64,000 nucleotides of DNA from Bacteroidota bacterium (GTDB lineage: Bacteria > Bacteroidota > Ignavibacteria > UBA10030 > SZUA-254). Within the stretch, counting starts at the first letter, position 1; each line of letters starts with the position of its first letter. The stretch spans positions 1 to 64,000 of the forward strand of contig DATJGD010000063.1 in the NCBI GenBank assembly GCA_035495255.1, read 5' to 3'. Of this stretch, positions 1 through 64,000 are shown piece after piece. A program made the position numbers and the translations under genes. Under the pieces are notes generated by a model. The model was given only the letters and a program-made list of their open reading frames with translations, made no database searches and was not told where the DNA came from.

Positions 1-35
1 CAATTCAATCCGATATCAGTTGAGCGAAAAATGCC

Positions 36-1085
36 TTAGCCCTCGGTCGCGGCAAAAATATTATGATTCTTATCTATGGCGATTGATGAAACAAACGTAT
101 TCGTAATCCCTGTGTTTGATTGTACCCAGGTATTCCCATAGTTTGTTGACCGAAAAATGCCGCCTTTAAACGTGCCCGCATATATGTTGTCCGAGGAGTC
201 GATGTACATCGCGTACACGATGAGATGGGTTAGACCAGCGTTGACCTGTATCCAGCTGTCCCCGTTATCCGAAGATTTATAAATTCCGTTGTAAGGGCTT
301 CCTACGAAGATATTGTCGTTTGAAGCTATTTGTAATGGGCTGGCATAATTAGAGGGCAAACCCTTACTCGCCTTTGACCAATTCTTTCCGTTGTCCTGCG
401 AACGGTAGATCCCAAAAGGTACCCCTGCAAAAATGTCTCCTTGGGAATTAATTGCGAGGGCGCGTACATCAAAAAAGTCTGAGCCGTTTGTAAGATGTAT
501 CCATTTGTGGCCATCGTTTTTTGATACGTATATGCCCTCATTACCCGTTCCTATATAAATATGTCCATGTCTATCAAAGGCAAATGAAAAAACTATTGCG
601 GGATATGTCAGGCCCCGGTTCATTTCGTTCCAAGACTTGCCGTTATCGTCAGACCTGAATACTCCGTTGCTCGTTCCCGCGAGAAGATGCTTATGAGTAT
701 CCATAGCAAGCGTCCAAACACGCAAATTTGATAAACCGCTGTTCGCGGGCCTCCAGGTTCTTCCGTTGTCTGACGATGTGAAAATACCATCTCCGTCGGT
801 TCCGGCGAACAGGATTCCTTGAGAGGCTACTAAAAGTGACTGAACTTCCTGTGTGATTCCGCTATCTGTTTCAATCCATTTTCCCGCCCGGTCTGCTGAA
901 TGAAATACCATCCTATTTTCAGTAGCCGCGTAAAGATCTTTGCCATTACCTGAAATTCCATGGACGGTGCCTCCATACGGTCCGTTCGTTCGTTGCCAAA
1001 ACGGTATTTGACTCAATGCCAGGTTACAAAATAAGGATGCAAGGAGTAATAGCTTAGGTAGGATTCTCTCCAGACGTGGATACAT
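36..1085 (-). CDS. Secreted BNR/Asp-box repeat beta-propeller protein (Ycf48/sialidase-like). True start is MYPRLERIL at 1085; the listed ORF 36..1238 is over-extended at its N-terminus.
   Basis: There are at least five SxDxGxxW Asp-box repeats (SDNGRTW, SDDNGKSW, SQDNGKNW, SSDNGDSW, STNYGNTW). An N-terminal signal peptide is present. The ATG overlaps the TAA of the upstream gene as TAATG. Confidence 0.6.
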   Translation of the reverse strand: MYPRLERILPKLLLLASLFCNLALSQIPFWQRTNGPYGGTVHGISGNGKDLYAATENRMVFHSADRAGKWIETDSGITQEVQSLLVASQGILFAGTDGDGIFTSSDNGRTWRPANSGLSNLRVWTLAMDTHKHLLAGTSNGVFRSDDNGKSWNEMNRGLTYPAIVFSFAFDRHGHIYIGTGNEGIYVSKNDGHKWIHLTNGSDFFDVRALAINSQGDIFAGVPFGIYRSQDNGKNWSKASKGLPSNYASPLQIASNDNIFVGSPYNGIYKSSDNGDSWIQVNAGLTHLIVYAMYIDSSDNIYAGTFKGGIFRSTNYGNTWVQSNTGITNTFVSSIAIDKNHNIFAATEG

Positions 1086-1408
1086 TACCCCATGCCGACT
1101 TTCTTTCTCGCCGCCTCGGACATCATTCCCGTGTGCCACTGCGGTTCCCAGACGATGCGGATATCGCATTCGTGGACGCCCGGAAGGTCGAGTACCCGCT
1201 CGCGCGCCATGTTCGAGATCGCTCCCCCCATGCCGCATCCGGGGGTTGTCAGCGTCATTTTTACACCTACCCAGTCATCGATGATCTTAACGTCGTACAC
1301 CAGGCCAAGCTCGACGATATTTACCGGGATCTCGGGATCGTACACTTCCCGTAAAGCTTCGATGACCTGCGATTCCGTGATTTCTGTGGCGGATTTCTCT
1401 TCGTTCAT
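1085..1408 (-). CDS. DUF59 / MIP18-family Fe-S cluster assembly protein (SufT-like)
   Basis: 107 aa. The sequence carries the conserved DUF59 signature (EALREVYDPEIPVNIVELGLVY ... TTPGCG) typical of SufT/PaaD-like proteins. Confidence 0.6.
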   Translation of the reverse strand: MNEEKSATEITESQVIEALREVYDPEIPVNIVELGLVYDVKIIDDWVGVKMTLTTPGCGMGGAISNMARERVLDLPGVHECDIRIVWEPQWHTGMMSEAARKKVGMG

Positions 1409-1487
1409 GATTTTTCAAAGATATTACAATAAAAATGTAAGCGATTTATCGAAGGATTGCAACCCGCAGCCCGGACGACTAATCTGC

Positions 1488-2504
1488 TTACGCAAGATCG
1501 AGAATCGTTTCGCGGCCGCCGTCGCGAATAACGGCAATGCACCGTATTGCATCAGATTGGCGGATGATGTTCCTGGATTTGTCAATCCCCAGGACAAACA
1601 TGCCTGTTGAGAGCGCGTCAGCTCCACTAGCTGTCGGAGCGATGACGGTGCTGCTCAGGATCTTCGAGGCCGTTCTTCCGCTCGCCGGATCGAGAATGTG
1701 GCCGATACTCCCGCCGTCCGCTTCAATACTATTCTCGTAGTTTCCCGACGTTGAGAGGGCCTGATCACGAATCGTTACGCTCGTTATGATGTTCTCAGGT
1801 TCCATGGGATCGACAATTCCGACTTCCCATGCCTCTTCATCCGGTGGGGCGCCCAGGGCATATATATCCCCGCTGTGATTGACGAGCGCGGACTCGATTC
1901 CATGTTCTTTCAGAATTGTGATCGCTCTATCGATTGCAAAGCCTACGGCAATTCCTCCAAGGTCTAATTTCGTCTGAGCATACCGTAGATTCACCGTTGA
2001 GCGGCTGGCATCAACTGCGACATTACGCATTCCCACCGCGTCGAGTGTGATCGCTATTTGCTTATCTGTGGGAAAATGGTGAATGCTCTTGTCGTCACGA
2101 AATCCGTACAGCTCCATCAAAGGTTCTACCGTGATATCGAACGCACCGCCGGTCAATGCGCTATATTTTTTCGCGCTTTGCAGGACCTCGATAATTCTCG
2201 TATCGACGACGAGTTCCTTATCGAACGCACGATTATTTACAGCAGACAATTGGCTCTGTTCGTCGAACACGCTCATCAGCCTGTCGACTGATTTCATTTC
2301 GCTGATCGCTTCATCGATCGCCAGGTTGCAGCGCGCTTCGTCACCACAGTACGCCTTGAACGTAACGATGCTTCCCATCGCAAATGCCGCCCGTTCGACA
2401 TACCGCATCGGAGTGATGGTCTTCGCGAACGATTGGAAGGGCCGGAGTGTCGTGCCGAGGAGCAGTCCCGTCGAGAGCTTTAAAAATGTCCGGCGGGAAT
2501 TCAT
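1488..2504 (-). CDS. apbE: FAD:protein FMN transferase ApbE (periplasmic flavin transferase), Tat signal
   Basis: 338 aa. The N-terminus has an RRTFLK twin-arginine motif. Overall similarity is to the ApbE family (..GGIAVGFAIDRA.., ..SGNYE..). Its ATG overlaps the stop of the upstream 4-TM gene as ATGA. Confidence 0.8.
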   Translation of the reverse strand: MNSRRTFLKLSTGLLLGTTLRPFQSFAKTITPMRYVERAAFAMGSIVTFKAYCGDEARCNLAIDEAISEMKSVDRLMSVFDEQSQLSAVNNRAFDKELVVDTRIIEVLQSAKKYSALTGGAFDITVEPLMELYGFRDDKSIHHFPTDKQIAITLDAVGMRNVAVDASRSTVNLRYAQTKLDLGGIAVGFAIDRAITILKEHGIESALVNHSGDIYALGAPPDEEAWEVGIVDPMEPENIITSVTIRDQALSTSGNYENSIEADGGSIGHILDPASGRTASKILSSTVIAPTASGADALSTGMFVLGIDKSRNIIRQSDAIRCIAVIRDGGRETILDLA

Positions 2505-2995
2505 TTACGTATCCAGAGGTCCTTTAAAATAAGAAGGACCATGATGACGTAGCACGCCACCATCGAGATGCCCGAGAGGAGGACCATCCAGCTGAAATAC
2601 TCCGACACGAACCGCATCAGCCAGATTCCTCCGAATGTTGTGCCGATCGCGCCAAACGGCTCAACCAACAGGATGTCTTTGAATACGCCCGGCCGGAGAG
2701 AATGAAAATAAAAGATCGCGCCCACCGCGGCAAACACGAGTGAGAGCGATAGAATATGATTGTGGAGGAAGATATACATCTCATCGGCGCTCTTCGCGTA
2801 TTTCAGCTCCGCCGATTCCACGTTCTCCGGCGTACCCCGGAAATGTTCGCTTAAACCCCTGGTTGTGCCCGATGTGGTGTGGTCCACGAACAAGAGCCCG
2901 ATGGCATATCCCGAGCTGAGCACGATGAGGAATGCCGTAATAAATAACCGCAGCGTACGGTCCGCATCGCGCAGAGTCCAGCGCTGTCCGTTCAT
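2501..2995 (-). CDS. His-rich 4-TM membrane protein (DUF4405-like, putative b-type cytochrome / transmembrane electron carrier)
   Basis: 164 aa with four predicted TM helices. His residues sit at the helix ends (VDHTT, LHNHIL, FYFHSL). It lies between the FMN-binding protein and ApbE, and its start overlaps the FMN-binding gene's stop as TAATG. Confidence 0.45.
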   Translation of the reverse strand: MNGQRWTLRDADRTLRLFITAFLIVLSSGYAIGLLFVDHTTSGTTRGLSEHFRGTPENVESAELKYAKSADEMYIFLHNHILSLSLVFAAVGAIFYFHSLRPGVFKDILLVEPFGAIGTTFGGIWLMRFVSEYFSWMVLLSGISMVACYVIMVLLILKDLWIRK

Positions 2996-3534
2996 TATAA
3001 TGTTCCCTTCAGCAAGTCGTACGTCAGAAGAATCTTCCTGACACCAGTCGTAATCGCTCTGACTGAAATAGTCGCACCGCTGATGTTCTTGATGTCCTTC
3101 CCTGGTATCAGCTTGTCGGCCGAAGATTTGTCGCGGAACTGCCTCCGGAAAGACTCGTATGCCACTTCGCCTCCATAGGATTCGCGGTACGCTAAAATGT
3201 CGACATCCTGCACCTTGCCGTCGGTGTTTATCCCCGTGAGGTAGGTGATGAATTGGACCTTCCCTTTTACATCGTCGACAAATCCGTATCCCACGGTCTT
3301 CTGATGCGCTGAACATACGTAGACCTGCAGGGAATCGCGCTGCCATCTGCTGTGTGAGAGCCGTGCGATCGAATCTATCTCTGAACCAGACAGCCTTCGC
3401 CACGAAGAAGAGATGGCCGCTGAGTCTCCGAACATTTTGTGAAGTCCGGCTTTCGCCTTGTCTTCAATCGTCGATTGTCCCCGCGAGCTTGCTGCGAAGG
3501 CAATGAAACACAGGAAGCAGAGGAGCGATTTCAT
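2995..3534 (-). CDS. Secreted FMN-binding domain protein (FMN_bind; predicted ApbE flavinylation substrate)
   Basis: 179 aa with a signal peptide. The C-terminal motif DIKNISGATISVRAITTG matches the Dxx(S/T)GAT(S/T) flavinylation motif found in RnfG/NqrC/NosR-type FMN_bind domains. Confidence 0.65.
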   Translation of the reverse strand: MKSLLCFLCFIAFAASSRGQSTIEDKAKAGLHKMFGDSAAISSSWRRLSGSEIDSIARLSHSRWQRDSLQVYVCSAHQKTVGYGFVDDVKGKVQFITYLTGINTDGKVQDVDILAYRESYGGEVAYESFRRQFRDKSSADKLIPGKDIKNISGATISVRAITTGVRKILLTYDLLKGTL

Positions 3535-3536
3535 TC

Positions 3537-4646
3537 TCAGAAACTATATCCTATTCCGAAGTTCAGCTGTTTCGTGTTGACATCTGCGGCATTGTTGAAA
3601 AATTGATAGTCAATCTTAAACGCCGTGTTGAATGTCGGCTTGAAGGTAGCGCCGACGGTGGTGACATTCCGGTCGTAGAGCGGGTTTGCCGCAAATCCCG
3701 TGACTTTCGCCTGGGTATTGAATTTTTCGCAGCGGATAAACGGGGAGAGTGAAAATTCACTTTCGGCGCATAAGAGAGGCATCACGTCGTAGGCGCCTTC
3801 GATATAATAACCGTAGATCTGATCGGCGACATCGTTGCCATACACAGCGTTAATCTTGTCGGCGTCGCTGATGGCGGCAAAAGCGCCGACGGCCCGGAAC
3901 GTGAAACCGTTGGTGGAATACTGTGCATTGGCGGAGACGAGACCGACCGTCCCGCTTCCAAGCGCGGAATCACCTTCCGTTGTGCTGCCGACAAAAAACG
4001 AAGCGCCAAGCTTGAGGTCGGTGTTGGGTACGACATCGATGCGGCCTGTGATCGAGGGATTCATCGGCGAACTCTCGAGCGCTTCCTGGCGGCTTCCACG
4101 AAGGCCCTCTTCGCCGGACAAACCTTCAGCCCTGAGCCCCGCCATGGCGTATAATTGGTATGACGTGTTTTCCGCAAACGATCCGTAAATGCCTGCACCG
4201 GCTTCTCTCCACGTTGTCGGGATAACGACATCATCGACGCTGGGCCGTTCGACCCCGTTAAATGTCGGGGGCTCGTGGATTTGATTGATAACTCCGATAG
4301 GGGCAAGAATGATTCCGGCCTTCATCCCGAGATGTTCGGAAAAATGCCAGTCGAGGTATGCCTGCTCGATCGCGACCTCTCCTCCTTCAGCGCCGCCGGA
4401 ACCGGTCGCCTCGATCTTCGTGTGCTCAATTTCCACTTCCGACTTAAATGAAATCTTTTCATTAAACGTATGCCCCAGGTACAGGACGAACCGGTGAAAA
4501 TCGAGCGTTCCGCGGGCAGCCCCGTCCGGTTCATTGTAGTGCAGCTCGCCGTAGCCGCCGATGCTGGTGGTTTCCTGCGCGGAGGCAGCGAGAGTAAATG
4601 ACAGAGCGATGAACATGAGTGAAGTACGGCGTAGAAAGTTTTGCAT
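3537..4646 (-). CDS. Outer-membrane beta-barrel porin-like protein (start at MQNFLRR)
   Basis: It has a signal peptide ending ..AASAQ. The sequence shows an alternating amphipathic beta-strand pattern that is Gly/Ser/Thr/Tyr rich. The C-terminus ends in ..GIGYSF with an aromatic residue, as in OM barrels. Confidence 0.55.
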   Translation of the reverse strand: MQNFLRRTSLMFIALSFTLAASAQETTSIGGYGELHYNEPDGAARGTLDFHRFVLYLGHTFNEKISFKSEVEIEHTKIEATGSGGAEGGEVAIEQAYLDWHFSEHLGMKAGIILAPIGVINQIHEPPTFNGVERPSVDDVVIPTTWREAGAGIYGSFAENTSYQLYAMAGLRAEGLSGEEGLRGSRQEALESSPMNPSITGRIDVVPNTDLKLGASFFVGSTTEGDSALGSGTVGLVSANAQYSTNGFTFRAVGAFAAISDADKINAVYGNDVADQIYGYYIEGAYDVMPLLCAESEFSLSPFIRCEKFNTQAKVTGFAANPLYDRNVTTVGATFKPTFNTAFKIDYQFFNNAADVNTKQLNFGIGYSF

Positions 4647-4705
4647 TGGCAGCTTCCGTAAGTGAGTAATCGTGGTATGGAATAATGGTGACAAGGAGAA
4701 GAGCA

Positions 4706-5986
4706 CTATTGCTCTTTTGTCACGTCGAAATATTTTCTCTGTTTCTGCAAATCGACAACACGAATTTCTATATTTCCCTCATGAAGGCGCGAAGCGAGAA
4801 AGATCGGCGCGCATCCGTTACCCTCCATCGATCCGCTGTTGGAATCGTCGGGCGGCTCATCCGTCGCCTGGCGGAGCTTGCTGAGGGGGGAGGGCGCGTC
4901 ACAGAGCGAGCAAATCAGCTCGCCATTTTTCAAATAGTACTTGCCGTAGCTGTAGCAGGCATAACATGCATCAAAGGCGGTCCCGAATTTGCCAAGGCCG
5001 AGGCGGAGAATAAAGAATCGAATCTCCAGCCCGTTGTCCTCGATGGTAAAGCGATGAATTGCATTATCGCTCACGCGGGTGATCGGTATCCTCACGACTC
5101 CGGAAGAAGGTACCGGGACTGACTCTGCCGAAAAATCCATTGAAGTGTTCGACGAGAAGATCTCTCCGACCCCGAGGAAAAGAACCAGTCCCAGGGAGGC
5201 AATCGCGGCGGAGAGCTGCCAGCGCCGCTGAGGACGTGAAGATCCCGTACCGCTGCTGCGGCCGGGAATGAAGAACATTACCGCCGGAATACACACGATC
5301 GCGATAATGAAGAGCACTTCATGCTGAACGATCGGTCCCAGGATACCCATCATGTGCGGGTTTGCGGGGAACACTCCGTACTCGTAAAACTCGTGCAGGG
5401 AGTTGACGACGAGCTGGAGCGCAAAGATCAACAATGTTATCGCCGTGACCTTGAGAAAGCGGACGATGTCGATGCGGATGCTTCCGCGGATAAAGAGTAC
5501 GGCGAAGACCACGGCGATCGAAAACCCTGCAAGCGTGCCCAGCAGGCTTCCCCATGCGTTTGTGCTCAGAGAGACCGCCTGGAGAAATATCGCCGTTTCG
5601 ATTCCTTCACGGACAATCATAAAAAACGTGAAGCTGATGATACTGAGATGTGCGCGCCACTGCCCGGATGCCTCGACGATGGTGTTCACCCGCTGTTCGA
5701 TCTCTCCTTTGATCTTTTTGCCTGTAAACCACATCCAGACAACCATGGAGATGACAAAGACTGCGGCAATAAGCTGGAAGAGGCCTTCGAGCGATTCCTG
5801 GTCGATCGCCAATTTTTGAAATATCATCGCCCCGCCGATGCTGGCGACGATTGCGAGGCAGAGCCCGAGATAGACGGAGCTGACCAGGAAGGGGCTTCCG
5901 ATCTTCTGGAGGTAGACAACGAGAATCCCTATAACAAGCGCTATTTCTATTCCCTCGCGAAGGGCGATAATTAACGATTCAACCAT
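4706..5986 (-). CDS. FTR1/EfeU-family high-affinity iron permease fused to a C-terminal Cys-rich (DUF2318-like) domain
   Basis: There are two REGIE motifs (REGIEIA, REGIETA) within TM helices, which are the hallmark of FTR1 permeases. The C-terminal ~120 aa carry CYACYSYG..CSLCD, i.e. two CxxC pairs. Confidence 0.75.
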   Translation of the reverse strand: MVESLIIALREGIEIALVIGILVVYLQKIGSPFLVSSVYLGLCLAIVASIGGAMIFQKLAIDQESLEGLFQLIAAVFVISMVVWMWFTGKKIKGEIEQRVNTIVEASGQWRAHLSIISFTFFMIVREGIETAIFLQAVSLSTNAWGSLLGTLAGFSIAVVFAVLFIRGSIRIDIVRFLKVTAITLLIFALQLVVNSLHEFYEYGVFPANPHMMGILGPIVQHEVLFIIAIVCIPAVMFFIPGRSSGTGSSRPQRRWQLSAAIASLGLVLFLGVGEIFSSNTSMDFSAESVPVPSSGVVRIPITRVSDNAIHRFTIEDNGLEIRFFILRLGLGKFGTAFDACYACYSYGKYYLKNGELICSLCDAPSPLSKLRQATDEPPDDSNSGSMEGNGCAPIFLASRLHEGNIEIRVVDLQKQRKYFDVTKEQ

Positions 5987-5989
5987 AAC

Positions 5990-6436
5990 CTAAGATTTTT
6001 TCTTCGATTGGCACTTTGCGCATGTCCCGAAAATCTGAAGAGAGGAATTGCGCGGGCGAAATCTTTTCTCCTCACACACTTCCCGTTGGATCTTTTCGAG
6101 CTTATCATTGACAAATTCGATTATTTCGCCGCAATCGAGGCAAATGAGATGGTCATGACGGGGCCGGCCAAATGCTTTTTCGTACCGGGAATGATCCTCG
6201 CCAAATTGGAGCCGTGAAATCAATCCGCATTCGACAAGGAGGTCGAGGGTATTATAGACGGTGGCACGCGAGGCCTTCAGTCCTTTTTGGTTGAGAGAGG
6301 CGAACAACTGATCGGCATCAAAATGCCCGTTCGATTGCATTATCTGTTCGAGAAGAAGAAACCGCTCCTTTGTAGGGCGCAGCCTCTTTTCTTTCAAATA
6401 TGACGATAGTGTGGTTTTTGCAGCTTCGATATCCAA
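5990..6436 (-). CDS. fur: Ferric uptake regulator Fur (TTG start)
   Basis: An N-terminal winged helix is present. The HDHLICLDCGEIIEF block is nearly identical to the E. coli Fur metal-site block. There is a C-terminal CxxC. Confidence 0.8.
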   Translation of the reverse strand: MDIEAAKTTLSSYLKEKRLRPTKERFLLLEQIMQSNGHFDADQLFASLNQKGLKASRATVYNTLDLLVECGLISRLQFGEDHSRYEKAFGRPRHDHLICLDCGEIIEFVNDKLEKIQREVCEEKRFRPRNSSLQIFGTCAKCQSKKKS

Positions 6437-6450
6437 GAGAGGGACCTTCT

Positions 6451-6465
6451 TTAGACTTAGTCTAA
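6451..6465. promoter_or_regulatory. 7-1-7 inverted repeat TTAGACT-T-AGTCTAA, 15 nt upstream of fur. It overlaps the predicted -7 box and +1 of the fur operon, making it a candidate Fur-family operator.
   Basis: It is a near-perfect palindrome. The 7-1-7 architecture matches that of Fur/PerR/Zur boxes. A minus-strand TAtaTTTA -7-like element sits at 6463-6470. Confidence 0.35.
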
Positions 6466-6649
6466 ATATAAATAATTAAAACAGAAATTACAAATTGCGT
6501 CTTAACCGCGGAATACGGGAAGTGGATTTAAAGAAAGGGCGGATCAGACTGACTGAAAACACTCCGTAACACCCCTCAAAAGCGTCCCAAAAAGGGCAAT
6601 TATCCCATAGAATCCAGAACCCTCAAAAATCTTCAATTTTCCAAAGATT

Positions 6650-6690
6650 TTTCTTGCTTAATTTTGCAAATTTTATATATTTGTGCATCA
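6650..6690 (+). promoter_or_regulatory. Bacteroidetes-type sigma-A promoter (TTG ... TATATTTG) for the DHS-like gene
   Basis: TATATTTG lies at 6676-6683 and TTG about 20 nt upstream. This fits the -33 TTTG / -7 TAnnTTTG pattern. Confidence 0.3.
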
Positions 6691-6719
6691 TTAAACGTTT
6701 ACCTATTTAATATATTTAA

Positions 6720-7835
6720 GTGAAGCAGGATAAGAATAAGCATATCAAGGGCAGACCGATCGTTCCGAAGCCGGTCCCCAAGAATGTCCCCGTTACGAAG
6801 CTCGTAGACGAATATTTTCAAGCATATAATGCAGGCAGATTGAGGGAAGCATGCCATCTTTTCTCGCACAAAATGCTTGCAAAGGATGTAACAGTGGGAA
6901 TGAGCCTCACGGGTGCCTTAACTCCTGCCGGATTAGGCGGTTCATGCATCGTACCGCTCATGAAAGCCGGATATGTCGATTGGATCGTCAGCACAGGCGC
7001 GAACTTGTATCATGATACACACTTCGCTATAGGCCATACGCTTCATCGCGGAACGCCGTTTTCAGACGATCGATTGCTTCGCCAGCGCGGGATTATCAGG
7101 ATTTATGATATCGTATTCGATTATGAGGTGCTGCTCTCAACCGACGCCTACTTCAGGACACTTCTTCGATTGCCCGAATTTCAACGGGAAATGGGGACTG
7201 CAGAGCTTCATTACCGTTTGGGAAAATACATCGCAGCTCGCGAAAAAGTCCTCGGCATCAAGCACAGCAGCGTGATTGCGACGGCCTATCGATGCGGTGT
7301 TCCTATCTATACTTCTTCGCCCGGGGACAGCTCAATCGGCATGAATATCGCCGAAGTCGCGTTGACCGGCCATAAAATCAGAATTGACGTGCTCCTCGAT
7401 GTCAATGAGACGGCTGCGATCGTCCTGGATGCGAAACGCAAAGGGGGAAAGAGCGGCGTTCTCATCATGGGTGGAGGGTCGCCGAAGAATTTTGTCCTTC
7501 AGACCGAACCGCAGATTCAGGAAGTCTTGAAGATCGATGAGAAAGGGCATGATTTTTATCTCCAGGTGACCGATGCCCGTCCCGATACCGGCGGCCTTTC
7601 AGGCGCCACGCCGGCCGAGGCTGTTACATGGGGAAAAGTCGATCCGGATAAGCTGCCCGACGCCGTTGTGGCGTATCTCGACTCGACGATTGCGCTGCCG
7701 ATTATGACGTCGTATGCCCTCGCGAATGCCAAGCCGAGAAAGCTCAAGCGGCTTTACGATCAACGAAGGATTCTGGTCGCGAATCTCTATGACGAATATC
7801 AAAAAGTGTTGCGTCGCAAGAAAAAAATTAAATAA
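6720..7835 (+). CDS. Deoxyhypusine synthase-like protein (DHS family), GTG start
   Basis: 371 aa. It has the DHS-family blocks [15 protein letters not shown] and MGGGSPKNF, and its length matches the family. Confidence 0.6.
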
Positions 7836-7909
7836 CAACATAATCAAATCCCAAAAGGACTCGCCAATCAAATGGCGGGGAAAATTCATCCACATCATGG
7901 AGGGAAAAC

Positions 7910-8110
7910 ATGAGCCGATTCACCGAATTGCGGGACCTGCTGAATAGCTACGAGAAGGATTTTATCAAGTTTTACGAGAAAGGCAACAAGTCCGCCGGAA
8001 CTCGCGTGCGAAAAGAGATGAACGAGCTGAAGAAAAAAGCTCAGGACATTCGCAAAGAGATCCAGGAAATCAAGCAAAAAGCGAAGGAATCCGAAGGCGG
8101 AGGAATGTAA
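7910..8110 (+). CDS. Histone H1-like nucleoid protein (Hc1 family)
   Basis: 66 aa, highly basic. The motif KGNKSAGTRVRKEMNELKK resembles the Hc1 N-terminal domain. A GGAGGG SD lies 7 nt upstream. Confidence 0.5.
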   Translation: MSRFTELRDLLNSYEKDFIKFYEKGNKSAGTRVRKEMNELKKKAQDIRKEIQEIKQKAKESEGGGM

Positions 8111-8229
8111 TTACTTTTTAGTTCGTGTTGGCAGGAGACTTTTTCGGTTCCGTTCGCGGGGCCGGGGAAGTCTCTTGCTCTTTATAGGGGCTTTTCGTTA
8201 GATTACTCCAACCTCACAACGGAATTCTC

Positions 8230-9414
8230 ATGAAGATTTTCATTCTGGCCGCCGCGGCCATGGTCTGCACTTGCCTTTCCTTTGGCCAGGTTGCGGATTA
8301 CAAAAGAATACATTTCGATGCGCTTGTCGTCGATACGCACAACGATGTCGTCCAGCGAATGCTCGGCGGAGAAGATATTTCGAAACTGACGCATCACGGC
8401 CAATCCGATCTTCCGCGGTGGAAGGAAGGAGGGTTGGATGTTCAGATGTTCTCAATCTGGGTGCCGCCGGAGCAGACAAAGAAAAGCTATTATGCGCAAT
8501 CGGATGAGCAGATCGATTCCGTCGAAAGCCTCGCGAGGAGGACCCCCGACCGCGTTGGCATGGCCTATTCCACTAAAGATATTCAACGGCTCGTCAAGGA
8601 GGGGAAATTTGCCGCAATGCTCGGAATGGAAGGGGGACATCCGATCGATAACGACCTGAAAAAGCTTGAGCATTTCTACAAGCGGGGCGTCCGCTACATG
8701 ACCTTAACTTGGAATAACAGCCTCGATTGGGCCACCTCGGCGAAGGACGAAACCGATCCCGAAGCCAAACTGCCGCACAAGGGACTGACACAATTCGGTA
8801 AAAAGGTCGTAAAAAAGATGAACGAACTTGGAATGATGGTCGATATTTCGCATGTCGGCGAACAAACATTCTGGGATGTACTGAAGGTTACCAGGAAACC
8901 GGTCATCGCATCGCATTCCTCTGCCTGGGCGCTCTGCCATCACAGGCGAAACCTTAAGGATGAACAGCTGAAGGCGATTAAGAAAAACGGAGGCGTGGTG
9001 TTTATTAACTTCTATCCGGCGTTCATCGACAGCACGTTTAACCGAAAAGAACAGGCCATGCAGGAACAGAATAAGGCGAAAATCGATTCCTTGAACAAAG
9101 CGGTCAAGGTAGAAGGCTTTCTCCAGGGACAGTATGTTGCGGAGCTTATGAAGGACGATTACGAGCCGTTCCGCCCGCCGCTCTCTACGCTCGTCGATCA
9201 TTTTGATTACGTTGCAAAGCTTATCGGCGTCGACCATGTCGGCATCGGATCTGACTTCGACGGTATAGAAGTAGCACCCAAAGACATGGATGATGTGACA
9301 CACTACCCAAACATTACCCGCGAACTCCTCAAGAGAGGGTATTCCGAATCTGATGTCAAAAAAATCCTCGGCGGGAACTTCATGAGGGTATTGAAAGAAG
9401 TCGAAAAGCATTGA
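8230..9414 (+). CDS. Membrane dipeptidase, peptidase family M19 (renal dipeptidase-like), secreted
   Basis: It has a signal peptide. DTHND and HVGIGSDFDG metal-binding motifs are present. Confidence 0.8.
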   Translation: MKIFILAAAAMVCTCLSFGQVADYKRIHFDALVVDTHNDVVQRMLGGEDISKLTHHGQSDLPRWKEGGLDVQMFSIWVPPEQTKKSYYAQSDEQIDSVESLARRTPDRVGMAYSTKDIQRLVKEGKFAAMLGMEGGHPIDNDLKKLEHFYKRGVRYMTLTWNNSLDWATSAKDETDPEAKLPHKGLTQFGKKVVKKMNELGMMVDISHVGEQTFWDVLKVTRKPVIASHSSAWALCHHRRNLKDEQLKAIKKNGGVVFINFYPAFIDSTFNRKEQAMQEQNKAKIDSLNKAVKVEGFLQGQYVAELMKDDYEPFRPPLSTLVDHFDYVAKLIGVDHVGIGSDFDGIEVAPKDMDDVTHYPNITRELLKRGYSESDVKKILGGNFMRVLKEVEKH

Positions 9415-10205
9415 TGAAGCCAACTGCCCGCACCCGGCTCGCTCTTTGCCTCTCCGCCATCGTCATGATGTCGGGATGCGGGACCTCGCTCACCTCATTG
9501 TACCCCCGTCTTGCACCATATAAGCCGTCAATGGCGTCCGGCGCGCTTCTCGCCGACTGCGTTATCGTCGACGACATGATGGGAGACACGAACAAGGTCG
9601 ATCTCATTTTGAATAAAAGCATGGGAGGGATGATTCTTACCTACTTTTCCGACAGAATGGAAGGAAAAGGATATCATATCGACAATGATATCCTCACCTC
9701 GGTCGGGCTGGCGATGGACCGGAATCAGGTCTACAAGGTGGCGCAATCGATACGGTCCCGGGAATTGAACCAGGAAGATTTACCGGTCGCTCTTCCTCCG
9801 TTTTACCTGAATGAAATATTCAATAGCGATTCGGCCGCAGGGAATCTCCGGGAGACATACGACGCGCTCGTCCATACTACGTCCCGCAGCGAAGGCTCTG
9901 CATCGTATGTTCCGTCTGCTGCGTCTGTCGGGAAGCAGACAGGCGCGGAGACGCTTCTCATCATTCTCCTGGGTGGATTCAACGTTGCCCCGAGCGAGCA
10001 ACTGGGGGATGAAATAACGAGCGATCTTGGCACCATTGGAAAGGTAGCTGGTCAGCGCGTATCTCAGGTGACGGTCGCATTTTATATACTCGACTCCCGG
10101 ACGGGTGAACTCCTGTGGGCCGATCAGAGGATCGCGCAGGGAGGGACAGTATATAAAGAGAAAATCCTCCTCCTCGCTGACAAAATACTTGACGCTCTTC
10201 CCTGA
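9414..10205 (+). CDS. Hypothetical lipoprotein
   Basis: It has a signal peptide with a lipobox-like MMSGCG. The start overlaps the M19 stop as TGATG. Confidence 0.5.
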   Translation: MKPTARTRLALCLSAIVMMSGCGTSLTSLYPRLAPYKPSMASGALLADCVIVDDMMGDTNKVDLILNKSMGGMILTYFSDRMEGKGYHIDNDILTSVGLAMDRNQVYKVAQSIRSRELNQEDLPVALPPFYLNEIFNSDSAAGNLRETYDALVHTTSRSEGSASYVPSAASVGKQTGAETLLIILLGGFNVAPSEQLGDEITSDLGTIGKVAGQRVSQVTVAFYILDSRTGELLWADQRIAQGGTVYKEKILLLADKILDALP

Positions 10206-10393
10206 TTCGGCTATTCTGGCCGAAATACGCTGAATTCCATACTTCCCCTTACCGTTGCAGGCTAATGAAGGGTGCTATATACCCTGATTTACCTATTGAC
10301 ACAAGTTTTCGATCTTCTTATATTTATTTTACGCATAACGCCTCCCCTTGTCTGTAATTCAGTGAACTATCCACAACGAAAGGAGTGTTCAGT

Positions 10394-10876
10394 ATGGAGT
10401 CGAAAAGGAAACCCGCGGAGGAACCGGCGACGAAGAAAAGATTTTCATTACGCAAACTCGCCAGCCAGCTGATTAAGACAAAGACGATAAAGCAGAAAGA
10501 ATTTATTTCCGCGACACCGGTCGAGATTTACGACGCCCTTCTCAACGACAAGAAACATTCGGCATTTACCGGAGCAAAAGCCACCTGCGATCGCCGCGTC
10601 GGCGGCAAATTCACGGCGTGGGACGGATACATTACCGGAAAAAACGTCAAGTTAGAGAACGGCCGCCGGATCATACAGGAATGGAAGACACAGGAATGGC
10701 CGCAGGGCTATCCTCCTTCCGTCATCGAATTCACATTCAAACAGAAGCGGAACGGTACGGTGGTAAATATGGTGCAGTCACTTGTTCCCTCGATCCAGGC
10801 TCCGAACTACGAGAAGGGTTGGAAAGATTACTACTGGCGCCCGCTGAAGAAATATTTCGGAAGAAAGACGCACTGA
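10394..10876 (+). CDS. SRPBCC / AHSA1-like (Bet v1 fold) protein
   Basis: About 160 aa. It resembles Activator-of-Hsp90-ATPase-like domains in pattern and length. An AAGGAG SD lies 8 nt upstream of the ATG at 10394. Confidence 0.45.
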   Translation: MESKRKPAEEPATKKRFSLRKLASQLIKTKTIKQKEFISATPVEIYDALLNDKKHSAFTGAKATCDRRVGGKFTAWDGYITGKNVKLENGRRIIQEWKTQEWPQGYPPSVIEFTFKQKRNGTVVNMVQSLVPSIQAPNYEKGWKDYYWRPLKKYFGRKTH

Positions 10877-10993
10877 AGATCGAAGTCCTTCGTTGATGTA
10901 CCCATTCTGATCTGCCGGGGAGTACTCCACAACTGCGGATAACTCTATCCGCAGATGCACCTCTCCATCACACTCTTAATCTCCTGGAATCTC

Positions 10994-11419
10994 ATGACCC
11001 GAAAAAACATTGCCATGATAGCGGTTGTTGCCGTAGTTGCCGCCGCATTAGGAATATATATTGTGAACAGCTTCATGACGAACCGGAGCGAGGGCAGCAT
11101 GGATGACAACCTCGCCCGTTTTGCTGCCGAAGCCAATAAAAACCTCCCCGTCATGGTCGACAAGGAAACGAGGCTGGATGCCACGGAGTTCGGAGGGAAC
11201 AAGAGGTTTATCTACTCGTATACGCTGGTGAACTATTCAAAATCCGACGTCGATACAAGCCTCTTTCGAAAGAGCATGCAGCCGACGCTGATCTCGAACT
11301 ATAAAACTAATCCCCAAATGCAGACGCTTCGCGACGAGAATGTCATCCTGCATTACCAGTACAAAGATAAGCAGGGTGAATTCCTGGTCGAACTTGTCGT
11401 CAGCCCTGCGATGTTTTAA
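10994..11419 (+). CDS. Hypothetical membrane-anchored protein
   Basis: It has one N-terminal TM helix (IAMIAVVAVVAAALGIYIV). I recognised no other motifs. Confidence 0.4.
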   Translation: MTRKNIAMIAVVAVVAAALGIYIVNSFMTNRSEGSMDDNLARFAAEANKNLPVMVDKETRLDATEFGGNKRFIYSYTLVNYSKSDVDTSLFRKSMQPTLISNYKTNPQMQTLRDENVILHYQYKDKQGEFLVELVVSPAMF

Positions 11420-11494
11420 TCGACTTTACCCCCGGACTACCCTGCGGAGGCCGGGGCGGACCTCTCTTGCCTAAGTGTCCGTTTCTGCGTATCT

Positions 11495-12904
11495 TTGAGC
11501 ATTACATATTTTCTCGCACTGATGAAACTTCTCTTCTGCTCTCTCCTTCTGTCGTTATCGGTATCCGCCTATACCCAACAGGATTCAGTCCTTAATTTCC
11601 CTGTTCTGGATGCGATGGCAATTCACGCCGGCGATTCGGCACACCCGGTTGCGCTGGTGAATAATACCTCTTCAATGCTCCTGGGGGAGACAAACGCGTT
11701 GAGCCAATATGCGTGGGACGGATTCATCGTGGCAGGCCGCGAAATGATGAAAGACTATGCCTTTCAGATGGACGATCTGTCGCTGCGGCGGGACGAAGTC
11801 ACCGATGTTGTCGTGTCGCCGTATTCCCTGACACGGTTCTATCGTAATGGTGTTGAGGAAAACGTCTATTTTCTGGATTCGGTCAATGCGCTGGTTGTTG
11901 ACCTCAAGAACGCCCGCGGAAAGGGGCTGTCGGTTCATCCTTCGTTCAGCGGCGGAACACACGATATCGATTTCTCACCTCTGTTCGAGCTCAATGTGCT
12001 TATGATTTCAAGAACCAATCATATGGTCCGGACAACAAAGGAAGATTACCCGGCCACGGTCGCGTTGTCGTTTCTCAATGAACTTTACTCGGCTGCGGCC
12101 TTCTATGAATCTCAGCCGGTCGGTTCATACTTTTCTCCGGCATATATCAGCACGGTCAAGCAGGACACCCTGCACCGGCTTCTCATTACCGTCGGGGATT
12201 CTCTCAAGGATGCCTACGTTCGATTAAAGCGGGTTGCCAAGAATTTCGACCAGATCAAGCTCAACACGGATGCGCGACGGGCTGGGTTTATCTCGGCAGT
12301 ATCGCCCGCCACAGCAGATTCGACAACCCGTCTTGCCTTCTCATGGGCGGCGGCGGGATCTGCCGCGCTCTGGTCGGGCAAAGAGAATGTAAAATATCTT
12401 CAACAGCCCGCCGGGGCCGGGGCGCCTTCCATTCCGGGATCCGAACTTTTCTATCTCAACGGCGGGATGAACTATCTGCGCGCCTTGCTGGCACTTCAGG
12501 ATACCGACATAACCCGTTCGTCGTACGGTGAAATCCGGGGTTCATCGGCGTCCTCGTACGATGTTTCCGGCTGGTCCGTCCTCGCCATCGATCGATATGT
12601 GAGAGCCTCTGCAGACTCAGGGCTTGCGCGACAGCTGTATCCCTCCGTCCGCCGGACGATCGACGGGACGCTGCGCTACCGGGCCGAGCAGAACGGACAA
12701 CTAAAACACGCGTGCATGGATGGACAGTCTGTTTCTCTCTACGGAAGCGCAAAGAAAGGAAAAGCGGCGTATGCGGGGGCGCAGGCGGTTTGGCTTGCTC
12801 AGTTGGATGCCGGAATACGTCTGGGAATACGCACGGGCGACGCTGCGTCAGCCGATAAATGGAAAAAAATCCGGGGCCGTCTCGCAAAAAGCTTGAGCAT
12901 GTGA
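11495..12904 (+). CDS. Hypothetical secreted protein (469 aa)
   Basis: It has a signal peptide. I recognised no catalytic motif. Its stop is 3 nt from the PhzF start. Confidence 0.5.
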   Translation: MSITYFLALMKLLFCSLLLSLSVSAYTQQDSVLNFPVLDAMAIHAGDSAHPVALVNNTSSMLLGETNALSQYAWDGFIVAGREMMKDYAFQMDDLSLRRDEVTDVVVSPYSLTRFYRNGVEENVYFLDSVNALVVDLKNARGKGLSVHPSFSGGTHDIDFSPLFELNVLMISRTNHMVRTTKEDYPATVALSFLNELYSAAAFYESQPVGSYFSPAYISTVKQDTLHRLLITVGDSLKDAYVRLKRVAKNFDQIKLNTDARRAGFISAVSPATADSTTRLAFSWAAAGSAALWSGKENVKYLQQPAGAGAPSIPGSELFYLNGGMNYLRALLALQDTDITRSSYGEIRGSSASSYDVSGWSVLAIDRYVRASADSGLARQLYPSVRRTIDGTLRYRAEQNGQLKHACMDGQSVSLYGSAKKGKAAYAGAQAVWLAQLDAGIRLGIRTGDAASADKWKKIRGRLAKSLSM

Positions 12905-12907
12905 ATT

Positions 12908-13699
12908 ATGTCAGTCCCCATTTACCAGGTAGATGCGTTCGTTTCAGACCGAAAGTTTTCCGGCAATCCTGCGGGTGTATGCATTCTTCCGGAGAAAGCG
13001 GATGACGCGTGGATGCAAAACGTGGCGATGGAAATGAATGTCTCCGAGACGGCATTTCTCGTGAAACGCTCCGATGGTTACGATCTTCGCTGGTTCACGC
13101 CGTCGGTGGAAGTCGCGCTCTGCGGGCACGCGACACTGGCGAGCGCGCATGTGCTCTGGGAGACGGGCCAGCTCGGCAAGGAAATGCCCGCACGGTTTCA
13201 CACGAAAAGCGGATTGCTTACCGCTGAACGGAGGGAAGAATTCGTCGAGATCGATCTTCCCGCAGTAGTCGAAGCTGCTGAGACCCCTCCGCCGGAGCTT
13301 CTCATCGCTCTGGGTATCACCGCACAGTACGCCGGGAAAAACCGATTCGACTACCTTATCGAGGTTGAGTCTGAGAGCATTGTTCGCGGCATCAGGCCGG
13401 ATTTCACTACGCTTCGAAAGCTACCGGTACGCGGAGTCATGGTGACGAGCCGTTCTCAAGATCCGGCATATGATATTGTCTCAAGGTTTTTTGCGCCGGG
13501 GGCTGGAGTGGATGAAGATCCCGTTACAGGGTCTGCACACTGCTGCCTTGCACCATATTGGAGTGCAAAGCTCGGCAAGACTGAACTTGTTGCGTACCAG
13601 GCGTCGCCGCGTGGCGGAGTACTGCATCTGAAAGTTGCCGGCGACCGGGTCAAACTTGCAGGCACCGCGGTTACGGCGTTACGAGGAGAGCTGCTCTAG
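12908..13699 (+). CDS. PhzF-family isomerase (phenazine biosynthesis-like protein)
   Basis: 263 aa. The N-terminal block is typical of the PhzF/YHI9 family (IYQVDAF.. ..GNPAGV.. ..ETAF.. ..LRWFTP..E..LCGHATLA). Confidence 0.8.
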   Translation: MSVPIYQVDAFVSDRKFSGNPAGVCILPEKADDAWMQNVAMEMNVSETAFLVKRSDGYDLRWFTPSVEVALCGHATLASAHVLWETGQLGKEMPARFHTKSGLLTAERREEFVEIDLPAVVEAAETPPPELLIALGITAQYAGKNRFDYLIEVESESIVRGIRPDFTTLRKLPVRGVMVTSRSQDPAYDIVSRFFAPGAGVDEDPVTGSAHCCLAPYWSAKLGKTELVAYQASPRGGVLHLKVAGDRVKLAGTAVTALRGELL

Positions 13700-15097
13700 A
13701 CTACCCCGGTTCCCCAGTTTCCCACATCCCCACAACACCAGGCTCACGGCTAATCCGGGATACATCGGCTCAATGCCGAGGAGATACGTCCCGCTCCGGC
13801 CGGCAGCATAGCTTTCCAACAGCCACAGAAGCGAAGTAAGCCATCCACACAGCATGGAGTAAAAGGCGTACCGCGCCGGAATGTGCAATGCGGGAAAATA
13901 ACTTGCAATCAGCGGCACAAGCAATCCCGGAATGATGATCGTCCCAATCGTGTACCAGATGCTGATGACGCTGGGGAGGAGAAGCGCCAGAAGAATTGAA
14001 AACATCAATGAAAGGATGAGGCCTATCTTCGTAAGCCGCGTCGAAAGCACTTCAGGCTGGCTTGTCGTGACGGACAATCTCATGACAATATCCCTTCCCA
14101 GCGTTTGAGCAGAAACAAACGCGAGTGTATTCAGCGTCGACATGATCGTGGCAAGCATGCCAACATAAAACACCCCTTTGGCGAACGGGGGTAAGACCGC
14201 CTCTGCCAGCATGGGGTACGCCGTGACCGGATTGGCGAGGTTCGGAAGTGCAGCCCGCGCGTAGAGGCCGGCGGTCGCGGTCATAAAATCGAAAACACAC
14301 CAGAAAATTATTGAAACAAGAATGCCCCGCTGAGCGACCTTTCCCGATGACGCGGCGTAACAGCGTTGATGGAACGCCGGATCTACAAGCGTCCAGAGGG
14401 CGATGAAAAACCAGACGATGATAAACTGCATTGAGTTTCCGCCGTGCCACGTCAAATGGAGCGGGGGCAAATGCGCTTTCAGATAGTCGAACCCGCCGTA
14501 GGTCATAACAGCATAGGGAAGGATCACCGCAAATCCGACAAACATGAGAATAAATTCGACCACGTCGGTTTCGACGTCAGCCCGGAATCCGCCGGCGTAG
14601 AGGTACGATATTGCGGTGACGGCAGTAACGAGAAGACTGATCAACAAATTCCATCCGAACAACATTTGAATAAAGACGCTGAGCATAAGGATGTAGGGGG
14701 CCGGGGTCATGAGAATGAATGTCAACCCCGCACCGAGGACCGCAGTCCGCTTGTCGTACGACTGTGCGAGCTTGTCAGGAATGGAGAAGAGGTTCGTGGC
14801 CCGCACCTTCTTCGCCAGAAAGAAGGCGAACACGGCTGCGAAAACGTAATACGGGACTCCCTGAATCACCCAATTAGATATTCCGTACCGGTAGGAAAAC
14901 TCTCCCACACCAAGGATGCCCCCGTACCAGGTCGAGACGAGTGTCATGACAAAGACAGGGAGGGTGAGCGATCTTCCCGCAAGAAGAAAATCCTCCTCAT
15001 CCGCGCTGCTCTTTTTCACGGTTCGAAAACCGACGTACATCACGAGCCCAAAATAGAGTACGATGACGACAATATCCGCAGCAGCGAGGTGAATCAT
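13679..15097 (-). CDS. Sodium:solute symporter (SSS) family transporter, candidate ThiV-like thiamine/precursor importer
   Basis: It has about 13 TM helices and an SSS-family pattern. It is the last gene of the TPP-riboswitch operon, translationally coupled to TPK. Confidence 0.7.
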   Translation of the reverse strand: MIHLAAADIVVIVLYFGLVMYVGFRTVKKSSADEEDFLLAGRSLTLPVFVMTLVSTWYGGILGVGEFSYRYGISNWVIQGVPYYVFAAVFAFFLAKKVRATNLFSIPDKLAQSYDKRTAVLGAGLTFILMTPAPYILMLSVFIQMLFGWNLLISLLVTAVTAISYLYAGGFRADVETDVVEFILMFVGFAVILPYAVMTYGGFDYLKAHLPPLHLTWHGGNSMQFIIVWFFIALWTLVDPAFHQRCYAASSGKVAQRGILVSIIFWCVFDFMTATAGLYARAALPNLANPVTAYPMLAEAVLPPFAKGVFYVGMLATIMSTLNTLAFVSAQTLGRDIVMRLSVTTSQPEVLSTRLTKIGLILSLMFSILLALLLPSVISIWYTIGTIIIPGLLVPLIASYFPALHIPARYAFYSMLCGWLTSLLWLLESYAAGRSGTYLLGIEPMYPGLAVSLVLWGCGKLGNRGSLEQLSS

Positions 15098-15729
15098 GCC
15101 CGGGAGAACAGATAGAGAAGAAGCGTTCCTTTTCTTACGCTGACGGTGACGGCGGAGGAGGTAGCCTGGTTACTGATCCCTTCGCGCTTGCCGAGTTCCA
15201 GTGTTTCATTGTTCAGCGGATACAGGAGGTTGCGGGTTGTAATACCGGAACACCGGTCAAGGGGAATAAGAGAAATCTTTTGGCCTTTTTTCGCCTCGAC
15301 TTTTATTGTTCCGTGAACACGAAGAAGCATTCCATAGGCATCGTGAAAACGCAGTTCGATTCTTTCCCCAAATTCTTTAAAGCATCCGAGGCTCCCCGTT
15401 GCGTGATCGATCCGTTCCCCCAGCGCGCCGACGATGTCTGCCTGCCGGACGCCGCGACGCACACAAAACGAGATCGCCTTCTCCAGATCGGTGCTCTCCT
15501 GATCTTCAATAAGGACAATCGGTACGCGGGAAAAGTGTTTTTTTGTCGCGGGAGAAATAGAATCGAGATCGCCGAGAATGATATCGGGCTTCAGGCGTCG
15601 TTTGCGTGCCTTGTTCGCACCTCCGTCGGCACAGACGATGAGACCGGCCGCGGCAACCAGCTTGCTCAGGTTTGGTTGCGCGGGGAGAGGGCCGTTGGCG
15701 ATGATAAGAGCGGTCTTTGCACCTGGCAT
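15094..15729 (-). CDS. thiN: Thiamine pyrophosphokinase (thiamin diphosphokinase, TPK)
   Basis: 211 aa. It shows the TPK catalytic domain pattern (IIANGP.., CADGGAN.., GDLDS) and a C-terminal thiamin-binding domain. Confidence 0.7.
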   Translation of the reverse strand: MPGAKTALIIANGPLPAQPNLSKLVAAAGLIVCADGGANKARKRRLKPDIILGDLDSISPATKKHFSRVPIVLIEDQESTDLEKAISFCVRRGVRQADIVGALGERIDHATGSLGCFKEFGERIELRFHDAYGMLLRVHGTIKVEAKKGQKISLIPLDRCSGITTRNLLYPLNNETLELGKREGISNQATSSAVTVSVRKGTLLLYLFSRA

Positions 15730-15732
15730 AGG

Positions 15733-17973
15733 TTAGTACGTTACTGTTACGCCGAGCAGATAATTGCGCTCCGCGGCGGGGAAAAAGGAATCCGACTCGC
15801 CACTTGTGAAATACAAATTATTGAACAGATTCCTGACTTCTGCCCGGAGGTTCAACTTGACGCCAAACGCCTTCTCAATTGTGTAGAGGAGGCTGGCATC
15901 GGTGACGCCATACGCATCGTTCTTAGTACCCTTAAAATTATCAGTATAAAATTCTCCGACATACCGTCCTGCCAGTGAAGCCGTGAACTGTTCATCGCGG
16001 TACATCAGGCGAAGATTCGCCAGGAAGTCGGGAAACCCGGCGATAGGATTGTCGTCGAGGACCGTCAGTGTACCGCCTTCTATCACAGAAGACCGGATAA
16101 ACCTGTTGCGGGAGAGCGACAGGTTGCCGCCGAGCTCCAATCGATCGAACGGCTTGCACGAAGCCTCGATCTCCATTCCCAGGTGCCGGGTTCGCTCAGC
16201 GTTGCCGGTAACCGGCTGGCCGAAAATATCCACCTGCCCGTTGTTCACGAGCTCATCGGTGAATTCCATCCAATAGAGGTTGAATGTGAAACGATAGTTT
16301 GAAGCCGCTACGCCGAATCCAGCCTCGACGTCGAGAAGGTGTTCCGGATTCGCGAGAGGCTTGGAAAAATCGAACGTGACGGCGCCTCCCGTGGTGTCGG
16401 CTGCGAACTGCGGCGTGGCGCCGAAGTAGGAATCCTCCGCGGCATAGAGATTGCGAAGCCTCGGCTCGCGCGAGGTGTACCCGATCGAAAGATACGTATT
16501 CGCCTTTTCGTTTATGTTATAATTAACTCCAAGGCGGGGATTGGCAAAGAAATAAGAATAACTGAAATTGTTGCCGAGAAATTTTTCATTTGCAACGCCG
16601 TAGCGATTATGAATCATCTGAACGTCGGCGAGAATATTCGTCTGCTCCGAGACCCGGTATAATTCGTGCGCATAGAATGAGAAGATGTCTTTTTCACCGT
16701 TATACTCGTAGAAGTGATAGTCCGGATCGAGGTTTGGCGGCAACCCTTCGGCAAATTGTATCTTTCCCCAGTGCGTCGAGCGGTGAATTCTTGCTTCTGC
16801 GCCGACGATGAGTTTGCCGCTCGTGTGATCGATTTCAATCCGGGGAAGCCATCCGAACTGTTTGTTGCCGACGAACGCACGCACGAGAGTATTCCCGGGA
16901 TTTTGAGATGCCGGAATACCGTAGCTGTACCCGATGCGGAGCATTGACGTGTCGGCCCATGACGCATCGTAATCGAAATACCCGTCTCCGGTATAATAGA
17001 AGAACGTGTTGGCGAGGGTCAGGGCTGGCGCGATGTGCCACTCGTTGAGGAGCTCGTAATGAGGCTGTGAAAAACTTTCGGCTTCCTGGAGACGCCGTTG
17101 CTGGACAAACGAATATGCCGATCCTGTCGAGTCAGTCTCCCATGCGGCGAGATTCTGCCGGCGCAGCGCAGGATCGTCGTTGACGAACTTCGGGAGCCCT
17201 GTGTACGCCAACCCGTCGGTCAGCGGGCCACCGAAAAAATGTATCCTCGTTGTCATATCCTTGTCGTAACGGACCGCACCTAAAAAATACGAATTAAGCT
17301 CAACCCACGAGTTCTCCCGGTAGCCGTCGCTGAGAATTTTTCCGAGCCTGCCATAAAAAAGATAGCGCTGGCCGACAAGCCCGGAGTTGAAGGTGGCGCC
17401 AAACTTCCGGGTAGTGAGGGCCGTTGCCTTGTCGCCATATTCCTGAAATCCGAATATCGATTCCAGAGAGACAGACGGGTTCAGCTCGAACGGGCTGGAA
17501 ATGAGATTCACCGATCCGCCGATCGCGGGGGGGCCGTAGAACGCGCTGCCGGCCCCGCGCTGGACCTGGATGCTTCCGGTGCTCGCAAGGAGATCCGGAA
17601 AGTCGATCCAGTAGACGTTGTGATCCTCAGGATCATTTTGCGGAATGCCGTTCACCATGACGGACAACCGCCGCTGATCGAACCCGCGCAGGTTGATATA
17701 ATTGTAGCCGATCCCGTTTCCATTCTCCGAGTAATAGGTAATCGACGGAAGCTCGGAAAGCAAGAGTGGAATGTCTTGAACCGAATACCTTGTCTTCAGC
17801 TGTTCGCCGTTGAGATTCGAAAAAGTTGCCGGCGTTTCCCGCTCGCGCGCCTCGACCGGGCTGATGGTCACTGTGGGGAGGGCGTAGACTGTGTCACGGG
17901 ACGTCGTTGTGGTATCCTGCGATCGTGCAGCAGAGGCCGGGATGAGGAACAGCAGTACAAGCAAGATCTTCAT
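15733..17973 (-). CDS. TonB-dependent outer-membrane receptor, candidate thiamine receptor
   Basis: 746 aa. It has a signal peptide, a TonB-box-like TVTISP, a plug domain and a 22-strand barrel. It lies directly downstream of the TPP riboswitch. Confidence 0.85.
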   Translation of the reverse strand: MKILLVLLFLIPASAARSQDTTTTSRDTVYALPTVTISPVEARERETPATFSNLNGEQLKTRYSVQDIPLLLSELPSITYYSENGNGIGYNYINLRGFDQRRLSVMVNGIPQNDPEDHNVYWIDFPDLLASTGSIQVQRGAGSAFYGPPAIGGSVNLISSPFELNPSVSLESIFGFQEYGDKATALTTRKFGATFNSGLVGQRYLFYGRLGKILSDGYRENSWVELNSYFLGAVRYDKDMTTRIHFFGGPLTDGLAYTGLPKFVNDDPALRRQNLAAWETDSTGSAYSFVQQRRLQEAESFSQPHYELLNEWHIAPALTLANTFFYYTGDGYFDYDASWADTSMLRIGYSYGIPASQNPGNTLVRAFVGNKQFGWLPRIEIDHTSGKLIVGAEARIHRSTHWGKIQFAEGLPPNLDPDYHFYEYNGEKDIFSFYAHELYRVSEQTNILADVQMIHNRYGVANEKFLGNNFSYSYFFANPRLGVNYNINEKANTYLSIGYTSREPRLRNLYAAEDSYFGATPQFAADTTGGAVTFDFSKPLANPEHLLDVEAGFGVAASNYRFTFNLYWMEFTDELVNNGQVDIFGQPVTGNAERTRHLGMEIEASCKPFDRLELGGNLSLSRNRFIRSSVIEGGTLTVLDDNPIAGFPDFLANLRLMYRDEQFTASLAGRYVGEFYTDNFKGTKNDAYGVTDASLLYTIEKAFGVKLNLRAEVRNLFNNLYFTSGESDSFFPAAERNYLLGVTVTY

Positions 17974-17990
17974 AATTGAGGAATACGTAG

Positions 17991-18030
17991 TTGAAAATAA
18001 AAATGCCGTTCTCAGAGCAAAGAAAACGGC
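17991..18030 (-). terminator. Intrinsic terminator forming the riboswitch expression platform
   Basis: The minus strand reads GCCGTT(TT)CT-ttgctctg-AGAACGGC followed by ATTTTTATTTT. It lies between the aptamer and the receptor ATG at 17973. Confidence 0.6.
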
Positions 18031-18035
18031 ACGAA

Positions 18036-18135
18036 TTTTCTCCGTTTTCCTACGCTGGCATGATCCAGATCAGGTTTCCAGGGTTTTTCTCAGCCTCCCG
18101 ACGATTCGGGAGACACCCCTAACGGCTACACGAAA
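18036..18135 (-). ncRNA. TPP (thiamine pyrophosphate) riboswitch aptamer, THI-box
   Basis: The minus strand reads GCCGTTAGGGGTGTCTCCCGAATCGTCGGGAGGCTGAGAAAAACCCTGGAAACCTGATCTGGATCATGCCAGCGTAGGAAAACGGAG. This contains the canonical CUGAGA, ACCC and ACCUGAUCUGGAU(A/C)AUGCCAGCGUAGGA blocks, with the P1 stem formed by CCGTT/AACGG. Confidence 0.85.
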
Positions 18136-18289
18136 ATATAGGAGAATGAACGAAGGAATGCAAGTTGACTTTCCATAACCCCGTGATTATATTGGTTGTG
18201 CAAAACCGCAGCATGCCTGTCCCGGGAATGAACATTCATAATCTATCCAATCACGCGCCTTCACGCGCGCAACAAAAAGGAGAATCGCC

Positions 18290-18721
18290 ATGTCCATGAT
18301 GAAAGAGTTCAAAGAATTCGCGATGAAAGGTAATGTCGTCGACCTGGCTGTCGGCGTCATTATCGGCGCGGCATTCGGCAAAATCGTAAGCTCTCTCGTT
18401 GCTGATGTCCTCATGCCTCCGATCGGCATGGTCATGGGCGGCCTGGATTTCAGCGATCTCGTGATCACGCTGAAAGAGGCAATCGGAACGGCGCCGGCTG
18501 TCGTCGTGCGATACGGTGTCTTCATCAATACGATCATCGACTTTATCATCGTCGCGTTCTGTATCTTCATGATGATCCGGACAATGAACAGGATGAGAAG
18601 GAAGGAAGCAGCGCCGGCGGAAATCGCCTCTCCGACATCCAAAACCTGTTCCGAATGCATGATGGTTATCCCCATCGGCGCAAAACGCTGCGGACACTGC
18701 GGCGTGGAATTGCGGTCGTAA
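18290..18721 (+). CDS. mscL: Large-conductance mechanosensitive channel MscL with an atypical C-terminal zinc-ribbon (CSEC..CGHC)
   Basis: The N-terminal 110 aa are nearly identical in pattern to E. coli MscL ([35 protein letters not shown]). The C-terminus carries CxxC-x11-CxxC. An AAGGAG SD is present. Confidence 0.85.
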
Positions 18722-18767
18722 GTTAATTCTATTTCTTCACTTTATCATCTATAGGAGGTCTCTGACC

Positions 18768-20135
18768 ATGAAATATTTTATCGGTTGTACGTTACTACTG
18801 CTTCTGCTTCTGGCGCCGTTGAACGCCCAGATCAAGAAGGAAGGACTCGGCGGCGGTGTCGGTATCGGCGGGACGGTTGCGAATACCGATCTCAAACAAG
18901 GAAAGACTGAATTATTCGGAAGGGCGTTTCTGCGCTATCCTCTCGTGAATCACATCGAAGGCGACTTCGGCGCCGGCATCGGCGAAGTTCGCAGCGAAGT
19001 ATTTCGTACGCGCATCATTCCCTTCGATTATCGCTTTGTCATCAGCCCGTTCGAGTTCGAGAGCTGGAATCCTTACCTGTATGCAGGCGCGGGAGTTCTT
19101 CGTTTCGAGGTCCTGGATCCGCCGGCTGTGAGTAACGGAGACAGGCCTCAGGCGTGGACGGGAATGTTCCCCGCAGGCGTCGGCGCGCAATTCAAGATTA
19201 ACGATCAGCTTCTGTTCGAAATGAGCGGCGGCTACAACCAGACGATGACGGACGATCTCGACGCCGTCAAGACCGATCACAAGGATGGATACTGGAATTT
19301 CCTCTTCGGACTAACTGCCACCGGCGTCGGCCCGGACCGCGATCCGGATAAAGACGGCCTCCTCAATGACGACGAAAAGCAGTTGGGGACGGATCCGAAC
19401 AATCCCGATACGGACGGCGACGGACTTTCGGACGGCGATGAGGTAAATGTGTATCACACAAACCCTCTGAAGCCCGACAGCGACGGTGACGGCCTGAATG
19501 ATGGCGACGAAGTGAAAAAGCACAAGACCGATCCCAACAAAGCTGACACCGACGGGGACGGCCTGAAGGACGGCGAAGAGGTGATGAAGTATACCACCGA
19601 TCCTCTGAAAGCCGATACGGACGGCGACGGTTTGAAGGATGGCGAGGAAGTGAATCAGTACAAGACTGATCCGCTCAAGGCCGACACAGACGGCGGCTCC
19701 GTGAACGACGGGACAGAGGTCGCGAACAAGACGAATCCCCTCGATCCAAGCGACGATGTTCCGAAGAAGAAAGAAGAGTTCCAGACTGAGGTCGGAAAAG
19801 CGATCGTTCTCGACGGCATCGTGTTCAAATCCGGCAGCGCCGAAATCACCTCCGAATCGGAAGATATCCTGACGAAAGCATACAACACGCTTGAGCAGAA
19901 TCCCGAAATCGAGGTGGAAATCGACGGGCATACCGACAATTCCGGCAGGCATGCATCCAACATGAAGCTTTCACAGAACCGCGCGGATGCTGTGAAGACA
20001 TGGCTCACCGGAAAAGGCATCGCGGCTTCAAGGATCACAACGAAAGGATTCGGCCCGGACAAGCCGATCGCTTCGAACAAGACCGCCGAAGGAAAGCAAA
20101 AGAACCGGCGCATCGAGTTCCTGCGTACAAAATAA
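18768..20135 (+). CDS. OmpA-family outer-membrane protein with thrombospondin type-3 repeats
   Basis: It has a signal peptide and an N-terminal barrel. Seven or more DxDGDGLxDGxE TSP3 repeats follow. The C-terminal OmpA domain shows GHTDNSG..SQNRADAV..NRRIEF. Confidence 0.85.
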   Translation: MKYFIGCTLLLLLLLAPLNAQIKKEGLGGGVGIGGTVANTDLKQGKTELFGRAFLRYPLVNHIEGDFGAGIGEVRSEVFRTRIIPFDYRFVISPFEFESWNPYLYAGAGVLRFEVLDPPAVSNGDRPQAWTGMFPAGVGAQFKINDQLLFEMSGGYNQTMTDDLDAVKTDHKDGYWNFLFGLTATGVGPDRDPDKDGLLNDDEKQLGTDPNNPDTDGDGLSDGDEVNVYHTNPLKPDSDGDGLNDGDEVKKHKTDPNKADTDGDGLKDGEEVMKYTTDPLKADTDGDGLKDGEEVNQYKTDPLKADTDGGSVNDGTEVANKTNPLDPSDDVPKKKEEFQTEVGKAIVLDGIVFKSGSAEITSESEDILTKAYNTLEQNPEIEVEIDGHTDNSGRHASNMKLSQNRADAVKTWLTGKGIAASRITTKGFGPDKPIASNKTAEGKQKNRRIEFLRTK

Positions 20136-20148
20136 GTTCCTACTGCAT

Positions 20149-20190
20149 GCTATGCCTTCACGATGTGTGGAGGCATAGCTGTTTTTTCTC
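20149..20190 (+). terminator. Rho-independent terminator after the ompA-like gene
   Basis: The hairpin is GCTATGCCT-n13-AGGCATAGC followed by TGTTTTTT. Confidence 0.5.
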
Positions 20191-20223
20191 CAGATCTGTA
20201 AATCAATAACCTAAAGGACTGAA

Positions 20224-21072
20224 ATGAAAACCTCGATACTATGTATGCTCGTGCTGGTCGCGTCGATGATGCAGGCTCAGGATACGACCAAGCCTGCACC
20301 CGTCTATGGATGGAAACACGGCATGGTGGCGGGACTCACGCTCACCCAGGTTGCGTTTACCGACTGGGCGCAAGGGGGCGAAAATGCGCTTTCCTATACG
20401 TTTAACGCCGACGGCAAATCGGTGGACGATGAGCTGGGTTCCAACTGGGAAAACACCTACAAGTTCGCGTTCGGCCAAACACGGTTAGGCGGTCAGGGTT
20501 TGCGGAAGACCGACGACATCATCGATCTTTCAACTGTCTATACCTACAAGCTGGGGACATACCTCAATCCCTACGCTGCCGCTACGGTAAAGTCGCAATT
20601 TGCGAAAGGATTTATGTATGATCCTGCCGGAAATGAAATCGAAGTCTCGAAGTTCTTCGATCCGGGATACCTGACGCAAAGCGTGGGCGTCGGTTACCGG
20701 CCCGGAAAAGAAATCAAGACGCGGCTTGGATTTGCGCTGAGGGAAATTATTACGGATCAGTTCAATAAGTATGCCGACGATCCGACGACGGCAGCGATCG
20801 AAAAAACCTCCGTCGACGGCGGGATCGAGTCGGTCACAAACGTCGAGCTCCGGCTGGATGATAACATTCTATTCAAAACCGACCTTGAGCTCTTTTCACC
20901 CATCAAACACATGGATGAAGTTGTCGTTCGAAGCACGACCACAATCACGGGGAAGGTGAACAAGTATGTCTCGGCGATTTTCGGATTGCAGCTTATCAAT
21001 GAAAAACGCATTTCACCGCGCACGCAGGTGAAGGAAAGCATTTCGCTGGGATTGACCTACACAGTATTCTAG
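20224..21072 (+). CDS. DUF3078-like outer-membrane beta-barrel protein
   Basis: It has a signal peptide and a WAQGG motif. The alternating strand pattern ends ..LGLTYTVF with a C-terminal Phe. Confidence 0.45.
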   Translation: MKTSILCMLVLVASMMQAQDTTKPAPVYGWKHGMVAGLTLTQVAFTDWAQGGENALSYTFNADGKSVDDELGSNWENTYKFAFGQTRLGGQGLRKTDDIIDLSTVYTYKLGTYLNPYAAATVKSQFAKGFMYDPAGNEIEVSKFFDPGYLTQSVGVGYRPGKEIKTRLGFALREIITDQFNKYADDPTTAAIEKTSVDGGIESVTNVELRLDDNILFKTDLELFSPIKHMDEVVVRSTTTITGKVNKYVSAIFGLQLINEKRISPRTQVKESISLGLTYTVF

Positions 21073-21152
21073 CAGATCTACTACGACCGGCGGTTCGGGT
21101 TGAATCGCCGGTTTGCGCGTTTCCCCGCCTTCACACCTTCACGTCTCCGTGC

Positions 21153-22727
21153 TCAACGATTCGCATACTCACGCTCCTCCCTCTCGCCGACATGCCGCCG
21201 GTAGACCTCAAATTGTTGAATCGGCTCCAGCTTGTCATACTTTTCCAGGAATCCTTTCTTCCATCCGATAAATTCCAGGTACTCGCTGATCTTGAATAGT
21301 GGCGGGCAGCCCTGGCATTCCGAAGTATCAATGAAGATCAGATGAGGCTCCTTTGTAACGACGTCCTTTCCCAATTCCATAAGAAATCGTTTTTCTTCGG
21401 GGTCTGCAGAGCTCCACGTGTGGTACCGCGCGGAGTCGCTTGATGCGGCATCGTAGAGCATCGCGATCGGAAAGGCCACAGGGTAGCGGGTGCCGGGCAG
21501 GCGATCCGCGTAGATCGCAGTGGGATATGTCGGATAGACGTTCGTGGCGATAAACGTGACCCGGTCCGTCGGAGCTGTTTCATGCCGGATAAACGACACC
21601 AGGGGATCAATGTAATCGCGCTTGTCATCCGACAAATTTAATGCTCTCCGAACGACGAAGATCAGACACAGGCAGGTAAGCCCGAGGGCAATGGATCCAA
21701 GAATTGCCCGGTTGCGGTTGATCCCTATTCCGATCAGCGCGATCCCCATTCCGGTTATTGCAAAAAAGGGAATCATATGATAGAACCAGGGTTTTTGCTG
21801 GAAGATGTACGTACAAACGCCTGCGAAGGCTGCGGCGGCAAGGCACTGCGCAAGCTTCCGCTGCAGCTCCGTGAGTGAGCGTCCTGCTATGATGATAGCG
21901 GCGAAGGCTGTGAGTATTCCTGCCGGAATTAAGGTTCTCTGAATTGAATCAAGGAAGAGCACTCTCTTCCATGGACTGTCGTAGACGTGGTAATGGCTGG
22001 TGATGAACGGAATCCAGCGCGAGATTAGCGCGACACGCATGGACTGAGGGACCCAGAGAAAGTGCGCGCAGTAGATAAACACTATCCCGCAGACGATCGC
22101 AATTTCATTTCCATAGGCGAATTTCTTTGCGCGGAGTGCCAACCAGAGTTCTGCCGCCAGGAGGATGACCAGGAAATGCGGCTTCAACGATGAAGTGAGC
22201 CCCGTAAGTATTCCGATGATCCAGGGTACCGTTCGGCCGAAACTGATCGCCGAAGTCCGCGCCGCGCGAAGAACAAGCCACGGGATGCAGGCAAGGACAA
22301 ACAGGTGCTCACGCTGGCCGAAGCTTCCGGAGGCATACACGAGAATTGAAAACAAGATCCACGCCGAGATAAGAAGGAGCCTCTGCGTCGGTGTTTCGAA
22401 GGCTCCCGTTCGTTTGATCACGAGGAAGAGCAGCAGCGAACTCAGCAGACCATATCCCGCAACCAGGTATTGAAATATGTCGATGACGCTGACGCCGGTG
22501 ACATTCGCAATGAATGCCGGGATCGTGTGGAGATATAATGCCATCGGCGGATTGAGCTCGACGAAATCGACATAGGGAAGGTTGCCTTTCAGGAGAAGCT
22601 GAGCGCACTGCAGGAGGAGCGCCGAATCGTGATTCAACGGAACGGGGGAGAGAGCAACAAGAAGGAGCAGCGCAGCAAGTAAGAGAACGAGGAGTGCCGA
22701 AGATGTACCCGAACTGCCGGGACTCAT
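21153..22727 (-). CDS. GT-C fold polytopic membrane glycosyltransferase (PMT/ArnT-like, family 39/83-like)
   Basis: 524 aa with about 12 TM helices, a conserved first-loop acidic region and a C-terminal soluble domain. This call is tentative. Confidence 0.45.
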   Translation of the reverse strand: MSPGSSGTSSALLVLLLAALLLLVALSPVPLNHDSALLLQCAQLLLKGNLPYVDFVELNPPMALYLHTIPAFIANVTGVSVIDIFQYLVAGYGLLSSLLLFLVIKRTGAFETPTQRLLLISAWILFSILVYASGSFGQREHLFVLACIPWLVLRAARTSAISFGRTVPWIIGILTGLTSSLKPHFLVILLAAELWLALRAKKFAYGNEIAIVCGIVFIYCAHFLWVPQSMRVALISRWIPFITSHYHVYDSPWKRVLFLDSIQRTLIPAGILTAFAAIIIAGRSLTELQRKLAQCLAAAAFAGVCTYIFQQKPWFYHMIPFFAITGMGIALIGIGINRNRAILGSIALGLTCLCLIFVVRRALNLSDDKRDYIDPLVSFIRHETAPTDRVTFIATNVYPTYPTAIYADRLPGTRYPVAFPIAMLYDAASSDSARYHTWSSADPEEKRFLMELGKDVVTKEPHLIFIDTSECQGCPPLFKISEYLEFIGWKKGFLEKYDKLEPIQQFEVYRRHVGEREEREYANR

Positions 22728-22746
22728 AGAGTCCGTTAGCCCCCTC

Positions 22747-24204
22747 TTAATTCAGATTCTTTAAAATAGTCAGCAGCAATTTCCAGAACTTTTCGACGGT
22801 GTCAATATAGATCTTCTCGTCGGGCGAATGAACGCCTTCGAGCGTGGGGCCGAACGAGACCATATCCATCCCGGGAAATTTTTCGCCGATAATGCCGCAT
22901 TCCAATCCGGCGTGTATGGCCTTGATGAGGGGCTCTTTTCCGTAGAGCTGCTTGAATGAATCCTTCGCGATCTTCAGAATCTTTGAATGAAGATCGGGTT
23001 TCCAGCCCGGGTAGCCGTCGGAGGAGACGGCGGTCGCACCTGCCAGTTCGAAGATATCGCGGGCGGTATCGACTGCCTCATTCAGTTCGGAAGCCACCGA
23101 GCTGCGTTGGCTCGTGGCGATCGTGATTGTCTTTGCAGTCGTGCTGACGACCGCCACATTTGTCGAACTTTCTATGAGGCCGGCGATTTCAGAGCTCATC
23201 TTGAGGACGCCATGCGGGAGCGAAGAAATCACACGTGTGAGCGCAGCCTGCTGGCGTTTCTTGATGACTCTTGCCTTCTTAATCCCAACGGCTTCGGTCA
23301 GCGTAATGGCAAGATCGGGATCCACCAGGATAAGCTCCGCCTTGATCGCGGACCGCATTTCACTGACGATGCGGAACGCTTCGGTGAGCTGCTTCTTCGG
23401 AACATACACCAATGCTTCGCATTCTCTCGGAATCGCGTTGCGTTTATTGCCCCCGTCGATAGCTGCAAGCCGCACGCCGAGATCGGACAGCTTCATAAGG
23501 ACACGGTTGAGGATCTTGATGGCGTTTCCCCGGTTCTTGTCGATCTCAAGTCCGGAATGTCCTCCCTTGAGCCCCTTCACCCGCAGATGGTGCGGCGCGG
23601 CATTCTTGGGAGCGTTCTCCGGCGTGATTGAAAGCGTACCGAGAGTATCCCGTCCGCCCGAGCAGCCGACGTAGAGCGCTCCTTCTTCCTCGGAATCGAG
23701 ATTCATGAGAGTCTTGCTCTCCAGAAAATCCGATTTGAGGTTCTGCGCCCCGGTGAGGCCTGTCTCTTCGTCGATCGTGAAGAGTAATTCAAGAGGCCCG
23801 TGTTCCAGCGCTTTGTCCTCCATGATCGCAAGATTCGTCGCCACCGCGATTCCATTGTCGGCGCCGAGCGTGGTTCCGTTTGCCATGAGAACATTTCCTT
23901 TTCGGACCAGCACGATGGGATCTTTAAGGAAGTCGTGAACCGTGCCCGCATTCTTCTCGCACACCATATCGAGATGACCCTGGAGGCAGATGCTCCTGAG
24001 CTTGGTGTAGGAAGGATGCGCAGATTTCTTGACCACAACATTGCCCGCCGTATCTTGTTTTGCGACGAGCCCAAACCGCTTCGCGGTGTCCATGACGTAC
24101 TTCGCGATGGCCTTTTCATTCTTCGAGCCACGCGGAATGCGGGAAATCTCCGCAAAATATTTCCACACGAGCTGCGGTTGTAACCCTTCAATAGCTGTGG
24201 ACAA
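22747..24204 (-). CDS. pepD: Aminoacyl-histidine dipeptidase PepD (peptidase M20C, Xaa-His dipeptidase)
   Basis: 485 aa. The PepD family pattern is present (..CLQGHLDMV.., GADNGIAVA, DEETGLTGA, ..GGHSG..). Confidence 0.8.
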   Translation of the reverse strand: MSTAIEGLQPQLVWKYFAEISRIPRGSKNEKAIAKYVMDTAKRFGLVAKQDTAGNVVVKKSAHPSYTKLRSICLQGHLDMVCEKNAGTVHDFLKDPIVLVRKGNVLMANGTTLGADNGIAVATNLAIMEDKALEHGPLELLFTIDEETGLTGAQNLKSDFLESKTLMNLDSEEEGALYVGCSGGRDTLGTLSITPENAPKNAAPHHLRVKGLKGGHSGLEIDKNRGNAIKILNRVLMKLSDLGVRLAAIDGGNKRNAIPRECEALVYVPKKQLTEAFRIVSEMRSAIKAELILVDPDLAITLTEAVGIKKARVIKKRQQAALTRVISSLPHGVLKMSSEIAGLIESSTNVAVVSTTAKTITIATSQRSSVASELNEAVDTARDIFELAGATAVSSDGYPGWKPDLHSKILKIAKDSFKQLYGKEPLIKAIHAGLECGIIGEKFPGMDMVSFGPTLEGVHSPDEKIYIDTVEKFWKLLLTILKNLN

Positions 24205-24244
24205 GTGTACTCCTTTTAAATTTCATACTTTGTGAGCGGTAGGC

Positions 24245-26224
24245 TCAGTCTTTCTTCATTGCCGTACGGAATAACAATATGCCAAGCAATACGAACATGA
24301 TCGCACCGATAAGGTCCGCACCGGCGCCAAGATTTTCCCAGCCGTGTATGCCGACGGAATCGAGCAAATATTCGGCGACGGATACTTCCTTTTGCGCTCC
24401 GCCGGACATCGTCATAAAGGTTATGCCGCTGAGAATCGCGATCAACACGCCGGTCAATGATCCGCCTGCAACCAACCCGGTACTGTAGAGCATGCCCGGA
24501 CTCACTTCGGATTCTTCCTTCTTCTTCTGGATTCTATCAACAAGGGCTTTTAAGGCGCCTCCGGCAAATATCGGAGCTGTCGTCGAGAGCGGGAGATAAA
24601 CACCGACGGCGAACGAAAGCGATCGTATGCCGCACAATTCGACGACTACGGATATTGCCATGCCAATGAAGACGAGCGCCCAGGGGAGATCCTGTGCAAG
24701 CAAGCCCTTGATGATGGTTGCCATCAACGTTGCCTGAGGTGCTGCAAATTTCTCAGTTCCGATTGCATGCGGAATTCCCTTATACGCCATTGATCCGTCT
24801 ATCCATTGGAGGGTCATGCCCACGGCAAACGTAGAGACGAGCACGCCGATAATAAGCCCGATCTGCTGCCAGATCGGAGTCGCACCGACGATATATCCTG
24901 TCTTTAAATCCTGGCTCGTCGCGCCCGCGTTCGCCGCGGCGATACAGACGATGCCGCCGACGACCAGCGCGACCGATTGGAAGATATCGCCCTTCCAGCC
25001 GATGCTGACGAATATTAAACATGTTGCCATCAGTGTAGCGATCGTCATCCCGGAGATCGGATTGTTAGAGGAACCGATGATGCCGACAATTCGCGAGCTT
25101 ACGGTGACGAAGAAAAAGCCGAAGATGACGATCAACAATCCCATGAGCAAGGTGCCGGGGAATGTTCCGGGCATTTGCGGCAGGAGCGCGATGATGAGAA
25201 CGAGGAGAACCGATCCGATGACCACGTACGTGATGGGAAGATCCCGTTCCGTGCGCGATAATTTCACGCCAGACCTGTGTTCCTGCATGCTCTTAAAACT
25301 ATCCTTGAATGCAGAAACAATTGTCGGAAGCGTCTTAATCAGTGTAATAAGTCCGCCGGCGGCGACAGCTCCCGCGCCTATGTACCGCACATATCCGCCG
25401 CGAATTTCTGACGGCGACATATCTTTGATAAGCTTACCGGCAGGTTTCAGGATCGCCGGAAGGGAGTCGCCGATAAACGCGATCAGCGGAATGAGCACCA
25501 TGTACGAGAGAACGCCTCCCGCCACCAATACTCCCGCGATCCGGGGCCCGATGATATATCCCACGCCCATATACTCCGGGGTAATCTCGGCGCTGAGATT
25601 TGCGTTCGGGTATGAGGATCCACGTGGGGTTGTGTAGCCCGGAACATCCTTCCACAGGCCGAGGACGCTCATCAATGTCTTATAGGCAACTGCGATGCCG
25701 AGGCCTGCGAACAGGCGCTTCGCCATCGATCCCCCTTTTTCACCGGCCACCAGCACGTCAGCGCACGCGGCACCTTCGGGATATGGTAATACTCCGTGTT
25801 CCTTGACAATCAACGATCGTCGCAGGGGAACCATGAAGAGCACGCCGAGGATGCCTCCGACAAAGGCGAGGGTAAGAATGTTGAAATAATTGAAATAATT
25901 TTCACCGCCGGACAAAAAGATCAGTGCGGGGAAAGTAAACGCCACGCCCGCCGCGATGGATTCACCCGCAGATCCAATCGTCTGCACAATGTTATTTTCG
26001 AGGATCGTGGACTTGCCGACCCTTTTAAAGACTGCGATCGCAAGCACGGCAATCGGGATGGAGGCAGAGACCGTCAATCCGGCACGGAGCGCGAGATAGA
26101 CGGTTGCGGCACCAAAGATGAGCCCAAAGAAAGCACCGAGGAGAACCGCTTTCAATGAGAACTCGGCCATCACCGTCTCAGCAGCAACGAACGGTTGAAA
26201 TGATGATTTATTATTTTCAGCCAT
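24245..26224 (-). CDS. OPT-family oligopeptide transporter
   Basis: 659 aa with about 16 TM helices. An OPT superfamily pattern is present. Confidence 0.75.
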   Translation of the reverse strand: MAENNKSSFQPFVAAETVMAEFSLKAVLLGAFFGLIFGAATVYLALRAGLTVSASIPIAVLAIAVFKRVGKSTILENNIVQTIGSAGESIAAGVAFTFPALIFLSGGENYFNYFNILTLAFVGGILGVLFMVPLRRSLIVKEHGVLPYPEGAACADVLVAGEKGGSMAKRLFAGLGIAVAYKTLMSVLGLWKDVPGYTTPRGSSYPNANLSAEITPEYMGVGYIIGPRIAGVLVAGGVLSYMVLIPLIAFIGDSLPAILKPAGKLIKDMSPSEIRGGYVRYIGAGAVAAGGLITLIKTLPTIVSAFKDSFKSMQEHRSGVKLSRTERDLPITYVVIGSVLLVLIIALLPQMPGTFPGTLLMGLLIVIFGFFFVTVSSRIVGIIGSSNNPISGMTIATLMATCLIFVSIGWKGDIFQSVALVVGGIVCIAAANAGATSQDLKTGYIVGATPIWQQIGLIIGVLVSTFAVGMTLQWIDGSMAYKGIPHAIGTEKFAAPQATLMATIIKGLLAQDLPWALVFIGMAISVVVELCGIRSLSFAVGVYLPLSTTAPIFAGGALKALVDRIQKKKEESEVSPGMLYSTGLVAGGSLTGVLIAILSGITFMTMSGGAQKEVSVAEYLLDSVGIHGWENLGAGADLIGAIMFVLLGILLFRTAMKKD

Positions 26225-26257
26225 CGAGGATTCCTCTATAGTTGTGGCGTTAGCGGA

Positions 26258-27169
26258 TTAATTTAATTGAGATCGTGTGAAGAGTGACCTGAGAACATAC
26301 CCCGCAATCCGAGGGTTTTCCTTGAAGCGGCGGATCGAGTACTGATACCATTGTTTTCCAAATGGCACGTAGATTCTCAGCCGGTGGCCGTCGCGGAGTA
26401 TGCGCGTCCGCAGTTCGGGCCGGACACCGAGGAGCATCTGGAATTCATAGAGAGATGCTTGAAGATTCATCTGCTTTACAAGGGCCGAAGAACCGTCGAT
26501 AAGTTCGTGATCGTGTGTGGCGATCCCCACATATGCCTGCCCCTGCAGCATGGCAGAAAGAACATCGAGAAAATTCTTGTTAATTTCGTCGTGTCCCTTA
26601 AAGGCGATCGATTCCGGTTCGATATAGATGCCTTTGCAGAGCCGGAAGTTGCCGAGGCCGTCCTTCATAAGAGACTGTGCGTCGGACATCGTGCGCCGCA
26701 GATATGCCTGGAGGACGATGCCAAGATTATTGAATTCTTTTCTCAATTCCCGGTACACCCAGAGCGTATCGTCTGTGCAGGAAGAATCTTCCATGTCGAT
26801 CCGGATGAAATTGTTGAGCTCCTGTGCCAGGCGGGCGATTGACCGCATGTTTTCGAGACAGAACGACCGGTCAAGTTTCAGGCCAAGCTGGGTGAGCTTG
26901 ATGGAAACGTTGGATTGAAGGCGCTGCTGCGCGATCGTCCGGAAAAGTTCAAGAATTGAATTGGTAAAGGCAGTCGCTTCTTCGCGATGATGGAGGTCTT
27001 CACCAAGTACGTCAAGGGTTGCGAGAATGTTCTGTGCATTGAATTCCCTAACGACCCGGCTGGCATCCTCAACAGATTCACCGGCAATGTATCGGTTGGC
27101 AAAATGGCGGACAACTGGCTTCGGAACCGCAGGAAGCGCGGCGACGATCAGCTTATTTAATACATTCAT
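26258..27169 (-). CDS. Proline dehydrogenase (monofunctional PutA PRODH domain)
   Basis: 303 aa with the PRODH TIM-barrel pattern. Conserved blocks are DVLGED, LKLTQLGL, IRIDMEDS and LQAYL. Confidence 0.75.
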   Translation of the reverse strand: MNVLNKLIVAALPAVPKPVVRHFANRYIAGESVEDASRVVREFNAQNILATLDVLGEDLHHREEATAFTNSILELFRTIAQQRLQSNVSIKLTQLGLKLDRSFCLENMRSIARLAQELNNFIRIDMEDSSCTDDTLWVYRELRKEFNNLGIVLQAYLRRTMSDAQSLMKDGLGNFRLCKGIYIEPESIAFKGHDEINKNFLDVLSAMLQGQAYVGIATHDHELIDGSSALVKQMNLQASLYEFQMLLGVRPELRTRILRDGHRLRIYVPFGKQWYQYSIRRFKENPRIAGYVLRSLFTRSQLN

Positions 27170-27261
27170 TGAATCTCTATGTCCGGCGAGCGCTTCGATG
27201 TGTGAGTATTAGAGTAATGACTTGCAGAATATAGAGAAGAAGGGGATGAAAATCAAGCATT

Positions 27262-27807
27262 TCAGCCGAAAACAAGGTTTACAAGCCAGACGGAGATGAG
27301 AACAGCCGCGGCATCCACGATAATCCCCGCTAGAACCGCCTGTCTTCCCTTGGTAATTCCGACTGCCCCGAAATACACTGCGAGAACGTAAAACGTTGTC
27401 TCGCTGCTTCCCATCATTACAGAGACCATTCTGCCGATGAGAGAGTCTGGCCCGTGGGATTTTATGATTTCCGACATGACGCCGAGAGATCCGCTTCCCG
27501 ATAACGGCCGGATGAATGCCATCGGCAGCGCCTCCGGCGGCATGCCGATAAGCCTTGTGACGGGGGAGAGAAGGTTTCCGAGAATCTCCATGGCTCCTCC
27601 AGCCCGGAAGATGCCGATGGCCACGAGCATCGCGACGAGGTATGGAATGATGCGTACCCCTACATTAAACCCCTCCTTCGCTCCTTCAACGAACGCCTCG
27701 TAGATTTTGACTTTCTTGACGACGCCGTAGACAATAATGAACAGTACGAGCAGGGGGATTGCAATAATAGAGATCAACCCCATGATGTCGACGAACGACT
27801 GCATCAA
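27262..27807 (-). CDS. spmB: Spore-maturation-protein-B-like nucleoside recognition domain membrane protein
   Basis: 181 aa with the SpmB family pattern. It overlaps spmA by 4 nt. Confidence 0.65.
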   Translation of the reverse strand: MMQSFVDIMGLISIIAIPLLVLFIIVYGVVKKVKIYEAFVEGAKEGFNVGVRIIPYLVAMLVAIGIFRAGGAMEILGNLLSPVTRLIGMPPEALPMAFIRPLSGSGSLGVMSEIIKSHGPDSLIGRMVSVMMGSSETTFYVLAVYFGAVGITKGRQAVLAGIIVDAAAVLISVWLVNLVFG

Positions 27808-28820
27808 CCCTGGCCCTCAGGTTCAAGCTGCTTTCTGAAAAACGGAAGCTTCGCAAGCAACTTTACCGTAACGACGCCGATGATGAGGGTTGTGAAGGTC
27901 GCAATGAGAACCGGCCCGAGGATCTCCGTCGGGTTCCGTGAGCCCGCCGCCGCCCGTATTGCAATCACCGTTGCAGGGATGAGCTGCACGTTGCTCGTAT
28001 TGATCACAAGGAACGTGCACATCGCATCGGTCGCCGTCCCCATTTTCCGGTTCAGCTTGTTCAGCTCCTCCATTGCCTTGAGGCCTAACGGGGTTGCGGC
28101 ATTCGCCAGGCCAAGCATGTTGGCCGAAATATTCATGATCATGGCTCCCATCGCCGGGTGATCGGCGGGGACGTCGGGAAACAGCCGGGTCATGATCGGC
28201 CGGAGAAGCCTGGCCAAACTGGCGGTTAGTCCCGATTGTTCGGCGATCTTCATGAGCCCCAGCCACAGCGCCATGATGCCAATGAGGCCGATGGCGAGCT
28301 CGACCGCGGTCTTCGCGTATTTGATAATGCCGTCGTTCGTCACGGAGTTCAGGTTGACAAAGGAAACGGCGTCAAAGCTCAGGTTTGCCCCGATCGCCGT
28401 CGCGCCGGAGTCGGTCGTGAGGTGGATGCGTGCCGAAAGATAGTCGGAACTCTTTTGCGCTTTAAGCCTGCCATTCCACAGCGGCGGAGCTTTATCGTTA
28501 AGGAAAATATGGAGTGTGCCGTCGGTTGTATTGGAGAGAAGCAATTCTGCCTTCTGCGGTTCGGTTGGAGCACCGGAAAAGGTCGACGTATGGACGATCG
28601 TGGAATTGCTTTCGTTCTTGAGTGCTTCGGTTCTCCGGTAGAATACCGTGCAGGGAAGCGGCTGGTTCGGCGTGATGCGAGCCGAATCGGAGGCGAGCTT
28701 TAGTTCGACAATATCTGTCTCGCCATTATGATACTTATGCGCCGAAATGTCGCTAACATCGCCGTACACTGCAACAGCAATGCCGATGACGATAAGTCCA
28801 AGCCAGATGTAGTTGAGCAT
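27804..28820 (-). CDS. spmA: Spore-maturation-protein-A-like nucleoside recognition (Gate) domain membrane protein with a large extracytoplasmic insert
   Basis: It has an N-terminal TM helix plus C-terminal SpmA-like helices, with a roughly 150 aa insert between them. Confidence 0.6.
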   Translation of the reverse strand: MLNYIWLGLIVIGIAVAVYGDVSDISAHKYHNGETDIVELKLASDSARITPNQPLPCTVFYRRTEALKNESNSTIVHTSTFSGAPTEPQKAELLLSNTTDGTLHIFLNDKAPPLWNGRLKAQKSSDYLSARIHLTTDSGATAIGANLSFDAVSFVNLNSVTNDGIIKYAKTAVELAIGLIGIMALWLGLMKIAEQSGLTASLARLLRPIMTRLFPDVPADHPAMGAMIMNISANMLGLANAATPLGLKAMEELNKLNRKMGTATDAMCTFLVINTSNVQLIPATVIAIRAAAGSRNPTEILGPVLIATFTTLIIGVVTVKLLAKLPFFRKQLEPEGQG

Positions 28821-28882
28821 GTCGTTATGAATGTCTCAAATCGTCGATAATATACTGCAATAATGTCCTTATGTCAATAGAA

Positions 28883-28899
28883 CCCCCCCCAAAAAAAAA
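28883..28899. repeat. Homopolymeric tract C8 followed by A9
   Basis: The sequence ccccccccaaaaaaaaa was read directly. It lies 63-80 nt upstream of the spmA start and abuts the terminator hairpin. Confidence 0.9.
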
Positions 28900-28900
28900 C

Positions 28901-28928
28901 AAGAGAGACTGCGAAAACAGTCTCTCTT
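28901..28928 (-). terminator. Intrinsic terminator (11-bp perfect stem) for the flotillin gene. On the minus strand its U-tract is the T9 run.
   Basis: The hairpin is AAGAGAGACTG-cgaaaa-CAGTCTCTCTT. The adjacent C8/A9 homopolymer at 28883-28899 gives a T9 run on the minus strand. Confidence 0.55.
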
Positions 28929-28991
28929 GGTGGTAAGGTCGTACTACTATAAAGTTCGACGGCTCTTTTGCCCTAAAGCATCGTCGAAGGT

Positions 28992-30797
28992 TTATTTCTT
29001 CTGTTCACCGTTGGAATTTTTCGACATCAGAAGGAACTGGGCAAGAATCCCGTCCATAATGTTCGATCCGCCGTTATTGCCGCCCGTGATAAGAGTGTCG
29101 GGCATGATGCGAACATTGCCCCCGGAGATCTTATCGATCACCTGAAGCCTTGTAAAGTTATCCTGTCCCATCGCTTTCGTCTGAAGTTCGTAAGCGGTGG
29201 CATTGGCTTTACCGATGGCTTCGATTTTTTCAGCTTCTGCCTTGCCGGTGAGCGCGATGCGGTTCGCCTCTGCATCTGCGGATAACTTCACCGCTTTTGC
29301 ATCACCCTCTGCTTTCTTCGCAGTCGCGTCCGCGTTATTCTGAGCAATCTGGATGCCCTGCTGCGATTGGACAACTCGTTCCTGGATATCAGCAAGCGAC
29401 CGTTGCTTCTCCAACTCCTGGCGTTGCTCCTGCGCTTCCTTCTGCGCGAGATACGTGGCTTTATTCTCCTGCGCCAATTTTCGGTTGGTAAGGGTTTCCA
29501 TCAGGCTGTCGGGAGGCGTGATATCGCCGATGAGCGTGTCCACCGCTTTGACATTGTATTGTTTCAGCACACCTTCAATATGATCCCGCGCGGATCGCTG
29601 TCGTTCCTGGCGCGTCGACAGGAATGAAATAACGTCGGAGTCCTGCGCTGAGTTACGAAAATAGTTGCCGATCGTCGGCTCGAGAACCTGGGAGACGAGA
29701 TTCTTCATATTGCCGAACCTCGCAATGACCTTGGGTGCTTCGATCGCCGGCACGTGGATAATTTGTGAAACATCCAGATTGAATTTAAACCCATCTTTCG
29801 ATCGGACCGTTATGGTCGACAAATTCTCATCGAGTTTATGAGACTCTGTCCGCGCCGTCGCCCAGTTCAACACCAAATTTGTGGTCGGAACAAGTTCTAC
29901 AGACATGATAAACGGATTGATAGCGTACTTGCCCGGTCCGAGCGTTTCGTTCCAGACACCCCGCTGTCCTTTGGAGACGATATTGCCGTGTTCAAACTCT
30001 ACGCCGCTGACATCTCTCCCTTCCTCTCCGACGAACGAATTCACAACGCCGACATACCCGATGGGGATATCAAGCATCTCGATAATCTTTACCGTGACTG
30101 CCCAGGGATTGAGATTCCAGGCGCCTGCCAGTAAGACCTGCTGCTGAAGGCCTCTGAAACCGCCTGCCCCAATAAACTTGTCGAAGTCCTGGTAGTTGTT
30201 ATGGCCGGCAACAAGATCACCGGCGATTTCCCCTTGCTTCAAAGGTTTGCCGTCCTGCGTCGTAACAACGCCGACCTGGTTCGGAGGTATCTTGGTAATG
30301 GGTACCATCTGGACTTCAAAGAGCAGCGTATTGACACGATACGTTCCCGTGAGGATGACGGCCGATTGCCGCCCCTTTTGTCCGCCTTGTGTCAAAAACT
30401 TTCTGGAGTCCTGAAAGTTATCGCACTCGACCCGTTTTCCCAAAATCCTGTCCGAGTCAAGCGATGCGCCATCCCTGGCGATGACCAATCCCAATTGTCC
30501 TTCAGGAATCACAGTAAACGTCTGCTGCGTGACAGAGTACTGCCAGGGCCACAGCCCGAAGTAGAGGCCCGGCGCCAATGTGTCTGCCTGAAATCCTGCT
30601 TCACCTTCCAGCGCCACAATGCGGTCAGGCGGGAGCTCTTTCTTTGAACCGACCAGCACATATTTCTTTTTTACCAGGCCGATCTTATCCTCGGGGATGC
30701 GTACCATCCCGAAGATGAAACGAAGGATATAATTGTAGAATAAGAGGGCAAACCCTAAAAGTAGTACCCACCAGTATGATGTGATTATTTCAGACAT
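28992..30797 (-). CDS. SPFH/Band-7 domain protein, flotillin-like (YqiK-type)
   Basis: 601 aa. It has an N-terminal TM helix and an SPFH domain. A long C-terminal A/E/K/Q-rich region is predicted to form a coiled coil. Confidence 0.75.
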   Translation of the reverse strand: MSEIITSYWWVLLLGFALLFYNYILRFIFGMVRIPEDKIGLVKKKYVLVGSKKELPPDRIVALEGEAGFQADTLAPGLYFGLWPWQYSVTQQTFTVIPEGQLGLVIARDGASLDSDRILGKRVECDNFQDSRKFLTQGGQKGRQSAVILTGTYRVNTLLFEVQMVPITKIPPNQVGVVTTQDGKPLKQGEIAGDLVAGHNNYQDFDKFIGAGGFRGLQQQVLLAGAWNLNPWAVTVKIIEMLDIPIGYVGVVNSFVGEEGRDVSGVEFEHGNIVSKGQRGVWNETLGPGKYAINPFIMSVELVPTTNLVLNWATARTESHKLDENLSTITVRSKDGFKFNLDVSQIIHVPAIEAPKVIARFGNMKNLVSQVLEPTIGNYFRNSAQDSDVISFLSTRQERQRSARDHIEGVLKQYNVKAVDTLIGDITPPDSLMETLTNRKLAQENKATYLAQKEAQEQRQELEKQRSLADIQERVVQSQQGIQIAQNNADATAKKAEGDAKAVKLSADAEANRIALTGKAEAEKIEAIGKANATAYELQTKAMGQDNFTRLQVIDKISGGNVRIMPDTLITGGNNGGSNIMDGILAQFLLMSKNSNGEQKK

Positions 30798-31036
30798 GAC
30801 GTGTCCCTCCAGACGGTCAAATTATGAGCGAATAGTACCGAAAATAGACATGTGGGAAGAAATGATACACTAAAGATACGGAATTCTTTACATAGCAACA
30901 ACAACCCCTGACGCCCTGTAGTATCATATTTCTAAACGATTCATCGTTTATTCAACGGTCCGGGTTCAAGCTCAGCCGGCGTGGTTGAATGTATATGCGG
31001 GAAGTCGTAATTTGAGAAAAATCGAATGGCGTAAGA

Positions 31037-32524
31037 ATGAAAGTCTTTCAGATATATCGAAGGTCGTTGGTAGTACTTGCGATAGTGGCTGTTTCCATCG
31101 CCTCTTTTGAAATCTCCCCGGCGCAGTCGAAGCCCGAGCTCATCAGCAAGCTGCTTTCGACCTATGCTCAATACGGTATCCTGAACGGATCGGTCCTTAT
31201 TGCCGAACGGGGAAAGCTTGTGTTTGAAAAGGGTTTCGGGTTTGCCGACATCGAATGGAATGTCCCGAACGAGGTTGAAACAAAATTCAACCTCGCGTCT
31301 GTCACGAAACAGTTCGTGGCGATGCTGGTTCTCCAGCAGGTTGAAAAGGGAACGATAAAACTTGAGGACAGGATTACCGATTACCTGCCCGGGTACCCGG
31401 CCAGGACCGGCAACAGAATTACGATCCACCAGCTCCTGAATCACACCTCGGGCATTCCCAACTATACCGATCTTCCTTCGTTTGACAACGTCATCAGCAG
31501 GACGCCCTATCCGTCGCCGCAGGCGATGGTCCGCGTGTTCAGCGACTCCGCGCTGCAGTTCGATCCCGGAACGAAATACTCCTACAATAATTCCGCGTAT
31601 TTTCTCCTTGGCGTCATTCTCGAGAAGGTGACCGGCAAAAAGTTTGACGATTTGCTGCATGCGAATATTCTCGGTCCGCTGGGGCTTAAGAATACCGGCC
31701 TCGACGATCAGTATGCGTTATTGCCAAAACGCGCGATGGGGTACAACCGCGGCGTTCTGGAAAACAACCATGCGGGAGTCTGGGACCGGTCATCGTTGTA
31801 TACCGCCGGCGGCATGTATTCTACCGTCGAAGATATGTATCGATGGGAGCAGTCATTGTACACCGATAAACTTCTCCCTGACCGCTACCGGTCGTTGTTG
31901 TTTACGCCATCGATTACGATTGATTCGGTCACGAGCTACGGCTATGGCTGGGTGATCAAGCGAATGCCGACGCACATAGGAAAGGACAGCGTTACGGTTA
32001 CCTACCACACCGGTACGATCACGGGCTTTAACGCGCTTATCTTCCGCATTCCGGAACGTCGGCAGACCTTCATTTTCCTCAATAATATTCTTGTGGGAAG
32101 AGAGCGCCTTATCGCGATGGCTACGGGATGCATGAATATACTCAACGGCGCTCCGTATGAGTTCCCGCGGCGGTCGCTCGCTGAAAATCTCGGAAAAGTG
32201 TATCTCCAGGACGGGATTGGTTCCGCGGTCGGAAAGTTTCCGGAAATGAAACGCGACACTGTGCACTTCGAGCTGGTCGAAAGCGAGATGAACGATCTCG
32301 GGTACCAGCTCTTGAGATCGCACCGGCAGAAAGATGCCCTCGAAATATTCAAGCTAAATTCCGCCGAGTTTCCCCTCTCCTCCAATGCCTTTGACAGCGA
32401 AGGGGAAGCGTTCCTCAGCCTGGGAGACACGACGAACGCCGCGATGAGTTATTCCAGATCGGTGCAGCTGGATTCCACAAACTTCAACGGCAGGGAGATC
32501 CTCCGGAGGTTAAAACCCAGGTAA
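31037..32524 (+). CDS. Serine hydrolase of the beta-lactamase/PBP family (class C-like) with a C-terminal TPR-like region
   Basis: It has a signal peptide and the SVTKQF motif (SxxK). A YxN-like motif and HTSG are also present. Confidence 0.8.
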   Translation: MKVFQIYRRSLVVLAIVAVSIASFEISPAQSKPELISKLLSTYAQYGILNGSVLIAERGKLVFEKGFGFADIEWNVPNEVETKFNLASVTKQFVAMLVLQQVEKGTIKLEDRITDYLPGYPARTGNRITIHQLLNHTSGIPNYTDLPSFDNVISRTPYPSPQAMVRVFSDSALQFDPGTKYSYNNSAYFLLGVILEKVTGKKFDDLLHANILGPLGLKNTGLDDQYALLPKRAMGYNRGVLENNHAGVWDRSSLYTAGGMYSTVEDMYRWEQSLYTDKLLPDRYRSLLFTPSITIDSVTSYGYGWVIKRMPTHIGKDSVTVTYHTGTITGFNALIFRIPERRQTFIFLNNILVGRERLIAMATGCMNILNGAPYEFPRRSLAENLGKVYLQDGIGSAVGKFPEMKRDTVHFELVESEMNDLGYQLLRSHRQKDALEIFKLNSAEFPLSSNAFDSEGEAFLSLGDTTNAAMSYSRSVQLDSTNFNGREILRRLKPR

Positions 32525-32605
32525 GTTTGTACTATAGTATCGTTCGCGGTATCCTTCGCCGGCCTGCTTTGCAAATCAGCTCATTTATAGCTATATTTTC
32601 AATGA

Positions 32606-32636
32606 AATCCCGATGTCAAAGTCGGGATTATTTTTG
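32606..32636 (+). terminator. Rho-independent terminator after the beta-lactamase-family gene
   Basis: The hairpin is AATCCCGA-tgtcaaag-TCGGGATT followed by ATTTTT. Confidence 0.5.
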
Positions 32637-32652
32637 AAATATTGCCCATTTC

Positions 32653-34449
32653 ATGAACCACATCCGAAATTTCTGCATCATTGCTCACATCGATCATGGC
32701 AAGTCCACGATAGCCGACCGTCTGCTTGAGCGGACGGGGACGATCACCGAACGGGAGATGAAGACCAACCAGGTGCTCGACGACATGGAGCTCGAGCAGG
32801 AACGCGGCATCACCATTAAGCTCCATGCCATTCAAATGAACTACGCAGCGCAGAATGGAAAGAAGTACGTTCTCAATCTCATTGATACTCCCGGCCACGT
32901 CGACTTTTCCTATGAAGTTTCACGCTCGCTTGCCGCCTGCGAAGGGGCAATTCTCGTTGTCGACGCCTCCCAGGGGGTAGAAGCGCAAACCATCAGCAAC
33001 CTGTACCTCGCGATCGATGCCGGGCTGGAAATCATACCGGTCATCAATAAGATCGACTTGCCGAGTGCGATGGTCGATTCGGTCAAACACCAGATTATGG
33101 ATCTCATCGGATGCCCTGAGGACGAGATCATTCTTACAAGCGCCAAGATGAAGCTGGGCGTCGACGAAATTCTCGAAGCTGTGGTCAAACGTGTCCCGCC
33201 GCCGAAAGGCGACCCGGAAGGTCCGTTGAAAGCTCTGATTTTCGATTCCATTTTTGACGGGTATCGCGGCTCGGTCGTCTACATCCGCATCGTCGACGGA
33301 ACATTGAAGGAAAAGGACAAGGTGAGATTCTTCGCGACAAATAAGATCTTTGACGCGGAGGAGGTCGGCATCCTCGAAATGCAGCGCGTGCGGACGAAAG
33401 AACTTTCCGCCGGGAATGTCGGTTATTTAATACCGGGTGCCAAGGATGTCCATGATACGAAAGTGGGTGATACGGTCACCAGCGAGGCACAGCCTGCCGA
33501 TGGCCCGCTCCCCGGGTACAAGGAAGCAAAGCCGATGGTGTTTGCAGGGCTCTACCCCGTGAATGCCGATAATTTTTCCGAGCTCAGAGAGTCCCTTGAA
33601 AAACTCCGGATGAACGACGCATCGCTTATTTTCGAGCCGGAGTCATCGGTTGCCCTCGGCTTCGGGTTTCGTGCGGGTTTTCTCGGCCTCCTTCACATGG
33701 AGATCATCCAGGAGCGGCTGGAACGGGAATATCAGCAGGAGCTTATTACCACCGTTCCGAACGTCGAGTACCGGGTGATTACCACAACCGGCGACGTCGT
33801 TCTCGTCGATAACCCTGCGTTCATGCCGGCGCTGGGGGACATCGAACGCGTGGAGGAGCCGTACATCAAGGCGCAGATCATCACGCCGTCCGAGTATATC
33901 GGTAACGTTATGAAATTATGTACCGAACGCCGCGGCGTTTACAAGAACACGACCTATATCGACCCGACCCGGGCGGACATACGGTACGAGCTCCCGCTCT
34001 CCGAAATTATTTTTGACTTCTACGACAAGCTGAAATCGACATCCCGGGGATATGCATCCCTTGATTATGACTTTCTCGAGAACAGGGAATCAGACCTCGT
34101 CAAACTCGATATTTTGCTGAACGGCGAATCGGTGGACGCGTTGTCGACGATCGTGCACCGGGACAAATCGTACGAGTGGGGGAAGAAGCTGTGCGCAAAG
34201 CTTCGCAAACTTATCCCGCGCCAGATGTTTGAAGTGGTGATCCAGGCGGCGATCGGGAGCAAAGTCATTGCGCGCGATCAGATTTCGGCGATCAGAAAAA
34301 ATGTCATCGCAAAATGTTATGGCGGCGACATTTCGCGCAAGCGCAAACTCCTTGAGAAACAAAAAGAAGGCAAGAAGCGTATGAAACAGGTGGGACGCGT
34401 GGAGATACCGCAGGAAGCGTTCCTGGCAGTTCTCGCAATGGAAGAATAG
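32653..34449 (+). CDS. lepA: Translation elongation factor 4 (LepA / EF4)
   Basis: GTPase motifs [17 protein letters not shown] and NKID are present. The 598 aa protein matches LepA along its full length. Confidence 0.95.
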
Positions 34450-34463
34450 ACAAAAGGAAACGT

Positions 34464-35351
34464 ATGGCAAAGAAAGCGGAAGAAAAAGCAGAGGGCTCAG
34501 TGGACAAGGTGAAAGCGTTTCTCAAAGAGTTCGTCATCGTCTTCGGGGCGTTCCTCGTGCTCAACAGTTTTGTCATCGCTTCCTTCGAGGTTCCCACCGG
34601 TTCGATGGAAAATGAAATCATGACGGGAGATTTTCTCCTCGTCAATAAGTTTGTCTTCGGCGGAACAACGCCGAAAACGATTCCGTTTACCTCGACGCAG
34701 ATCCCCTCGTTCAAGCTGCCGGCCCTCTGGAAAGTCGACCGGGGCGATGTTATCGTCTTTATCTTCCCCGGCATGCGGGACGAAGTGGCCCCGGCGGAGT
34801 TCGCGTATTATCTAAAGCGCTGTATGGCGGTCGCGGGAGACACACTGCAGGTCGTGAACCGTGTCGTCTACGTGAACGGCAAGCCCGCTCCGGTCCCTCT
34901 CAATATGAAATTCAATACGCCGGTCATCAAGCCGGCGGGCTATGCGGACACGAGGATTTTTCCCGACGGCGCACCGTTTAACGAGGACAATTACGGCCCC
35001 ATTGTGATCCCGAAAAAAGGAGATCACATCGCGCTGACACCGGCGACCCTTCCGGCGTGGAGAATCTTCATCATGCGCGAAGGGCATGCCGTGGCGCAGC
35101 GCGGAACGCAGATTCTCGTCGACGGAAAACCGCAGGACTCCTACATTGTCCAGCGCAATTATGTCTTTGGAATGGGAGACAACCGCGATAACAGCCTTGA
35201 CAGCAGATTTTGGGGATTCATTCCCGAAGAAGCGGTTGTGGGCACTCCGCTCGTCGTGTACTGGTCGTGGGATCCCGACGTGTCGATCTTTGCGGTGAAA
35301 GACAAACTTTCGTCCATACGGATGAGCAGGTTCGCGACGCTCGTCCACTAG
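34464..35351 (+). CDS. lepB: Signal peptidase I
   Basis: Catalytic Ser (GSMENEI) and Lys (KRCMAVAGD) boxes are present. The GDNRDNSLDSRFWG box is also present. Confidence 0.85.
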   Translation: MAKKAEEKAEGSVDKVKAFLKEFVIVFGAFLVLNSFVIASFEVPTGSMENEIMTGDFLLVNKFVFGGTTPKTIPFTSTQIPSFKLPALWKVDRGDVIVFIFPGMRDEVAPAEFAYYLKRCMAVAGDTLQVVNRVVYVNGKPAPVPLNMKFNTPVIKPAGYADTRIFPDGAPFNEDNYGPIVIPKKGDHIALTPATLPAWRIFIMREGHAVAQRGTQILVDGKPQDSYIVQRNYVFGMGDNRDNSLDSRFWGFIPEEAVVGTPLVVYWSWDPDVSIFAVKDKLSSIRMSRFATLVH

Positions 35352-35358
35352 GTTTCCT

Positions 35359-35985
35359 ATGCTTCACAATGTCAAGATATGGAGAATCGTTTGGCCCTAC
35401 CTCCAGGTGGTCCTCGGCGCAGCTGTTGTTGCCCTCCTTCTGAAAACCTACGTCGTCGATGCGATCGTCGTTCCCTCGCATTCCATGGAGCAGACTCTTC
35501 TTGTCGGTGATTATGTCATTGTGAATAAGCTTGTTCACGGAACCGGGGAGAATTCCGAAGCAGGCATCGCTCCCCTGCCGGCGGTGCGCCGTGTGGAGAG
35601 GGGGGATGTTGTCGTGTTCCGTACGCCGTTTGAATCGCATTCGGGAGAAACCATCTTTGTCAAACGCTGCATTGCCGTTGCAGGCGACGAGATCGCCATC
35701 GAACAAGGTACGGTCCTCGTCGACGGCGTCCGGATGCCTCTGGAGCGGGGCCGCAACGACGAATCCTATGGGCCCGTTGTTGTCCCGCAGAATCATCTGT
35801 TTGTCATGGGAGACAATCGTAACCATAGCTTCGACAGCCGGGACTGGGGATTTCTTCCGGAAGAGAATGTGATCGGGAAAGCAACCTTCATCTATTGGTC
35901 GGTCGACAAGGAAAACGGCATTCACGGAATTTCTGATTTCTTTTCCTCGATCCGCTGGAATCGCGTCGGAACACTTGTTCATTAA
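35359..35985 (+). CDS. lepB: Signal peptidase I (second tandem paralog)
   Basis: SHSMEQTL, KRCIAVAGDE and GDNRNHSFDSRDWG boxes are present. Confidence 0.85.
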   Translation: MLHNVKIWRIVWPYLQVVLGAAVVALLLKTYVVDAIVVPSHSMEQTLLVGDYVIVNKLVHGTGENSEAGIAPLPAVRRVERGDVVVFRTPFESHSGETIFVKRCIAVAGDEIAIEQGTVLVDGVRMPLERGRNDESYGPVVVPQNHLFVMGDNRNHSFDSRDWGFLPEENVIGKATFIYWSVDKENGIHGISDFFSSIRWNRVGTLVH

Positions 35986-35993
35986 GAGCCCCT

Positions 35994-37133
35994 GTGGCAA
36001 GCCTGTATCTCCATATTCCTTTCTGCGAGCATAAGTGCATCTATTGTGACTTCTATTCCATCGAATCGATCGATCCGATGGAATCGTTTGTCCGCGCGCT
36101 GAAGAACGAGATTCTCCTGCACGATTCCTATGCAGCGAAGGAATCATTCGAGACGATCTTCTTCGGGGGAGGAACCCCGTCGCTGCTCTCCCCGGCCGTT
36201 CTCGGAGAGATTCTTAATTTGTTATCGAAAACGTTCACGATCACTCCCAACGCTGAAATTACGATGGAAGCAAACCCCGGGACGGTCGAACAGAAAAAGC
36301 TTGGGGACTTCCGGGCCGCGGGCGTGAACAGGATCAGCTTCGGGGTTCAGTCGTTCCATGACGATGAATTGCGATTTCTCACCCGCATTCATAGCGCGGA
36401 CGAGGCCGAGTCCGCGATCCGCTCGGCGAGAGCGTGCGGCTTCGGTAATGTCAGCCTGGATTTAATCTTTGCGCTCCCCGGACAGACGATGGAGAAATGG
36501 ATGTCGAACCTCGAACGGGCGGCGCGGCTTGACCTCGAACATCTTTCCGCCTACAGCCTGATCGTCGAGCAGAATACTCCGCTCTCGCGGATGGTGAGAT
36601 CGAAGCAGGTTTCCCAGCTGCCGTTGGAAACGGAGGCAGATATGTACCAGGCGACAATGGCATTTCTTCATGCCAAAGGATACGAACACTACGAGATTTC
36701 GAACTACGGCAAGCCGGGGTATTTTTCCCGTCATAACATGAATTACTGGAACCACTCCAACTACCTGGGGTTCGGGCCTTCGGCCCACTCGTACTGGACA
36801 GGCAAACGCTGGTGGAATATTTCCAATGTCCAGAACTATTGCGATATGATCTCAGCCGGCCGTCTTCCGCGGGCAGGGGAGGAGCAACTTGAACTTGCCC
36901 AGCTGTTCGATGAGAGAATCATGCTGGGGCTTCGCAGCGACGGCATCGACCTGGAGCGCCTCCGGCGGGAATTCGGCGGCGAAGTTCTTGCGCCGTACCG
37001 CGAGACCATCGATCTCCTGATCGGTGAGCAGCTCGCGACCGCCACCGAAGCATCTCTGCGCCTGACTGACAAAGGATATCTGCTGTGTGACGAAATTACA
37101 CAACGCTTTCTGGCGACTCCTTCCGCCGCTTGA
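35994..37133 (+). CDS. hemW: Radical-SAM heme chaperone HemW (oxygen-independent coproporphyrinogen-III oxidase-like), GTG start
   Basis: It has a CxxxCxxC radical-SAM motif (CEHKCIYCDFYS). Its length of 379 aa and the absence of the fourth Cys, which is typical of HemW versus HemN, support the call. Confidence 0.8.
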   Translation: MASLYLHIPFCEHKCIYCDFYSIESIDPMESFVRALKNEILLHDSYAAKESFETIFFGGGTPSLLSPAVLGEILNLLSKTFTITPNAEITMEANPGTVEQKKLGDFRAAGVNRISFGVQSFHDDELRFLTRIHSADEAESAIRSARACGFGNVSLDLIFALPGQTMEKWMSNLERAARLDLEHLSAYSLIVEQNTPLSRMVRSKQVSQLPLETEADMYQATMAFLHAKGYEHYEISNYGKPGYFSRHNMNYWNHSNYLGFGPSAHSYWTGKRWWNISNVQNYCDMISAGRLPRAGEEQLELAQLFDERIMLGLRSDGIDLERLRREFGGEVLAPYRETIDLLIGEQLATATEASLRLTDKGYLLCDEITQRFLATPSAA

Positions 37134-37212
37134 CCTTCCTTGCGATTGTTTCCAATTTCATCTATATTTAGTTCGCATTTTTAATGAATTTCCCTGTTTT
37201 ATTGAGGATTGA

Positions 37213-39966
37213 ATGTCTGAAAAGAAGATAAACCGAATTACCGCCGTGGGAGTTTTTCTTGCAACTCTCATCGTGTATATGAAAACTCTCTCCGTTACGG
37301 TGGTATTCTGGGATGTGGGTGAATTTTGCGCGGCTTCGCGCCTGCTTGAAGTGCCGCACCCGCCCGGCTCTCCCTTGTTTACGCTTATCGCCCGCCTGGT
37401 ATCCCTGGTTCCGTTTCTTCCGGATATCGCCGCGCGCATGCACGCCATCTCGGCGTTCGGCAGCGCTCTCGGCATTATGTTCCTCTATCTCTCCGGCGTG
37501 AAAATTATTGGCCGGTTCCATCGCATTGAAAGCAACATCGACAGATTTATCGTCTACGGGTCCGCGGCGATCGGCGCGTTCTCCCTCGCGTTCAGCACGA
37601 CGTACTGGGATAACGCGATCGAAGCGGAAGTCTACGGCCTCGGGATGTTCTTCATCTCAACGTGCGTCTGGCTTGTCCTGCGCTGGTGGGAACGCGCCGA
37701 CGAGCCGCATAATGAAAAGTATCTCATGCTCATCGCGTATGTTCTCGGACTTTCGACGGGCGTGCACATTCTCGCGCTCCTCATTGCAATACCCATTATG
37801 ATGGTGGTGTACTTCAGAAGAGTCGAATTCTCCCGCGAAAGTTTCATCAAGTTCGGGCTCCTCGCGGTCGGATCATTTTTTGTCATTTATCCCGGTATCG
37901 TGCAGGTGCTCCCGTCGTTGCTCGACGGAGAATTCAAGGGATTTAAGAGCGATCTCCTTCCTTTTATTCCGCTCTTATGCATTGTGGCGGCGGCGTACGG
38001 CGCCTGGCGCAGCATCGAAACAAAACAGAAGTTTCTCCATATCGCCTGTCTTTCGTTCCTGTTTATCGTCCTCGGGTATACGACCTATACGCAGGTGCTC
38101 ATCCGGTCGAACGTCGACAACCTCCCGATGAAGGAAAATAACCCGAATAATCTCAGCCGGCTCACGAGCTATCTGACGCGCGAGCAGTACGGCGAGACAC
38201 CGATGTTCAAAGGCGAGAGCTGGGATAACGATATGCAGAACTACAGGGAAAAACTTTTTCCCCGCAGATGGTCTCGCGAATCGATGCACGAGCCGACGCG
38301 GTCAAATTATACCAGCGACGGTGATTTTTTCTGGAATTACCAGGTGAAGCACATGTTTCTCCGCTATATCGGCTGGAATTTTGTCGGGGCGGAAGGCGAC
38401 TGGCAGGACGCGGGGGTCAGCTGGAAAGAAACCTTCGGCATCCCGTTCCTCCTGGGAATGATCGGACTGTATTATCATTTCAAGAAAGACTGGAAAATGG
38501 CGCTGGTGTTCTTTGCCGGTTTCATGATCATGGGCATTGTCCTCGATCTGTACCAGAATCAGCAGGATCCCCAGCCGCGCGAACGTGACTACTTCTACGT
38601 CGGGGCGTACTATTGTATCGCGCTCTGGATCGGCGTCGGCATCACGGGCATCGCCGGGATGATCAAGGAAGCCACGAAGGCGTCGGGTGCGTATGTTCCG
38701 GCTGTTTCAGGGTTACTCGCAGTTGCATGTATTGCGGCCCCGGTCAATCTCGCGCGCATCAACTGGCATGAGCATGATCGCAGCGGAAATTACGTCGCGT
38801 GGGATTATTCGTACAACCTCCTTCAGAGCTGCGAGCCGAACAGCGTCCTCTTTACGAACGGCGACAACGATACATTCCCCCTGTGGTATCTGCAGGATGT
38901 CGAAGGAGTTCGCCGCGACGTTCGCATCGCGAACCTCAGCCTCATCAATACGAACTGGTACATCATGGCCCTTAAACATGATAAGCCGTTCGGCACACCG
39001 GCTGTTCCGATCTCCCTGACGGATGATCAAATCGAGAAGATACAACCGACGATTTGGAAACAGAGGCAGATCGATATTCCCGTCCCGAAAGAAGTCGCAC
39101 GAAAGTTCGGAACGACCGACAGCCTCGTCCTCAACCAGGGGAAGATGTCGTTCACGATGGCCGGCGTCCCCGTTTCCCAGGACACGAGAATTGTACGTGT
39201 CCAGGATATCATGGTTCGTGACATCATACTCATGAATAAGTGGGAACGCCCGATCCACTTTGCCGTCACCTGCTCGCCCGATTCAAAGATCGGTCTCGAT
39301 AATTTCCTCTGGATGCGCGGACTTGTCTACACGCTCAAGCCGCAGCGCGTGCCGAGCACCGATGTCACAGGCGGCATCGACCGGAAGATCATGGAAGAAA
39401 ATGTCATGGGGCACGATATCAAGGCTGTGCCGACTCCTCAGAACGGGTTCCTCTATCGCAACCTCAATAACCCGGCCGTCTATTACGACGAGAACGTTCA
39501 ACGCATGGTGATGAACTACCGCGCGAGCTTCCTGCGCCTGGCCTTCCACGCGATGCGGTTTGATAGCAACATCCCAAGGGCGAAGGAGATCATGCAGCGG
39601 ATGGAAGAGGTTCTGCCGGTCACCGTCATTAAGAATCAGGACTGGCGCCTGACCGCCGATATCATGGGTGTCTTTAACCAGGTCGGCGACAGCGTAAACT
39701 TCAATAAATATTCCCATATCGTTGAAGCGCAAGCGAACGACCTCATTTCAACTGACCGCCTGGATCCGAACGATCCGTTTATGCCGTACCGTTATCTCAT
39801 CGACATTTACGATGCCCGGAAAGACTATACGTCAGCGCTCTCGATACTTCAACAGGCCGATGCGAGATTTCCCAATGTTCCCGAGCTGAAGGCGAAGATC
39901 CAGGAATATCAGACGAAGCTCAACGGCACGAGATCGGATACCGCAGCCGCTCATAAGACGCAGTGA
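37213..39966 (+). CDS. DUF2723-domain protein (GT-C-like polytopic membrane glycosyltransferase candidate, TMEM260-like) with a C-terminal TPR-like domain
   Basis: 917 aa. The N-terminus has 10 or more TM helices. The FWDVGEF motif near the N-terminus is typical of DUF2723. Confidence 0.6.
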   Translation: MSEKKINRITAVGVFLATLIVYMKTLSVTVVFWDVGEFCAASRLLEVPHPPGSPLFTLIARLVSLVPFLPDIAARMHAISAFGSALGIMFLYLSGVKIIGRFHRIESNIDRFIVYGSAAIGAFSLAFSTTYWDNAIEAEVYGLGMFFISTCVWLVLRWWERADEPHNEKYLMLIAYVLGLSTGVHILALLIAIPIMMVVYFRRVEFSRESFIKFGLLAVGSFFVIYPGIVQVLPSLLDGEFKGFKSDLLPFIPLLCIVAAAYGAWRSIETKQKFLHIACLSFLFIVLGYTTYTQVLIRSNVDNLPMKENNPNNLSRLTSYLTREQYGETPMFKGESWDNDMQNYREKLFPRRWSRESMHEPTRSNYTSDGDFFWNYQVKHMFLRYIGWNFVGAEGDWQDAGVSWKETFGIPFLLGMIGLYYHFKKDWKMALVFFAGFMIMGIVLDLYQNQQDPQPRERDYFYVGAYYCIALWIGVGITGIAGMIKEATKASGAYVPAVSGLLAVACIAAPVNLARINWHEHDRSGNYVAWDYSYNLLQSCEPNSVLFTNGDNDTFPLWYLQDVEGVRRDVRIANLSLINTNWYIMALKHDKPFGTPAVPISLTDDQIEKIQPTIWKQRQIDIPVPKEVARKFGTTDSLVLNQGKMSFTMAGVPVSQDTRIVRVQDIMVRDIILMNKWERPIHFAVTCSPDSKIGLDNFLWMRGLVYTLKPQRVPSTDVTGGIDRKIMEENVMGHDIKAVPTPQNGFLYRNLNNPAVYYDENVQRMVMNYRASFLRLAFHAMRFDSNIPRAKEIMQRMEEVLPVTVIKNQDWRLTADIMGVFNQVGDSVNFNKYSHIVEAQANDLISTDRLDPNDPFMPYRYLIDIYDARKDYTSALSILQQADARFPNVPELKAKIQEYQTKLNGTRSDTAAAHKTQ

Positions 39967-40019
39967 CCGCTGCAGCGACCGGGCTACATAGTTGTCGTTC
40001 ATCCCGCGGGAAATGACCG

Positions 40020-40991
40020 ATGAACGTTTTAATTACAGGTATCGATGGGTTTGTCGGAAGCCATCTCGCCGATGCTTTGGCGGGCAGGCCCGAACTGCGG
40101 TTGTTCGGAACGACGCGTCATTCCGGTTCACCGAAGGCAAGCCACCCGCCTGCCATCCCGCTTCATCAGATCGAAATTACCGACAAGGAGCAGGTCAAGA
40201 AGGTCATTTTTGACCTCGCTCCTCAAAAACTCTTTCATATCGCCGGACAGGCATTCGTCCCGGCGGCCCTGAGCGATCCCTACGGAACATTTCGGACGAA
40301 CATCGACGGGTTGATCAATATCCTCGAAGCAGTTCGTTTGCTGCGTCTGGAGAAGCAAGTATCCTGCTCGGTGCTGGTCGTGAGCAGCAGCGAGATTTAT
40401 GCTCCGGTACCGCTTGACAAATTGCCAATCGATGAAAACACTCCTCTCATTCCGTCGAATCCGTACGCTGCGAGCAAAGCGTGCGCGGACCTCATTGCCC
40501 AGCAATACCGGGCGGCATTCGGCGTCGACGTGGTGATCGCGCGTCCGTTCAATCATCTTGGCCCGCGGCAGAGCGAGTTATTTGTCGGATCGGCGCTTGC
40601 ACGGCAAATCGCGGAGATCATCCTCAAAAAACGCGAACCGAAGCTCCTCGTCGGCAATACCGAAACGGTCAGGGATTTCACCGATGTACGCGACGTTGTG
40701 CAGGCGTATATCCGGCTCCTTGAGCGGCCGCAAAGTAAACCGGTCTTCAATGTATGCTCGGGCCGCGGAATAGCAGTCCGTGAGATCCTGGAAACGCTGT
40801 GCTCACTGAGCGGCATCGCGATCGATGTCGTGCAGGATCCGGCACGCATGCGTCATAATGAAATCTCAACTGTTATTGGAGACGCCGGGAGGCTCCGTGC
40901 GAGCACCGGCTGGTCTCCTCAGATCCCGCTGCGCCAGACGCTTCAAGACTTACTCCACTACTGGGAAGGCCGAATCCGCAATTCTGAATGA
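40020..40991 (+). CDS. NAD-dependent epimerase/dehydratase (SDR family; GDP-4-keto-6-deoxymannose reductase/Rmd-like)
   Basis: It has a GxxGxxG Rossmann motif (TGIDGFVGSHL). The PYAASK sequence provides the YxxxK catalytic dyad. Confidence 0.7.
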   Translation: MNVLITGIDGFVGSHLADALAGRPELRLFGTTRHSGSPKASHPPAIPLHQIEITDKEQVKKVIFDLAPQKLFHIAGQAFVPAALSDPYGTFRTNIDGLINILEAVRLLRLEKQVSCSVLVVSSSEIYAPVPLDKLPIDENTPLIPSNPYAASKACADLIAQQYRAAFGVDVVIARPFNHLGPRQSELFVGSALARQIAEIILKKREPKLLVGNTETVRDFTDVRDVVQAYIRLLERPQSKPVFNVCSGRGIAVREILETLCSLSGIAIDVVQDPARMRHNEISTVIGDAGRLRASTGWSPQIPLRQTLQDLLHYWEGRIRNSE

Positions 40992-42124
40992 AGATCCTCA
41001 TCTTCAACTGGCAAGACATTAAGAATCCTCAGGCCGGAGGAGCGGAGGTCCATCTCCATGAAGTGTTTTCCAGAATCGGGGGCATGGGCCACGACGTGAC
41101 GCTTTTTTGTTCAGCCTTCGAAGGCAGTGCGCCCGTCGAAGCGGTCAACAATATCCGCGTCATCAGGAAGGGGGGACGGTATCTTTTCAATTTCCTCGTC
41201 CCGTTCATGTACTGGCTCCGCTTTCGCCGCGAGAAATACGATCTCGTGATCGACGACATGAATAAAATCCCCTTCTTCACCCCGTTGTACGTTCGCGAGC
41301 CGCTCTACATTATTACCCATCATCTCTTTAAGAAAAGCATCTTTCTCGAGGTTCCGTGGCCCATCGCAATGTACGTCTACCTGACGGAGAAAGCGGGGTT
41401 CGGGTTGTGCCGCTCACGGCACATTCCCTTTATCGTCGGCTCTCCCAGCACCAAGCAGGAACTTCTCGAGATCGGCATTCCCTCCGGCGAGGTCGAGATC
41501 ATCAACTATTGCGTCGACCACAAACTCCACCGGCCCGATCCGCCGCAACGGAGTACGGCGCCGCTCATCGGATATTTCGGACGGCTGAAAAAATACAAAT
41601 CGGTTGAGCAGCTTCTCCACGCGATGGTGATCGTGCGGAAGCAGATTCCGGGACTGAATCTTGTGATTGTCGGGGAAGGGGACAACCGTCAGGCTCTCGA
41701 AAAGCTCGCGGGCGACCTGGGATTGAATTCCAACGTGAAGTTTACGGGATTCGTGGATGAGAGCGAAAAAGTTCGCTGGCTCCAGAAGGTATGGTTTGCG
41801 GTGAATACTTCTTCAAAAGAAGGATGGGGCCTGACAGTGATCGAAGCGAACGCATGCGGTACGACGGTCATCGCCAGCGACGTACCGGGTCTGCGGGACG
41901 CGGTGAAGAATAACGATACGGGCCTGCTGTATCCGTTCGGCGACGTCAACGATCTTGCCGCAAAAATCCTCCGGCTTTGTAATGATGAGGCGGAACGGAA
42001 CAGGCTTGCCAAACATGCCTACGACTGGGCCTCGACGTTTGATTGGGATGTGGCAGCCAGGAACACCCTCACGCTGCTCGAAGGACGCGTCCGTCAGCAT
42101 TCTGCGAAAAGGCAAAACCACTGA
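40988..42124 (+). CDS. Glycosyltransferase family 4
   Basis: It has a GT-B fold pattern. The C-terminal block reads EGWGLTVIEANACGTTVIASD (E-x7-E motif). It overlaps the upstream gene as ATGA. Confidence 0.8.
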   Translation: MKILIFNWQDIKNPQAGGAEVHLHEVFSRIGGMGHDVTLFCSAFEGSAPVEAVNNIRVIRKGGRYLFNFLVPFMYWLRFRREKYDLVIDDMNKIPFFTPLYVREPLYIITHHLFKKSIFLEVPWPIAMYVYLTEKAGFGLCRSRHIPFIVGSPSTKQELLEIGIPSGEVEIINYCVDHKLHRPDPPQRSTAPLIGYFGRLKKYKSVEQLLHAMVIVRKQIPGLNLVIVGEGDNRQALEKLAGDLGLNSNVKFTGFVDESEKVRWLQKVWFAVNTSSKEGWGLTVIEANACGTTVIASDVPGLRDAVKNNDTGLLYPFGDVNDLAAKILRLCNDEAERNRLAKHAYDWASTFDWDVAARNTLTLLEGRVRQHSAKRQNH

Positions 42125-43104
42125 AGAGAGAAACCGACATTCTGTTCATTGCGGCATTTCAGGCGCCGTTTGTCCAGGAAGACATCGATATTCTCTCGAA
42201 ACACTTTCGGGTAAAAACTCTTATCGGCCACGGATTCGGCCAGGTTCTGAAGATCGCGCTGGGGGTACTGCGGGCCGACGTTGTGTATTGCTGGTTCGGA
42301 TCTGTCTACGCTTCAGTCGCTGTGATGATCGCGGGGTGGATCGGTATTAAATCGGTGATCGCCATTGGAGGGGTGGATATCTCAAAAGACGAACGGCTGA
42401 ACTACGGCATCTGGACAAGCGGGTGGAAGTCGAAGTTCGTACGGTACGCGTTCCGGCATGCCAGTCGCCTTCTCGTGAGCGATCTTTCAATGAAAGCAGC
42501 TGCCATGCGGCTTGCGGAATACTCCGGCGCCAACATCGTCTATGTTCCGCCTGCCCTCGATTCAGAGTTCTGGAAACCTCTCGGGGTCAAAGAAGAGCAT
42601 ATTCTCACAGTGGCCTCCGCTGCAAACCACCAGCGCATGCGGCTGAAGGGATTCGATATTCTCACGGAAGCAGCGCGCCGCCTTCCGCAATTTACATTCC
42701 ATGTCGTGGGGGTGGACCCCACGGTGACGTTCGAACTTCAGCCCCCGGCGAACATGACGTTTTATCCGGCGAGACCCCGGAAAGAACTGCTTCCTTTTTA
42801 TCAATCGGCAAAGATCTATTGCCAGCCCTCGGTGCACGAGGCTCTCTGCTACACCCTGCGCGAGGCCATGCTCTGCGAATGTATTCCGGTAGCATCGGAA
42901 GTCGGGGGCATGACGACCGCCGTGAGCGGGATTGGCGTTCTTGTTCCGCCGGAAAATGTTGACGCGCTTGTCGGCGGCCTGCTCAGGGCGATGCGCATGA
43001 CGCACGAAGCGGGGGAAAAAGGAAGGGCCCGGATGGTGGCGCTCTACGCAAAAGAGAAGCGTGAAGCTGAGCTCCCGCGGCTCGTCGAAGGGCTGGGTTC
43101 GTGA
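42121..43104 (+). CDS. GT4-like glycosyltransferase with an unresolved start (no in-frame ATG/GTG; TTG at 42043, CTG at 42121 or ATT at 42139 are the candidates)
   Basis: The C-terminus carries the GT4 motif (HEALCYTLREAMLCECIPVASEVGG). The N-terminus begins ~TDILFIAAF right after the upstream stop. Confidence 0.5.
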   Translation: MKRETDILFIAAFQAPFVQEDIDILSKHFRVKTLIGHGFGQVLKIALGVLRADVVYCWFGSVYASVAVMIAGWIGIKSVIAIGGVDISKDERLNYGIWTSGWKSKFVRYAFRHASRLLVSDLSMKAAAMRLAEYSGANIVYVPPALDSEFWKPLGVKEEHILTVASAANHQRMRLKGFDILTEAARRLPQFTFHVVGVDPTVTFELQPPANMTFYPARPRKELLPFYQSAKIYCQPSVHEALCYTLREAMLCECIPVASEVGGMTTAVSGIGVLVPPENVDALVGGLLRAMRMTHEAGEKGRARMVALYAKEKREAELPRLVEGLGS

Positions 43105-44489
43105 GACGATTCGCCGCAAACGTAGCCTTAATTATTACGGGGGATGCGGTGCGGAGGCTCTTCGGCTTCCTCACGATTGCCTACCTTGCACGGACGATCA
43201 CCACCGCGGATTTTGGAATCATGAATATCGGATTCACCGTCTTATCGTATGCGCTCATGGCGGCTTCCGGAGGATTGTCCACGCTCGGTACCCGTGAAAT
43301 TGCCGGCGGCGCAGAACGCAGTCTTGTAGGCTCGCTGCTCGGCCTGAAATTTGTCTGCGCACTCGCCACGTATGCCATTGTTGCGGCGGTTGTTCTCGCG
43401 TTCGTCGCTTCGGCCGCGCTAAGTTCTCTCATTCTTGTCCTTTGTGGTTCATTGGTTGTGCAGGCGCTGTTTCTGGACTGGTTCTTTCAGGGGAAGGAGC
43501 AGATGCTGCCGGTGATGGTTGCGCGCTGTGCGTCGGCGGTCGTCTACTTCGTTCTCGCGATTACCCTCGTGCACTCGCCTGCGGACCTTCTGCGCATTGG
43601 AGTGGCGGCCGTCAGTTCCGACGTCATCGCGGTGTTGGCGGTGGCTGTCATGTATCAACGGGAGTTTGGCCCGTTGAAGTTCTCATCTCATCACTGGAAA
43701 GGCCTGATTCGGCGCGCAGTACCGCTTGGCAGCGGCACGATTCTCGCGCACTTCAGCATTAACCTGCCGCCGATCATTATCGGCCTGCTCATGACAAACG
43801 CGGATGTGGGAGTCTTCAGCGCCGCCGGCAAGATGGTGTTCTTCCTCCTGATGTTTGACCGCGTCCTCGGGGCCGTACTCTTGCCTGCCTCCGCCCGTCT
43901 CTTTGCGGCTGACCCGGCGAAATTGACAGAGAGGCTCGATCTCATGCAGAAATGGATTTTCATCGTAGCGCTGCCTATTTGCGCGGGCGGGACATTGCTC
44001 GCCGGTCACCTCATCCCGTTCGTCTTCGGCGAGCAATATGCGGCGGCCGTCCCCGTGTTTCAGATCTTCATTTGGTATCTGCTTGTCACGATGATCCATA
44101 CCGTCTTTACAACCTCCATCGTCGCCGTGGGAAAAGAGAAAGAGTACAGCCGGGTCATGCTCGTGAGTGCGGCTGTCTACGCGGTTTCAATCATTGTCTG
44201 CACGAAGCTGCTCGGGATTGCGGGAACTGCGGCCGCGGTTGTGGCCTCGGAGACAGTGACGCTTCTACTGATGCGACGGGCCTTTCATGCGAGCCTGAAA
44301 ACGAGCCTGCCCCGTTCTCTCCCGGCAATTGTTCTTGCCGTCATCGTTATGTCTGCGGCCGTCCTCTTGCTTGGTAATCTGCATCTTGTGCTGGTGATTC
44401 TCATCGGCGCCCTTGTCTATGCGTCGGTTCTTTTTGTCACCCGCACGCTCTCCGTCGCCGAAGTGGCCGGCCTGGTGAAACAACCATGA
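43101..44489 (+). CDS. Wzx-like oligosaccharide flippase (MOP superfamily polysaccharide biosynthesis protein), GTG start
   Basis: It has about 12-14 TM helices and a polysaccharide-biosynthesis-protein pattern. It is coupled to flanking genes by GTGA and ATGA overlaps. Confidence 0.7.
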   Translation: MRRFAANVALIITGDAVRRLFGFLTIAYLARTITTADFGIMNIGFTVLSYALMAASGGLSTLGTREIAGGAERSLVGSLLGLKFVCALATYAIVAAVVLAFVASAALSSLILVLCGSLVVQALFLDWFFQGKEQMLPVMVARCASAVVYFVLAITLVHSPADLLRIGVAAVSSDVIAVLAVAVMYQREFGPLKFSSHHWKGLIRRAVPLGSGTILAHFSINLPPIIIGLLMTNADVGVFSAAGKMVFFLLMFDRVLGAVLLPASARLFAADPAKLTERLDLMQKWIFIVALPICAGGTLLAGHLIPFVFGEQYAAAVPVFQIFIWYLLVTMIHTVFTTSIVAVGKEKEYSRVMLVSAAVYAVSIIVCTKLLGIAGTAAAVVASETVTLLLMRRAFHASLKTSLPRSLPAIVLAVIVMSAAVLLLGNLHLVLVILIGALVYASVLFVTRTLSVAEVAGLVKQP

Positions 44490-46030
44490 ACTATCACGTC
44501 GGCATTTGCGGGAAGAGCCCCGGCTGGGAGCTGTTGCTCGCGCAGGAGGGCCTGCGATGTTCTGCTTTTTCTGAGAGCGGAAGTGGCGGCAACTACTGTG
44601 CGGTTGTCGTCAGCGATAATTTTGCTGCTGACGATGGTCCGGCGCTAAAAAAGTACCTTTCGGGGGGAGGATCAATACTCTGTTCGGGGAGAGTTTTTGA
44701 GAAAACATTCGCCGGTTCAACGGTGAGCCGTTTCATTCGCTACCTTGTTGATGATGCTTCGCTTTCCGGATTCGGACTTCTGGACATTTTCACGGAAGGG
44801 AAGATCCCGGCCGGTGCAAAATATGCCCGCACCGCACACGGGAGCCCGGCGGTGTTCATCGGCGAATACGGCGGGGGAATCCTCGCAGTTCTGCCCTTCG
44901 ACCCCGGCAGCCTGGTTCTGGATCGGCGGATTATGGCGAAGTCGTTCTACACCTCCCGCAACCGCATGCCGCATGAAACGGTCTCGATGGTGTCGAAGGG
45001 GGCGCTCCGTAAATTTGTCGCCGGAATTCTGGAAAAAGTTCACCATCTTAGAAAGATTCCCTACGTACATACATGGTATTACCCGCGCGACGGACGAAGC
45101 ATTTTCGCTCTGCGGATCGATACAGACTATGGCGGCGAAGAGGAAATCAATACGTTGTACGACCTCTCGAATGAGTTTTCGACTCCCTTTTCCTGGTTTG
45201 TTCACGTCGGTTACCGGCCGTCGCTCCTCCAAAAATATAAGGACATGAACAACCATGAGATCGGGGTACATTGTTTCGACCACATCCGGTACGAGAATTC
45301 CGGTGTTATCGCCGAAGATTTGAAAAAGGCTGTTGCGTCATTTGAATCCGCGGGCATTCATCCCCGGAGTTTTGCCGCGCCGTACGGAATCTGGAATTAC
45401 GATATTGCCAGGGCGGTTGAACAATTTCACTTTGAATATTCCTCCGAATTTTGCTATGATTACGATAATCTTCCGTCGCACACGGTGACGCAACACCCCC
45501 TGCAGGCACTCCAGGTCCCGATTCACCCTGTCAGCATCGGAAGTCTCCGGCGCCAGGGTTTTTCGGAACAGGAAATGACCGGCTATTTTGCGGAGGTCAT
45601 CGAACGAAAGATTCTACTCCGCGATCCGGTCATGCTCTATCATCACCCGAACAACAGGCATGAACGTGTTCTGAGAGAAGTCATGGCCAACATCCGGCGC
45701 ACATCGCTTCCGTCGATGCGGCTCATCGATTTCGCTGAGTGGTGGAAGAAGCGGGAGAATTCGATTCCGAATATCGAACTCCGGGGGACGACATTAGGTG
45801 CCGATGGAGCCTCCTCGGATGGCGATGTCTGGCTGCACGTCACCAGGGGAGACGGGACGGAATGTTTTATTCCGCCGGCGTCTTCTATGGATTTGAATTC
45901 GGCCGGTTGGAGTGCCCGCCCGGCACCGTTATCTTTGCCGGAAGATTATGCCCGCGTTCGTAAGTACAATCCGTGGATTGCCATTAATAAATTGGAAGAT
46001 GCCGTCACGCGTATGTTCCGATCGGTGTAA
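44486..46030 (+). CDS. Polysaccharide deacetylase-like (CE4/NodB-like) protein with an N-terminal extra domain
   Basis: There are weak matches to the CE4 motifs (RIDTDYG ~ TFDDG; HEIGVHCFDH ~ HxxxxH; AAPYG ~ RPPYG; VMLYHHP ~ LxH). This call is tentative. Confidence 0.4.
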   Translation: MNYHVGICGKSPGWELLLAQEGLRCSAFSESGSGGNYCAVVVSDNFAADDGPALKKYLSGGGSILCSGRVFEKTFAGSTVSRFIRYLVDDASLSGFGLLDIFTEGKIPAGAKYARTAHGSPAVFIGEYGGGILAVLPFDPGSLVLDRRIMAKSFYTSRNRMPHETVSMVSKGALRKFVAGILEKVHHLRKIPYVHTWYYPRDGRSIFALRIDTDYGGEEEINTLYDLSNEFSTPFSWFVHVGYRPSLLQKYKDMNNHEIGVHCFDHIRYENSGVIAEDLKKAVASFESAGIHPRSFAAPYGIWNYDIARAVEQFHFEYSSEFCYDYDNLPSHTVTQHPLQALQVPIHPVSIGSLRRQGFSEQEMTGYFAEVIERKILLRDPVMLYHHPNNRHERVLREVMANIRRTSLPSMRLIDFAEWWKKRENSIPNIELRGTTLGADGASSDGDVWLHVTRGDGTECFIPPASSMDLNSAGWSARPAPLSLPEDYARVRKYNPWIAINKLEDAVTRMFRSV

Positions 46031-46075
46031 AGCTATTTTGTTGCCTGTCGTTTTAATGAACATTGAATTTCGCAT

Positions 46076-47110
46076 ATGAACGTTTGTCTCGCTAGTTACC
46101 ACTCCGTGATGATGTTGAAGGGAGGACCCCGAACGCAGATCCTTCAGACCAAACGCTGCCTTGAGCAACTTGGTGTCAACGTCTCGCTCTTCCAATCGTG
46201 GGAAGAATTCAAAAAAGACCAGGTCGACCTCCTGCATCTGTTCGGCGCGAATATCGGGACGTATCATTTCGCGCGCGAAGTGCATAAGCTTGGAATCCCG
46301 ATGGCGGTTACGCCCATCTACTTTACACGACACTCACCGCTGTTTGTACGATCGGTTCTTGGGATCGACAGAGTCGTCCGTTCCGTAGCGAGAGGAACAT
46401 GGACCGATTACGGAATTGTCGCCGAGATCTGCCGGTGGGGGAAAGCAGTCCTTCCGAATACGCTTCGGGAAGCCCGCCTGGTGGAAAAGGGACTGGGAAT
46501 TCCAGAGGAGCTCATCACGGTCGTGCCGAACGGGGTCGACGCGCGGTTTGCCAATGGGGATCCGGCACTCTTCAAGAAGCAGTATGGGATTGAATCACCG
46601 TTCGTCCTGAACGTCGGCCATATCGGCCCCGAGAGAAAGAACGTGTTCCGGCTACTCCAGGCATTGAAGAAAGTGAACGTTCCTTCGGTCATCATCGGCC
46701 GGATTGAGGACAACGCCTACGGCAGAAAATGTCTCGAAGAGGCAAAGCGTAACCCGCGTGTCCTCGTTCTCGATTCGATTCCCAACGATTCGCCGCTCCT
46801 TGCATCTGCGTATGCCGGATGTGACGTTTTCGCACTGCCTTCTCAGTTCGAAACTCCGGGTATCGCGGCCCTTGAAGCCGGTCTCGCCGGCGCGAAAGTT
46901 GTCATCACGAAATACGGCGGCACCGAAGATTATTTTGGCCCCCTTGCCGAATACGTAGAGCCCACCTCCTGGGAGCTTATTCATCACGGGATCACGACTG
47001 CGCTGAATAAGCCGAAGGATGATGAGCTTCGTCACCGCATCCGGCAGGAATTCCTTTGGGAGAGCGTCGCGAAGAAGACGCTGGAAGCTTACCAGAAGAT
47101 CCTGAGATAA
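46076..47110 (+). CDS. Glycosyltransferase family 4
   Basis: It has a GT-B fold. The C-terminal block reads ETPGIAALEAGLAGAKVVIT. Confidence 0.75.
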   Translation: MNVCLASYHSVMMLKGGPRTQILQTKRCLEQLGVNVSLFQSWEEFKKDQVDLLHLFGANIGTYHFAREVHKLGIPMAVTPIYFTRHSPLFVRSVLGIDRVVRSVARGTWTDYGIVAEICRWGKAVLPNTLREARLVEKGLGIPEELITVVPNGVDARFANGDPALFKKQYGIESPFVLNVGHIGPERKNVFRLLQALKKVNVPSVIIGRIEDNAYGRKCLEEAKRNPRVLVLDSIPNDSPLLASAYAGCDVFALPSQFETPGIAALEAGLAGAKVVITKYGGTEDYFGPLAEYVEPTSWELIHHGITTALNKPKDDELRHRIRQEFLWESVAKKTLEAYQKILR

Positions 47111-47319
47111 CAGAAAGCACCCTGATCGGCTGTTCCTGCGATGGTGTGAACCTTTCGCGTTTGGATTGAACCCTCAACTCCTGCTTTGAATGGAGCTTTC
47201 GTGAGCCTGTCTTGAATTTCTTCCCCCTTCTCTCTATATTTTAGAAACATTCTTGATGATATTGTCCGTTGTTGAGCACTGTTAGTCAAATAGAATTGCA
47301 ACAGGCGGCAGGGGAATAC

Positions 47320-48279
47320 ATGATCCCCGCCGAGTTCGCCACCACCAGCAAGGATTCCCTCCAGAGCAGTTCGGGTGTAAAGTTCAGAGATTTCCGTAAA
47401 TCGCTCGAGCCCAGATTCGGCACCGTGTGGCTTCATATTGGTTTGGCGTATCTGGTACTGGTGCTCGTTGCGGCGGCGCTTGTGAATCTCACCGGCATCT
47501 CCATTTCCATTTCGATTCTCAGCGTCATCATCGGCGCCGGCCTCTTCGGATACACCATAGCGTTCATTCAGCTGTTTTTTCATGAGGCTGCCCACTTCAA
47601 TCTGGCGGCTGAGAAGAAGACAAGCGACGTGCTTGCCAACATCTTTGTCGGGGCGCTTGTCGGGCAGGATATCAGAAATTACCGCCCGATCCACTGGGGA
47701 CATCATAAGTGGCTCGGTTCAACGATGGACACAGAGCAAACGTACTTCGATCCGCTCAATACAAAATTTCTCATCGAGTCCCTTCTGGGGATCAAGGTGT
47801 TGAGTGTCCTTGCCAAGCGGGAAAAAAACCTCCAGGCGGAGAATGGCGAACGGAAATCGATGATCGGCTCGCAGCTCATCCTCGGGGCTTTGATCAACGG
47901 CGCGATCGTTCTCGGAAGCCTGTACGCACATCTCTGGGAGCTTGCCGCGGCCTGGACGATCGGAATGCTCATAGTCTTTCCGTTCTTTGCCTCCGTGCGG
48001 CAGGTCCTTGAGCACCGGGACGAACACGCCAGGCCGGATGTCGATTACCATACGGTCGCTCACGGGATTATCAACCGGATGTTCGGCGACGGCGTTGTTG
48101 CGGATACGCTGGGCGGTGCAGGGTTCAACCGTCATCTGCTTCACCACTGGGATCCGCAAGTCTCGTACACGCGGTTGAAGGATCTCGAGGCATATCTGAT
48201 GGAAACCCCTCTCGCAGGGGCCCTCAGGAGCCGGCAAACGACGTATTTCAGAACATTCGTCAAGCTCTTTAACAACTGA
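47320..48279 (+). CDS. Membrane fatty-acid desaturase family protein (three His boxes)
   Basis: The three His boxes are HEAAH, HWGHHKW and HLLHH, within 4 or more TM helices. An AGGGGA SD lies upstream of the ATG at 47320. Confidence 0.7.
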   Translation: MIPAEFATTSKDSLQSSSGVKFRDFRKSLEPRFGTVWLHIGLAYLVLVLVAAALVNLTGISISISILSVIIGAGLFGYTIAFIQLFFHEAAHFNLAAEKKTSDVLANIFVGALVGQDIRNYRPIHWGHHKWLGSTMDTEQTYFDPLNTKFLIESLLGIKVLSVLAKREKNLQAENGERKSMIGSQLILGALINGAIVLGSLYAHLWELAAAWTIGMLIVFPFFASVRQVLEHRDEHARPDVDYHTVAHGIINRMFGDGVVADTLGGAGFNRHLLHHWDPQVSYTRLKDLEAYLMETPLAGALRSRQTTYFRTFVKLFNN

Positions 48280-49208
48280 TGCCTTCGACGACAACGCCGC
48301 GCTGCCTTGCCTGTGGTGCGTCGAACGCTGAGCTCTGGACCACCGCGACGGACGCGGAATACAAATCGACCGATGAACGCTTCAGCCTGTACCGGTGCAA
48401 CTCCTGCGGTGTGCTCTTCATCGAGCCTGTTCCCCGCGACCGGCTGTCACAAATCTACCCGTCCAATTATTATTCCTTCCTTTCACAAAAAGATTCGTTT
48501 GTTAACAATGTAAAGAGACGGCTCGATGCCGGCCTCTTCAGGAAGATTCTCGGGAACATGCCCGGCGACTCACTCAATGCCCTTGATGTCGGAGGAGGTT
48601 CCGGCTGGGAGCTGTCGATCGCGCGCGAAGCCGATCGCCGCGTCAAGCATACGCAGGTAGTGGATTTCGATCCCGCTGCCGCCGAACTTGCCAAAAAAAA
48701 CGGGCATGAGTACTTCTGCGGACGCATCGAGGAATTTCAAACAGACAGGAAGTATGATTTCGTCCTCATGCTCAATCTCATTGAGCACGTCGAGCATCCG
48801 TTTGAGATATTAAGAAAAATCGAGAGCCTCCTCACTCCTCACGGCCGCATTCTCATCAAAACGCCGAATTACGATGCGCTCGACGCGCGGATATTCCGGA
48901 ATTCAAATTGGGGGGGATTTCATTGTCCGCGCCACTGGGTGATTTTCACTAAAGAAAGCTTTTATGAGATTGCTTCCCGCGCGGACCTTTCGGTCGCAGA
49001 GTTTTCCTATACCCAGGGCGCCCCTTTCTGGGCCTCGAGCACACTGTTTTGGATGGAGCGGCGCGGTTGGGTGAAGATTTCAAAGGAACGCCCCGTTATG
49101 TATCATCCCGCATTCTCGCTGCTGGGAGTATTCTTTGCCGCATTCGATTTTGTCCGGAAGCCATTCGCCAAGACATCCCAGATGTTTGTTGTCCTCGGGA
49201 AGAAATGA
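48279..49208 (+). CDS. Class I SAM-dependent methyltransferase with an N-terminal zinc ribbon
   Basis: CLACG..CNSCG is followed by methyltransferase motif I LDVGGGSGW. The start overlaps the desaturase stop as TGATG. Confidence 0.7.
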   Translation: MPSTTTPRCLACGASNAELWTTATDAEYKSTDERFSLYRCNSCGVLFIEPVPRDRLSQIYPSNYYSFLSQKDSFVNNVKRRLDAGLFRKILGNMPGDSLNALDVGGGSGWELSIAREADRRVKHTQVVDFDPAAAELAKKNGHEYFCGRIEEFQTDRKYDFVLMLNLIEHVEHPFEILRKIESLLTPHGRILIKTPNYDALDARIFRNSNWGGFHCPRHWVIFTKESFYEIASRADLSVAEFSYTQGAPFWASSTLFWMERRGWVKISKERPVMYHPAFSLLGVFFAAFDFVRKPFAKTSQMFVVLGKK

Positions 49209-49271
49209 CCCAACATTCTCTTTGATTCTGCCCAATTATTTTTGTATTTTGGATACAAAAAAAGACCGGAA

Positions 49272-50447
49272 ATGGCAGATCAAGACCAAGAATTTCAACA
49301 GAATCCTCCCGAATCAGCACCATCGGAGCCGCAGTTTCCCGCTCCTCCGCCTCCGGTTCAAGAACCTTCAGCGAGGACGGAACAACCGCCTCAGCAGCAG
49401 CAAGAACAACGGCAGGATCGGCGAAGGGACAGGAATCCCCGTAACCAGCGGCGTCACGACCAGCCGCAGGGACAGCGCCGCGAGCCGCGCCACGACCAGC
49501 AGCAGCACCGCCAGGGGGGACTGGAAATCTCCATTGTTATTCCGTTGTACAACGAAGAGCAATCGCTGCGTGAGCTTCACGAGAAGATTCGCAATGCGCT
49601 GCACCGGTTCAACCGGTATGAAATTATTTTTGTCGACGACGGCAGCACCGACGGGTCGTTCCGCGTCCTCCAGGAGCTTCGTCAGCGCGACCGTCGCGTA
49701 AAGATCATCCGCTTCCGCCGCAACTTCGGGAAGTCTGCAGCCCTCTCTGTGGGTTTTGCGCAGGCCGAAGGCTCGTTCGTGATCACCATGGATGCCGATC
49801 TCCAGGACGATCCCAACGAGATACCCTCACTTGTTAATGAGCTGAAGAAAGGTACCGACCTGGTCTCCGGCTGGAAGAAGAAGCGCCGCGATCCGATCTC
49901 CAAGACGATTCCATCGAAGTTTTTCAACTTCGTCACTTCGGTGATGACCGGGATCCGGCTTCATGATTTTAACTGCGGCCTGAAAGGCTATAAGAAGGAC
50001 GTCGTCAAGGAAGTGCGGATTTACGGGGAGCTCCACCGCTACATTCCCGTGCTTGCGCATTGGTTGGGATTTAAGGTCGGTGAAATTCCTGTTCAGCACC
50101 ATGCCCGGAAATACGGCAAGACAAAATTTGGGTTCGGGAGATTCTGGAAAGGATTTTTGGATCTTCTTACAGTGCTTTTTACGACGCGGTACCTACAGCG
50201 TCCGCTCCATCTCTTCGGGTTCTGGGGAATCGTTTTCTTGCTGGCCGGCACTGCGATCGACGGCTATCTTGTCTTCCTGAAATTTGTCGAAGGCTTCTCC
50301 TTGAGCAACCGTCCGCTCTTTACCGCCGGCATACTTCTTATTATCGTCGGGGTGCAGTTTATATCGATCGGACTGATCGGTGAAATGATTTCGAAAACGC
50401 GCTCCACTTCGGAAAAGGAATATTCGATCCGCGAGGTTTGGAAATAA
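49272..50447 (+). CDS. GT2 polyprenol-phosphate glycosyltransferase (DPM1/GtrB/ArnC-like) with a ~100 aa Q/R/P-rich low-complexity N-terminal extension. An alternative TTG start lies at 49242.
   Basis: The GT2 core reads ISIVIPLYNEE..VDDGSTDGS..DADLQD. There are two C-terminal TM helices. The N-terminal extension reads EQPPQQQQEQRQDRRRDRNPRNQRRHDQPQGQRREPRHDQQQHRQ. Confidence 0.7.
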   Translation: MADQDQEFQQNPPESAPSEPQFPAPPPPVQEPSARTEQPPQQQQEQRQDRRRDRNPRNQRRHDQPQGQRREPRHDQQQHRQGGLEISIVIPLYNEEQSLRELHEKIRNALHRFNRYEIIFVDDGSTDGSFRVLQELRQRDRRVKIIRFRRNFGKSAALSVGFAQAEGSFVITMDADLQDDPNEIPSLVNELKKGTDLVSGWKKKRRDPISKTIPSKFFNFVTSVMTGIRLHDFNCGLKGYKKDVVKEVRIYGELHRYIPVLAHWLGFKVGEIPVQHHARKYGKTKFGFGRFWKGFLDLLTVLFTTRYLQRPLHLFGFWGIVFLLAGTAIDGYLVFLKFVEGFSLSNRPLFTAGILLIIVGVQFISIGLIGEMISKTRSTSEKEYSIREVWK

Positions 50448-50514
50448 ACTTCCTGCCCTTCGCATTGGGACATTTCGAACAGACCCTTCAGTTTCGGATG
50501 TTACGCTCCCTCGC

Positions 50515-51609
50515 ATGACCATCACCGTCAACGACCTCAAATACGATTGCCGGCATTTCCGCGGCGACATCCCCTGCAAGCCGAACAAGCAGCACGGCGT
50601 CCACTGTAAGGACGACCAGGGGAACGACTGTGCGTATTACGATCGCACCGATAAACGGATTCTCATCATTAAGCTCGGCGCCCTGGGAGATGTCGTCAGG
50701 ACGACCCCGCTTCTGCGAAAGCTCAAACAAACCGATCATGCCGCCGAAATCTGGTGGCTCACGCTCGAACCTTCGGTCGTCCCGAAAAGCGTCGACCGGA
50801 TTCTTTCCTATACGGCACAAAGCCTCGCTACGCTGCACGCGACTCCGTTCGACACCATTTACTGCCTGGATAAAGATAAAGAAGCGTGCGCATTATGCGC
50901 GCAGCTTACCGCGCGTGTGAAGCGCGGGTTCACCCTGCGCGACGGGAAATGCGTTCCCTGCGATACGGCCGCGGAACACAAATATCTTACCGGCGTCTTT
51001 GACGATCTCAGCAAGGTAAACACAAAAAGCTACCAGCAGGAGATTTTTGAAATATGCGGGTTTGAATTTTCCGGCGAGCAGTATATCATGCCCGAGCTTC
51101 AGGAGTACGTCTGGAAATTCCCGAAGAAGAAGACGATCGTCGGCCTGAATACAGGATGCGGCGGACGCTGGACGTCAAGATTGTGGCCGCAGGCATACTG
51201 GGTATCGCTGGCCCGCCGCCTGAAAAAGGCGGGGCTCACGCCGCTTCTCCTCGGTGGAGAACAGGAGCACGCGAAGAATCTTCAGATTGCAAAAGCCTCC
51301 GGCGCTCTTTATCCCGGGCATTTTTCGCTGAATCAGTTCATGAGCGAAGTCGGTCAGTGCGATCTTGTCGTCACCGCGGTAACGATGGCGATGCATATTG
51401 CGATCGGGTACGGCAAGAACATCGTCCTGTTCAATAATATCTTTAATAAACACGAGTTCGAGCTGTACGGGAAGGGCGAAATCCTCGAACCCGATTTCGA
51501 GTGCGACTGCTTTTACTCGCCCACGTGCCCGAACAATTGCATGCAGTATCTTTCGGTCGATACCGTGTTTGAATCCTGCACGCGTCTTCTGAAGCTCCGC
51601 GCCAGATGA
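50515..51609 (+). CDS. Glycosyltransferase family 9 (ADP-heptose:LPS heptosyltransferase-like) with a Cys-rich N-terminus
   Basis: KLGALGDVVRTTPLLRKLK is the classic GT9 N-terminal motif. The length of 364 aa matches the family. Confidence 0.75.
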   Translation: MTITVNDLKYDCRHFRGDIPCKPNKQHGVHCKDDQGNDCAYYDRTDKRILIIKLGALGDVVRTTPLLRKLKQTDHAAEIWWLTLEPSVVPKSVDRILSYTAQSLATLHATPFDTIYCLDKDKEACALCAQLTARVKRGFTLRDGKCVPCDTAAEHKYLTGVFDDLSKVNTKSYQQEIFEICGFEFSGEQYIMPELQEYVWKFPKKKTIVGLNTGCGGRWTSRLWPQAYWVSLARRLKKAGLTPLLLGGEQEHAKNLQIAKASGALYPGHFSLNQFMSEVGQCDLVVTAVTMAMHIAIGYGKNIVLFNNIFNKHEFELYGKGEILEPDFECDCFYSPTCPNNCMQYLSVDTVFESCTRLLKLRAR

Positions 51610-53912
51610 CGAAAGGCAAACCTCTGACCGCGCCGCCGAAGGCGTCCAGAACGTTAGCGGGAATCAAAGACTGGCATGTCGTGAGCGCCATTGTTCTTCT
51701 CACCGTTATTTTCTTCCGGAACATAATTTTCAAAAGCGCGTTCTTCTGGGAAGATTTCATGTACTTTTACTATCCCGCCCGCAACTTCGCGGCTGTCTCG
51801 ATGGCGGGGGGTGAGTTGCCGCTCTGGAATCCGTTCACGCTAAACGGGATGCCGTTCCAGGCTGACATTCAAACAGCCCTGTTCTATATCCCCAACATGC
51901 TCCTCACGCTCTTCGTGAGCGGGGGAAAACTCTCGTTCTACTGGCTCGAGCTGGAGATCGTCGGCCATTATGTGATCGCCGGAGTGGGTATGTACTACCT
52001 GGCAAAATCGTACGGCCTCGAACGAATCTACGCCTTCTTTGCCGCACTCGTCTTCATGTTCTCCGGCTATGCGATCACGAGGGCGATCCATCAGCCGATG
52101 ATTTGCGAAACTGCATGGCTTCCCCTGATCATTCTGTTGTTCAGAAAGATGATGAAGGAGAAGTCGGCCGTCGCAATGATTCTCTGCGCCGTCGTCCTCG
52201 GCCACGCAATCCTCGCGGGGTTTCCGCAGCTGACGCTCTATATCTATTTCCTGCTGTTCCTCACCTTTGCAGTCGAGTGCATCGCTCGCTTGCGTTCGGG
52301 GGGAGTGAAGACAGCGTTTCCTGTCGCGGCGCTCGCCGGGGGTGTTGTCGTCATTTCTCTGGCTCTGGCGGCGATTCAACTCCTGCCGACAATTGAGCTT
52401 GCTCCGTATACGCAGCGGGCCGAGATGACCTACGAAAAATCTCTCGATGGCTCGCTGAGCTGGCCCGGCCTGATCACGCTCATCGTGCCGAAATTCTTCG
52501 GCGCGTACGGTGCGCAGGGTTCGGATTACTGGATGCAGGGATCGTATGGCCAGTATTGGGAAACGGTCGTGTATATCGGGATTCCCGCGCTCGTTTGTGT
52601 GGTGTTCGCATCGCTGCTTATGCGCAAAAATGCGGACGTAATGTTTCTCTTCTGTGTCGTTGTCTTTTCCCTCTTGTACGCGCTGGGGGACAGCTTCTTC
52701 CTGCACAAATTATTTTTTACCCATGTGCCGGCATTTAACAAGTTTAGGGAGCCGGGACGCCTGTCATTTCTCTGGACCTTCGCCGCCGCTATTCTTGCCG
52801 GCTTTGGCCTTCGGCAATGCGTGGAAGAATCACGGATTGCAAAGAAGTCATTGCAGAAGATTCTTTTTGGTGTAGCGCTTGCCGGCGTAGCGCTGTACCT
52901 GGCGGTACAGCAGGGCTGGCTTCAAGAGGTTCGCGGAGCCGACAGCGCCCAGGTTCATCAGATCGCGAGCTCGGCGACCACGACAGCGATGATCTTTATT
53001 CTTGGTGTGTGTGCCATACTTTTCCTCCGGTCGAGAAACGCCTTGTCAGGTACGGCCGCAATCGCACTTCTCTTCGGAGTGCAATTCATCGATATGCATG
53101 TCTTCGGGTTCGACCAGAACAACGGGACAACCAATCCCGATGATTATTTCGACAGGACTGCGAGTATTGTCACGATGGTTAAGGAGCAGGGAAGAGACGA
53201 ATATTTCCGCGTGAATTCCAGGGCGGGAAACGCCATGCTCCTCGATCGCAACCAGGGCATGATCGACCGGATTTTCACCATGGAAGGCTATTCGTCGCTC
53301 GTCCTTCAGCGTGTCTACCCGCCGGCAAAGGACCGGGATCACGTGAACAATCTTATGAACGCGAAATATTACGTCGATGTTGATGCGCAGCGGCGGACGA
53401 TGAGCCTCGGACGCTCGACAACATATGTCCCCCGCGCCTACATGGTCTATCATACCGATGTTATCAGGGACGATGCGGAACAGAAGGCGTTTATGTCGGG
53501 CGACGTGTTCAATCCCCGCAGCACAGTCGTGCTGGACGACCAGCCGGAAGTCCCGCTGACGGCCCCGGATACCACGACGCCCCCTCCGGTGAGGATCAGC
53601 TCGTACGGATTAAATACGATCGAACTCGATGTGACGACTCCGAAAAAAGGATATCTTTCCCTGAGCGAAATCTATTATCCCGCGTGGAAAGCGTATGTTG
53701 ACAATGTCGAGCATCCGGTCTATCGCGCCAACTGGAATCTTCGCGCCGTCTTCGTCGATGCCGGAACGCATCACGTCAGCCTCCGCTATGAATCAGGGAG
53801 TTTTCACCGCGGCATCTGGATCACACTCGGTGCATTCCTGCTCTGCATCATCGGCCTCGTCGTGCTCGGCCGAAAAAAGCAGCCGAAAGAACCAGCGAAA
53901 GGAGTTGCCTGA
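51606..53912 (+). CDS. YfhO-family polytopic membrane protein (GT-C-like glycosyltransferase using polyprenol-P-sugar donors)
   Basis: 768 aa. It has about 13 TM helices, a large C-terminal extracytoplasmic domain and a final TM helix. It sits immediately upstream of a GtrB-like GT2, as in the CsbB/YfhO arrangement. Confidence 0.6.
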   Translation: MTKGKPLTAPPKASRTLAGIKDWHVVSAIVLLTVIFFRNIIFKSAFFWEDFMYFYYPARNFAAVSMAGGELPLWNPFTLNGMPFQADIQTALFYIPNMLLTLFVSGGKLSFYWLELEIVGHYVIAGVGMYYLAKSYGLERIYAFFAALVFMFSGYAITRAIHQPMICETAWLPLIILLFRKMMKEKSAVAMILCAVVLGHAILAGFPQLTLYIYFLLFLTFAVECIARLRSGGVKTAFPVAALAGGVVVISLALAAIQLLPTIELAPYTQRAEMTYEKSLDGSLSWPGLITLIVPKFFGAYGAQGSDYWMQGSYGQYWETVVYIGIPALVCVVFASLLMRKNADVMFLFCVVVFSLLYALGDSFFLHKLFFTHVPAFNKFREPGRLSFLWTFAAAILAGFGLRQCVEESRIAKKSLQKILFGVALAGVALYLAVQQGWLQEVRGADSAQVHQIASSATTTAMIFILGVCAILFLRSRNALSGTAAIALLFGVQFIDMHVFGFDQNNGTTNPDDYFDRTASIVTMVKEQGRDEYFRVNSRAGNAMLLDRNQGMIDRIFTMEGYSSLVLQRVYPPAKDRDHVNNLMNAKYYVDVDAQRRTMSLGRSTTYVPRAYMVYHTDVIRDDAEQKAFMSGDVFNPRSTVVLDDQPEVPLTAPDTTTPPPVRISSYGLNTIELDVTTPKKGYLSLSEIYYPAWKAYVDNVEHPVYRANWNLRAVFVDAGTHHVSLRYESGSFHRGIWITLGAFLLCIIGLVVLGRKKQPKEPAKGVA

Positions 53913-53914
53913 AC

Positions 53915-54832
53915 ATGTATTCGATCGTCATACCGATCTATAACGAGCAGGAAACGATTCCCGAACTCTATCGCCGCCTGAAACCTGTCCTCGACGGGTT
54001 CGACGCTCCTTCCGAAGTCATCATCGTCGACGACGGAAGCCAGGACGAAACGTTCTCGATGCTCAGCGATCTCAACAAACAAGACCCGAGAATCAAGGCG
54101 CTCCGGTTTTCCAGAAATTTCGGCCACCAGACGGCGATCAGCGCCGGCATCGATGCGGCAACCGGCGATGCCGTGATCCTTATGGACGGCGACCTTCAGG
54201 ATCCCCCTGAAGTGCTGCCGCAGTTCATCGCGAAGTGGAAAGAAAAGTTCGACGTCGTCTACGCGATTCGGAAAAAGCGTAAAGAAAATATCTTTAAGCG
54301 AACGGCGTACGCGCTATTTTACCGTTTGTTGAAAAGGCTCTCCTATCTCGACATTCCGCTCGATTCCGGCGACTTCTGCCTCATGGACCGTAGAGTGGCG
54401 GAGACCATAAAGTCGATGCGCGAGCGCGCGCGATTTGTGCGCGGCCTGCGGACGTGGGCAGGGTTCCGCCAATCAGGCCTTGAGTACGAGCGCGATTACC
54501 GTTTTGCCGGCGATCCAAAGTATACCTTTTCCAAACTTCTTCGCCTGGCATACGACGGGCTGTTCTCGTTCTCCACCGTTCCGCTGCGGCTCGCCGTGTA
54601 CACCGGATTTTCCTTTTCGGGAATCGCGTTCCTCGGAGGCCTGCTGATCATTTACCGCCGGCTGGCGCACGGCATCGATGTCGTCGGATGGGCATCGACG
54701 ATCGTCATCATTATTTTCCTCGGCGGCGTCATTCTCGGAACGCTCGGGATCATCGGGGAATATATCAGCCGCATTTATGAGGAAGTCAAGAACCGTCCGC
54801 TCTACGTTGTCCAGGACAAAATAGGATTCTGA
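53915..54832 (+). CDS. GT2 polyprenol-phosphate sugar synthase (GtrB/CsbB/ArnC-like)
   Basis: YSIVIPIYNE, VDDGSQD and DGDLQD motifs are present. There are two C-terminal TM helices. Confidence 0.8.
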   Translation: MYSIVIPIYNEQETIPELYRRLKPVLDGFDAPSEVIIVDDGSQDETFSMLSDLNKQDPRIKALRFSRNFGHQTAISAGIDAATGDAVILMDGDLQDPPEVLPQFIAKWKEKFDVVYAIRKKRKENIFKRTAYALFYRLLKRLSYLDIPLDSGDFCLMDRRVAETIKSMRERARFVRGLRTWAGFRQSGLEYERDYRFAGDPKYTFSKLLRLAYDGLFSFSTVPLRLAVYTGFSFSGIAFLGGLLIIYRRLAHGIDVVGWASTIVIIIFLGGVILGTLGIIGEYISRIYEEVKNRPLYVVQDKIGF

Positions 54833-54836
54833 GCCG

Positions 54837-55565
54837 ATGGAAGATTTTCTTTATCCCCACTTCTACAAAGTAGAGAACGAGCACTGGTGGTTTGCCGCCC
54901 GTCAGCGGATCATCTGGGAGTTTATGGAGAAAAAACTGCGACTTCCGGCAGGGACGAAGCTCCTGGATGTCGGCTGCGGCACGGGTGCAATCCTCGATAT
55001 GTTCTCAAAAAAGTACAATGCCTACGGTCAGGATATCGCCCCGCAGGCGATTGAATTCTGCGCGCAGCGCGGACTGACGAATTTATTCTGCGGCACGCTT
55101 GACGCGTTTCCAAAGGAGTACGGCACATTCGATATCATCACAACGCTCGACGTCATCGAACACATCGACAACGACGCCGGCGCGCTCGCCTCGATGCATG
55201 CGCTGCTCAACGCGCGCGGTTACCTTCTCATCGCTGTCCCCGCGTTTCCTGCCCTGTGGGGAACCCACGATGTCGTCACGCACCACAAACGCCGGTACGT
55301 CAAGAAAACGCTGCGCGCGGTGGTCGAGCAGTCAGGCTTTCAGATAGAATACATGACGTATTTTAACTTCTTTCTGTTTCCCGTGGCCTACGTGCGGAGA
55401 ACGGTTGCGAGAATCACCGGCGCCGCCGAAGCGAGCGACATGGAGATTCCGTCGAAGCCCGTCAACAGCATCCTGCGCGGAGTATTTGAGTTTGAAAAGT
55501 ATCTCGTCCCGTGGCTGAAGTTTCCGTTCGGGCTCTCGCTTCTCTGCGTCGCACGAAAAGTTTAA
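54837..55565 (+). CDS. Class I SAM-dependent methyltransferase
   Basis: Motif I LDVGCGTGA is present. The length of 242 aa is typical. Confidence 0.75.
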   Translation: MEDFLYPHFYKVENEHWWFAARQRIIWEFMEKKLRLPAGTKLLDVGCGTGAILDMFSKKYNAYGQDIAPQAIEFCAQRGLTNLFCGTLDAFPKEYGTFDIITTLDVIEHIDNDAGALASMHALLNARGYLLIAVPAFPALWGTHDVVTHHKRRYVKKTLRAVVEQSGFQIEYMTYFNFFLFPVAYVRRTVARITGAAEASDMEIPSKPVNSILRGVFEFEKYLVPWLKFPFGLSLLCVARKV

Positions 55566-55591
55566 TGAAGGCCGGGCGAAGGGATTTCTGA

Positions 55592-56707
55592 ATGAAGATT
55601 GTCATCCTCGGAACTGCGTATCCTCTTCGCGGCGGCATCGCTCATTTTAACGCTCTTCTCGCGACACATCTTGCGAAACACCATTCCGTAGAAACGATAA
55701 CGTTTAAGCGTCAGTATCCTTCGTTCTTGTTCCCCGGGAAGACACAGGATGAAGGGGGAGATCTCGCCGGTGTCCGGCCCGCGCCCCAGCTTATGGACTC
55801 GATCAATCCTTTCAACTGGATCAGCGTGGCGTGGAAGGTGAAGAGGCTGAAGCCCGATCTCCTGGTCTTCAAATACTGGCTGCCGTTCTTTGGCCCATGT
55901 TTCGGAACGATTGCCCGTCTTGTCAAGAAGGGATCCTCCGTAAAAGTATTGTATGTGTGCGATAACATTATCCCCCACGAGCGCCGCCCCGGGGATGTCG
56001 TGTTCACAAAGTATGCATTCAAGCCGGCCGACTTTTTCATCGTACAATCCGATGCGGTGGAGCGGGATCTTAACGAGCATTTCCCGGGGGCCGCGTACCG
56101 GAAAGTCCCGCATCCGGTCTACGAAAATTTTGGAGCAAAGATTGACAAGGCCGAAGCACGCCGGCAGCTGGGGATAACCGAACCGAAGGTGATCTTATAC
56201 TTCGGATATGTACGCGCATACAAAGGGCTTTTGGTACTCATTGAAGCGATGAAGCACCTTGAGGATGTCGTGCTGCTTGCCGTCGGAGAGTACTATGACG
56301 ATGAGGCGAAATACCGGCAGAAGGTAAAGGATCTCAACCTCGAATCCAGGGTGCGATTTGTTTCGGACTATGTCCCCAACGACGAAGTAGCGAAGTATTT
56401 CTGCGCTTCCGACGTGGTTGTTCTTCCGTATCTCTCGGCGACTCAGAGCGGCATCATCCAGATTGCCTATAATTTCGATAAACCTGTGATCGCGACGGAT
56501 GTCGGCGGCCTCGGTGAGGTCGTGGTCGACCAGAAAACCGGGTTTATCGTCGCTCATAATAGTGTCGATGCGCTGGTGCGCGCTGTCCGGCAGTATTACG
56601 ACGAAAACAAAGAGCCCGAGTTTTCCGAAAACGTGCGGCTCGAAAAGAAGAAATACTCCTGGGAGAACTTCGTCGCCGTCATCGACGAGCTCGTGGCAAA
56701 ATCCTAG
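55592..56707 (+). CDS. Glycosyltransferase family 4
   Basis: It has a GT-B fold. The C-terminal block reads GIIQIAYNFDKPVIATDVGGLGEVV. Confidence 0.8.
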   Translation: MKIVILGTAYPLRGGIAHFNALLATHLAKHHSVETITFKRQYPSFLFPGKTQDEGGDLAGVRPAPQLMDSINPFNWISVAWKVKRLKPDLLVFKYWLPFFGPCFGTIARLVKKGSSVKVLYVCDNIIPHERRPGDVVFTKYAFKPADFFIVQSDAVERDLNEHFPGAAYRKVPHPVYENFGAKIDKAEARRQLGITEPKVILYFGYVRAYKGLLVLIEAMKHLEDVVLLAVGEYYDDEAKYRQKVKDLNLESRVRFVSDYVPNDEVAKYFCASDVVVLPYLSATQSGIIQIAYNFDKPVIATDVGGLGEVVVDQKTGFIVAHNSVDALVRAVRQYYDENKEPEFSENVRLEKKKYSWENFVAVIDELVAKS

Positions 56708-56886
56708 CCTTTTGACCGCATCTCCCCCTGGAATGGGGGTGAATTTCCTGCTAAATCTTCCGAATCGGAGTATTGACTCTCTCTTCGGGGAAGTCTATAT
56801 TCTTCCTGATTCTCTCTACCTCAATTCTCTCGCCGGGCGGCGGGAGAATATTCTTTCTCACAGGACGTTTCAGATGGGTACACATC

Positions 56887-58761
56887 ATGTTGAAGACTTC
56901 GCGGCTGCAACTGTTGGTACTTTTGTTTCTCGGTATCGCAACACGAGCTTACGCTGACACCCCGCGGGGGTTCGTTGCTTCGGTTCACCTGGACACGACC
57001 GCCTTTACGGATATATCTGCGGGAATGACCGGTGCCGTGTTTAGTTCCGGCGCTTGGGTCGATTATGATAACGACGGAGATCTCGATGTCTTTATTTCAG
57101 GGATTTCCCCGGGCTTCCAGTATTTTTCAAAGATCTACCGTAACGACGCCGGAAGCTTTACCGATATCAATGCCGGGCTTGCCGGTGTTCAATCCGAGCA
57201 CAATGTTGCATGGGGAGATTACGATAATGACGGAGACCTGGATCTTTTGCTGATGGGTCAGGCCGGCCCTCCGGTTTCACTGGCAATAACGAAGATTTAT
57301 CGAAATGACGGCGGCGTTTTTGTCAATATCGGCACTCCAATCCCGGGCCTGATGTACGGTTCGGCTGCCTGGGGAGACTATGACAATGACGGCGACCTGG
57401 ATATTCTTGTCACTGGATCGCCGGATCAGGGACTTTCGTTCTTCTCAAAGGTTTACAGGAACGACAACGGATCTTTCGTCGATATCAATGCAGGGCTTCC
57501 GGGGGTTTGGGGAAGTTCTGCGGTCTGGGGCGACTACGACAACGACGGGGACCTGGATATTTTTCTGAATGGGTACGGTGATCTTGGAGGTACGAGCCTG
57601 ATATTCAGAAACACGAACGGTGTTTTTACCAGTATTGGAGGTGGACTCGGCCTCAAGAATAGCGGCCAACTTGCAGTGGGGGATTTTGATAACGATGGCG
57701 ACATCGACGTTCTGTGCTCGGGAGATCACTTCGGAGCAGTAAACGCATTTACGACAATTTACAGAAATGACAACGGCACATTTGTCGACACGCATCCCGG
57801 TCTCGTGCAAGTAGAGGAAAGCGCGCAGGCATGGGGGGATTACGACAATGACGGCGACCTTGATATTCTCATCGCGGGATATCGTGACTCCGACGGAGTG
57901 TTTTTCACCAAGGTGTACAGGAACGACGGTGGGATCTTCACAGACATTGGCGCCGACCTGCCGGGTACGGCGAACGGCACCGTAGCCTGGGGCGACTACG
58001 ACAACGATGGAGATCTTGACATTCTTGTCGTCGGCGGGACAAGCGATACAGCCCCGTTTAGTCCGATCGCGCGAATTTACCGGAACAATCTCGGTTCGAA
58101 TACGTTTTCACCCAACTCTACGCCGACTATCCCTGCGAATCTCGCGTCCGCCGTGCAGGCTAACTCCGTCCGCTTGTCGTGGGACCGTTCGACTGATAGC
58201 CAAACCGATGCGCACGCTCTCACGTATAATCTCCGCGTCGGAACTCTTCCATCAGGCAGCCAAACGATCTCTCCAATGGCGAACGGAGCCACCGGATACC
58301 GGCAGATCGTCCAACTCGGAAATGCAAACCTTGACAGTTCGTGGACACTTAAGGGTCTGCCGGCAGGGACATACTACTGGAGCGTGCAGGCGATCGATAA
58401 TGCCTTTGCCGGGTCGCCATTCGGCGGAGAACAAAGCTTCGTAATAAGTCCAATGGGCGTTTCCGAGATCCCAGGATCGATACCCAGCGTGACCAGACTT
58501 GTTCAAAATTATCCAAATCCATTTAACCCGACGACGACGGTTCCGTTCGATCTCGCGCACGACGGTTCGGTGAGGATTGAGATCTATAACATCCTCGGTC
58601 AGAACGTCAAAAAGTTGGCGGAATCGGATCTCCATGCGGGACGATATGAGGCTGCGTTCAACGGATCCGATCTGCCAAGCGGCATCTACTATTGCAGGAT
58701 GACATTGCAGAGCGGAGGGAGCTCGTTCAATGAAATGAAAAAACTTGTTATGATGAAATAG
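56887..58761 (+). CDS. Secreted FG-GAP/VCBS-repeat protein (CRTAC1/ASPIC-like) with an FN3-like domain and a T9SS C-terminal sorting domain
   Basis: It has a signal peptide. There are about 8 WGDYDNDGDLD repeats. The C-terminus reads YPNPFNPTTTVPFDL..IEIYNILGQNVKKL..GIYYCRM, which is a Por_Secre_tail. Confidence 0.75.
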   Translation: MLKTSRLQLLVLLFLGIATRAYADTPRGFVASVHLDTTAFTDISAGMTGAVFSSGAWVDYDNDGDLDVFISGISPGFQYFSKIYRNDAGSFTDINAGLAGVQSEHNVAWGDYDNDGDLDLLLMGQAGPPVSLAITKIYRNDGGVFVNIGTPIPGLMYGSAAWGDYDNDGDLDILVTGSPDQGLSFFSKVYRNDNGSFVDINAGLPGVWGSSAVWGDYDNDGDLDIFLNGYGDLGGTSLIFRNTNGVFTSIGGGLGLKNSGQLAVGDFDNDGDIDVLCSGDHFGAVNAFTTIYRNDNGTFVDTHPGLVQVEESAQAWGDYDNDGDLDILIAGYRDSDGVFFTKVYRNDGGIFTDIGADLPGTANGTVAWGDYDNDGDLDILVVGGTSDTAPFSPIARIYRNNLGSNTFSPNSTPTIPANLASAVQANSVRLSWDRSTDSQTDAHALTYNLRVGTLPSGSQTISPMANGATGYRQIVQLGNANLDSSWTLKGLPAGTYYWSVQAIDNAFAGSPFGGEQSFVISPMGVSEIPGSIPSVTRLVQNYPNPFNPTTTVPFDLAHDGSVRIEIYNILGQNVKKLAESDLHAGRYEAAFNGSDLPSGIYYCRMTLQSGGSSFNEMKKLVMMK

Positions 58762-58820
58762 GATGGAAAAGACCGTTCGTTAAATCATCAGGAATTTTCT
58801 TATATTCAGGAGAGTTTGCT

Positions 58821-59588
58821 GTGGGAAACCGCGGAAACTCTCTTTTTTTAATGACAACACCCACTCAACATACCCCTGCGCGCGGAAAACCTGCCGACTA
58901 CGGCCAGGAGCTTGTTAAACGGCGATTCCGCTTAACTTCCTCGTTGGTAGATTTGCGCAACAAAACCGTCCTGGACTTTGGCTGCGGTAACGGTGCGCAA
59001 ACCATCGAATTTCTTGGCTCGGGATGCAGGATCACCGGAGTGGACATCGACCAGCAGGACCTCGATGTTCTCAAAGAATATCTTCAGTCGAACAATCTCG
59101 ATAGCATCGTGGCGGTACGTTATGACGGCTCGACGCTTCCATTGGAATCCAGTTCCTTCGACGTAATATTAAGTTACGAAGTCATCGAGCATGTTCAGAA
59201 CGAATCTCAAACGCTGGAAGAGTTGTCTCGGGTTTTGAAACCGGGGGGTGAAATGGTTATTTCGGTCCCCAACAAGGGATGGGTGTTCGAAACGCATGGC
59301 GCCAACCTGCCTCTGCTCCCATGGAACAGGGTTCCGTTCTTTTCCTGGCTGCCTCATTCGATCCACAGCCGCTTCGCGAAGGCAAGAATCTACAAGAAGA
59401 ACGAGATCATACGTCTTCTCGCCGATCACCGGTTCGATATTCTCACAACAATGTATATCACAGCGCCAATGGATGTCGTGAAGGCTCCCTGGCTGAAGAA
59501 TCTCCTTCGGTCGACCGTTTTCACCGGAGATACGACGATGGTTTCGATGTTGTCGACCTCGATTCTCATTCACTGCCGGAAGAACTAA
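58821..59588 (+). CDS. Class I SAM-dependent methyltransferase (GTG start supported by an AGGAGA SD; an alternative ATG lies at 58851)
   Basis: Motif I LDFGCGNGAQT is present. Confidence 0.7.
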   Translation: MGNRGNSLFLMTTPTQHTPARGKPADYGQELVKRRFRLTSSLVDLRNKTVLDFGCGNGAQTIEFLGSGCRITGVDIDQQDLDVLKEYLQSNNLDSIVAVRYDGSTLPLESSSFDVILSYEVIEHVQNESQTLEELSRVLKPGGEMVISVPNKGWVFETHGANLPLLPWNRVPFFSWLPHSIHSRFAKARIYKKNEIIRLLADHRFDILTTMYITAPMDVVKAPWLKNLLRSTVFTGDTTMVSMLSTSILIHCRKN

Positions 59589-59611
59589 TTCTTATCGAAT
59601 CTCACAAGAGC

Positions 59612-60733
59612 ATGAAGATAGCAGTCGTATTTGGAACACGCCCGGAGGCGATCAAGATGGCCCCGATCGTCAAAGAACTCGAGCGGCGAAAGCTCGACCA
59701 TGTCGTTATCGTTACGGCGCAGCACCGGCAGATGCTTGATCAGAAGCTGGAAGTTTTCGGAATCGTGCCCAAGTACGATCTGAACGTCATGCAGGCGAAC
59801 CAGGATCTCTTCCATGTCACGACCGCCGTGCTGAATGAAATCAAGCCGATCCTCGTCCGCGAAAAACCGGATGTCGTGCTGGTGCAGGGCGATACGACGA
59901 CGACATTCGCGGTAAGCCTCGCGGCATTTTATTTGAAAATTCCTGTGGGCCACGTCGAAGCGGGCCTGCGGACATGGGACAAACACAATCCCTATCCCGA
60001 AGAGATCAACAGGCAGCTGACGACGCGTCTGACAGAATTTCATTTTGCGCCCACTTCCTGGGGACGCAATAATCTTCTCAAAGAAGGAGTAAACCCGGAA
60101 AGCATCTACGTTACCGGGAACACCGTTATCGATGCCCTCCTTATGATGGTCGATCAAAGCTATGCGTTCACCGAACCTGAATTGAAGTCCATCGACTTTT
60201 CAACACGACGAGTATTGCTCCTGACATCGCATCGCCGCGAAAATTTCGGTGATCCGATGCGCGAAGTGTTCGGCGCCTGCCGTGAACTTGTAAAGTCCAA
60301 TCCCGATGTTGAGCTCGTCTATCCCGTTCATCCGAATCCGAACGTCCAGAAGGCGGCACACGAAATATTTGACGGCGTCGAACGGACGCATTTGATCGCG
60401 CCGATGGAATACCGCCCCTTTGTCCAGCTGATGAATAAATCCTACCTCATCCTGACGGACTCGGGAGGCGTGCAGGAGGAAGCACCCTCTCTCGGCAAGC
60501 CTGTGCTTGTCCTCCGGACGACGACGGAGCGTCCCGAAGCGATTGACGCCGGAACAGCGAAGCTCGTCGGCACCTCCGCGAGCCGCATTATCGGGGAGGC
60601 GCAGAAACTCCTGACGGATAAACGGGAATACGACTCGATGGCGACAAAGGCCAATCCGTACGGTGACGGCAAGGCCGCAGGCAAGATCGTCGACATACTG
60701 GTAGAGAAATTCGCTCAGCAGCCGCACGCCTGA
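59612..60733 (+). CDS. wecB: UDP-N-acetylglucosamine 2-epimerase (non-hydrolysing). The listed ORF 59279..60733 is over-extended upstream.
   Basis: MKIAVVFGTRPEAIKMAP.. matches the WecB family along its full length, including the HVEAGLRT and DSGGVQEEA blocks. Confidence 0.9.
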   Translation: MKIAVVFGTRPEAIKMAPIVKELERRKLDHVVIVTAQHRQMLDQKLEVFGIVPKYDLNVMQANQDLFHVTTAVLNEIKPILVREKPDVVLVQGDTTTTFAVSLAAFYLKIPVGHVEAGLRTWDKHNPYPEEINRQLTTRLTEFHFAPTSWGRNNLLKEGVNPESIYVTGNTVIDALLMMVDQSYAFTEPELKSIDFSTRRVLLLTSHRRENFGDPMREVFGACRELVKSNPDVELVYPVHPNPNVQKAAHEIFDGVERTHLIAPMEYRPFVQLMNKSYLILTDSGGVQEEAPSLGKPVLVLRTTTERPEAIDAGTAKLVGTSASRIIGEAQKLLTDKREYDSMATKANPYGDGKAAGKIVDILVEKFAQQPHA

Positions 60734-61614
60734 TGGCCACGTATTGTAATATTTGCGGCAGCGGAAACGGATTCACCCAACAAGAGCTGGGGAGAGAAGG
60801 TTGGCTTTGCAAAAACTGCAGCGCGTCCAACCGGCATCGTGCGGTCATGTACGGCCTGGGATTATGCCTCGGCTGCCTGGATAACCCGGTTGCGGCATGG
60901 AAGCCTCACAAGGAATTGAAAATCCTGGAGTCGAGCGGACGGGGCTCGTATCCGATGATGCTGAAGGATAAGTTCGACTACTATAATACGGAGTACGATC
61001 CGAACTCCGAGCTTATCCGAAAACCTTTTTCGCACATCGCCGATTTTCAGCAGCTCGCATACGGGGATTCCCAGCTCGATTTCATCATTGCGTCCGATGT
61101 CTTTGAACATGTCAGGGAAGACGAACGGGCATTCCGGGAAATGTACAGGACGCTCAAGCCTTCCGGCATTTTTGTTCTTACCGTCCCCTATGTCCATGAA
61201 TGGGAACAGACCCTTATCCGTGTGAAGGTTGAAGGAGCCAAGGATGTTCATCTTCTTCCTCCGGAGTATCACGGCGGCGGCGGCCAGACGCTCTCGTACC
61301 GGACGTATGGGCGGGATCTCATGGACCGTCTCAGGCTCCTGGGCTTTTCCGTCGCCTATGTCAACCTGGATGTTCCGGAGTGCGGTATTACCCCTCAAGC
61401 GGTATTTCTCTGTGGAAAGGCTTCGTACGTCGATCTGACTCCGATGCGCCGCGCACTGGCGCCGGCCACTTCAGCGAATCATGCCTCAGTTTCTCCGTTG
61501 ATTCCCTTCAGAGTTTTCCTGTTGTTCAAGTACAATCTTCTCTCGATGCGCCATTTTATGAAGGAAATAGTGAGAAGAATGACAGACGCCTTCAGCGGCA
61601 AGCCCAAAGCATAG
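60733..61614 (+). CDS. Class I SAM-dependent methyltransferase with an N-terminal CxxC..CxxC zinc ribbon
   Basis: CNICG..CKNC is present. A methyltransferase fold pattern is present (DFIIASDVFEHV). The start overlaps the wecB stop as TGATG. Confidence 0.6.
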   Translation: MATYCNICGSGNGFTQQELGREGWLCKNCSASNRHRAVMYGLGLCLGCLDNPVAAWKPHKELKILESSGRGSYPMMLKDKFDYYNTEYDPNSELIRKPFSHIADFQQLAYGDSQLDFIIASDVFEHVREDERAFREMYRTLKPSGIFVLTVPYVHEWEQTLIRVKVEGAKDVHLLPPEYHGGGGQTLSYRTYGRDLMDRLRLLGFSVAYVNLDVPECGITPQAVFLCGKASYVDLTPMRRALAPATSANHASVSPLIPFRVFLLFKYNLLSMRHFMKEIVRRMTDAFSGKPKA

Positions 61615-61620
61615 TCACCC

Positions 61621-62559
61621 ATGGCCGAATCTCCCACAGTCTGTTGTATCGTTCTCACATGCGGGCTACATCCCGACGGAAGGGTGAAGAAGCTCCTGTT
61701 GGACACGCTCGATTCGGTGACGAACATGACGTATCCCAACTTCAACGTCATTGTCGTGGACAATGGATCGATCGACGGAAGCCAGGATGCTGTCCGTGCG
61801 GCCTATCCCGGCATGAAGCTCATTGAAAACGGTGAGAACCTCGGCTTCATGAAAGGAAGCAATGTCGGGCTCCGGTACGCCCTTGAGCAAAAAGCCGATT
61901 GGGCGCTGCTTCTGAACAACGACATCAGTGTCGATCCTCAGATGCTGAGCGAAATGATGAAGGTAGCCGTTGCGGATGATACGGTTGGCATTGTCGCCCC
62001 CAAAATTTACTTCTTCTCCGAACCGAATAAGATATGGTACGGCGGAGGATCGATCAATTACTTTACCGGCATCATTAAACATCTCGGCCTGCGGGAAGAA
62101 GATCACGGCCAGTACGACCAGACGGTCGAAACAGGATATATCACCGGCTGCGCGATCCTCATCAGGCGTCAGGTCATGGAGAAGATCGGCCTGCTCGACC
62201 CGATTTATTCGCCGATGTACTCCGAAGATGCGGATTTTTCCGTTCGCGCCTCAAACGCCGGCTACAAGCTCATGTATGTCCCGAAAGCGAAACTCTGGCA
62301 TAAAGTTTCATCGTTTACCGGCGGGGGATTGACGCCGGTAAAAACGCGGCTGAAGGTCGAACACAATCTTATCTTTTTCAAGCGCTACGCGCGCTGGTAT
62401 CACTGGCTCACGATTCCGATCTGCATCGGATTCATGACGCTTCTCTTCGTGGTGAAAGAACTGTTCAAAGGAAACTTCGCCATCGTCGGCGCACTCGCAT
62501 CGGGGATCGGTAAATCCATCCTTTCGCTGGGGAAGCGGGTCGACTCCACGCCGGCATAA
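61621..62559 (+). CDS. Glycosyltransferase family 2
   Basis: The VVDNGSIDGS motif and a DxD-like DAD are present. The length of about 310 aa matches GT2 rhamnosyl/galactosyl-transferase-like proteins. Confidence 0.75.
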   Translation: MAESPTVCCIVLTCGLHPDGRVKKLLLDTLDSVTNMTYPNFNVIVVDNGSIDGSQDAVRAAYPGMKLIENGENLGFMKGSNVGLRYALEQKADWALLLNNDISVDPQMLSEMMKVAVADDTVGIVAPKIYFFSEPNKIWYGGGSINYFTGIIKHLGLREEDHGQYDQTVETGYITGCAILIRRQVMEKIGLLDPIYSPMYSEDADFSVRASNAGYKLMYVPKAKLWHKVSSFTGGGLTPVKTRLKVEHNLIFFKRYARWYHWLTIPICIGFMTLLFVVKELFKGNFAIVGALASGIGKSILSLGKRVDSTPA

Positions 62560-62612
62560 CCTCCCATCAGCGGCGGCGTAACCTCCCTTCAACGGCTGCA
62601 TAACCTCCCCAA
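62555..62612. repeat. Three imperfect tandem copies (period ~22 nt) of (C/G)ATAACCTCCC + ~11 nt, at the 3' end of the GT2 gene
   Basis: The sequence reads cataacctcccatcagcggcggcg / taacctcccttcaacggctg / cataacctccccaaccacctccgcg. Confidence 0.6.
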
Positions 62613-62743
62613 CCACCTCCGCGTCAACCTTTGAACGCTCGCGAACTTCGTCACACAGGTGCTTGATATTCTTTCGTTTTTTTTCTATTTTAAGCGACAA
62701 TACATGAACAACAAGGCATTCTCATCTCAATTTCTCATCGTAA

Positions 62744-63313
62744 ATGCAAGTTAAGATCGAATCGCAGCATCTCAATGGAATCGTCGTCATTATGCCGGAG
62801 GTTTTTGAGGATGCGCGAGGTTTCTTTACAGAAGTCTATCGCGAAGATCAATTTAAGCAGCTCGGTCTTCCGACTAATTTTGTCCAGGATAATCATTCCC
62901 GCTCCGTGAAGGGCGTTGTCCGCGGATTACATTTTCAATGGGAACCTCCCATGGGGAAGCTCATGCGGGTGACCATCGGGAGCGCGTTCCTGGTCGCCGT
63001 CGACATCAGGAAGAATTCTCCGACACTCGGGAAGTGGTTTGGCATCGAAGCGTCGGCGCAGAATAAGAAGCAGGTCTGGGCCCCTGCGGGGTTTGCGCGG
63101 GGCTTCTGTGTTACTTCGGATGTTGCCGAGATCCAGTATAAGTGTACCGGCATCTATAATAACGGGGGCGAGTCGGGCATCCTGTGGAACGACCCGAAGA
63201 TCGGCGTACAATGGCCGGTCGACAATCCCATTCTTTCGGGCAAAGACGAGAAAGCCCAGACGCTCGATGAGTGGCTGGTGTCCCCGAATTCTGACAAGTT
63301 TCAATATCGCTAA
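62744..63313 (+). CDS. rfbC: dTDP-4-dehydrorhamnose 3,5-epimerase
   Basis: 189 aa. The RmlC family pattern is present (..FEDARGFF.E.. ..VQDNHS.S..GVLRGLH.Q ..KLV.V..G). Confidence 0.9.
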   Translation: MQVKIESQHLNGIVVIMPEVFEDARGFFTEVYREDQFKQLGLPTNFVQDNHSRSVKGVVRGLHFQWEPPMGKLMRVTIGSAFLVAVDIRKNSPTLGKWFGIEASAQNKKQVWAPAGFARGFCVTSDVAEIQYKCTGIYNNGGESGILWNDPKIGVQWPVDNPILSGKDEKAQTLDEWLVSPNSDKFQYR

Positions 63314-63322
63314 AGGTTGTCT

Positions 63323-64000
63323 ATGAAAATTCTCATTGCCGGCGGCGCCGGCTATATCGGATCGGCCCTCGTTCCAAAACTCCTGGACAGGGGATATGAC
63401 GTTGATGTCATTGACCTGCTCTGGTTCGGGAACAATTTGCCGAAAGAGGCGCGCATCATTCAAAAAGATATTTTCAAATTGGAAGAGCAGGACCTCAAGA
63501 ATTACGAGCAGGTTATTTTCCTTGCCGGCCTTTCCAACGATCCGATGGCGGAATTTTCCCCCGGAAAGAATTTTATCTCGAATGCAGCGGCTCCGGCCTA
63601 TCTCGGCTACCTGGCAAAACGGGCCGGCGTCAAACGGTTCATTTATGCGGGATCATGTTCGGTGTACGGATATACCGTGAACGAACTGTATGACGAGCAT
63701 AGCCCCGCGGTCTCCCATTATCCGTACGGCATCTCAAAGCTTCAAGGCGAGCAGGCCGTCATGTATCTATGCGAACCGAACTTCTCGGTCATCTGCTTCC
63801 GGCAGGGGACCGTGTGCGGATTCAGTCCGCGCATGAGGCTCGATCTTGTCATCAACACGATGTTCAAGAACGCCATGCTGACGAAAGGCATCACCGTGAA
63901 TAACCCGGCGATCTGGCGTCCCATTTTGGGAGTGCAGGATGCCGTCAGCGCCTACGTCCGCGCGATCGAAGCGAATAACGAGATCTCGGGAATCTTCAAT
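63323..64000 (+). CDS. NAD-dependent epimerase/dehydratase (SDR family, UDP-sugar 4-epimerase-like). It is 5'-complete and truncated by the window end.
   Basis: MKILIAGGAGYIGSAL provides the Rossmann GxxGxxG motif, and YGISK provides the YxxxK. The reading frame stays open to position 64000, and it is absent from the ORF track because no stop falls in the window. Confidence 0.75.
   Translation, partial: MKILIAGGAGYIGSALVPKLLDRGYDVDVIDLLWFGNNLPKEARIIQKDIFKLEEQDLKNYEQVIFLAGLSNDPMAEFSPGKNFISNAAAPAYLGYLAKRAGVKRFIYAGSCSVYGYTVNELYDEHSPAVSHYPYGISKLQGEQAVMYLCEPNFSVICFRQGTVCGFSPRMRLDLVINTMFKNAMLTKGITVNNPAIWRPILGVQDAVSAYVRAIEANNEISGIFN

Follow-up and report, generated by a model that had tools for sequence, protein, structure and literature searches.

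The window, the whole 64,000-nucleotide stretch of Ignavibacteria (Bacteroidota) DNA that was analyzed, carries on its forward strand a gene for a 391-residue GT2 glycosyltransferase whose catalytic core is preceded by a long, charged N-terminal tail. The gene stands first in an operon with a GT9-like protein, a YfhO-family GT-C enzyme and a second, tail-less GT2 (Table 1). The GtrB/ArnC-type enzyme is already known in kind, and the disordered, charged N-terminal tail is the new part.

In the core, a GT-A domain bearing the PLYNE and DAD motifs is followed by juxtamembrane helices and, at the C terminus, a transmembrane hairpin of two helices. Residues 87 to 248 match PF00535 (E = 5e-37; 127.9 bits against a Pfam gathering threshold of 23.3), which places the protein in GT2. 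Alignments to the structures of ArnC (9bhc, E = 5e-50) and GtrB (5ekp, E = 9e-40) cover query residues 82 to 377, beginning at residue 85 or 82. The IPLYNEE (residues 90 to 96) and DAD (residues 174 to 176) motifs, including D174 and D176, are invariant in 42 homologs and align to the PxYNE and DxD motifs of ArnC. AlphaFold2 models the core with confidence and predicts helices at residues 288 to 307, 311 to 340 and 348 to 376, corresponding to the juxtamembrane part and the two transmembrane helices. The core is strongly basic, with a net charge of +15 and a pI of 9.8. These alignments and the model identify a putative membrane-anchored polyprenyl-phosphate (undecaprenyl-phosphate, Und-P) glycosyltransferase of the GtrB/ArnC type, in agreement with the assignment made in an earlier note on this DNA. 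At the level of NCBIfam equivalogs, the protein scores 196.8 bits against ArnC, the Und-P 4-deoxy-4-formamido-L-arabinose transferase (NF007986; cut-off, 529), and, as second-best match, 172.3 bits against PgfS (NF047588; cut-off, 500). It has an ArnC-like fold but, at a score far below the ArnC cut-off, is not assignable as ArnC.

From query residue 85 onward, the architecture is that of GtrB (Synechocystis sll0501, PDB 5EKP; Shigella GtrB) and ArnC (PDB 9BHC and 8VXH). Dolichol-phosphate mannose synthases (DPMS/DPM1; Pyrococcus PDB 5MLZ, E = 1e-22 over residues 83 to 285) share the GT-A domain and the reaction class but differ in their membrane part, and they lack a long disordered N-terminal tail. 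Among the solved GtrB, ArnC and DPMS chains, some of which carry expression tags, the alignment starts at chain residues 9 to 45, and a long N-terminal tail is absent from all of them. GtrB/ArnC/CsbB-type Und-P-sugar synthases supply envelope glycosylation and lipid A modification and compete for a limited Und-P pool. To our knowledge, they are regarded as compact catalytic tetramers without regulatory appendages. ArnC is a tetramer. GtrB is a tetramer as well (PMC4728340), and if the assembly of the present enzyme matches these homologous tetramers, it would bear four tails.

The order of the operon is conserved across related loci, with the tailed GT2 first, followed by the GT9-like protein and a GT-C enzyme (YfhO or PMT_2). 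The upstream context is variable and contains promoter-like boxes, whereas the downstream genes are constant. In many loci, the GT9-like gene adjoins the tailed GT2 or lies close to it, at 50 to 81% identity, and its product has a pI of 8.2 and a net charge of +4. YfhO, two genes downstream of the GT2, is kept in four related loci (L081, L083, L085 and L086), whereas L087 has PMT_2 in its place; YfhO presumably uses the lipid-linked sugar. The position of the tail-less paralog is occupied in L081 and L085, and in L086 by two split PF00535 gene calls. With only 2 residues before β1, this paralog serves as an internal control for the tail.

[quoted passage not shown] Judged from its gene content, the operon would provide, through the tailed GT2, the cytoplasmic first step of such an extracytoplasmic pathway. 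The CsbB/GtcA/YfhO and PgfS-type systems of Gram-positive bacteria likewise encode a GT2 Und-P-sugar synthase together with a YfhO-family GT-C (PMC5836110, PMC7389260, PMC8035078, PMC12041528). In contrast to these systems, the Ignavibacteria-type operon of the Bacteroidota also encodes the GT9-like protein, which is rich in Cys, and another GtrB-like GT2. No GtrA/GtcA-type flippase is annotated in the related loci compared, and in the literature searched no comparable tail is reported for the CsbB/PgfS-type GT2 partners.

Table 1. Features of the tailed GT2 gene and its operon in the window
Feature	Position (nt)	Strand	Details and basis
TATTTTTG, candidate Bacteroidetes-type -7 promoter box (TAnnTTTG)	49237-49244	+	35 nt upstream of ATG; consensus match only
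Tailed GT2 gene	49272-50447	+	391 aa; putative GtrB/ArnC-type GT2 polyprenyl-phosphate glycosyltransferase
Most likely start codon, ATG (MADQDQEF...)	49272-49274	+	Identical NCBI protein; homolog starts; sole canonical in-frame start before codon 92
N-terminal tail, predicted disordered, aa 1-84	49272-49523	+	Composition, AlphaFold2; no Pfam, PDB or HMMER match for tail alone
Acidic head and start of proline-rich spacer, aa 1-30	49272-49361	+	Net charge -5
Arginine-rich basic block (RQDRRRDRNPRNQRRH...), aa 45-80	49404-49511	+	Net charge +6
Degenerate direct repeat, 23 nt (49447-49469 and 49483-49505)	49447-49505	+	87% identical; 36 nt (12 codons) apart
GtrB/ArnC-type GT2 core, aa 85-391 and stop codon	49524-50447	+	PF00535, ArnC/GtrB alignments, AlphaFold2
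Predicted transmembrane hairpin, helices aa 311-340 and 348-376	50202-50399	+	AlphaFold2; aligns to ArnC transmembrane part
GT9-like (heptosyltransferase-like) protein, 17 cysteines	50515-51609	+	PF01075, E = 1e-6
YfhO-family GT-C membrane glycosyltransferase	51606-53912	+	PF09586, E = 2e-14
Tail-less GtrB-like GT2 paralog, 305 aa, starts MYSIVIPIYNE	53915-54832	+	32% identity over whole core including transmembrane hairpin

The gene lies in a single uninterrupted open reading frame at positions 49242 to 50447 of the forward strand, which the ORF lister opens at a TTG (49242). Sequence comparison makes the ATG at 49272 the most likely start. The product from this ATG is identical to a 391-residue NCBI protein (record P0001), close homologs begin with MAEQEQEF or MADQEQEP, and 100 of 132 homologs start with M-x-D/E. 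The TTG, on the other hand, falls within the TATTTTTG box, which fits TAnnTTTG, a motif that we take to be the Bacteroidetes -7 promoter consensus. Since the TTG sits inside this promoter-like box and both the identical protein and the homologs start at the ATG, initiation at 49242 is disfavored. Of 42 tailed loci, 10 have TAnnTTTG at a distance of 21 to 68 nt ahead of the predicted start (nine of these within 21 to 48 nt), compared to a background frequency of 2.7% at random positions. The long extension described in the earlier note is real, and with the ATG start its length is corrected from about 100 to 84 residues.

No in-frame ATG, GTG or TTG occurs between 49272 and the catalytic PLYNE motif (codons 1 to 92), and on this reading of the frame the 84-residue tail must be translated. 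It is scarcely credible that the start is misannotated and that translation begins just before ISIVIPLYNEE, leaving the tail as an untranslated leader or regulatory RNA. A CTG at codon 84 (49521), two codons ahead of ISIVIP, could act as a rare start, and some gene callers give tailed homologs as versions of 282 to 300 residues. However, these short calls begin inside the core, past β1, and are hence truncations; their frequency means that MAG annotations of this family need care. Further against such a start, more than 130 homologs keep the frame open, with all indels in frame and pN below pS, and the acidic start is conserved with promoter-like boxes just upstream of it. An Rfam E-value scan of positions 48800 to 49900 found no RNA family, and an RNA element within or upstream of the tail was dismissed. 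Neither of the faults that would have undone the earlier note's reading, an internal canonical start or a frameshift, is present in the uninterrupted frame, and the homologs in this lineage, when searched for a similar extension, mostly carry one.

The 84-residue tail is composed largely of Q (25%), P (18%) and R (15.5%), followed by E (8%) and D (7%). Only five of its residues are hydrophobic (6%, while the core has 40%; binomial P = 6e-13). Charged residues account for a fraction of 0.31, and their charges cancel to a net of 0, with -5 over residues 1 to 30 and +6 over residues 45 to 80. Residues 1 to 80 have AlphaFold2 pLDDT values below 50 and no secondary structure, so the tail is predicted to be intrinsically disordered, as had been proposed from the letters alone. 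A hydrophobic stretch is wholly absent; neither a signal peptide nor a Tat motif or transmembrane segment was found in the tail, and a role of these kinds was dismissed. By topology, the tail is cytoplasmic. Because of this location, and because it is not Ser/Thr-rich, the tail was also dismissed as a substrate of the YfhO system of the kind represented by streptococcal Ser/Thr-rich disordered regions (PMC12041528).

The repetitiveness at the DNA level that the earlier note described is weak: one degenerate 23-nt repeat and a short CAG run are present, but Tandem Repeats Finder reported nothing on the tail region. A tandem repeat array was thus dismissed in favor of a degenerate repeat of 2 to 3 copies, and the near-perfect coding array of a microsatellite or tandem-repeat contingency locus is absent. 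Searches with the tail alone gave no matches, either by phmmer against 1.84 billion representatives (E ≤ 0.001) or by HMMER against the PDB (E ≤ 10), both of low power for a short low-complexity query. The tail therefore has no detectable homology, at this query length and complexity, that would make it a module shared with other proteins. Among the open reading frames of at least 80 residues in the window, which has approximately 55 genes, the tailed GT2 alone has such a tract, apart from a weaker match (0.60, compared to 0.875 in the GT2 tail) in an 80-residue frame near 25103 that is probably non-coding. Across related loci totaling about 1 Mb, tracts of this kind lie almost all in the tailed GT2, the remainder being mostly overlapping or off-frame ORFs. 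A genome-wide habit of Q/R/P tails was dismissed on these grounds.

Comparison across relatives indicates that the tail is a feature of the whole Ignavibacteria-type clade rather than an oddity of one protein. About 130 homologs in Ignavibacteria-, Kapaibacterium-, Melioribacter- and Kryptoniota-type MAGs have an open tail of 26 to 186 residues, exceptionally about 380, and the frame is open in approximately 96 of the best 120 database homologs and in some 36 GTDB species. Among the carriers are the MAGs L009, L016, L020 and L032, which are related to the cultured Ignavibacterium album and Melioribacter roseus. A few clade members lack the tail (L033 and L039). Orthologs in other phyla mostly have 2 to 23 residues before β1. 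Together with the PDB chains and the paralog, they bear out the view that such a tail is abnormal for DPM1/GtrB enzymes. In the literature on GtrB-type enzymes or Ignavibacteria, we found no relevant description of an N-terminal disordered tail.

The composition of the tail drifts with genome GC, from Q/P/R in GC-rich to K/N/Y in AT-rich genomes, whereas its layout persists: the head is acidic (M-x-D/E-Q/E), a P/Q spacer of differing length follows, and a basic, aromatic-enriched block stops 12 to 19 residues short of β1. In a set of 132 homologous tails, whose related sequences are treated as independent so that significance is overstated, 113 carry a net negative charge over their first 12 residues. 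The best 20-residue basic segment attains a net charge of +6 or more in 118 of the 132 and ends a median of 15 residues before β1 (IQR, 12 to 19). Under the same treatment, charge segregation exceeds that of shuffled tails in 123 of the 132 (z below -2 in 56), and aromatics make up 5.0% of the basic block versus 1.7% of the rest of the tail, a 3-fold, clade-wide enrichment (for example, FFRRKGHKRFYFRKK and RYNRYYRGRRKSY). In the window's own block, aromatic residues are absent and D and E break up the basic run, leaving a net charge of only +6 over 36 residues. The GT-A domain has a net charge of +6.6 in tailed and +2.3 in tail-less orthologs.

The tail combines predicted lack of structure, hydrophobic depletion and a pattern kept without sequence conservation, as is typical of a disordered region under selection for charge layout. 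These comparisons, with statistics that count related sequences as independent, argue that selection keeps the tail as a layout and not as a sequence. Between the window and L081, pN in the tail (0.25) is lower than pS (0.57) and approximately three times the pN of the core (0.077). Where clustered sequences are at least 90% identical, every indel lies in the tail, and each is an in-frame gain or loss of repeat units. Tail length evolves as short repeat units are added or dropped in frame, and the in-frame length variation anticipated in the earlier note is borne out between close relatives. The same fast turnover could befit a tolerated passenger, a low-complexity extension of single origin in an Ignavibacteria-type ancestor that has been kept by neutral drift or as a solubility or entropic bristle. 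The wide length range, the dependence of composition on genome GC, the undetected tail-only homology, the lack of predicted structure and the loss of the tail in some clade members all suit this explanation. It is nonetheless unlikely, given the class-level persistence of the tail with its acidic head, basic-block position and aromatic enrichment, the pN below pS, and the absence of tails from the paralog and neighboring genes, which speaks against a genome-wide habit.

Our favored reading is that the tail is a cytoplasmic tether to anionic surfaces, with an effect on the placement of the enzyme and not on its chemistry. We consider the explanation as a whole, taken jointly over the enzyme, the operon, the translated disordered tail, selection on layout and the tether, to be evenly poised between right and wrong. 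The basic block would act as an electrostatic tether, most likely to the inner membrane beside which the enzyme works, at its acidic phospholipid or Und-P face, while the acidic head may supply an intramolecular counter-charge that tunes binding. The outcome could be altered residence at the membrane interface, lateral clustering or substrate capture. Basic-aromatic segments that bind membranes, such as the MARCKS effector domain, consist of R/K clusters with aromatics. R/K clusters with F/Y likewise occur in the tails of many clade members; the comparison concerns function alone. Some bacterial membrane-associated proteins also have disordered P/Q linkers or basic tails, among them the ZipA and FtsK linkers, the FtsZ C-terminal variable region and the ribosome-binding tails of YidC. 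The GT2 tail is similarly disordered and cytoplasmic, with a P/Q-rich spacer on a membrane protein, but it has no sequence homology to any of these examples, and the window's copy lacks the aromatics. We know of no description, for these examples, of an N-terminal position on a glycosyltransferase together with an acidic-head/basic-block layout.

Several observations count against the tether. The core is already so basic that an additional membrane tether is not obviously needed, the window's basic block is weakly charged and free of aromatics, and a few clade members have no tail. Moreover, the GT-A fold probably directs the N-terminal end of β1 away from the membrane. Docking of the basic block on an acidic partner was rejected separately, as neither the GT9-like protein nor the enzyme's own core offers an electrostatic complement. 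The class-level conservation of a tail selected for layout suggests an added layer of localization or regulation at the Und-P-sugar step in one lineage. It makes the tail a clean bacterial test case for disordered regions conserved by charge pattern rather than by sequence, and the paralog in the same operon provides a ready-made control.

The functions proposed in the earlier note, binding of proteins or nucleic acids or positioning at the divisome or pole, are speculative, and no observation made here favors the divisome or the pole. It is unlikely that the tail, through its conserved layout of acidic head and basic-aromatic block, is a functional electrostatic module that sets the position or density of the synthase on the inner membrane, by patch clustering or condensation, or that tethers it to RNA or the nucleoid. 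If true, this would be the first described bacterial polyprenyl-phosphate glycosyltransferase regulated by a disordered region, with a length tuned by repeat-unit indels. Relatives carry R/Q/N/Y-rich blocks such as RDRRNRPQRQR and RYNRYYRGRRKSY, which are similar to arginine-rich RNA-binding motifs and to the basic tails with which some YidC proteins bind ribosomes. The arginine-rich block might accordingly have a nucleic-acid target, be it mRNA, rRNA, ribosomes or the nucleoid, thereby coupling the enzyme or its synthesis to RNA or anchoring DNA or RNA to the membrane. In Hfq, the acidic tip has been proposed as a nucleic-acid mimic with an auto-inhibitory role, and the acidic head could in the same way curb non-specific binding. 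The cytoplasmic, disordered nature of the tail and its conserved acidic-head/basic-block layout agree with this idea. We still consider nucleic-acid binding quite unlikely: Pfam shows no recognizable RNA-binding domain or motif, HMMER gives no match from the tail to known RNA-binding proteins, no RNA-related gene lies in the operon, and why a lipid-carrier glycosyltransferase should bind RNA is not obvious.

Multivalent clustering, in which the tail as a blocky polyampholyte would self-associate through head-to-block contacts from one tetramer to another, or draw in a partner, for instance the GT9-like protein, and so concentrate the pathway in membrane patches, draws on the segregation of opposite charges beyond chance, the four tails per enzyme expected if it is tetrameric like GtrB (PMC4728340), the Arg and Tyr "sticker" residues in many relatives and the conserved GT9-like neighbor. 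It is nevertheless distinctly improbable, as the GT9-like protein is not acidic and a spacer length that varies more than 10-fold fits poorly with a defined docking geometry. In addition, the presence of the tail is not strictly tied to the GT9-like neighbor: two loci (L061 and L068) have the GT9 neighbor and no tail, and three others (L004, L005 and L009) have the tail and no GT9 neighbor.

The family 2 glycosyltransferase (GT2) gene that carries the N-terminal tail occupies a single open frame (49242-50447, +), for which the ORF listing takes TTG 49242 as the start. Translation almost certainly begins at ATG 49272 instead, since database match P0001, from a Bacteroidota MAG at NCBI, is an identical 391-aa protein with the N-terminus MADQDQEF, the nearest homologues begin with MAEQEQEF, MAEQDQEN or MADQEQEP, and TTG 49242 falls within a box matching the Bacteroidetes -7 promoter consensus, TAnnTTTG. 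Pfam places the GT2 domain at residues 87-248 (E = 5e-37), and alignments to the best solved relatives, ArnC (E = 5e-50) and GtrB (E = 9e-40), span query residue 85 or 82 to 376-377. Together, the start and these core limits give a tail of 84 residues, shorter than the ~100 proposed in the earlier note. The protein scores far below the NCBIfam cut-offs for both ArnC and PgfS, and its existing annotation is the generic "glycosyltransferase family 2 protein."

Features of the tailed GT2 gene and its surroundings
Feature	Position	Strand	Remarks
Fatty-acid-desaturase-family gene (PF00487)	47269-48279	+	between GT4 and methyltransferase genes, in an otherwise apparent glycan cluster
-7-like box	49237-49244	+	TATTTTTG; contains TTG 49242; fits TAnnTTTG
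Tail of the GT2 protein	49272-49523	+	84 aa
GT9-like (heptosyltransferase-like) protein	50515-51609	+	17 cysteines, clustered at aa 12-39 and 330-355
Tail-less GtrB-like GT2 paralogue	53915-54832	+	305 aa; N-terminus MYSIVIPIYNE; directly after YfhO

Several lines of evidence show that the tail is translated. The earlier note had raised an internal start just before ISIVIPLYNEE, which would leave the extension as leader; no in-frame ATG, GTG or TTG occurs between ATG 49272 and codon 92, a stretch in which codon 84, a rare CTG, offers the sole alternative. Codon 92 itself specifies Leu within the catalytic motif IPLYNEE, and initiation there would remove strand β1. An open N-terminal extension of 48 to 186 aa is present in approximately 96 of the best 120 database matches and, in a scan of GTDB genomes, in about 36 species. 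Against L081, the closest relative compared at the DNA level, all alignment gaps are whole codons, and the tail has a pN of 0.25, below its pS of 0.57 and about three times the core pN of 0.077. The tail is thus under purifying selection, though its evolution is roughly three times as fast as that of the core. A search of the tail region against Rfam found no RNA family.

Database "homologues" of 282 to 300 aa were rejected as tail-less proteins, as their gene calls begin inside the core, after β1, and are truncation artefacts. For four members of tailed clusters (P0122, P0133, P0147, and P0161), JGI/ENA gene calls of this length start past β1. The gene callers apparently skipped the low-complexity tail, and such short calls may be a recurring annotation artefact of the family.

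The tail of this Und-P glycosyltransferase lies in the cytoplasm and, by composition and predicted structure, is a blocky, disordered polyampholyte. It consists of 25% Q, 18% P, 15.5% R, 8% E and 7% D, with hydrophobic residues at only 5 of 84 positions versus 40% in the core (binomial P = 6e-13). Its net charge is 0, with the first 30 residues at net -5 and residues 45 to 80 at net +6. An AlphaFold2 model built from a 42-sequence alignment shows no secondary structure in residues 1 to 80, where pLDDT stays below 50, and folds the core confidently as a GT-A domain with three long C-terminal helices. Searched alone, the tail has no detectable homologue among 1.84 billion representative proteins or in the PDB, and no description of it or of its conserved layout was found in the searchable literature. 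The DNA repetitiveness described previously is weak: a repeat finder detects one degenerate 23-nt repeat, with copies 36 nt apart, and a CAG run, but Tandem Repeats Finder reports no tandem repeats. The observation of a disordered Gln/Arg/Pro/Asp-rich extension is thus confirmed with corrections to its length and repetitiveness, and its interpretation is partly supported.

Sequence comparison of 132 tails shows that what is conserved is the layout (acidic head, variable P/Q spacer, basic block shortly before β1) rather than the sequence; the layout is maintained by selection. Of these tails, 113 have a negative net charge over their first 12 residues, and 100 start with M-x-D/E. The 20-residue window of highest net charge scores +6 or more in 118 tails and ends a median of 15 residues before β1 (IQR, 12 to 19); these related sequences were treated as independent, which overstates the significance of the layout and aromatic counts. 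Segregation of opposite charges exceeds that of shuffled versions in 123/132 tails (z below -2 in 56). Composition switches while the layout is kept: tails are Q/P/R-rich in GC-rich genomes, including that of the window, and K/N/Y-rich in AT-rich Ignavibacteriaceae and Melioribacteraceae (e.g., RYNRYYRGRRKSYNKY...SFKK). Aromatics make up 5.0% of the basic block versus 1.7% of the remaining tail, a three-fold enrichment, with an average of two per 20 residues of the block in diverse species.

We infer that the basic block, kept close to the catalytic domain at a constant spacing, attaches to an anionic surface, with the acidic head acting as its counter-charge. The favored target would be the inner membrane on its acidic-lipid or Und-P face, because the enzyme works at that interface and basic-aromatic clusters are classic membrane binders. 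However, the core is strongly basic to begin with (net +15), and the window's block contains zero aromatic residues; both points weigh against a membrane tether. A rival possibility is that the tail binds nucleic acid or the ribosome. Alternatively, it could serve clustering or partner recruitment, but its presence is not strictly linked to the GT9-like neighbor, and a test for electrostatic complementarity with that protein (pI 8.2) was negative. The tail may also be a tolerated passenger, although the purifying selection on it speaks against this.

In clusters of at least 90% identity, all indels fall in the tail and none in the core. Each adds or removes a short unit: QQEGRDRRN appears a third time, PQEAP is duplicated, EGQRx gains an extra copy, or a poly-Q run grows by one Gln. 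The suggestion of a hotspot for in-frame length change is therefore supported, though the window's copy lacks a clean tandem array. Among longer forms, a Kapaibacterium MAG locus (L073, ~1420-2610) encodes a ~380-aa tail with (RERPE)n-type repeats, the related locus L037 (~4954-6040) has a 364-aa open frame without ATG upstream of the core, and P0075, P0113, and P0117 carry tails of 157 to 186 aa made of tandem peptide repeats.

In a rough neighbor-joining tree of the core, most tailed proteins sit among Ignavibacteria-, Kapaibacterium-, Melioribacter- and Kryptoniota-type MAGs. Exceptions within this part are the short-tailed L033 and L039 and a nested tail-less Calditrichota group, and a few tailed sequences, such as L026, are placed outside it. 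Most KSB1, Latescibacterota, Gemmatimonadota, and Balneolaceae orthologues have 2 to 23 residues before β1. The window holds only one other comparable tract, a weaker one in an 80-aa, probably non-coding frame, and across ~1 Mb from related loci such tracts occur essentially on the tailed GT2 alone. On these data, the tail belongs to this one gene.

Downstream of the tailed GT2 come the GT9-like protein, a YfhO-family GT-C enzyme and, as the third gene, the tail-less paralogue. This order recurs in L081/L082, L083, L085, and L086 despite differing upstream genes. In 10 of 42 tailed loci, a TAnnTTTG box precedes the predicted start by 21 to 68 nt, versus 2.7% at random positions; in nine the distance is 21 to 48 nt (the window, L014, L016, L021, L022, L024, L045, L054, and L071). 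The varying upstream context and these boxes suggest that the tailed GT2 is the first gene of an operon. The paralogue shares 32% identity with it over the whole core, including the transmembrane hairpin; its position is filled in L081 and L085, and two split PF00535 gene calls occupy it in L086. The presence of two Und-P-sugar synthases within a single operon suggests that two different lipid-linked sugars are made. The pairing with a GT-C gene fits the established scheme of multi-component transmembrane glycosylation, where a GT-C transferase acts together with an Und-P-sugar synthase (PMC5836110, PMC7389260, PMC8035078). In L087, YfhO is replaced by a PMT_2 (ArnT-like) gene (7126-8724) that immediately follows the tailed GT2 and precedes the GT9-like gene; YfhO occurs together with a PMT/PMT_2 gene in L085. 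The GT9-like protein, 50 to 81% identical across Ignavibacteria-type MAGs, usually adjoins the tailed GT2, and its cysteine clusters suggest putative metal binding.

Upstream, the desaturase/GT4/methyltransferase arrangement is kept in L081 and L082. In two lineages a small Hc1-like (histone H1-like, PF07432) gene precedes the tailed GT2, with one gene between them in L083 (4416-4622) and immediately upstream in L086 (5554-5754); the window has none there. Finally, PxYNE (aa 19 and 337) and DxD (aa 103 and 421) motifs each occur twice in P0014 from Candidatus Scalindua japonica, which looks like a tandem-duplicated GtrB-type enzyme fused in one polypeptide; other 620- to 650-aa matches have comparable lengths and scores.

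Follow-up and report, generated by a model that had tools for sequence, protein, structure and literature searches.

In Bacillus subtilis, the CsbB/YfhO system acts on lipoteichoic acid (LTA), with a C55-P-sugar as the proposed donor and with transfer occurring outside the cytoplasmic membrane (PMC5836110). Its counterparts in Listeria are Lmo2550, a CsbB-like GT2 enzyme, and Lmo1079, a YfhO homolog, which function in the glycosylation of wall teichoic acid (WTA) (PMC5836110). The streptococcal GtrB/PgtC2 system and PgfS/PgfM1 act on proteins (PMC12041528); their YfhO-family GT-C enzymes use Und-P-Glc or Und-P-GalNAc supplied by GtrB- or PgfS-type GT2 enzymes. Three-component systems exist in Gram-negative bacteria, including GtrA/GtrB/GtrC for O-antigen glucosylation, ArnC/ArnE-F/ArnT for modification of lipid A with Ara4N, and a pentofuranose system with GT136 (PMC11127046). 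Periplasmic glycosylation by two-enzyme and three-component systems is already well known in Gram-negatives, and the pair described here is an ordinary-looking one.

The YfhO/GT2 pair and its genomic setting

The pair belongs to an uncultured Ignavibacteria-like bacterium and is embedded in a large surface-sugar gene cluster within the window, that is, the whole stretch of 64,000 nucleotides that was analysed. The main features are the following, GT2up and GT2dn being the GT2 genes upstream and downstream of yfhO:

37213..64000, + strand: surface-glycan locus of about 27 kb, all genes co-directional, continuing past the window end
49242..50447, + strand: GT2up, second polyprenyl-phosphate GT2, ArnC-like, up to 401 aa (PF00535, 127.8 bits)
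50515..51609, + strand: GT9-fold GT-B glycosyltransferase, 364 aa (PF01075)
51606..53912, + strand: YfhO-family GT-C glycosyltransferase, 768 aa (PF09586)
53915..54832, + strand: GT2dn, GtrB/CsbB/PgfS-like polyprenyl-phosphate glycosyltransferase, 305 aa (PF00535)
54837..55565, + strand: SAM-dependent methyltransferase between GT2dn and GT4d (Methyltransf_23, _11 and _12 matches)
55592..56707, + strand: GT4d, GT4 glycosyltransferase (PF00534, PF13692)

The locus starts with a TMEM260-like GT-C gene (37213), an SDR, two GT4 genes, a Wzx/MOP flippase (43101), a deacetylase and another GT4, and continues through an FA_desaturase-like protein and a methyltransferase to GT2up, GT9, YfhO and GT2dn. 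A methyltransferase, GT4d, an FG-GAP/T9SS-CTD protein, a methyltransferase, WecB, a methyltransferase, a GT2 and RmlC follow, and no intergenic gap exceeds 184 nt. Judged by Wzx, WecB, RmlC and the several methyltransferases, this resembles a Wzx-type locus for a surface polysaccharide or a protein glycan. Unlike in the Gtr and Arn systems, a GtrA/GtcA-like small flippase gene (GtrA/SMR type) is absent from the cluster, so the pathway cannot be called complete, as the original prediction had it. The diderm FCB setting proposed there is backed by the protein with a T9SS C-terminal sorting domain encoded inside the cluster, by a TonB receptor and an OmpA protein encoded in the window, by a 100% match of YfhO to the NCBI entry "YfhO family protein" from a Bacteroidota bacterium, and by relatives that are Ignavibacteria MAGs. 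Since such a diderm host has neither LTA nor WTA, the acceptor must differ from that of CsbB/YfhO.

The GT9, YfhO and GT2dn reading frames lie on the plus strand where they had been placed, and all three proteins score above the Pfam gathering cut-offs for their families. GT9 ends within the beginning of YfhO, the stop codon of the one overlapping the start codon of the other in the sequence ATGA (51606-51609), in agreement with the proposed coupling. The YfhO stop codon (TGA, 53910-53912) and the GT2dn ATG (53915) are adjacent as described; the spacing is 2 nt and not 3, a difference of one at most. YfhO matches PF09586 with 53.5 bits (cut-off 28.5), a partial match over profile positions 77-511 of 835 that marks a distant sequence relation to the CsbB/YfhO system. 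The protein has approximately 12 TM helices, with a beta-rich domain in the periplasm (about 503-735) and after it a last TM (736-754). A Glu-Asp motif taken as catalytic, E49-D50 (FFWEDF), is placed just after TM1, in a loop assigned to the outside on the basis of the K/R-rich N-terminus; among 28 orthologs, D50 is invariant and E49 is at least 90% conserved. The best Foldseek matches of the AF2 model (pLDDT 81.8) are ArnT (top), EmbB, AglB, AftA, PMT and PglB, and agree with a predicted ArnT-like GT-C fold.

GT2dn reaches 120 bits against PF00535 (cut-off 23.3). Its GT-A domain carries DGD as catalytic motif, and two TMs (228-246 and 263-281) make up the C-terminal part. Over its full length it is homologous to the Synechocystis GtrB of known structure (5EKP, 290 bits). 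Its best NCBIfam match is PgfS (262 bits), followed by ArnC (185 bits), both below the equivalog cut-offs. A relative (L026) carries an SDR epimerase/dehydratase fused to GT2dn, which echoes PgfE beside PgfS; the differences from PgfS systems are the score, which stays below the PgfS cut-off of 500, and the Gram-negative host. Unlike for PgfS/PgfM1 and GtrB/PgtC2, no Ser/Thr-rich acceptor was identified here.

As in CsbB/YfhO and the Listeria system, a GT-A GT2 enzyme with two C-terminal TMs and a DXD motif is encoded beside a YfhO-family GT-C. Unlike the two-gene CsbB/YfhO operon, the pair has an inverted order, with yfhO first, and sits inside the 27-kb glycan locus. Read from sequence, it resembles Gtr, Arn and GT136 in combining a polyprenyl-phosphate sugar synthase with a GT-C for modifying an already assembled glycoconjugate in the periplasm of a diderm, and ArnC and GtrB are top matches of both GT2 enzymes. 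However, the GT-C is of the YfhO family, unlike GtrC, ArnT and GT136, and unlike phage-borne systems the pair is chromosomal and clade-conserved.

The original prediction overlooked GT2up, a GtrB/ArnC-like gene immediately 5' of GT9. GT2up comprises a Q/P/R-rich N-terminus of about 90 aa, a GT-A domain with DAD and two C-terminal TMs (321-339 and 362-380); translation may in fact begin 3' of the TTG. It scores 196.6 bits for ArnC and 172 bits for PgfS in NCBIfam, and 174 bits for ArnC and 141 bits for GtrB among PDB structures. It is 32% identical to GT2dn. Almost all ortholog loci have GT2up 5' of GT9, at 57-89% identity.

The GT9-like protein matches PF01075 with 28.6 bits (cut-off 22) through its C-lobe only (residues 203-301). 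Foldseek top matches of its AF2 model (pLDDT 81.2) are 3TOV, WaaC and WaaF (E 1e-13 to 1e-11), in agreement with a predicted WaaC/WaaF-like fold; the GT-B architecture and the N-lobe G-D catalytic motif are shared with these enzymes. Unlike WaaC and WaaF, it reaches none of the NCBIfam equivalog cut-offs for heptosyltransferase I, II or III, and the Asp of the D-S/T-G-x-M-H donor-binding motif is lost in its clade. On these grounds, an assignment as LPS heptosyltransferase I, II or III is not supported.

Co-occurrence of the pair and the surrounding core

Co-occurrence was assessed in 43 evaluable GT9-selected metagenome loci and 21 evaluable YfhO-selected species-level genomes. In the GT9-selected set, GT2dn is present in all six loci with a YfhO ortholog and in none of the 37 without one, while in the YfhO-selected set it abuts YfhO in 14 of the 21 genomes, usually at a spacing of -4 to +24 nt. 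This supports the proposal that YfhO and the GtrB-like GT2 form a linked pair, in line with the combination of a GT2 and YfhO known from CsbB/YfhO and from streptococcal GtrB/PgtC2 (PMC5836110, PMC12041528). The perfect co-occurrence comes essentially from one clade and not from independent events: on the GT9 tree, the loci with YfhO and GT2dn form a single subclade, with sister clades in which GT9 and GT4 are directly adjacent. YfhO lacks an adjacent GT2dn in the other seven genomes, where GT2up is nearly always present; these GT2dn-less loci are dispersed over the YfhO tree, which points to losses from an ancestral YfhO/GT2dn pair.

The association of the pair with GT9 is of a different kind. 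GT4d occurs in 28 of the 43 loci, of which 22 lack a YfhO ortholog; a GT4 gene stands directly 3' of GT9 without YfhO in 22/43, and where the YfhO/GT2dn insertion is absent, the next gene after GT9 is usually GT4d. Methyltransferases recur beside GT4d in related loci. Conversely, YfhO adjoins GT2up in two loci that have no GT9 (L019, L023). The wider conserved core is thus GT2up-GT9-GT4-methyltransferase, mostly without YfhO, and the pair looks like a clade-specific insertion into it. GT9 is a neighbour within this core and not a specific partner of YfhO and GT2dn, so the proposed triad reduces to a pair.

Proposed route and competing readings

We infer, with a little more confidence than an even chance would give, that YfhO and GT2dn form a two-enzyme periplasmic glycosylation module inserted in the core operon. 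As the likely donor synthase for YfhO, GT2dn, anchored by its two C-terminal TMs, would load polyprenyl (undecaprenyl) phosphate on the cytoplasmic side with a single sugar taken from a nucleotide sugar. The lipid-linked monosaccharide would then be flipped across the membrane by a flippase, and YfhO, with its Glu-Asp motif in the first periplasmic loop, would pass the sugar to an acceptor in the periplasm, most likely the product of the surrounding locus, whether glycan or glycoconjugate. GT9 would belong to the core operon, outside the lipid-linked monosaccharide route.

The near-constant GT2up in genomes where YfhO has no adjacent GT2dn leaves GT2up as a candidate donor synthase, either in place of GT2dn or beside it. 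It is conceivable, though rather unlikely, that YfhO receives its donor from GT2up, as a polyprenyl-P-monosaccharide or one extended by the GT9-like and GT4 enzymes, and that GT2dn feeds another GT-C, such as the TMEM260-like protein at 37213 or the PMT_2 proteins of relatives. Where the flank is long enough, practically all ortholog loci have GT2up 5' of YfhO; GT2up directly abuts YfhO in the two loci lacking GT9, and the window contains two GT-C and two polyprenyl-phosphate GT2 enzymes. Sister clades combine GT2up-GT9-GT4 with other GT-Cs (PMT_2, a distant 850-aa YfhO) in or near the same slot, which looks like GT-C replacement around a constant GT2up; in one locus (L004), a PMT_2 GT-C gene follows GT2dn and could equally be its partner. 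Nevertheless, GT2up-GT9-GT4 often occurs without a GT-C within 6 kb (L093-L095, L103-L106, L110, L112), whereas GT2dn is always accompanied by YfhO in the 43 GT9-selected loci. No TMEM260-like homolog was seen near GT2dn elsewhere, in flanks too short to cover the equivalent position.

GT4 enzymes, WaaG being an example, take part in building LPS core. The original prediction named LPS core or another glycoconjugate as target; taken literally for LPS, it would have GT9, YfhO and GT2dn act jointly. On the cytoplasmic side GT9, with GT4, would extend Kdo-lipid A by inner core, after which YfhO would attach one sugar to lipid A or LPS core in the periplasm, by an ArnC/ArnT-like route. The heptosyltransferase fold of GT9, the role of GT4 enzymes in LPS core, ArnT as the best structural match of YfhO and the closeness of GT2up to ArnC are consistent with this scheme. 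The sole pointer to LPS core as acceptor, a weak hint, is one distant locus (L147) in which a GT9-like gene (50% identity) is directly beside lptF/G and two GT4 genes. The scheme is nonetheless improbable, as GT9 fails the heptosyltransferase cut-offs, has lost the donor-motif Asp and possesses a pair of Cys4 motifs that WaaC and WaaF do not show. In addition, no lpx, kds, waaA or ADP-heptose genes were found within the window, the locus looks to be of the Wzx type, and YfhO and GT9 are separable across loci.

For Bacteroidales, a 2026 preprint predicts YfhO to be the OTase still missing from the general O-glycosylation system (10.64898/2026.07.27.740950). Transfer en bloc by YfhO of an oligosaccharide made by the locus and flipped on its lipid by Wzx (43101) to periplasmic or T9SS-secreted proteins would suit the Wzx, the many GTs and the FG-GAP/T9SS-CTD protein of the locus, the T9SS cargo genes beside many ortholog loci and the OSTs (AglB, PglB, STT3) among YfhO structural matches, but is very doubtful, as characterised YfhO proteins all take monosaccharides linked through a monophosphate (PMC5836110, PMC12041528), a monosaccharide donor is also what the close and ancestral association with a GtrB-like enzyme points to, Wzx is not the NCBIfam O-glycosylation flippase equivalog (27 bits, cut-off 720), and most loci with the same GT core lack YfhO.

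Cysteine motifs of the GT9-like protein

The locus is unusual in having no priming phosphoglycosyltransferase and in encoding a GT9 protein whose subfamily has conserved two Cys4 motifs. The second motif, in the C-lobe, consists of C330, C338 and C342 with the less conserved C332, at a position comparable to the iron finger of the BAHT-family enzyme TibC (Cys339/342/358/370; PMC4358343); metal binding is putative, and unlike TibC the protein has neither a beta-barrel nor a thumb. The first, N-terminal motif (C12/C21/C31/C39, C-x8-C-x9-C-x7-C) is an extra element relative to WaaC, WaaF and TibC, and both clusters are conserved down to about 30% identity.

Organization of the glycan locus

The three genes singled out by the original prediction lie exactly where it placed them, all on the forward strand, and the Pfam models proposed for them (PF01075, PF09586 and PF00535) each score above the gathering threshold on the respective product. 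They belong to a much larger, co-directional glycan locus whose intergenic gaps do not exceed 184 nt.

Features of the glycan locus in the window (coordinates, strand, description)
37213-64000 (window end), +, glycan locus, 27 kb
37213-39966, +, TMEM260-like/DUF2723 protein, 917 aa, first gene of the locus
47269-48279, +, FA_desaturase-family membrane protein
49242-50447, +, GT2up, ArnC-like GT2 directly upstream of GT9
50515-51609, +, GT9-like protein, 364 aa
51606-53912, +, YfhO, 768 aa
53915-54832, +, GT2dn, GtrB-like GT2, 305 aa
55592-56707, +, GT4d, GT4 glycosyltransferase
56773-58761, +, FG-GAP repeat protein with a T9SS C-terminal sorting domain
59279-60733, +, WecB open reading frame as mechanically called

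The locus opens with the TMEM260-like GT-C, an SDR, two GT4s, a Wzx/MOP flippase and a deacetylase, and continues with a GT4, the FA_desaturase-like protein, a methyltransferase, GT2up, GT9, YfhO and GT2dn. These are followed by a methyltransferase, GT4d, the FG-GAP/T9SS protein, a methyltransferase and a WecB equivalog, and then by a further methyltransferase, a rhamnosyltransferase-like GT2 and RmlC. The GT9 stop and YfhO start share an ATGA overlap, which reflects the general compaction of the operon, and only two bases separate the YfhO stop codon TGA (53910-53912) from the ATG of GT2dn. The called WecB frame overlaps the upstream methyltransferase by 310 nt; because its domain begins only at residue 133 and orthologs measure 353-368 aa, the true start is probably near 59630, and a product beginning there reaches 497 bits against the wecB equivalog model. 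The FA_desaturase-family protein in the middle of the locus (PF00487, 81 bits; with GntB, an arginine hydroxylase, as a weak match) is unusual for a sugar cluster and is 74% identical to its counterpart in the closest relative, L001.

The TMEM260-like protein (PF11028, 167 bits; about 11 TM helices) is a second GT-C candidate, and the locus thus contains two GT-Cs and two polyprenyl-phosphate GT2s. It was considered as a recurrent partner of GT2dn and rejected, since no homolog lies near GT2dn in any of the compared loci, the flanks of which are too short to reach the equivalent position. The diderm, FCB-type setting assumed for the cluster is supported by the Por_Secre_tail (T9SS) protein within it and, outside the cluster, by genes in the window for a TonB-dependent receptor and an OmpA-family protein. 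An OmpA-family protein encoded at 18768-20135 (+) has four calcium-binding repeats of the bacterial thrombospondin type-3 (TSP3_bac) kind.

YfhO and the polyprenyl-phosphate glycosyltransferases

YfhO-family genes are widely annotated in Bacteroidota, and to our knowledge no enzyme of this family has been characterised in a diderm bacterium. The protein encoded here scores 53.5 bits against PF09586 (cut-off 28.5), aligned to profile positions 77-511 of 835 only, and the same domain is present in 120 of 120 homologs among the matches listed. Its exact match in NCBI is annotated as 'MAG TPA: YfhO family protein [Bacteroidota bacterium]', and hundreds of full-length relatives with 37-63% identity occur in Ignavibacteria- and Chlorobi-labelled MAGs. 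About 12 TM helices are predicted, together with a beta-rich domain of about 230 residues and a last TM helix that acts as a C-terminal anchor. A search of PDB sequences with the YfhO profile gave no match at E values up to 1, and placement among the GT-Cs comes from fold comparison alone: with the AF2 model (pLDDT 81.8, pTM 0.86) as query, the top Foldseek matches are exclusively GT-C enzymes, with ArnT first, followed by EmbB, AglB, AftA, AftD, PMTs and PglB/STT3. YfhO is therefore a polytopic protein within the 8-13 TM range of the GT-C fold, according to its TM map, AF2 model and Foldseek matches. Members of the family have an acidic motif akin to DXD (DXD, EXD, DEX and similar) in a loop outside the cytoplasm, represented here by E49-D50 in FFWEDF, immediately after TM1. 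Across 28 orthologs D50 never varies and E49 is conserved to at least 90%, and this loop is placed in the periplasm because the N-terminus is rich in K and R. The best-supported reading makes YfhO a putative transferase that uses a polyprenyl-phosphate sugar as donor and glycosylates an extracytoplasmic acceptor.

GT2dn, with a DGD motif and a PF00535 score of 120 bits (cut-off 23.3), is a bona fide GtrB/CsbB-type enzyme. It is homologous over its full length to Synechocystis GtrB (5EKP; 290 bits, residues 3-304) and ends in two TM helices (228-246 and 263-281). The earlier account of the cluster had overlooked GT2up, which scores 127.8 bits on PF00535, has a DAD motif and C-terminal TM helices at 321-339 and 362-380, and shares 32% identity with GT2dn; among solved structures it is closest to ArnC (174 bits) and GtrB (141 bits). 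The GT2up N-terminus is a low-complexity extension of about 90 aa, rich in Q, P and R, with an uncertain TTG start. Equivalog-level identity to PgfS or ArnC, which would fix the sugar, is reached by neither enzyme: the best NCBIfam match of GT2dn is streptococcal PgfS (262 bits against an equivalog cut-off of 500; ArnC 185 against 529), and that of GT2up is ArnC (196.6 bits against 529). In one Ignavibacteriota MAG (L026, 11791-13935), the GT2dn ortholog has an SDR domain fused to its N-terminus and measures 714 aa, which suggests that an SDR step makes the nucleotide-sugar donor. An attempt to read the sugar from this fusion was abandoned, as the SDR is only generically 4,6-dehydratase/epimerase-like and does not fix its identity.

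Periplasmic glycosylation by a GtrB-like synthase and a GT-C enzyme is a well-established process in Gram-positives and Gram-negatives alike. CsbB and YfhO act on lipoteichoic acid (PMC5836110), GtrB/PgtC2 and PgfS/PgfM1 on Ser/Thr-rich proteins (PMC12041528), and the three-component Gtr, Arn and pentofuranose systems operate in Gram-negatives (PMC11127046). On balance, YfhO and GT2dn are likely to form a two-enzyme system of this kind. GT2dn would charge polyprenyl phosphate with one sugar at the cytoplasmic face, a flippase would move the lipid-linked sugar across the membrane, and YfhO would pass the sugar to a periplasmic acceptor, most plausibly the glycan of the enclosing locus. The pathway was originally described as complete, a description that the cluster does not support for the flippase step: it contains no small GtrA-like frame, although a flippase may be encoded elsewhere in the genome. 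Specifically, a hydropathy screen of the whole window for frames of 70-230 aa with at least three predicted TM helices, as expected of a small GtrA/GtcA/SMR-type flippase, flagged only 19311-19952 and 27262-27807, neither of them in the 37-64 kb region. The only flippase-like gene, the Wzx/MOP gene at 43101, is not conserved alongside YfhO and GT2dn. Searches for priming phosphoglycosyltransferases (PGTs) with a WbaP-type query and E. coli WecA found none in the window and none in the ortholog loci (L001-L029, relatives on the YfhO side, and L086-L165, metagenome loci selected by GT9; 6-8 kb flanks). A PGT may still be encoded past the window end or at another place in the genome. With no WbaP- or WecA-type PGT in the window, the two GtrB/ArnC-like GT2s are the sole lipid-phosphate-directed enzymes of the 27-kb locus.

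Conservation of the pair and of the surrounding core

Gene neighbourhoods were compared in two sets. The first, selected by YfhO, comprises the best 80 species-representative genome loci and five contigs. Within the orthologous clade of this set, the gene directly preceding YfhO is GT9 in about 20 of 23 evaluable loci; GT2up is located upstream of YfhO in essentially every locus whose flank is long enough, and GT2dn directly follows YfhO in 14 of 21. Distant YfhO relatives from Chloroflexota and other phyla (23-30% identity) are without these neighbours. In two loci (L019 and L023), GT2up and YfhO are directly adjacent, GT9 being absent from the space between, and in three others (L010, L018 and L022) PMT_2 (ArnT/PMT-like) GT-C genes are inserted between GT2up and GT9; the same conserved core is accompanied by a PMT_2 GT-C gene at 11271-12872 in L004. 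In L002, L004, L006, L009, L021 and L022, the gene after YfhO or GT2dn encodes a protein of about 640 aa that has TPR repeats at its C-terminus. YfhO is the least conserved member across the orthologous clade (37-63% identity, against 60-81% for GT9 and 57-89% for GT2up).

The second set consists of 80 metagenome loci selected by GT9 in a scan with an alignment of nine sequences, 43 of which are evaluable, with at least 3.3 kb downstream of GT9. Typically the order is GT2up-GT9-GT4d-methyltransferase. Only six of the 43 carry a YfhO ortholog, and GT2dn is found in the same six only, while 22 have GT4d without a YfhO ortholog. Other loci contain a different polytopic enzyme, either a PMT_2-type GT-C (L096, L101, L108 and L109) or a distant YfhO of 850 aa (L111, L113 and L151). 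A six-TM protein of about 400 aa that follows the core in L094, L095 and L103 was considered as a GT-C or ligase and proved to be an M48 peptidase.

On the GT9 tree, almost every YfhO-positive locus falls into a single subclade, and on this ground many independent insertions of YfhO and GT2dn were rejected; for the same reason, a Fisher-type significance of the split of 6/6 versus 0/37 does not reflect independent events. On the YfhO tree, loci without GT2dn are scattered, and several losses of GT2dn are therefore indicated. As read from these sequence comparisons, YfhO and GT2dn appear to be an ancestral pair of a single Ignavibacteria-like clade, in which they were inserted into an older core, between its GT9 and GT4d genes. 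Of the GT9-YfhO-GtrB triad first proposed, the pairing of YfhO with GT2dn stands, but GT9 does not belong to it: this gene is part of a wider core that mostly lacks YfhO, and is a positional neighbour of the pair rather than a specific partner.

These neighbourhoods also bear on the choice of donor enzyme. GT2up exceeds GT2dn in conservation and in constancy of linkage to both GT9 and YfhO, and as the more constant neighbour it could supply the product used by YfhO, leaving GT2dn to serve another GT-C. With GT2dn confined to the YfhO-positive loci of the GT9-selected set, this assignment is considered unlikely. The stable pairing of YfhO with a GtrB-like synthase argues for a lipid-monophosphate monosaccharide donor, as in Gram-positives, at least for these FCB-group YfhO proteins.

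As for the acceptor of the YfhO/GT2dn pair, the FG-GAP/T9SS-CTD proteins could be candidates, or their presence could be a coincidence in T9SS-rich genomes. Large T9SS-CTD proteins recur beside orthologous GT2up-GT9 loci (L002, L004, L009, L018, L019, L021, L023, L104, L109, L112, L121, L134, L160 and L164).

The cysteine-rich GT9-like subfamily and other readings

The GT9-like protein combines a GT9 profile match (PF01075, 28.6 bits against a cut-off of 22, confined to the C-lobe) with a confidently modelled GT-B fold (AF2, pLDDT 81.2), for which Foldseek ranks the GT9 structure 3TOV, WaaC and WaaF best (E 1e-13 to 1e-11) and TibC further down. It falls far short of the heptosyltransferase equivalogs, scoring 51 against 185 (I), 35 against 135 (II) and 18 against 170 (III). 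The N-lobe G-D motif is retained, and the C-lobe donor motif D-(S/T)-G-x-M-H is not: the window clade has T-A-V-T-M-A-M-H, compared with N-D-S-G-P-M-H in 3TOV. More distant family members keep G-D-T-L-A-L-H, so the donor-motif Asp is lost in the window clade only.

This subfamily (264 representatives at E <1e-30 in a 50%-clustered library, with named members in Ignavibacteria, Oligoflexia and Ca. Ancaeobacter) is Cys-rich, uncharacterised and locked to an ArnC-like GT2 and a GT4. One cluster is N-terminal (C12/C21/C31/C39, spaced C-x8-C-x9-C-x7-C) and the other C-terminal (C330/C338/C342 plus C332). All but C332, which is invariant only among closer orthologs, are kept down to about 30% identity, giving seven conserved Cys. 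The C-terminal cluster occupies a position comparable to that of the iron finger of TibC (Cys339/342/358/370; PMC4358343), and by this analogy the clusters may be metal sites, an idea that serves as a lead.

The sole positive hint for the earlier model, in which GT9, YfhO and GT2dn act on the LPS core, comes from L147 (4456-9645), where an LptF/LptG LPS-export permease gene is directly followed by a GT9-like gene (50% identity), with two GT4s downstream of the latter. This is the only LPS-related neighbourhood seen for the subfamily, and with the heptosyltransferase models unmatched, the LPS-core model is doubtful.

A bolder proposal gives the core a pathway of its own, in which an oligosaccharide is assembled on polyprenyl monophosphate and then transferred en bloc by a GT-C to protein or LPS. 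The ArnC-like GT2 may prime, GT9-like and GT4 enzymes extend, methyltransferases decorate and the MOP flippase export, with transfer perhaps by an interchangeable GT-C (YfhO here; PMT_2 or a distant YfhO in other clades). The GT9 subfamily would then bind metal, and its substrate would be a lipid-linked sugar instead of Kdo-lipid A. The haloarchaeal AglJ/AglG/AglI/AglE-AglB route of N-glycosylation is the archaeal counterpart and a precedent for assembly and transfer of monophosphate-linked oligosaccharides. This scheme has a low probability.

Least probable of all is that YfhO is an O-oligosaccharyltransferase (OTase): a 2026 preprint (10.64898/2026.07.27.740950) proposes, by prediction only, that Bacteroidales YfhO is the long-sought OTase of Bacteroidota O-glycosylation, and the stable association of YfhO with a GtrB-like synthase in the clade described here constrains that idea; no Bacteroidales sequence occurs among the best 80 genome loci related to YfhO.

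A defined, clade-conserved YfhO/GtrB pair in a diderm bears on the question of what YfhO does in Bacteroidota. In other respects the pair is an unsurprising variant of periplasmic glycan decoration, with its gene set corrected here, and the core of ArnC-like GT2, Cys-rich GT9, GT4 and methyltransferase, uncharacterised and widespread in Ignavibacteria-like lineages, may outweigh it in interest. The region immediately before the glycan locus contains two signal peptidase I genes in tandem (Peptidase_S26; 34464-35351 and 35359-35985, both +), flanked by lepA and a HemN-like radical SAM gene.
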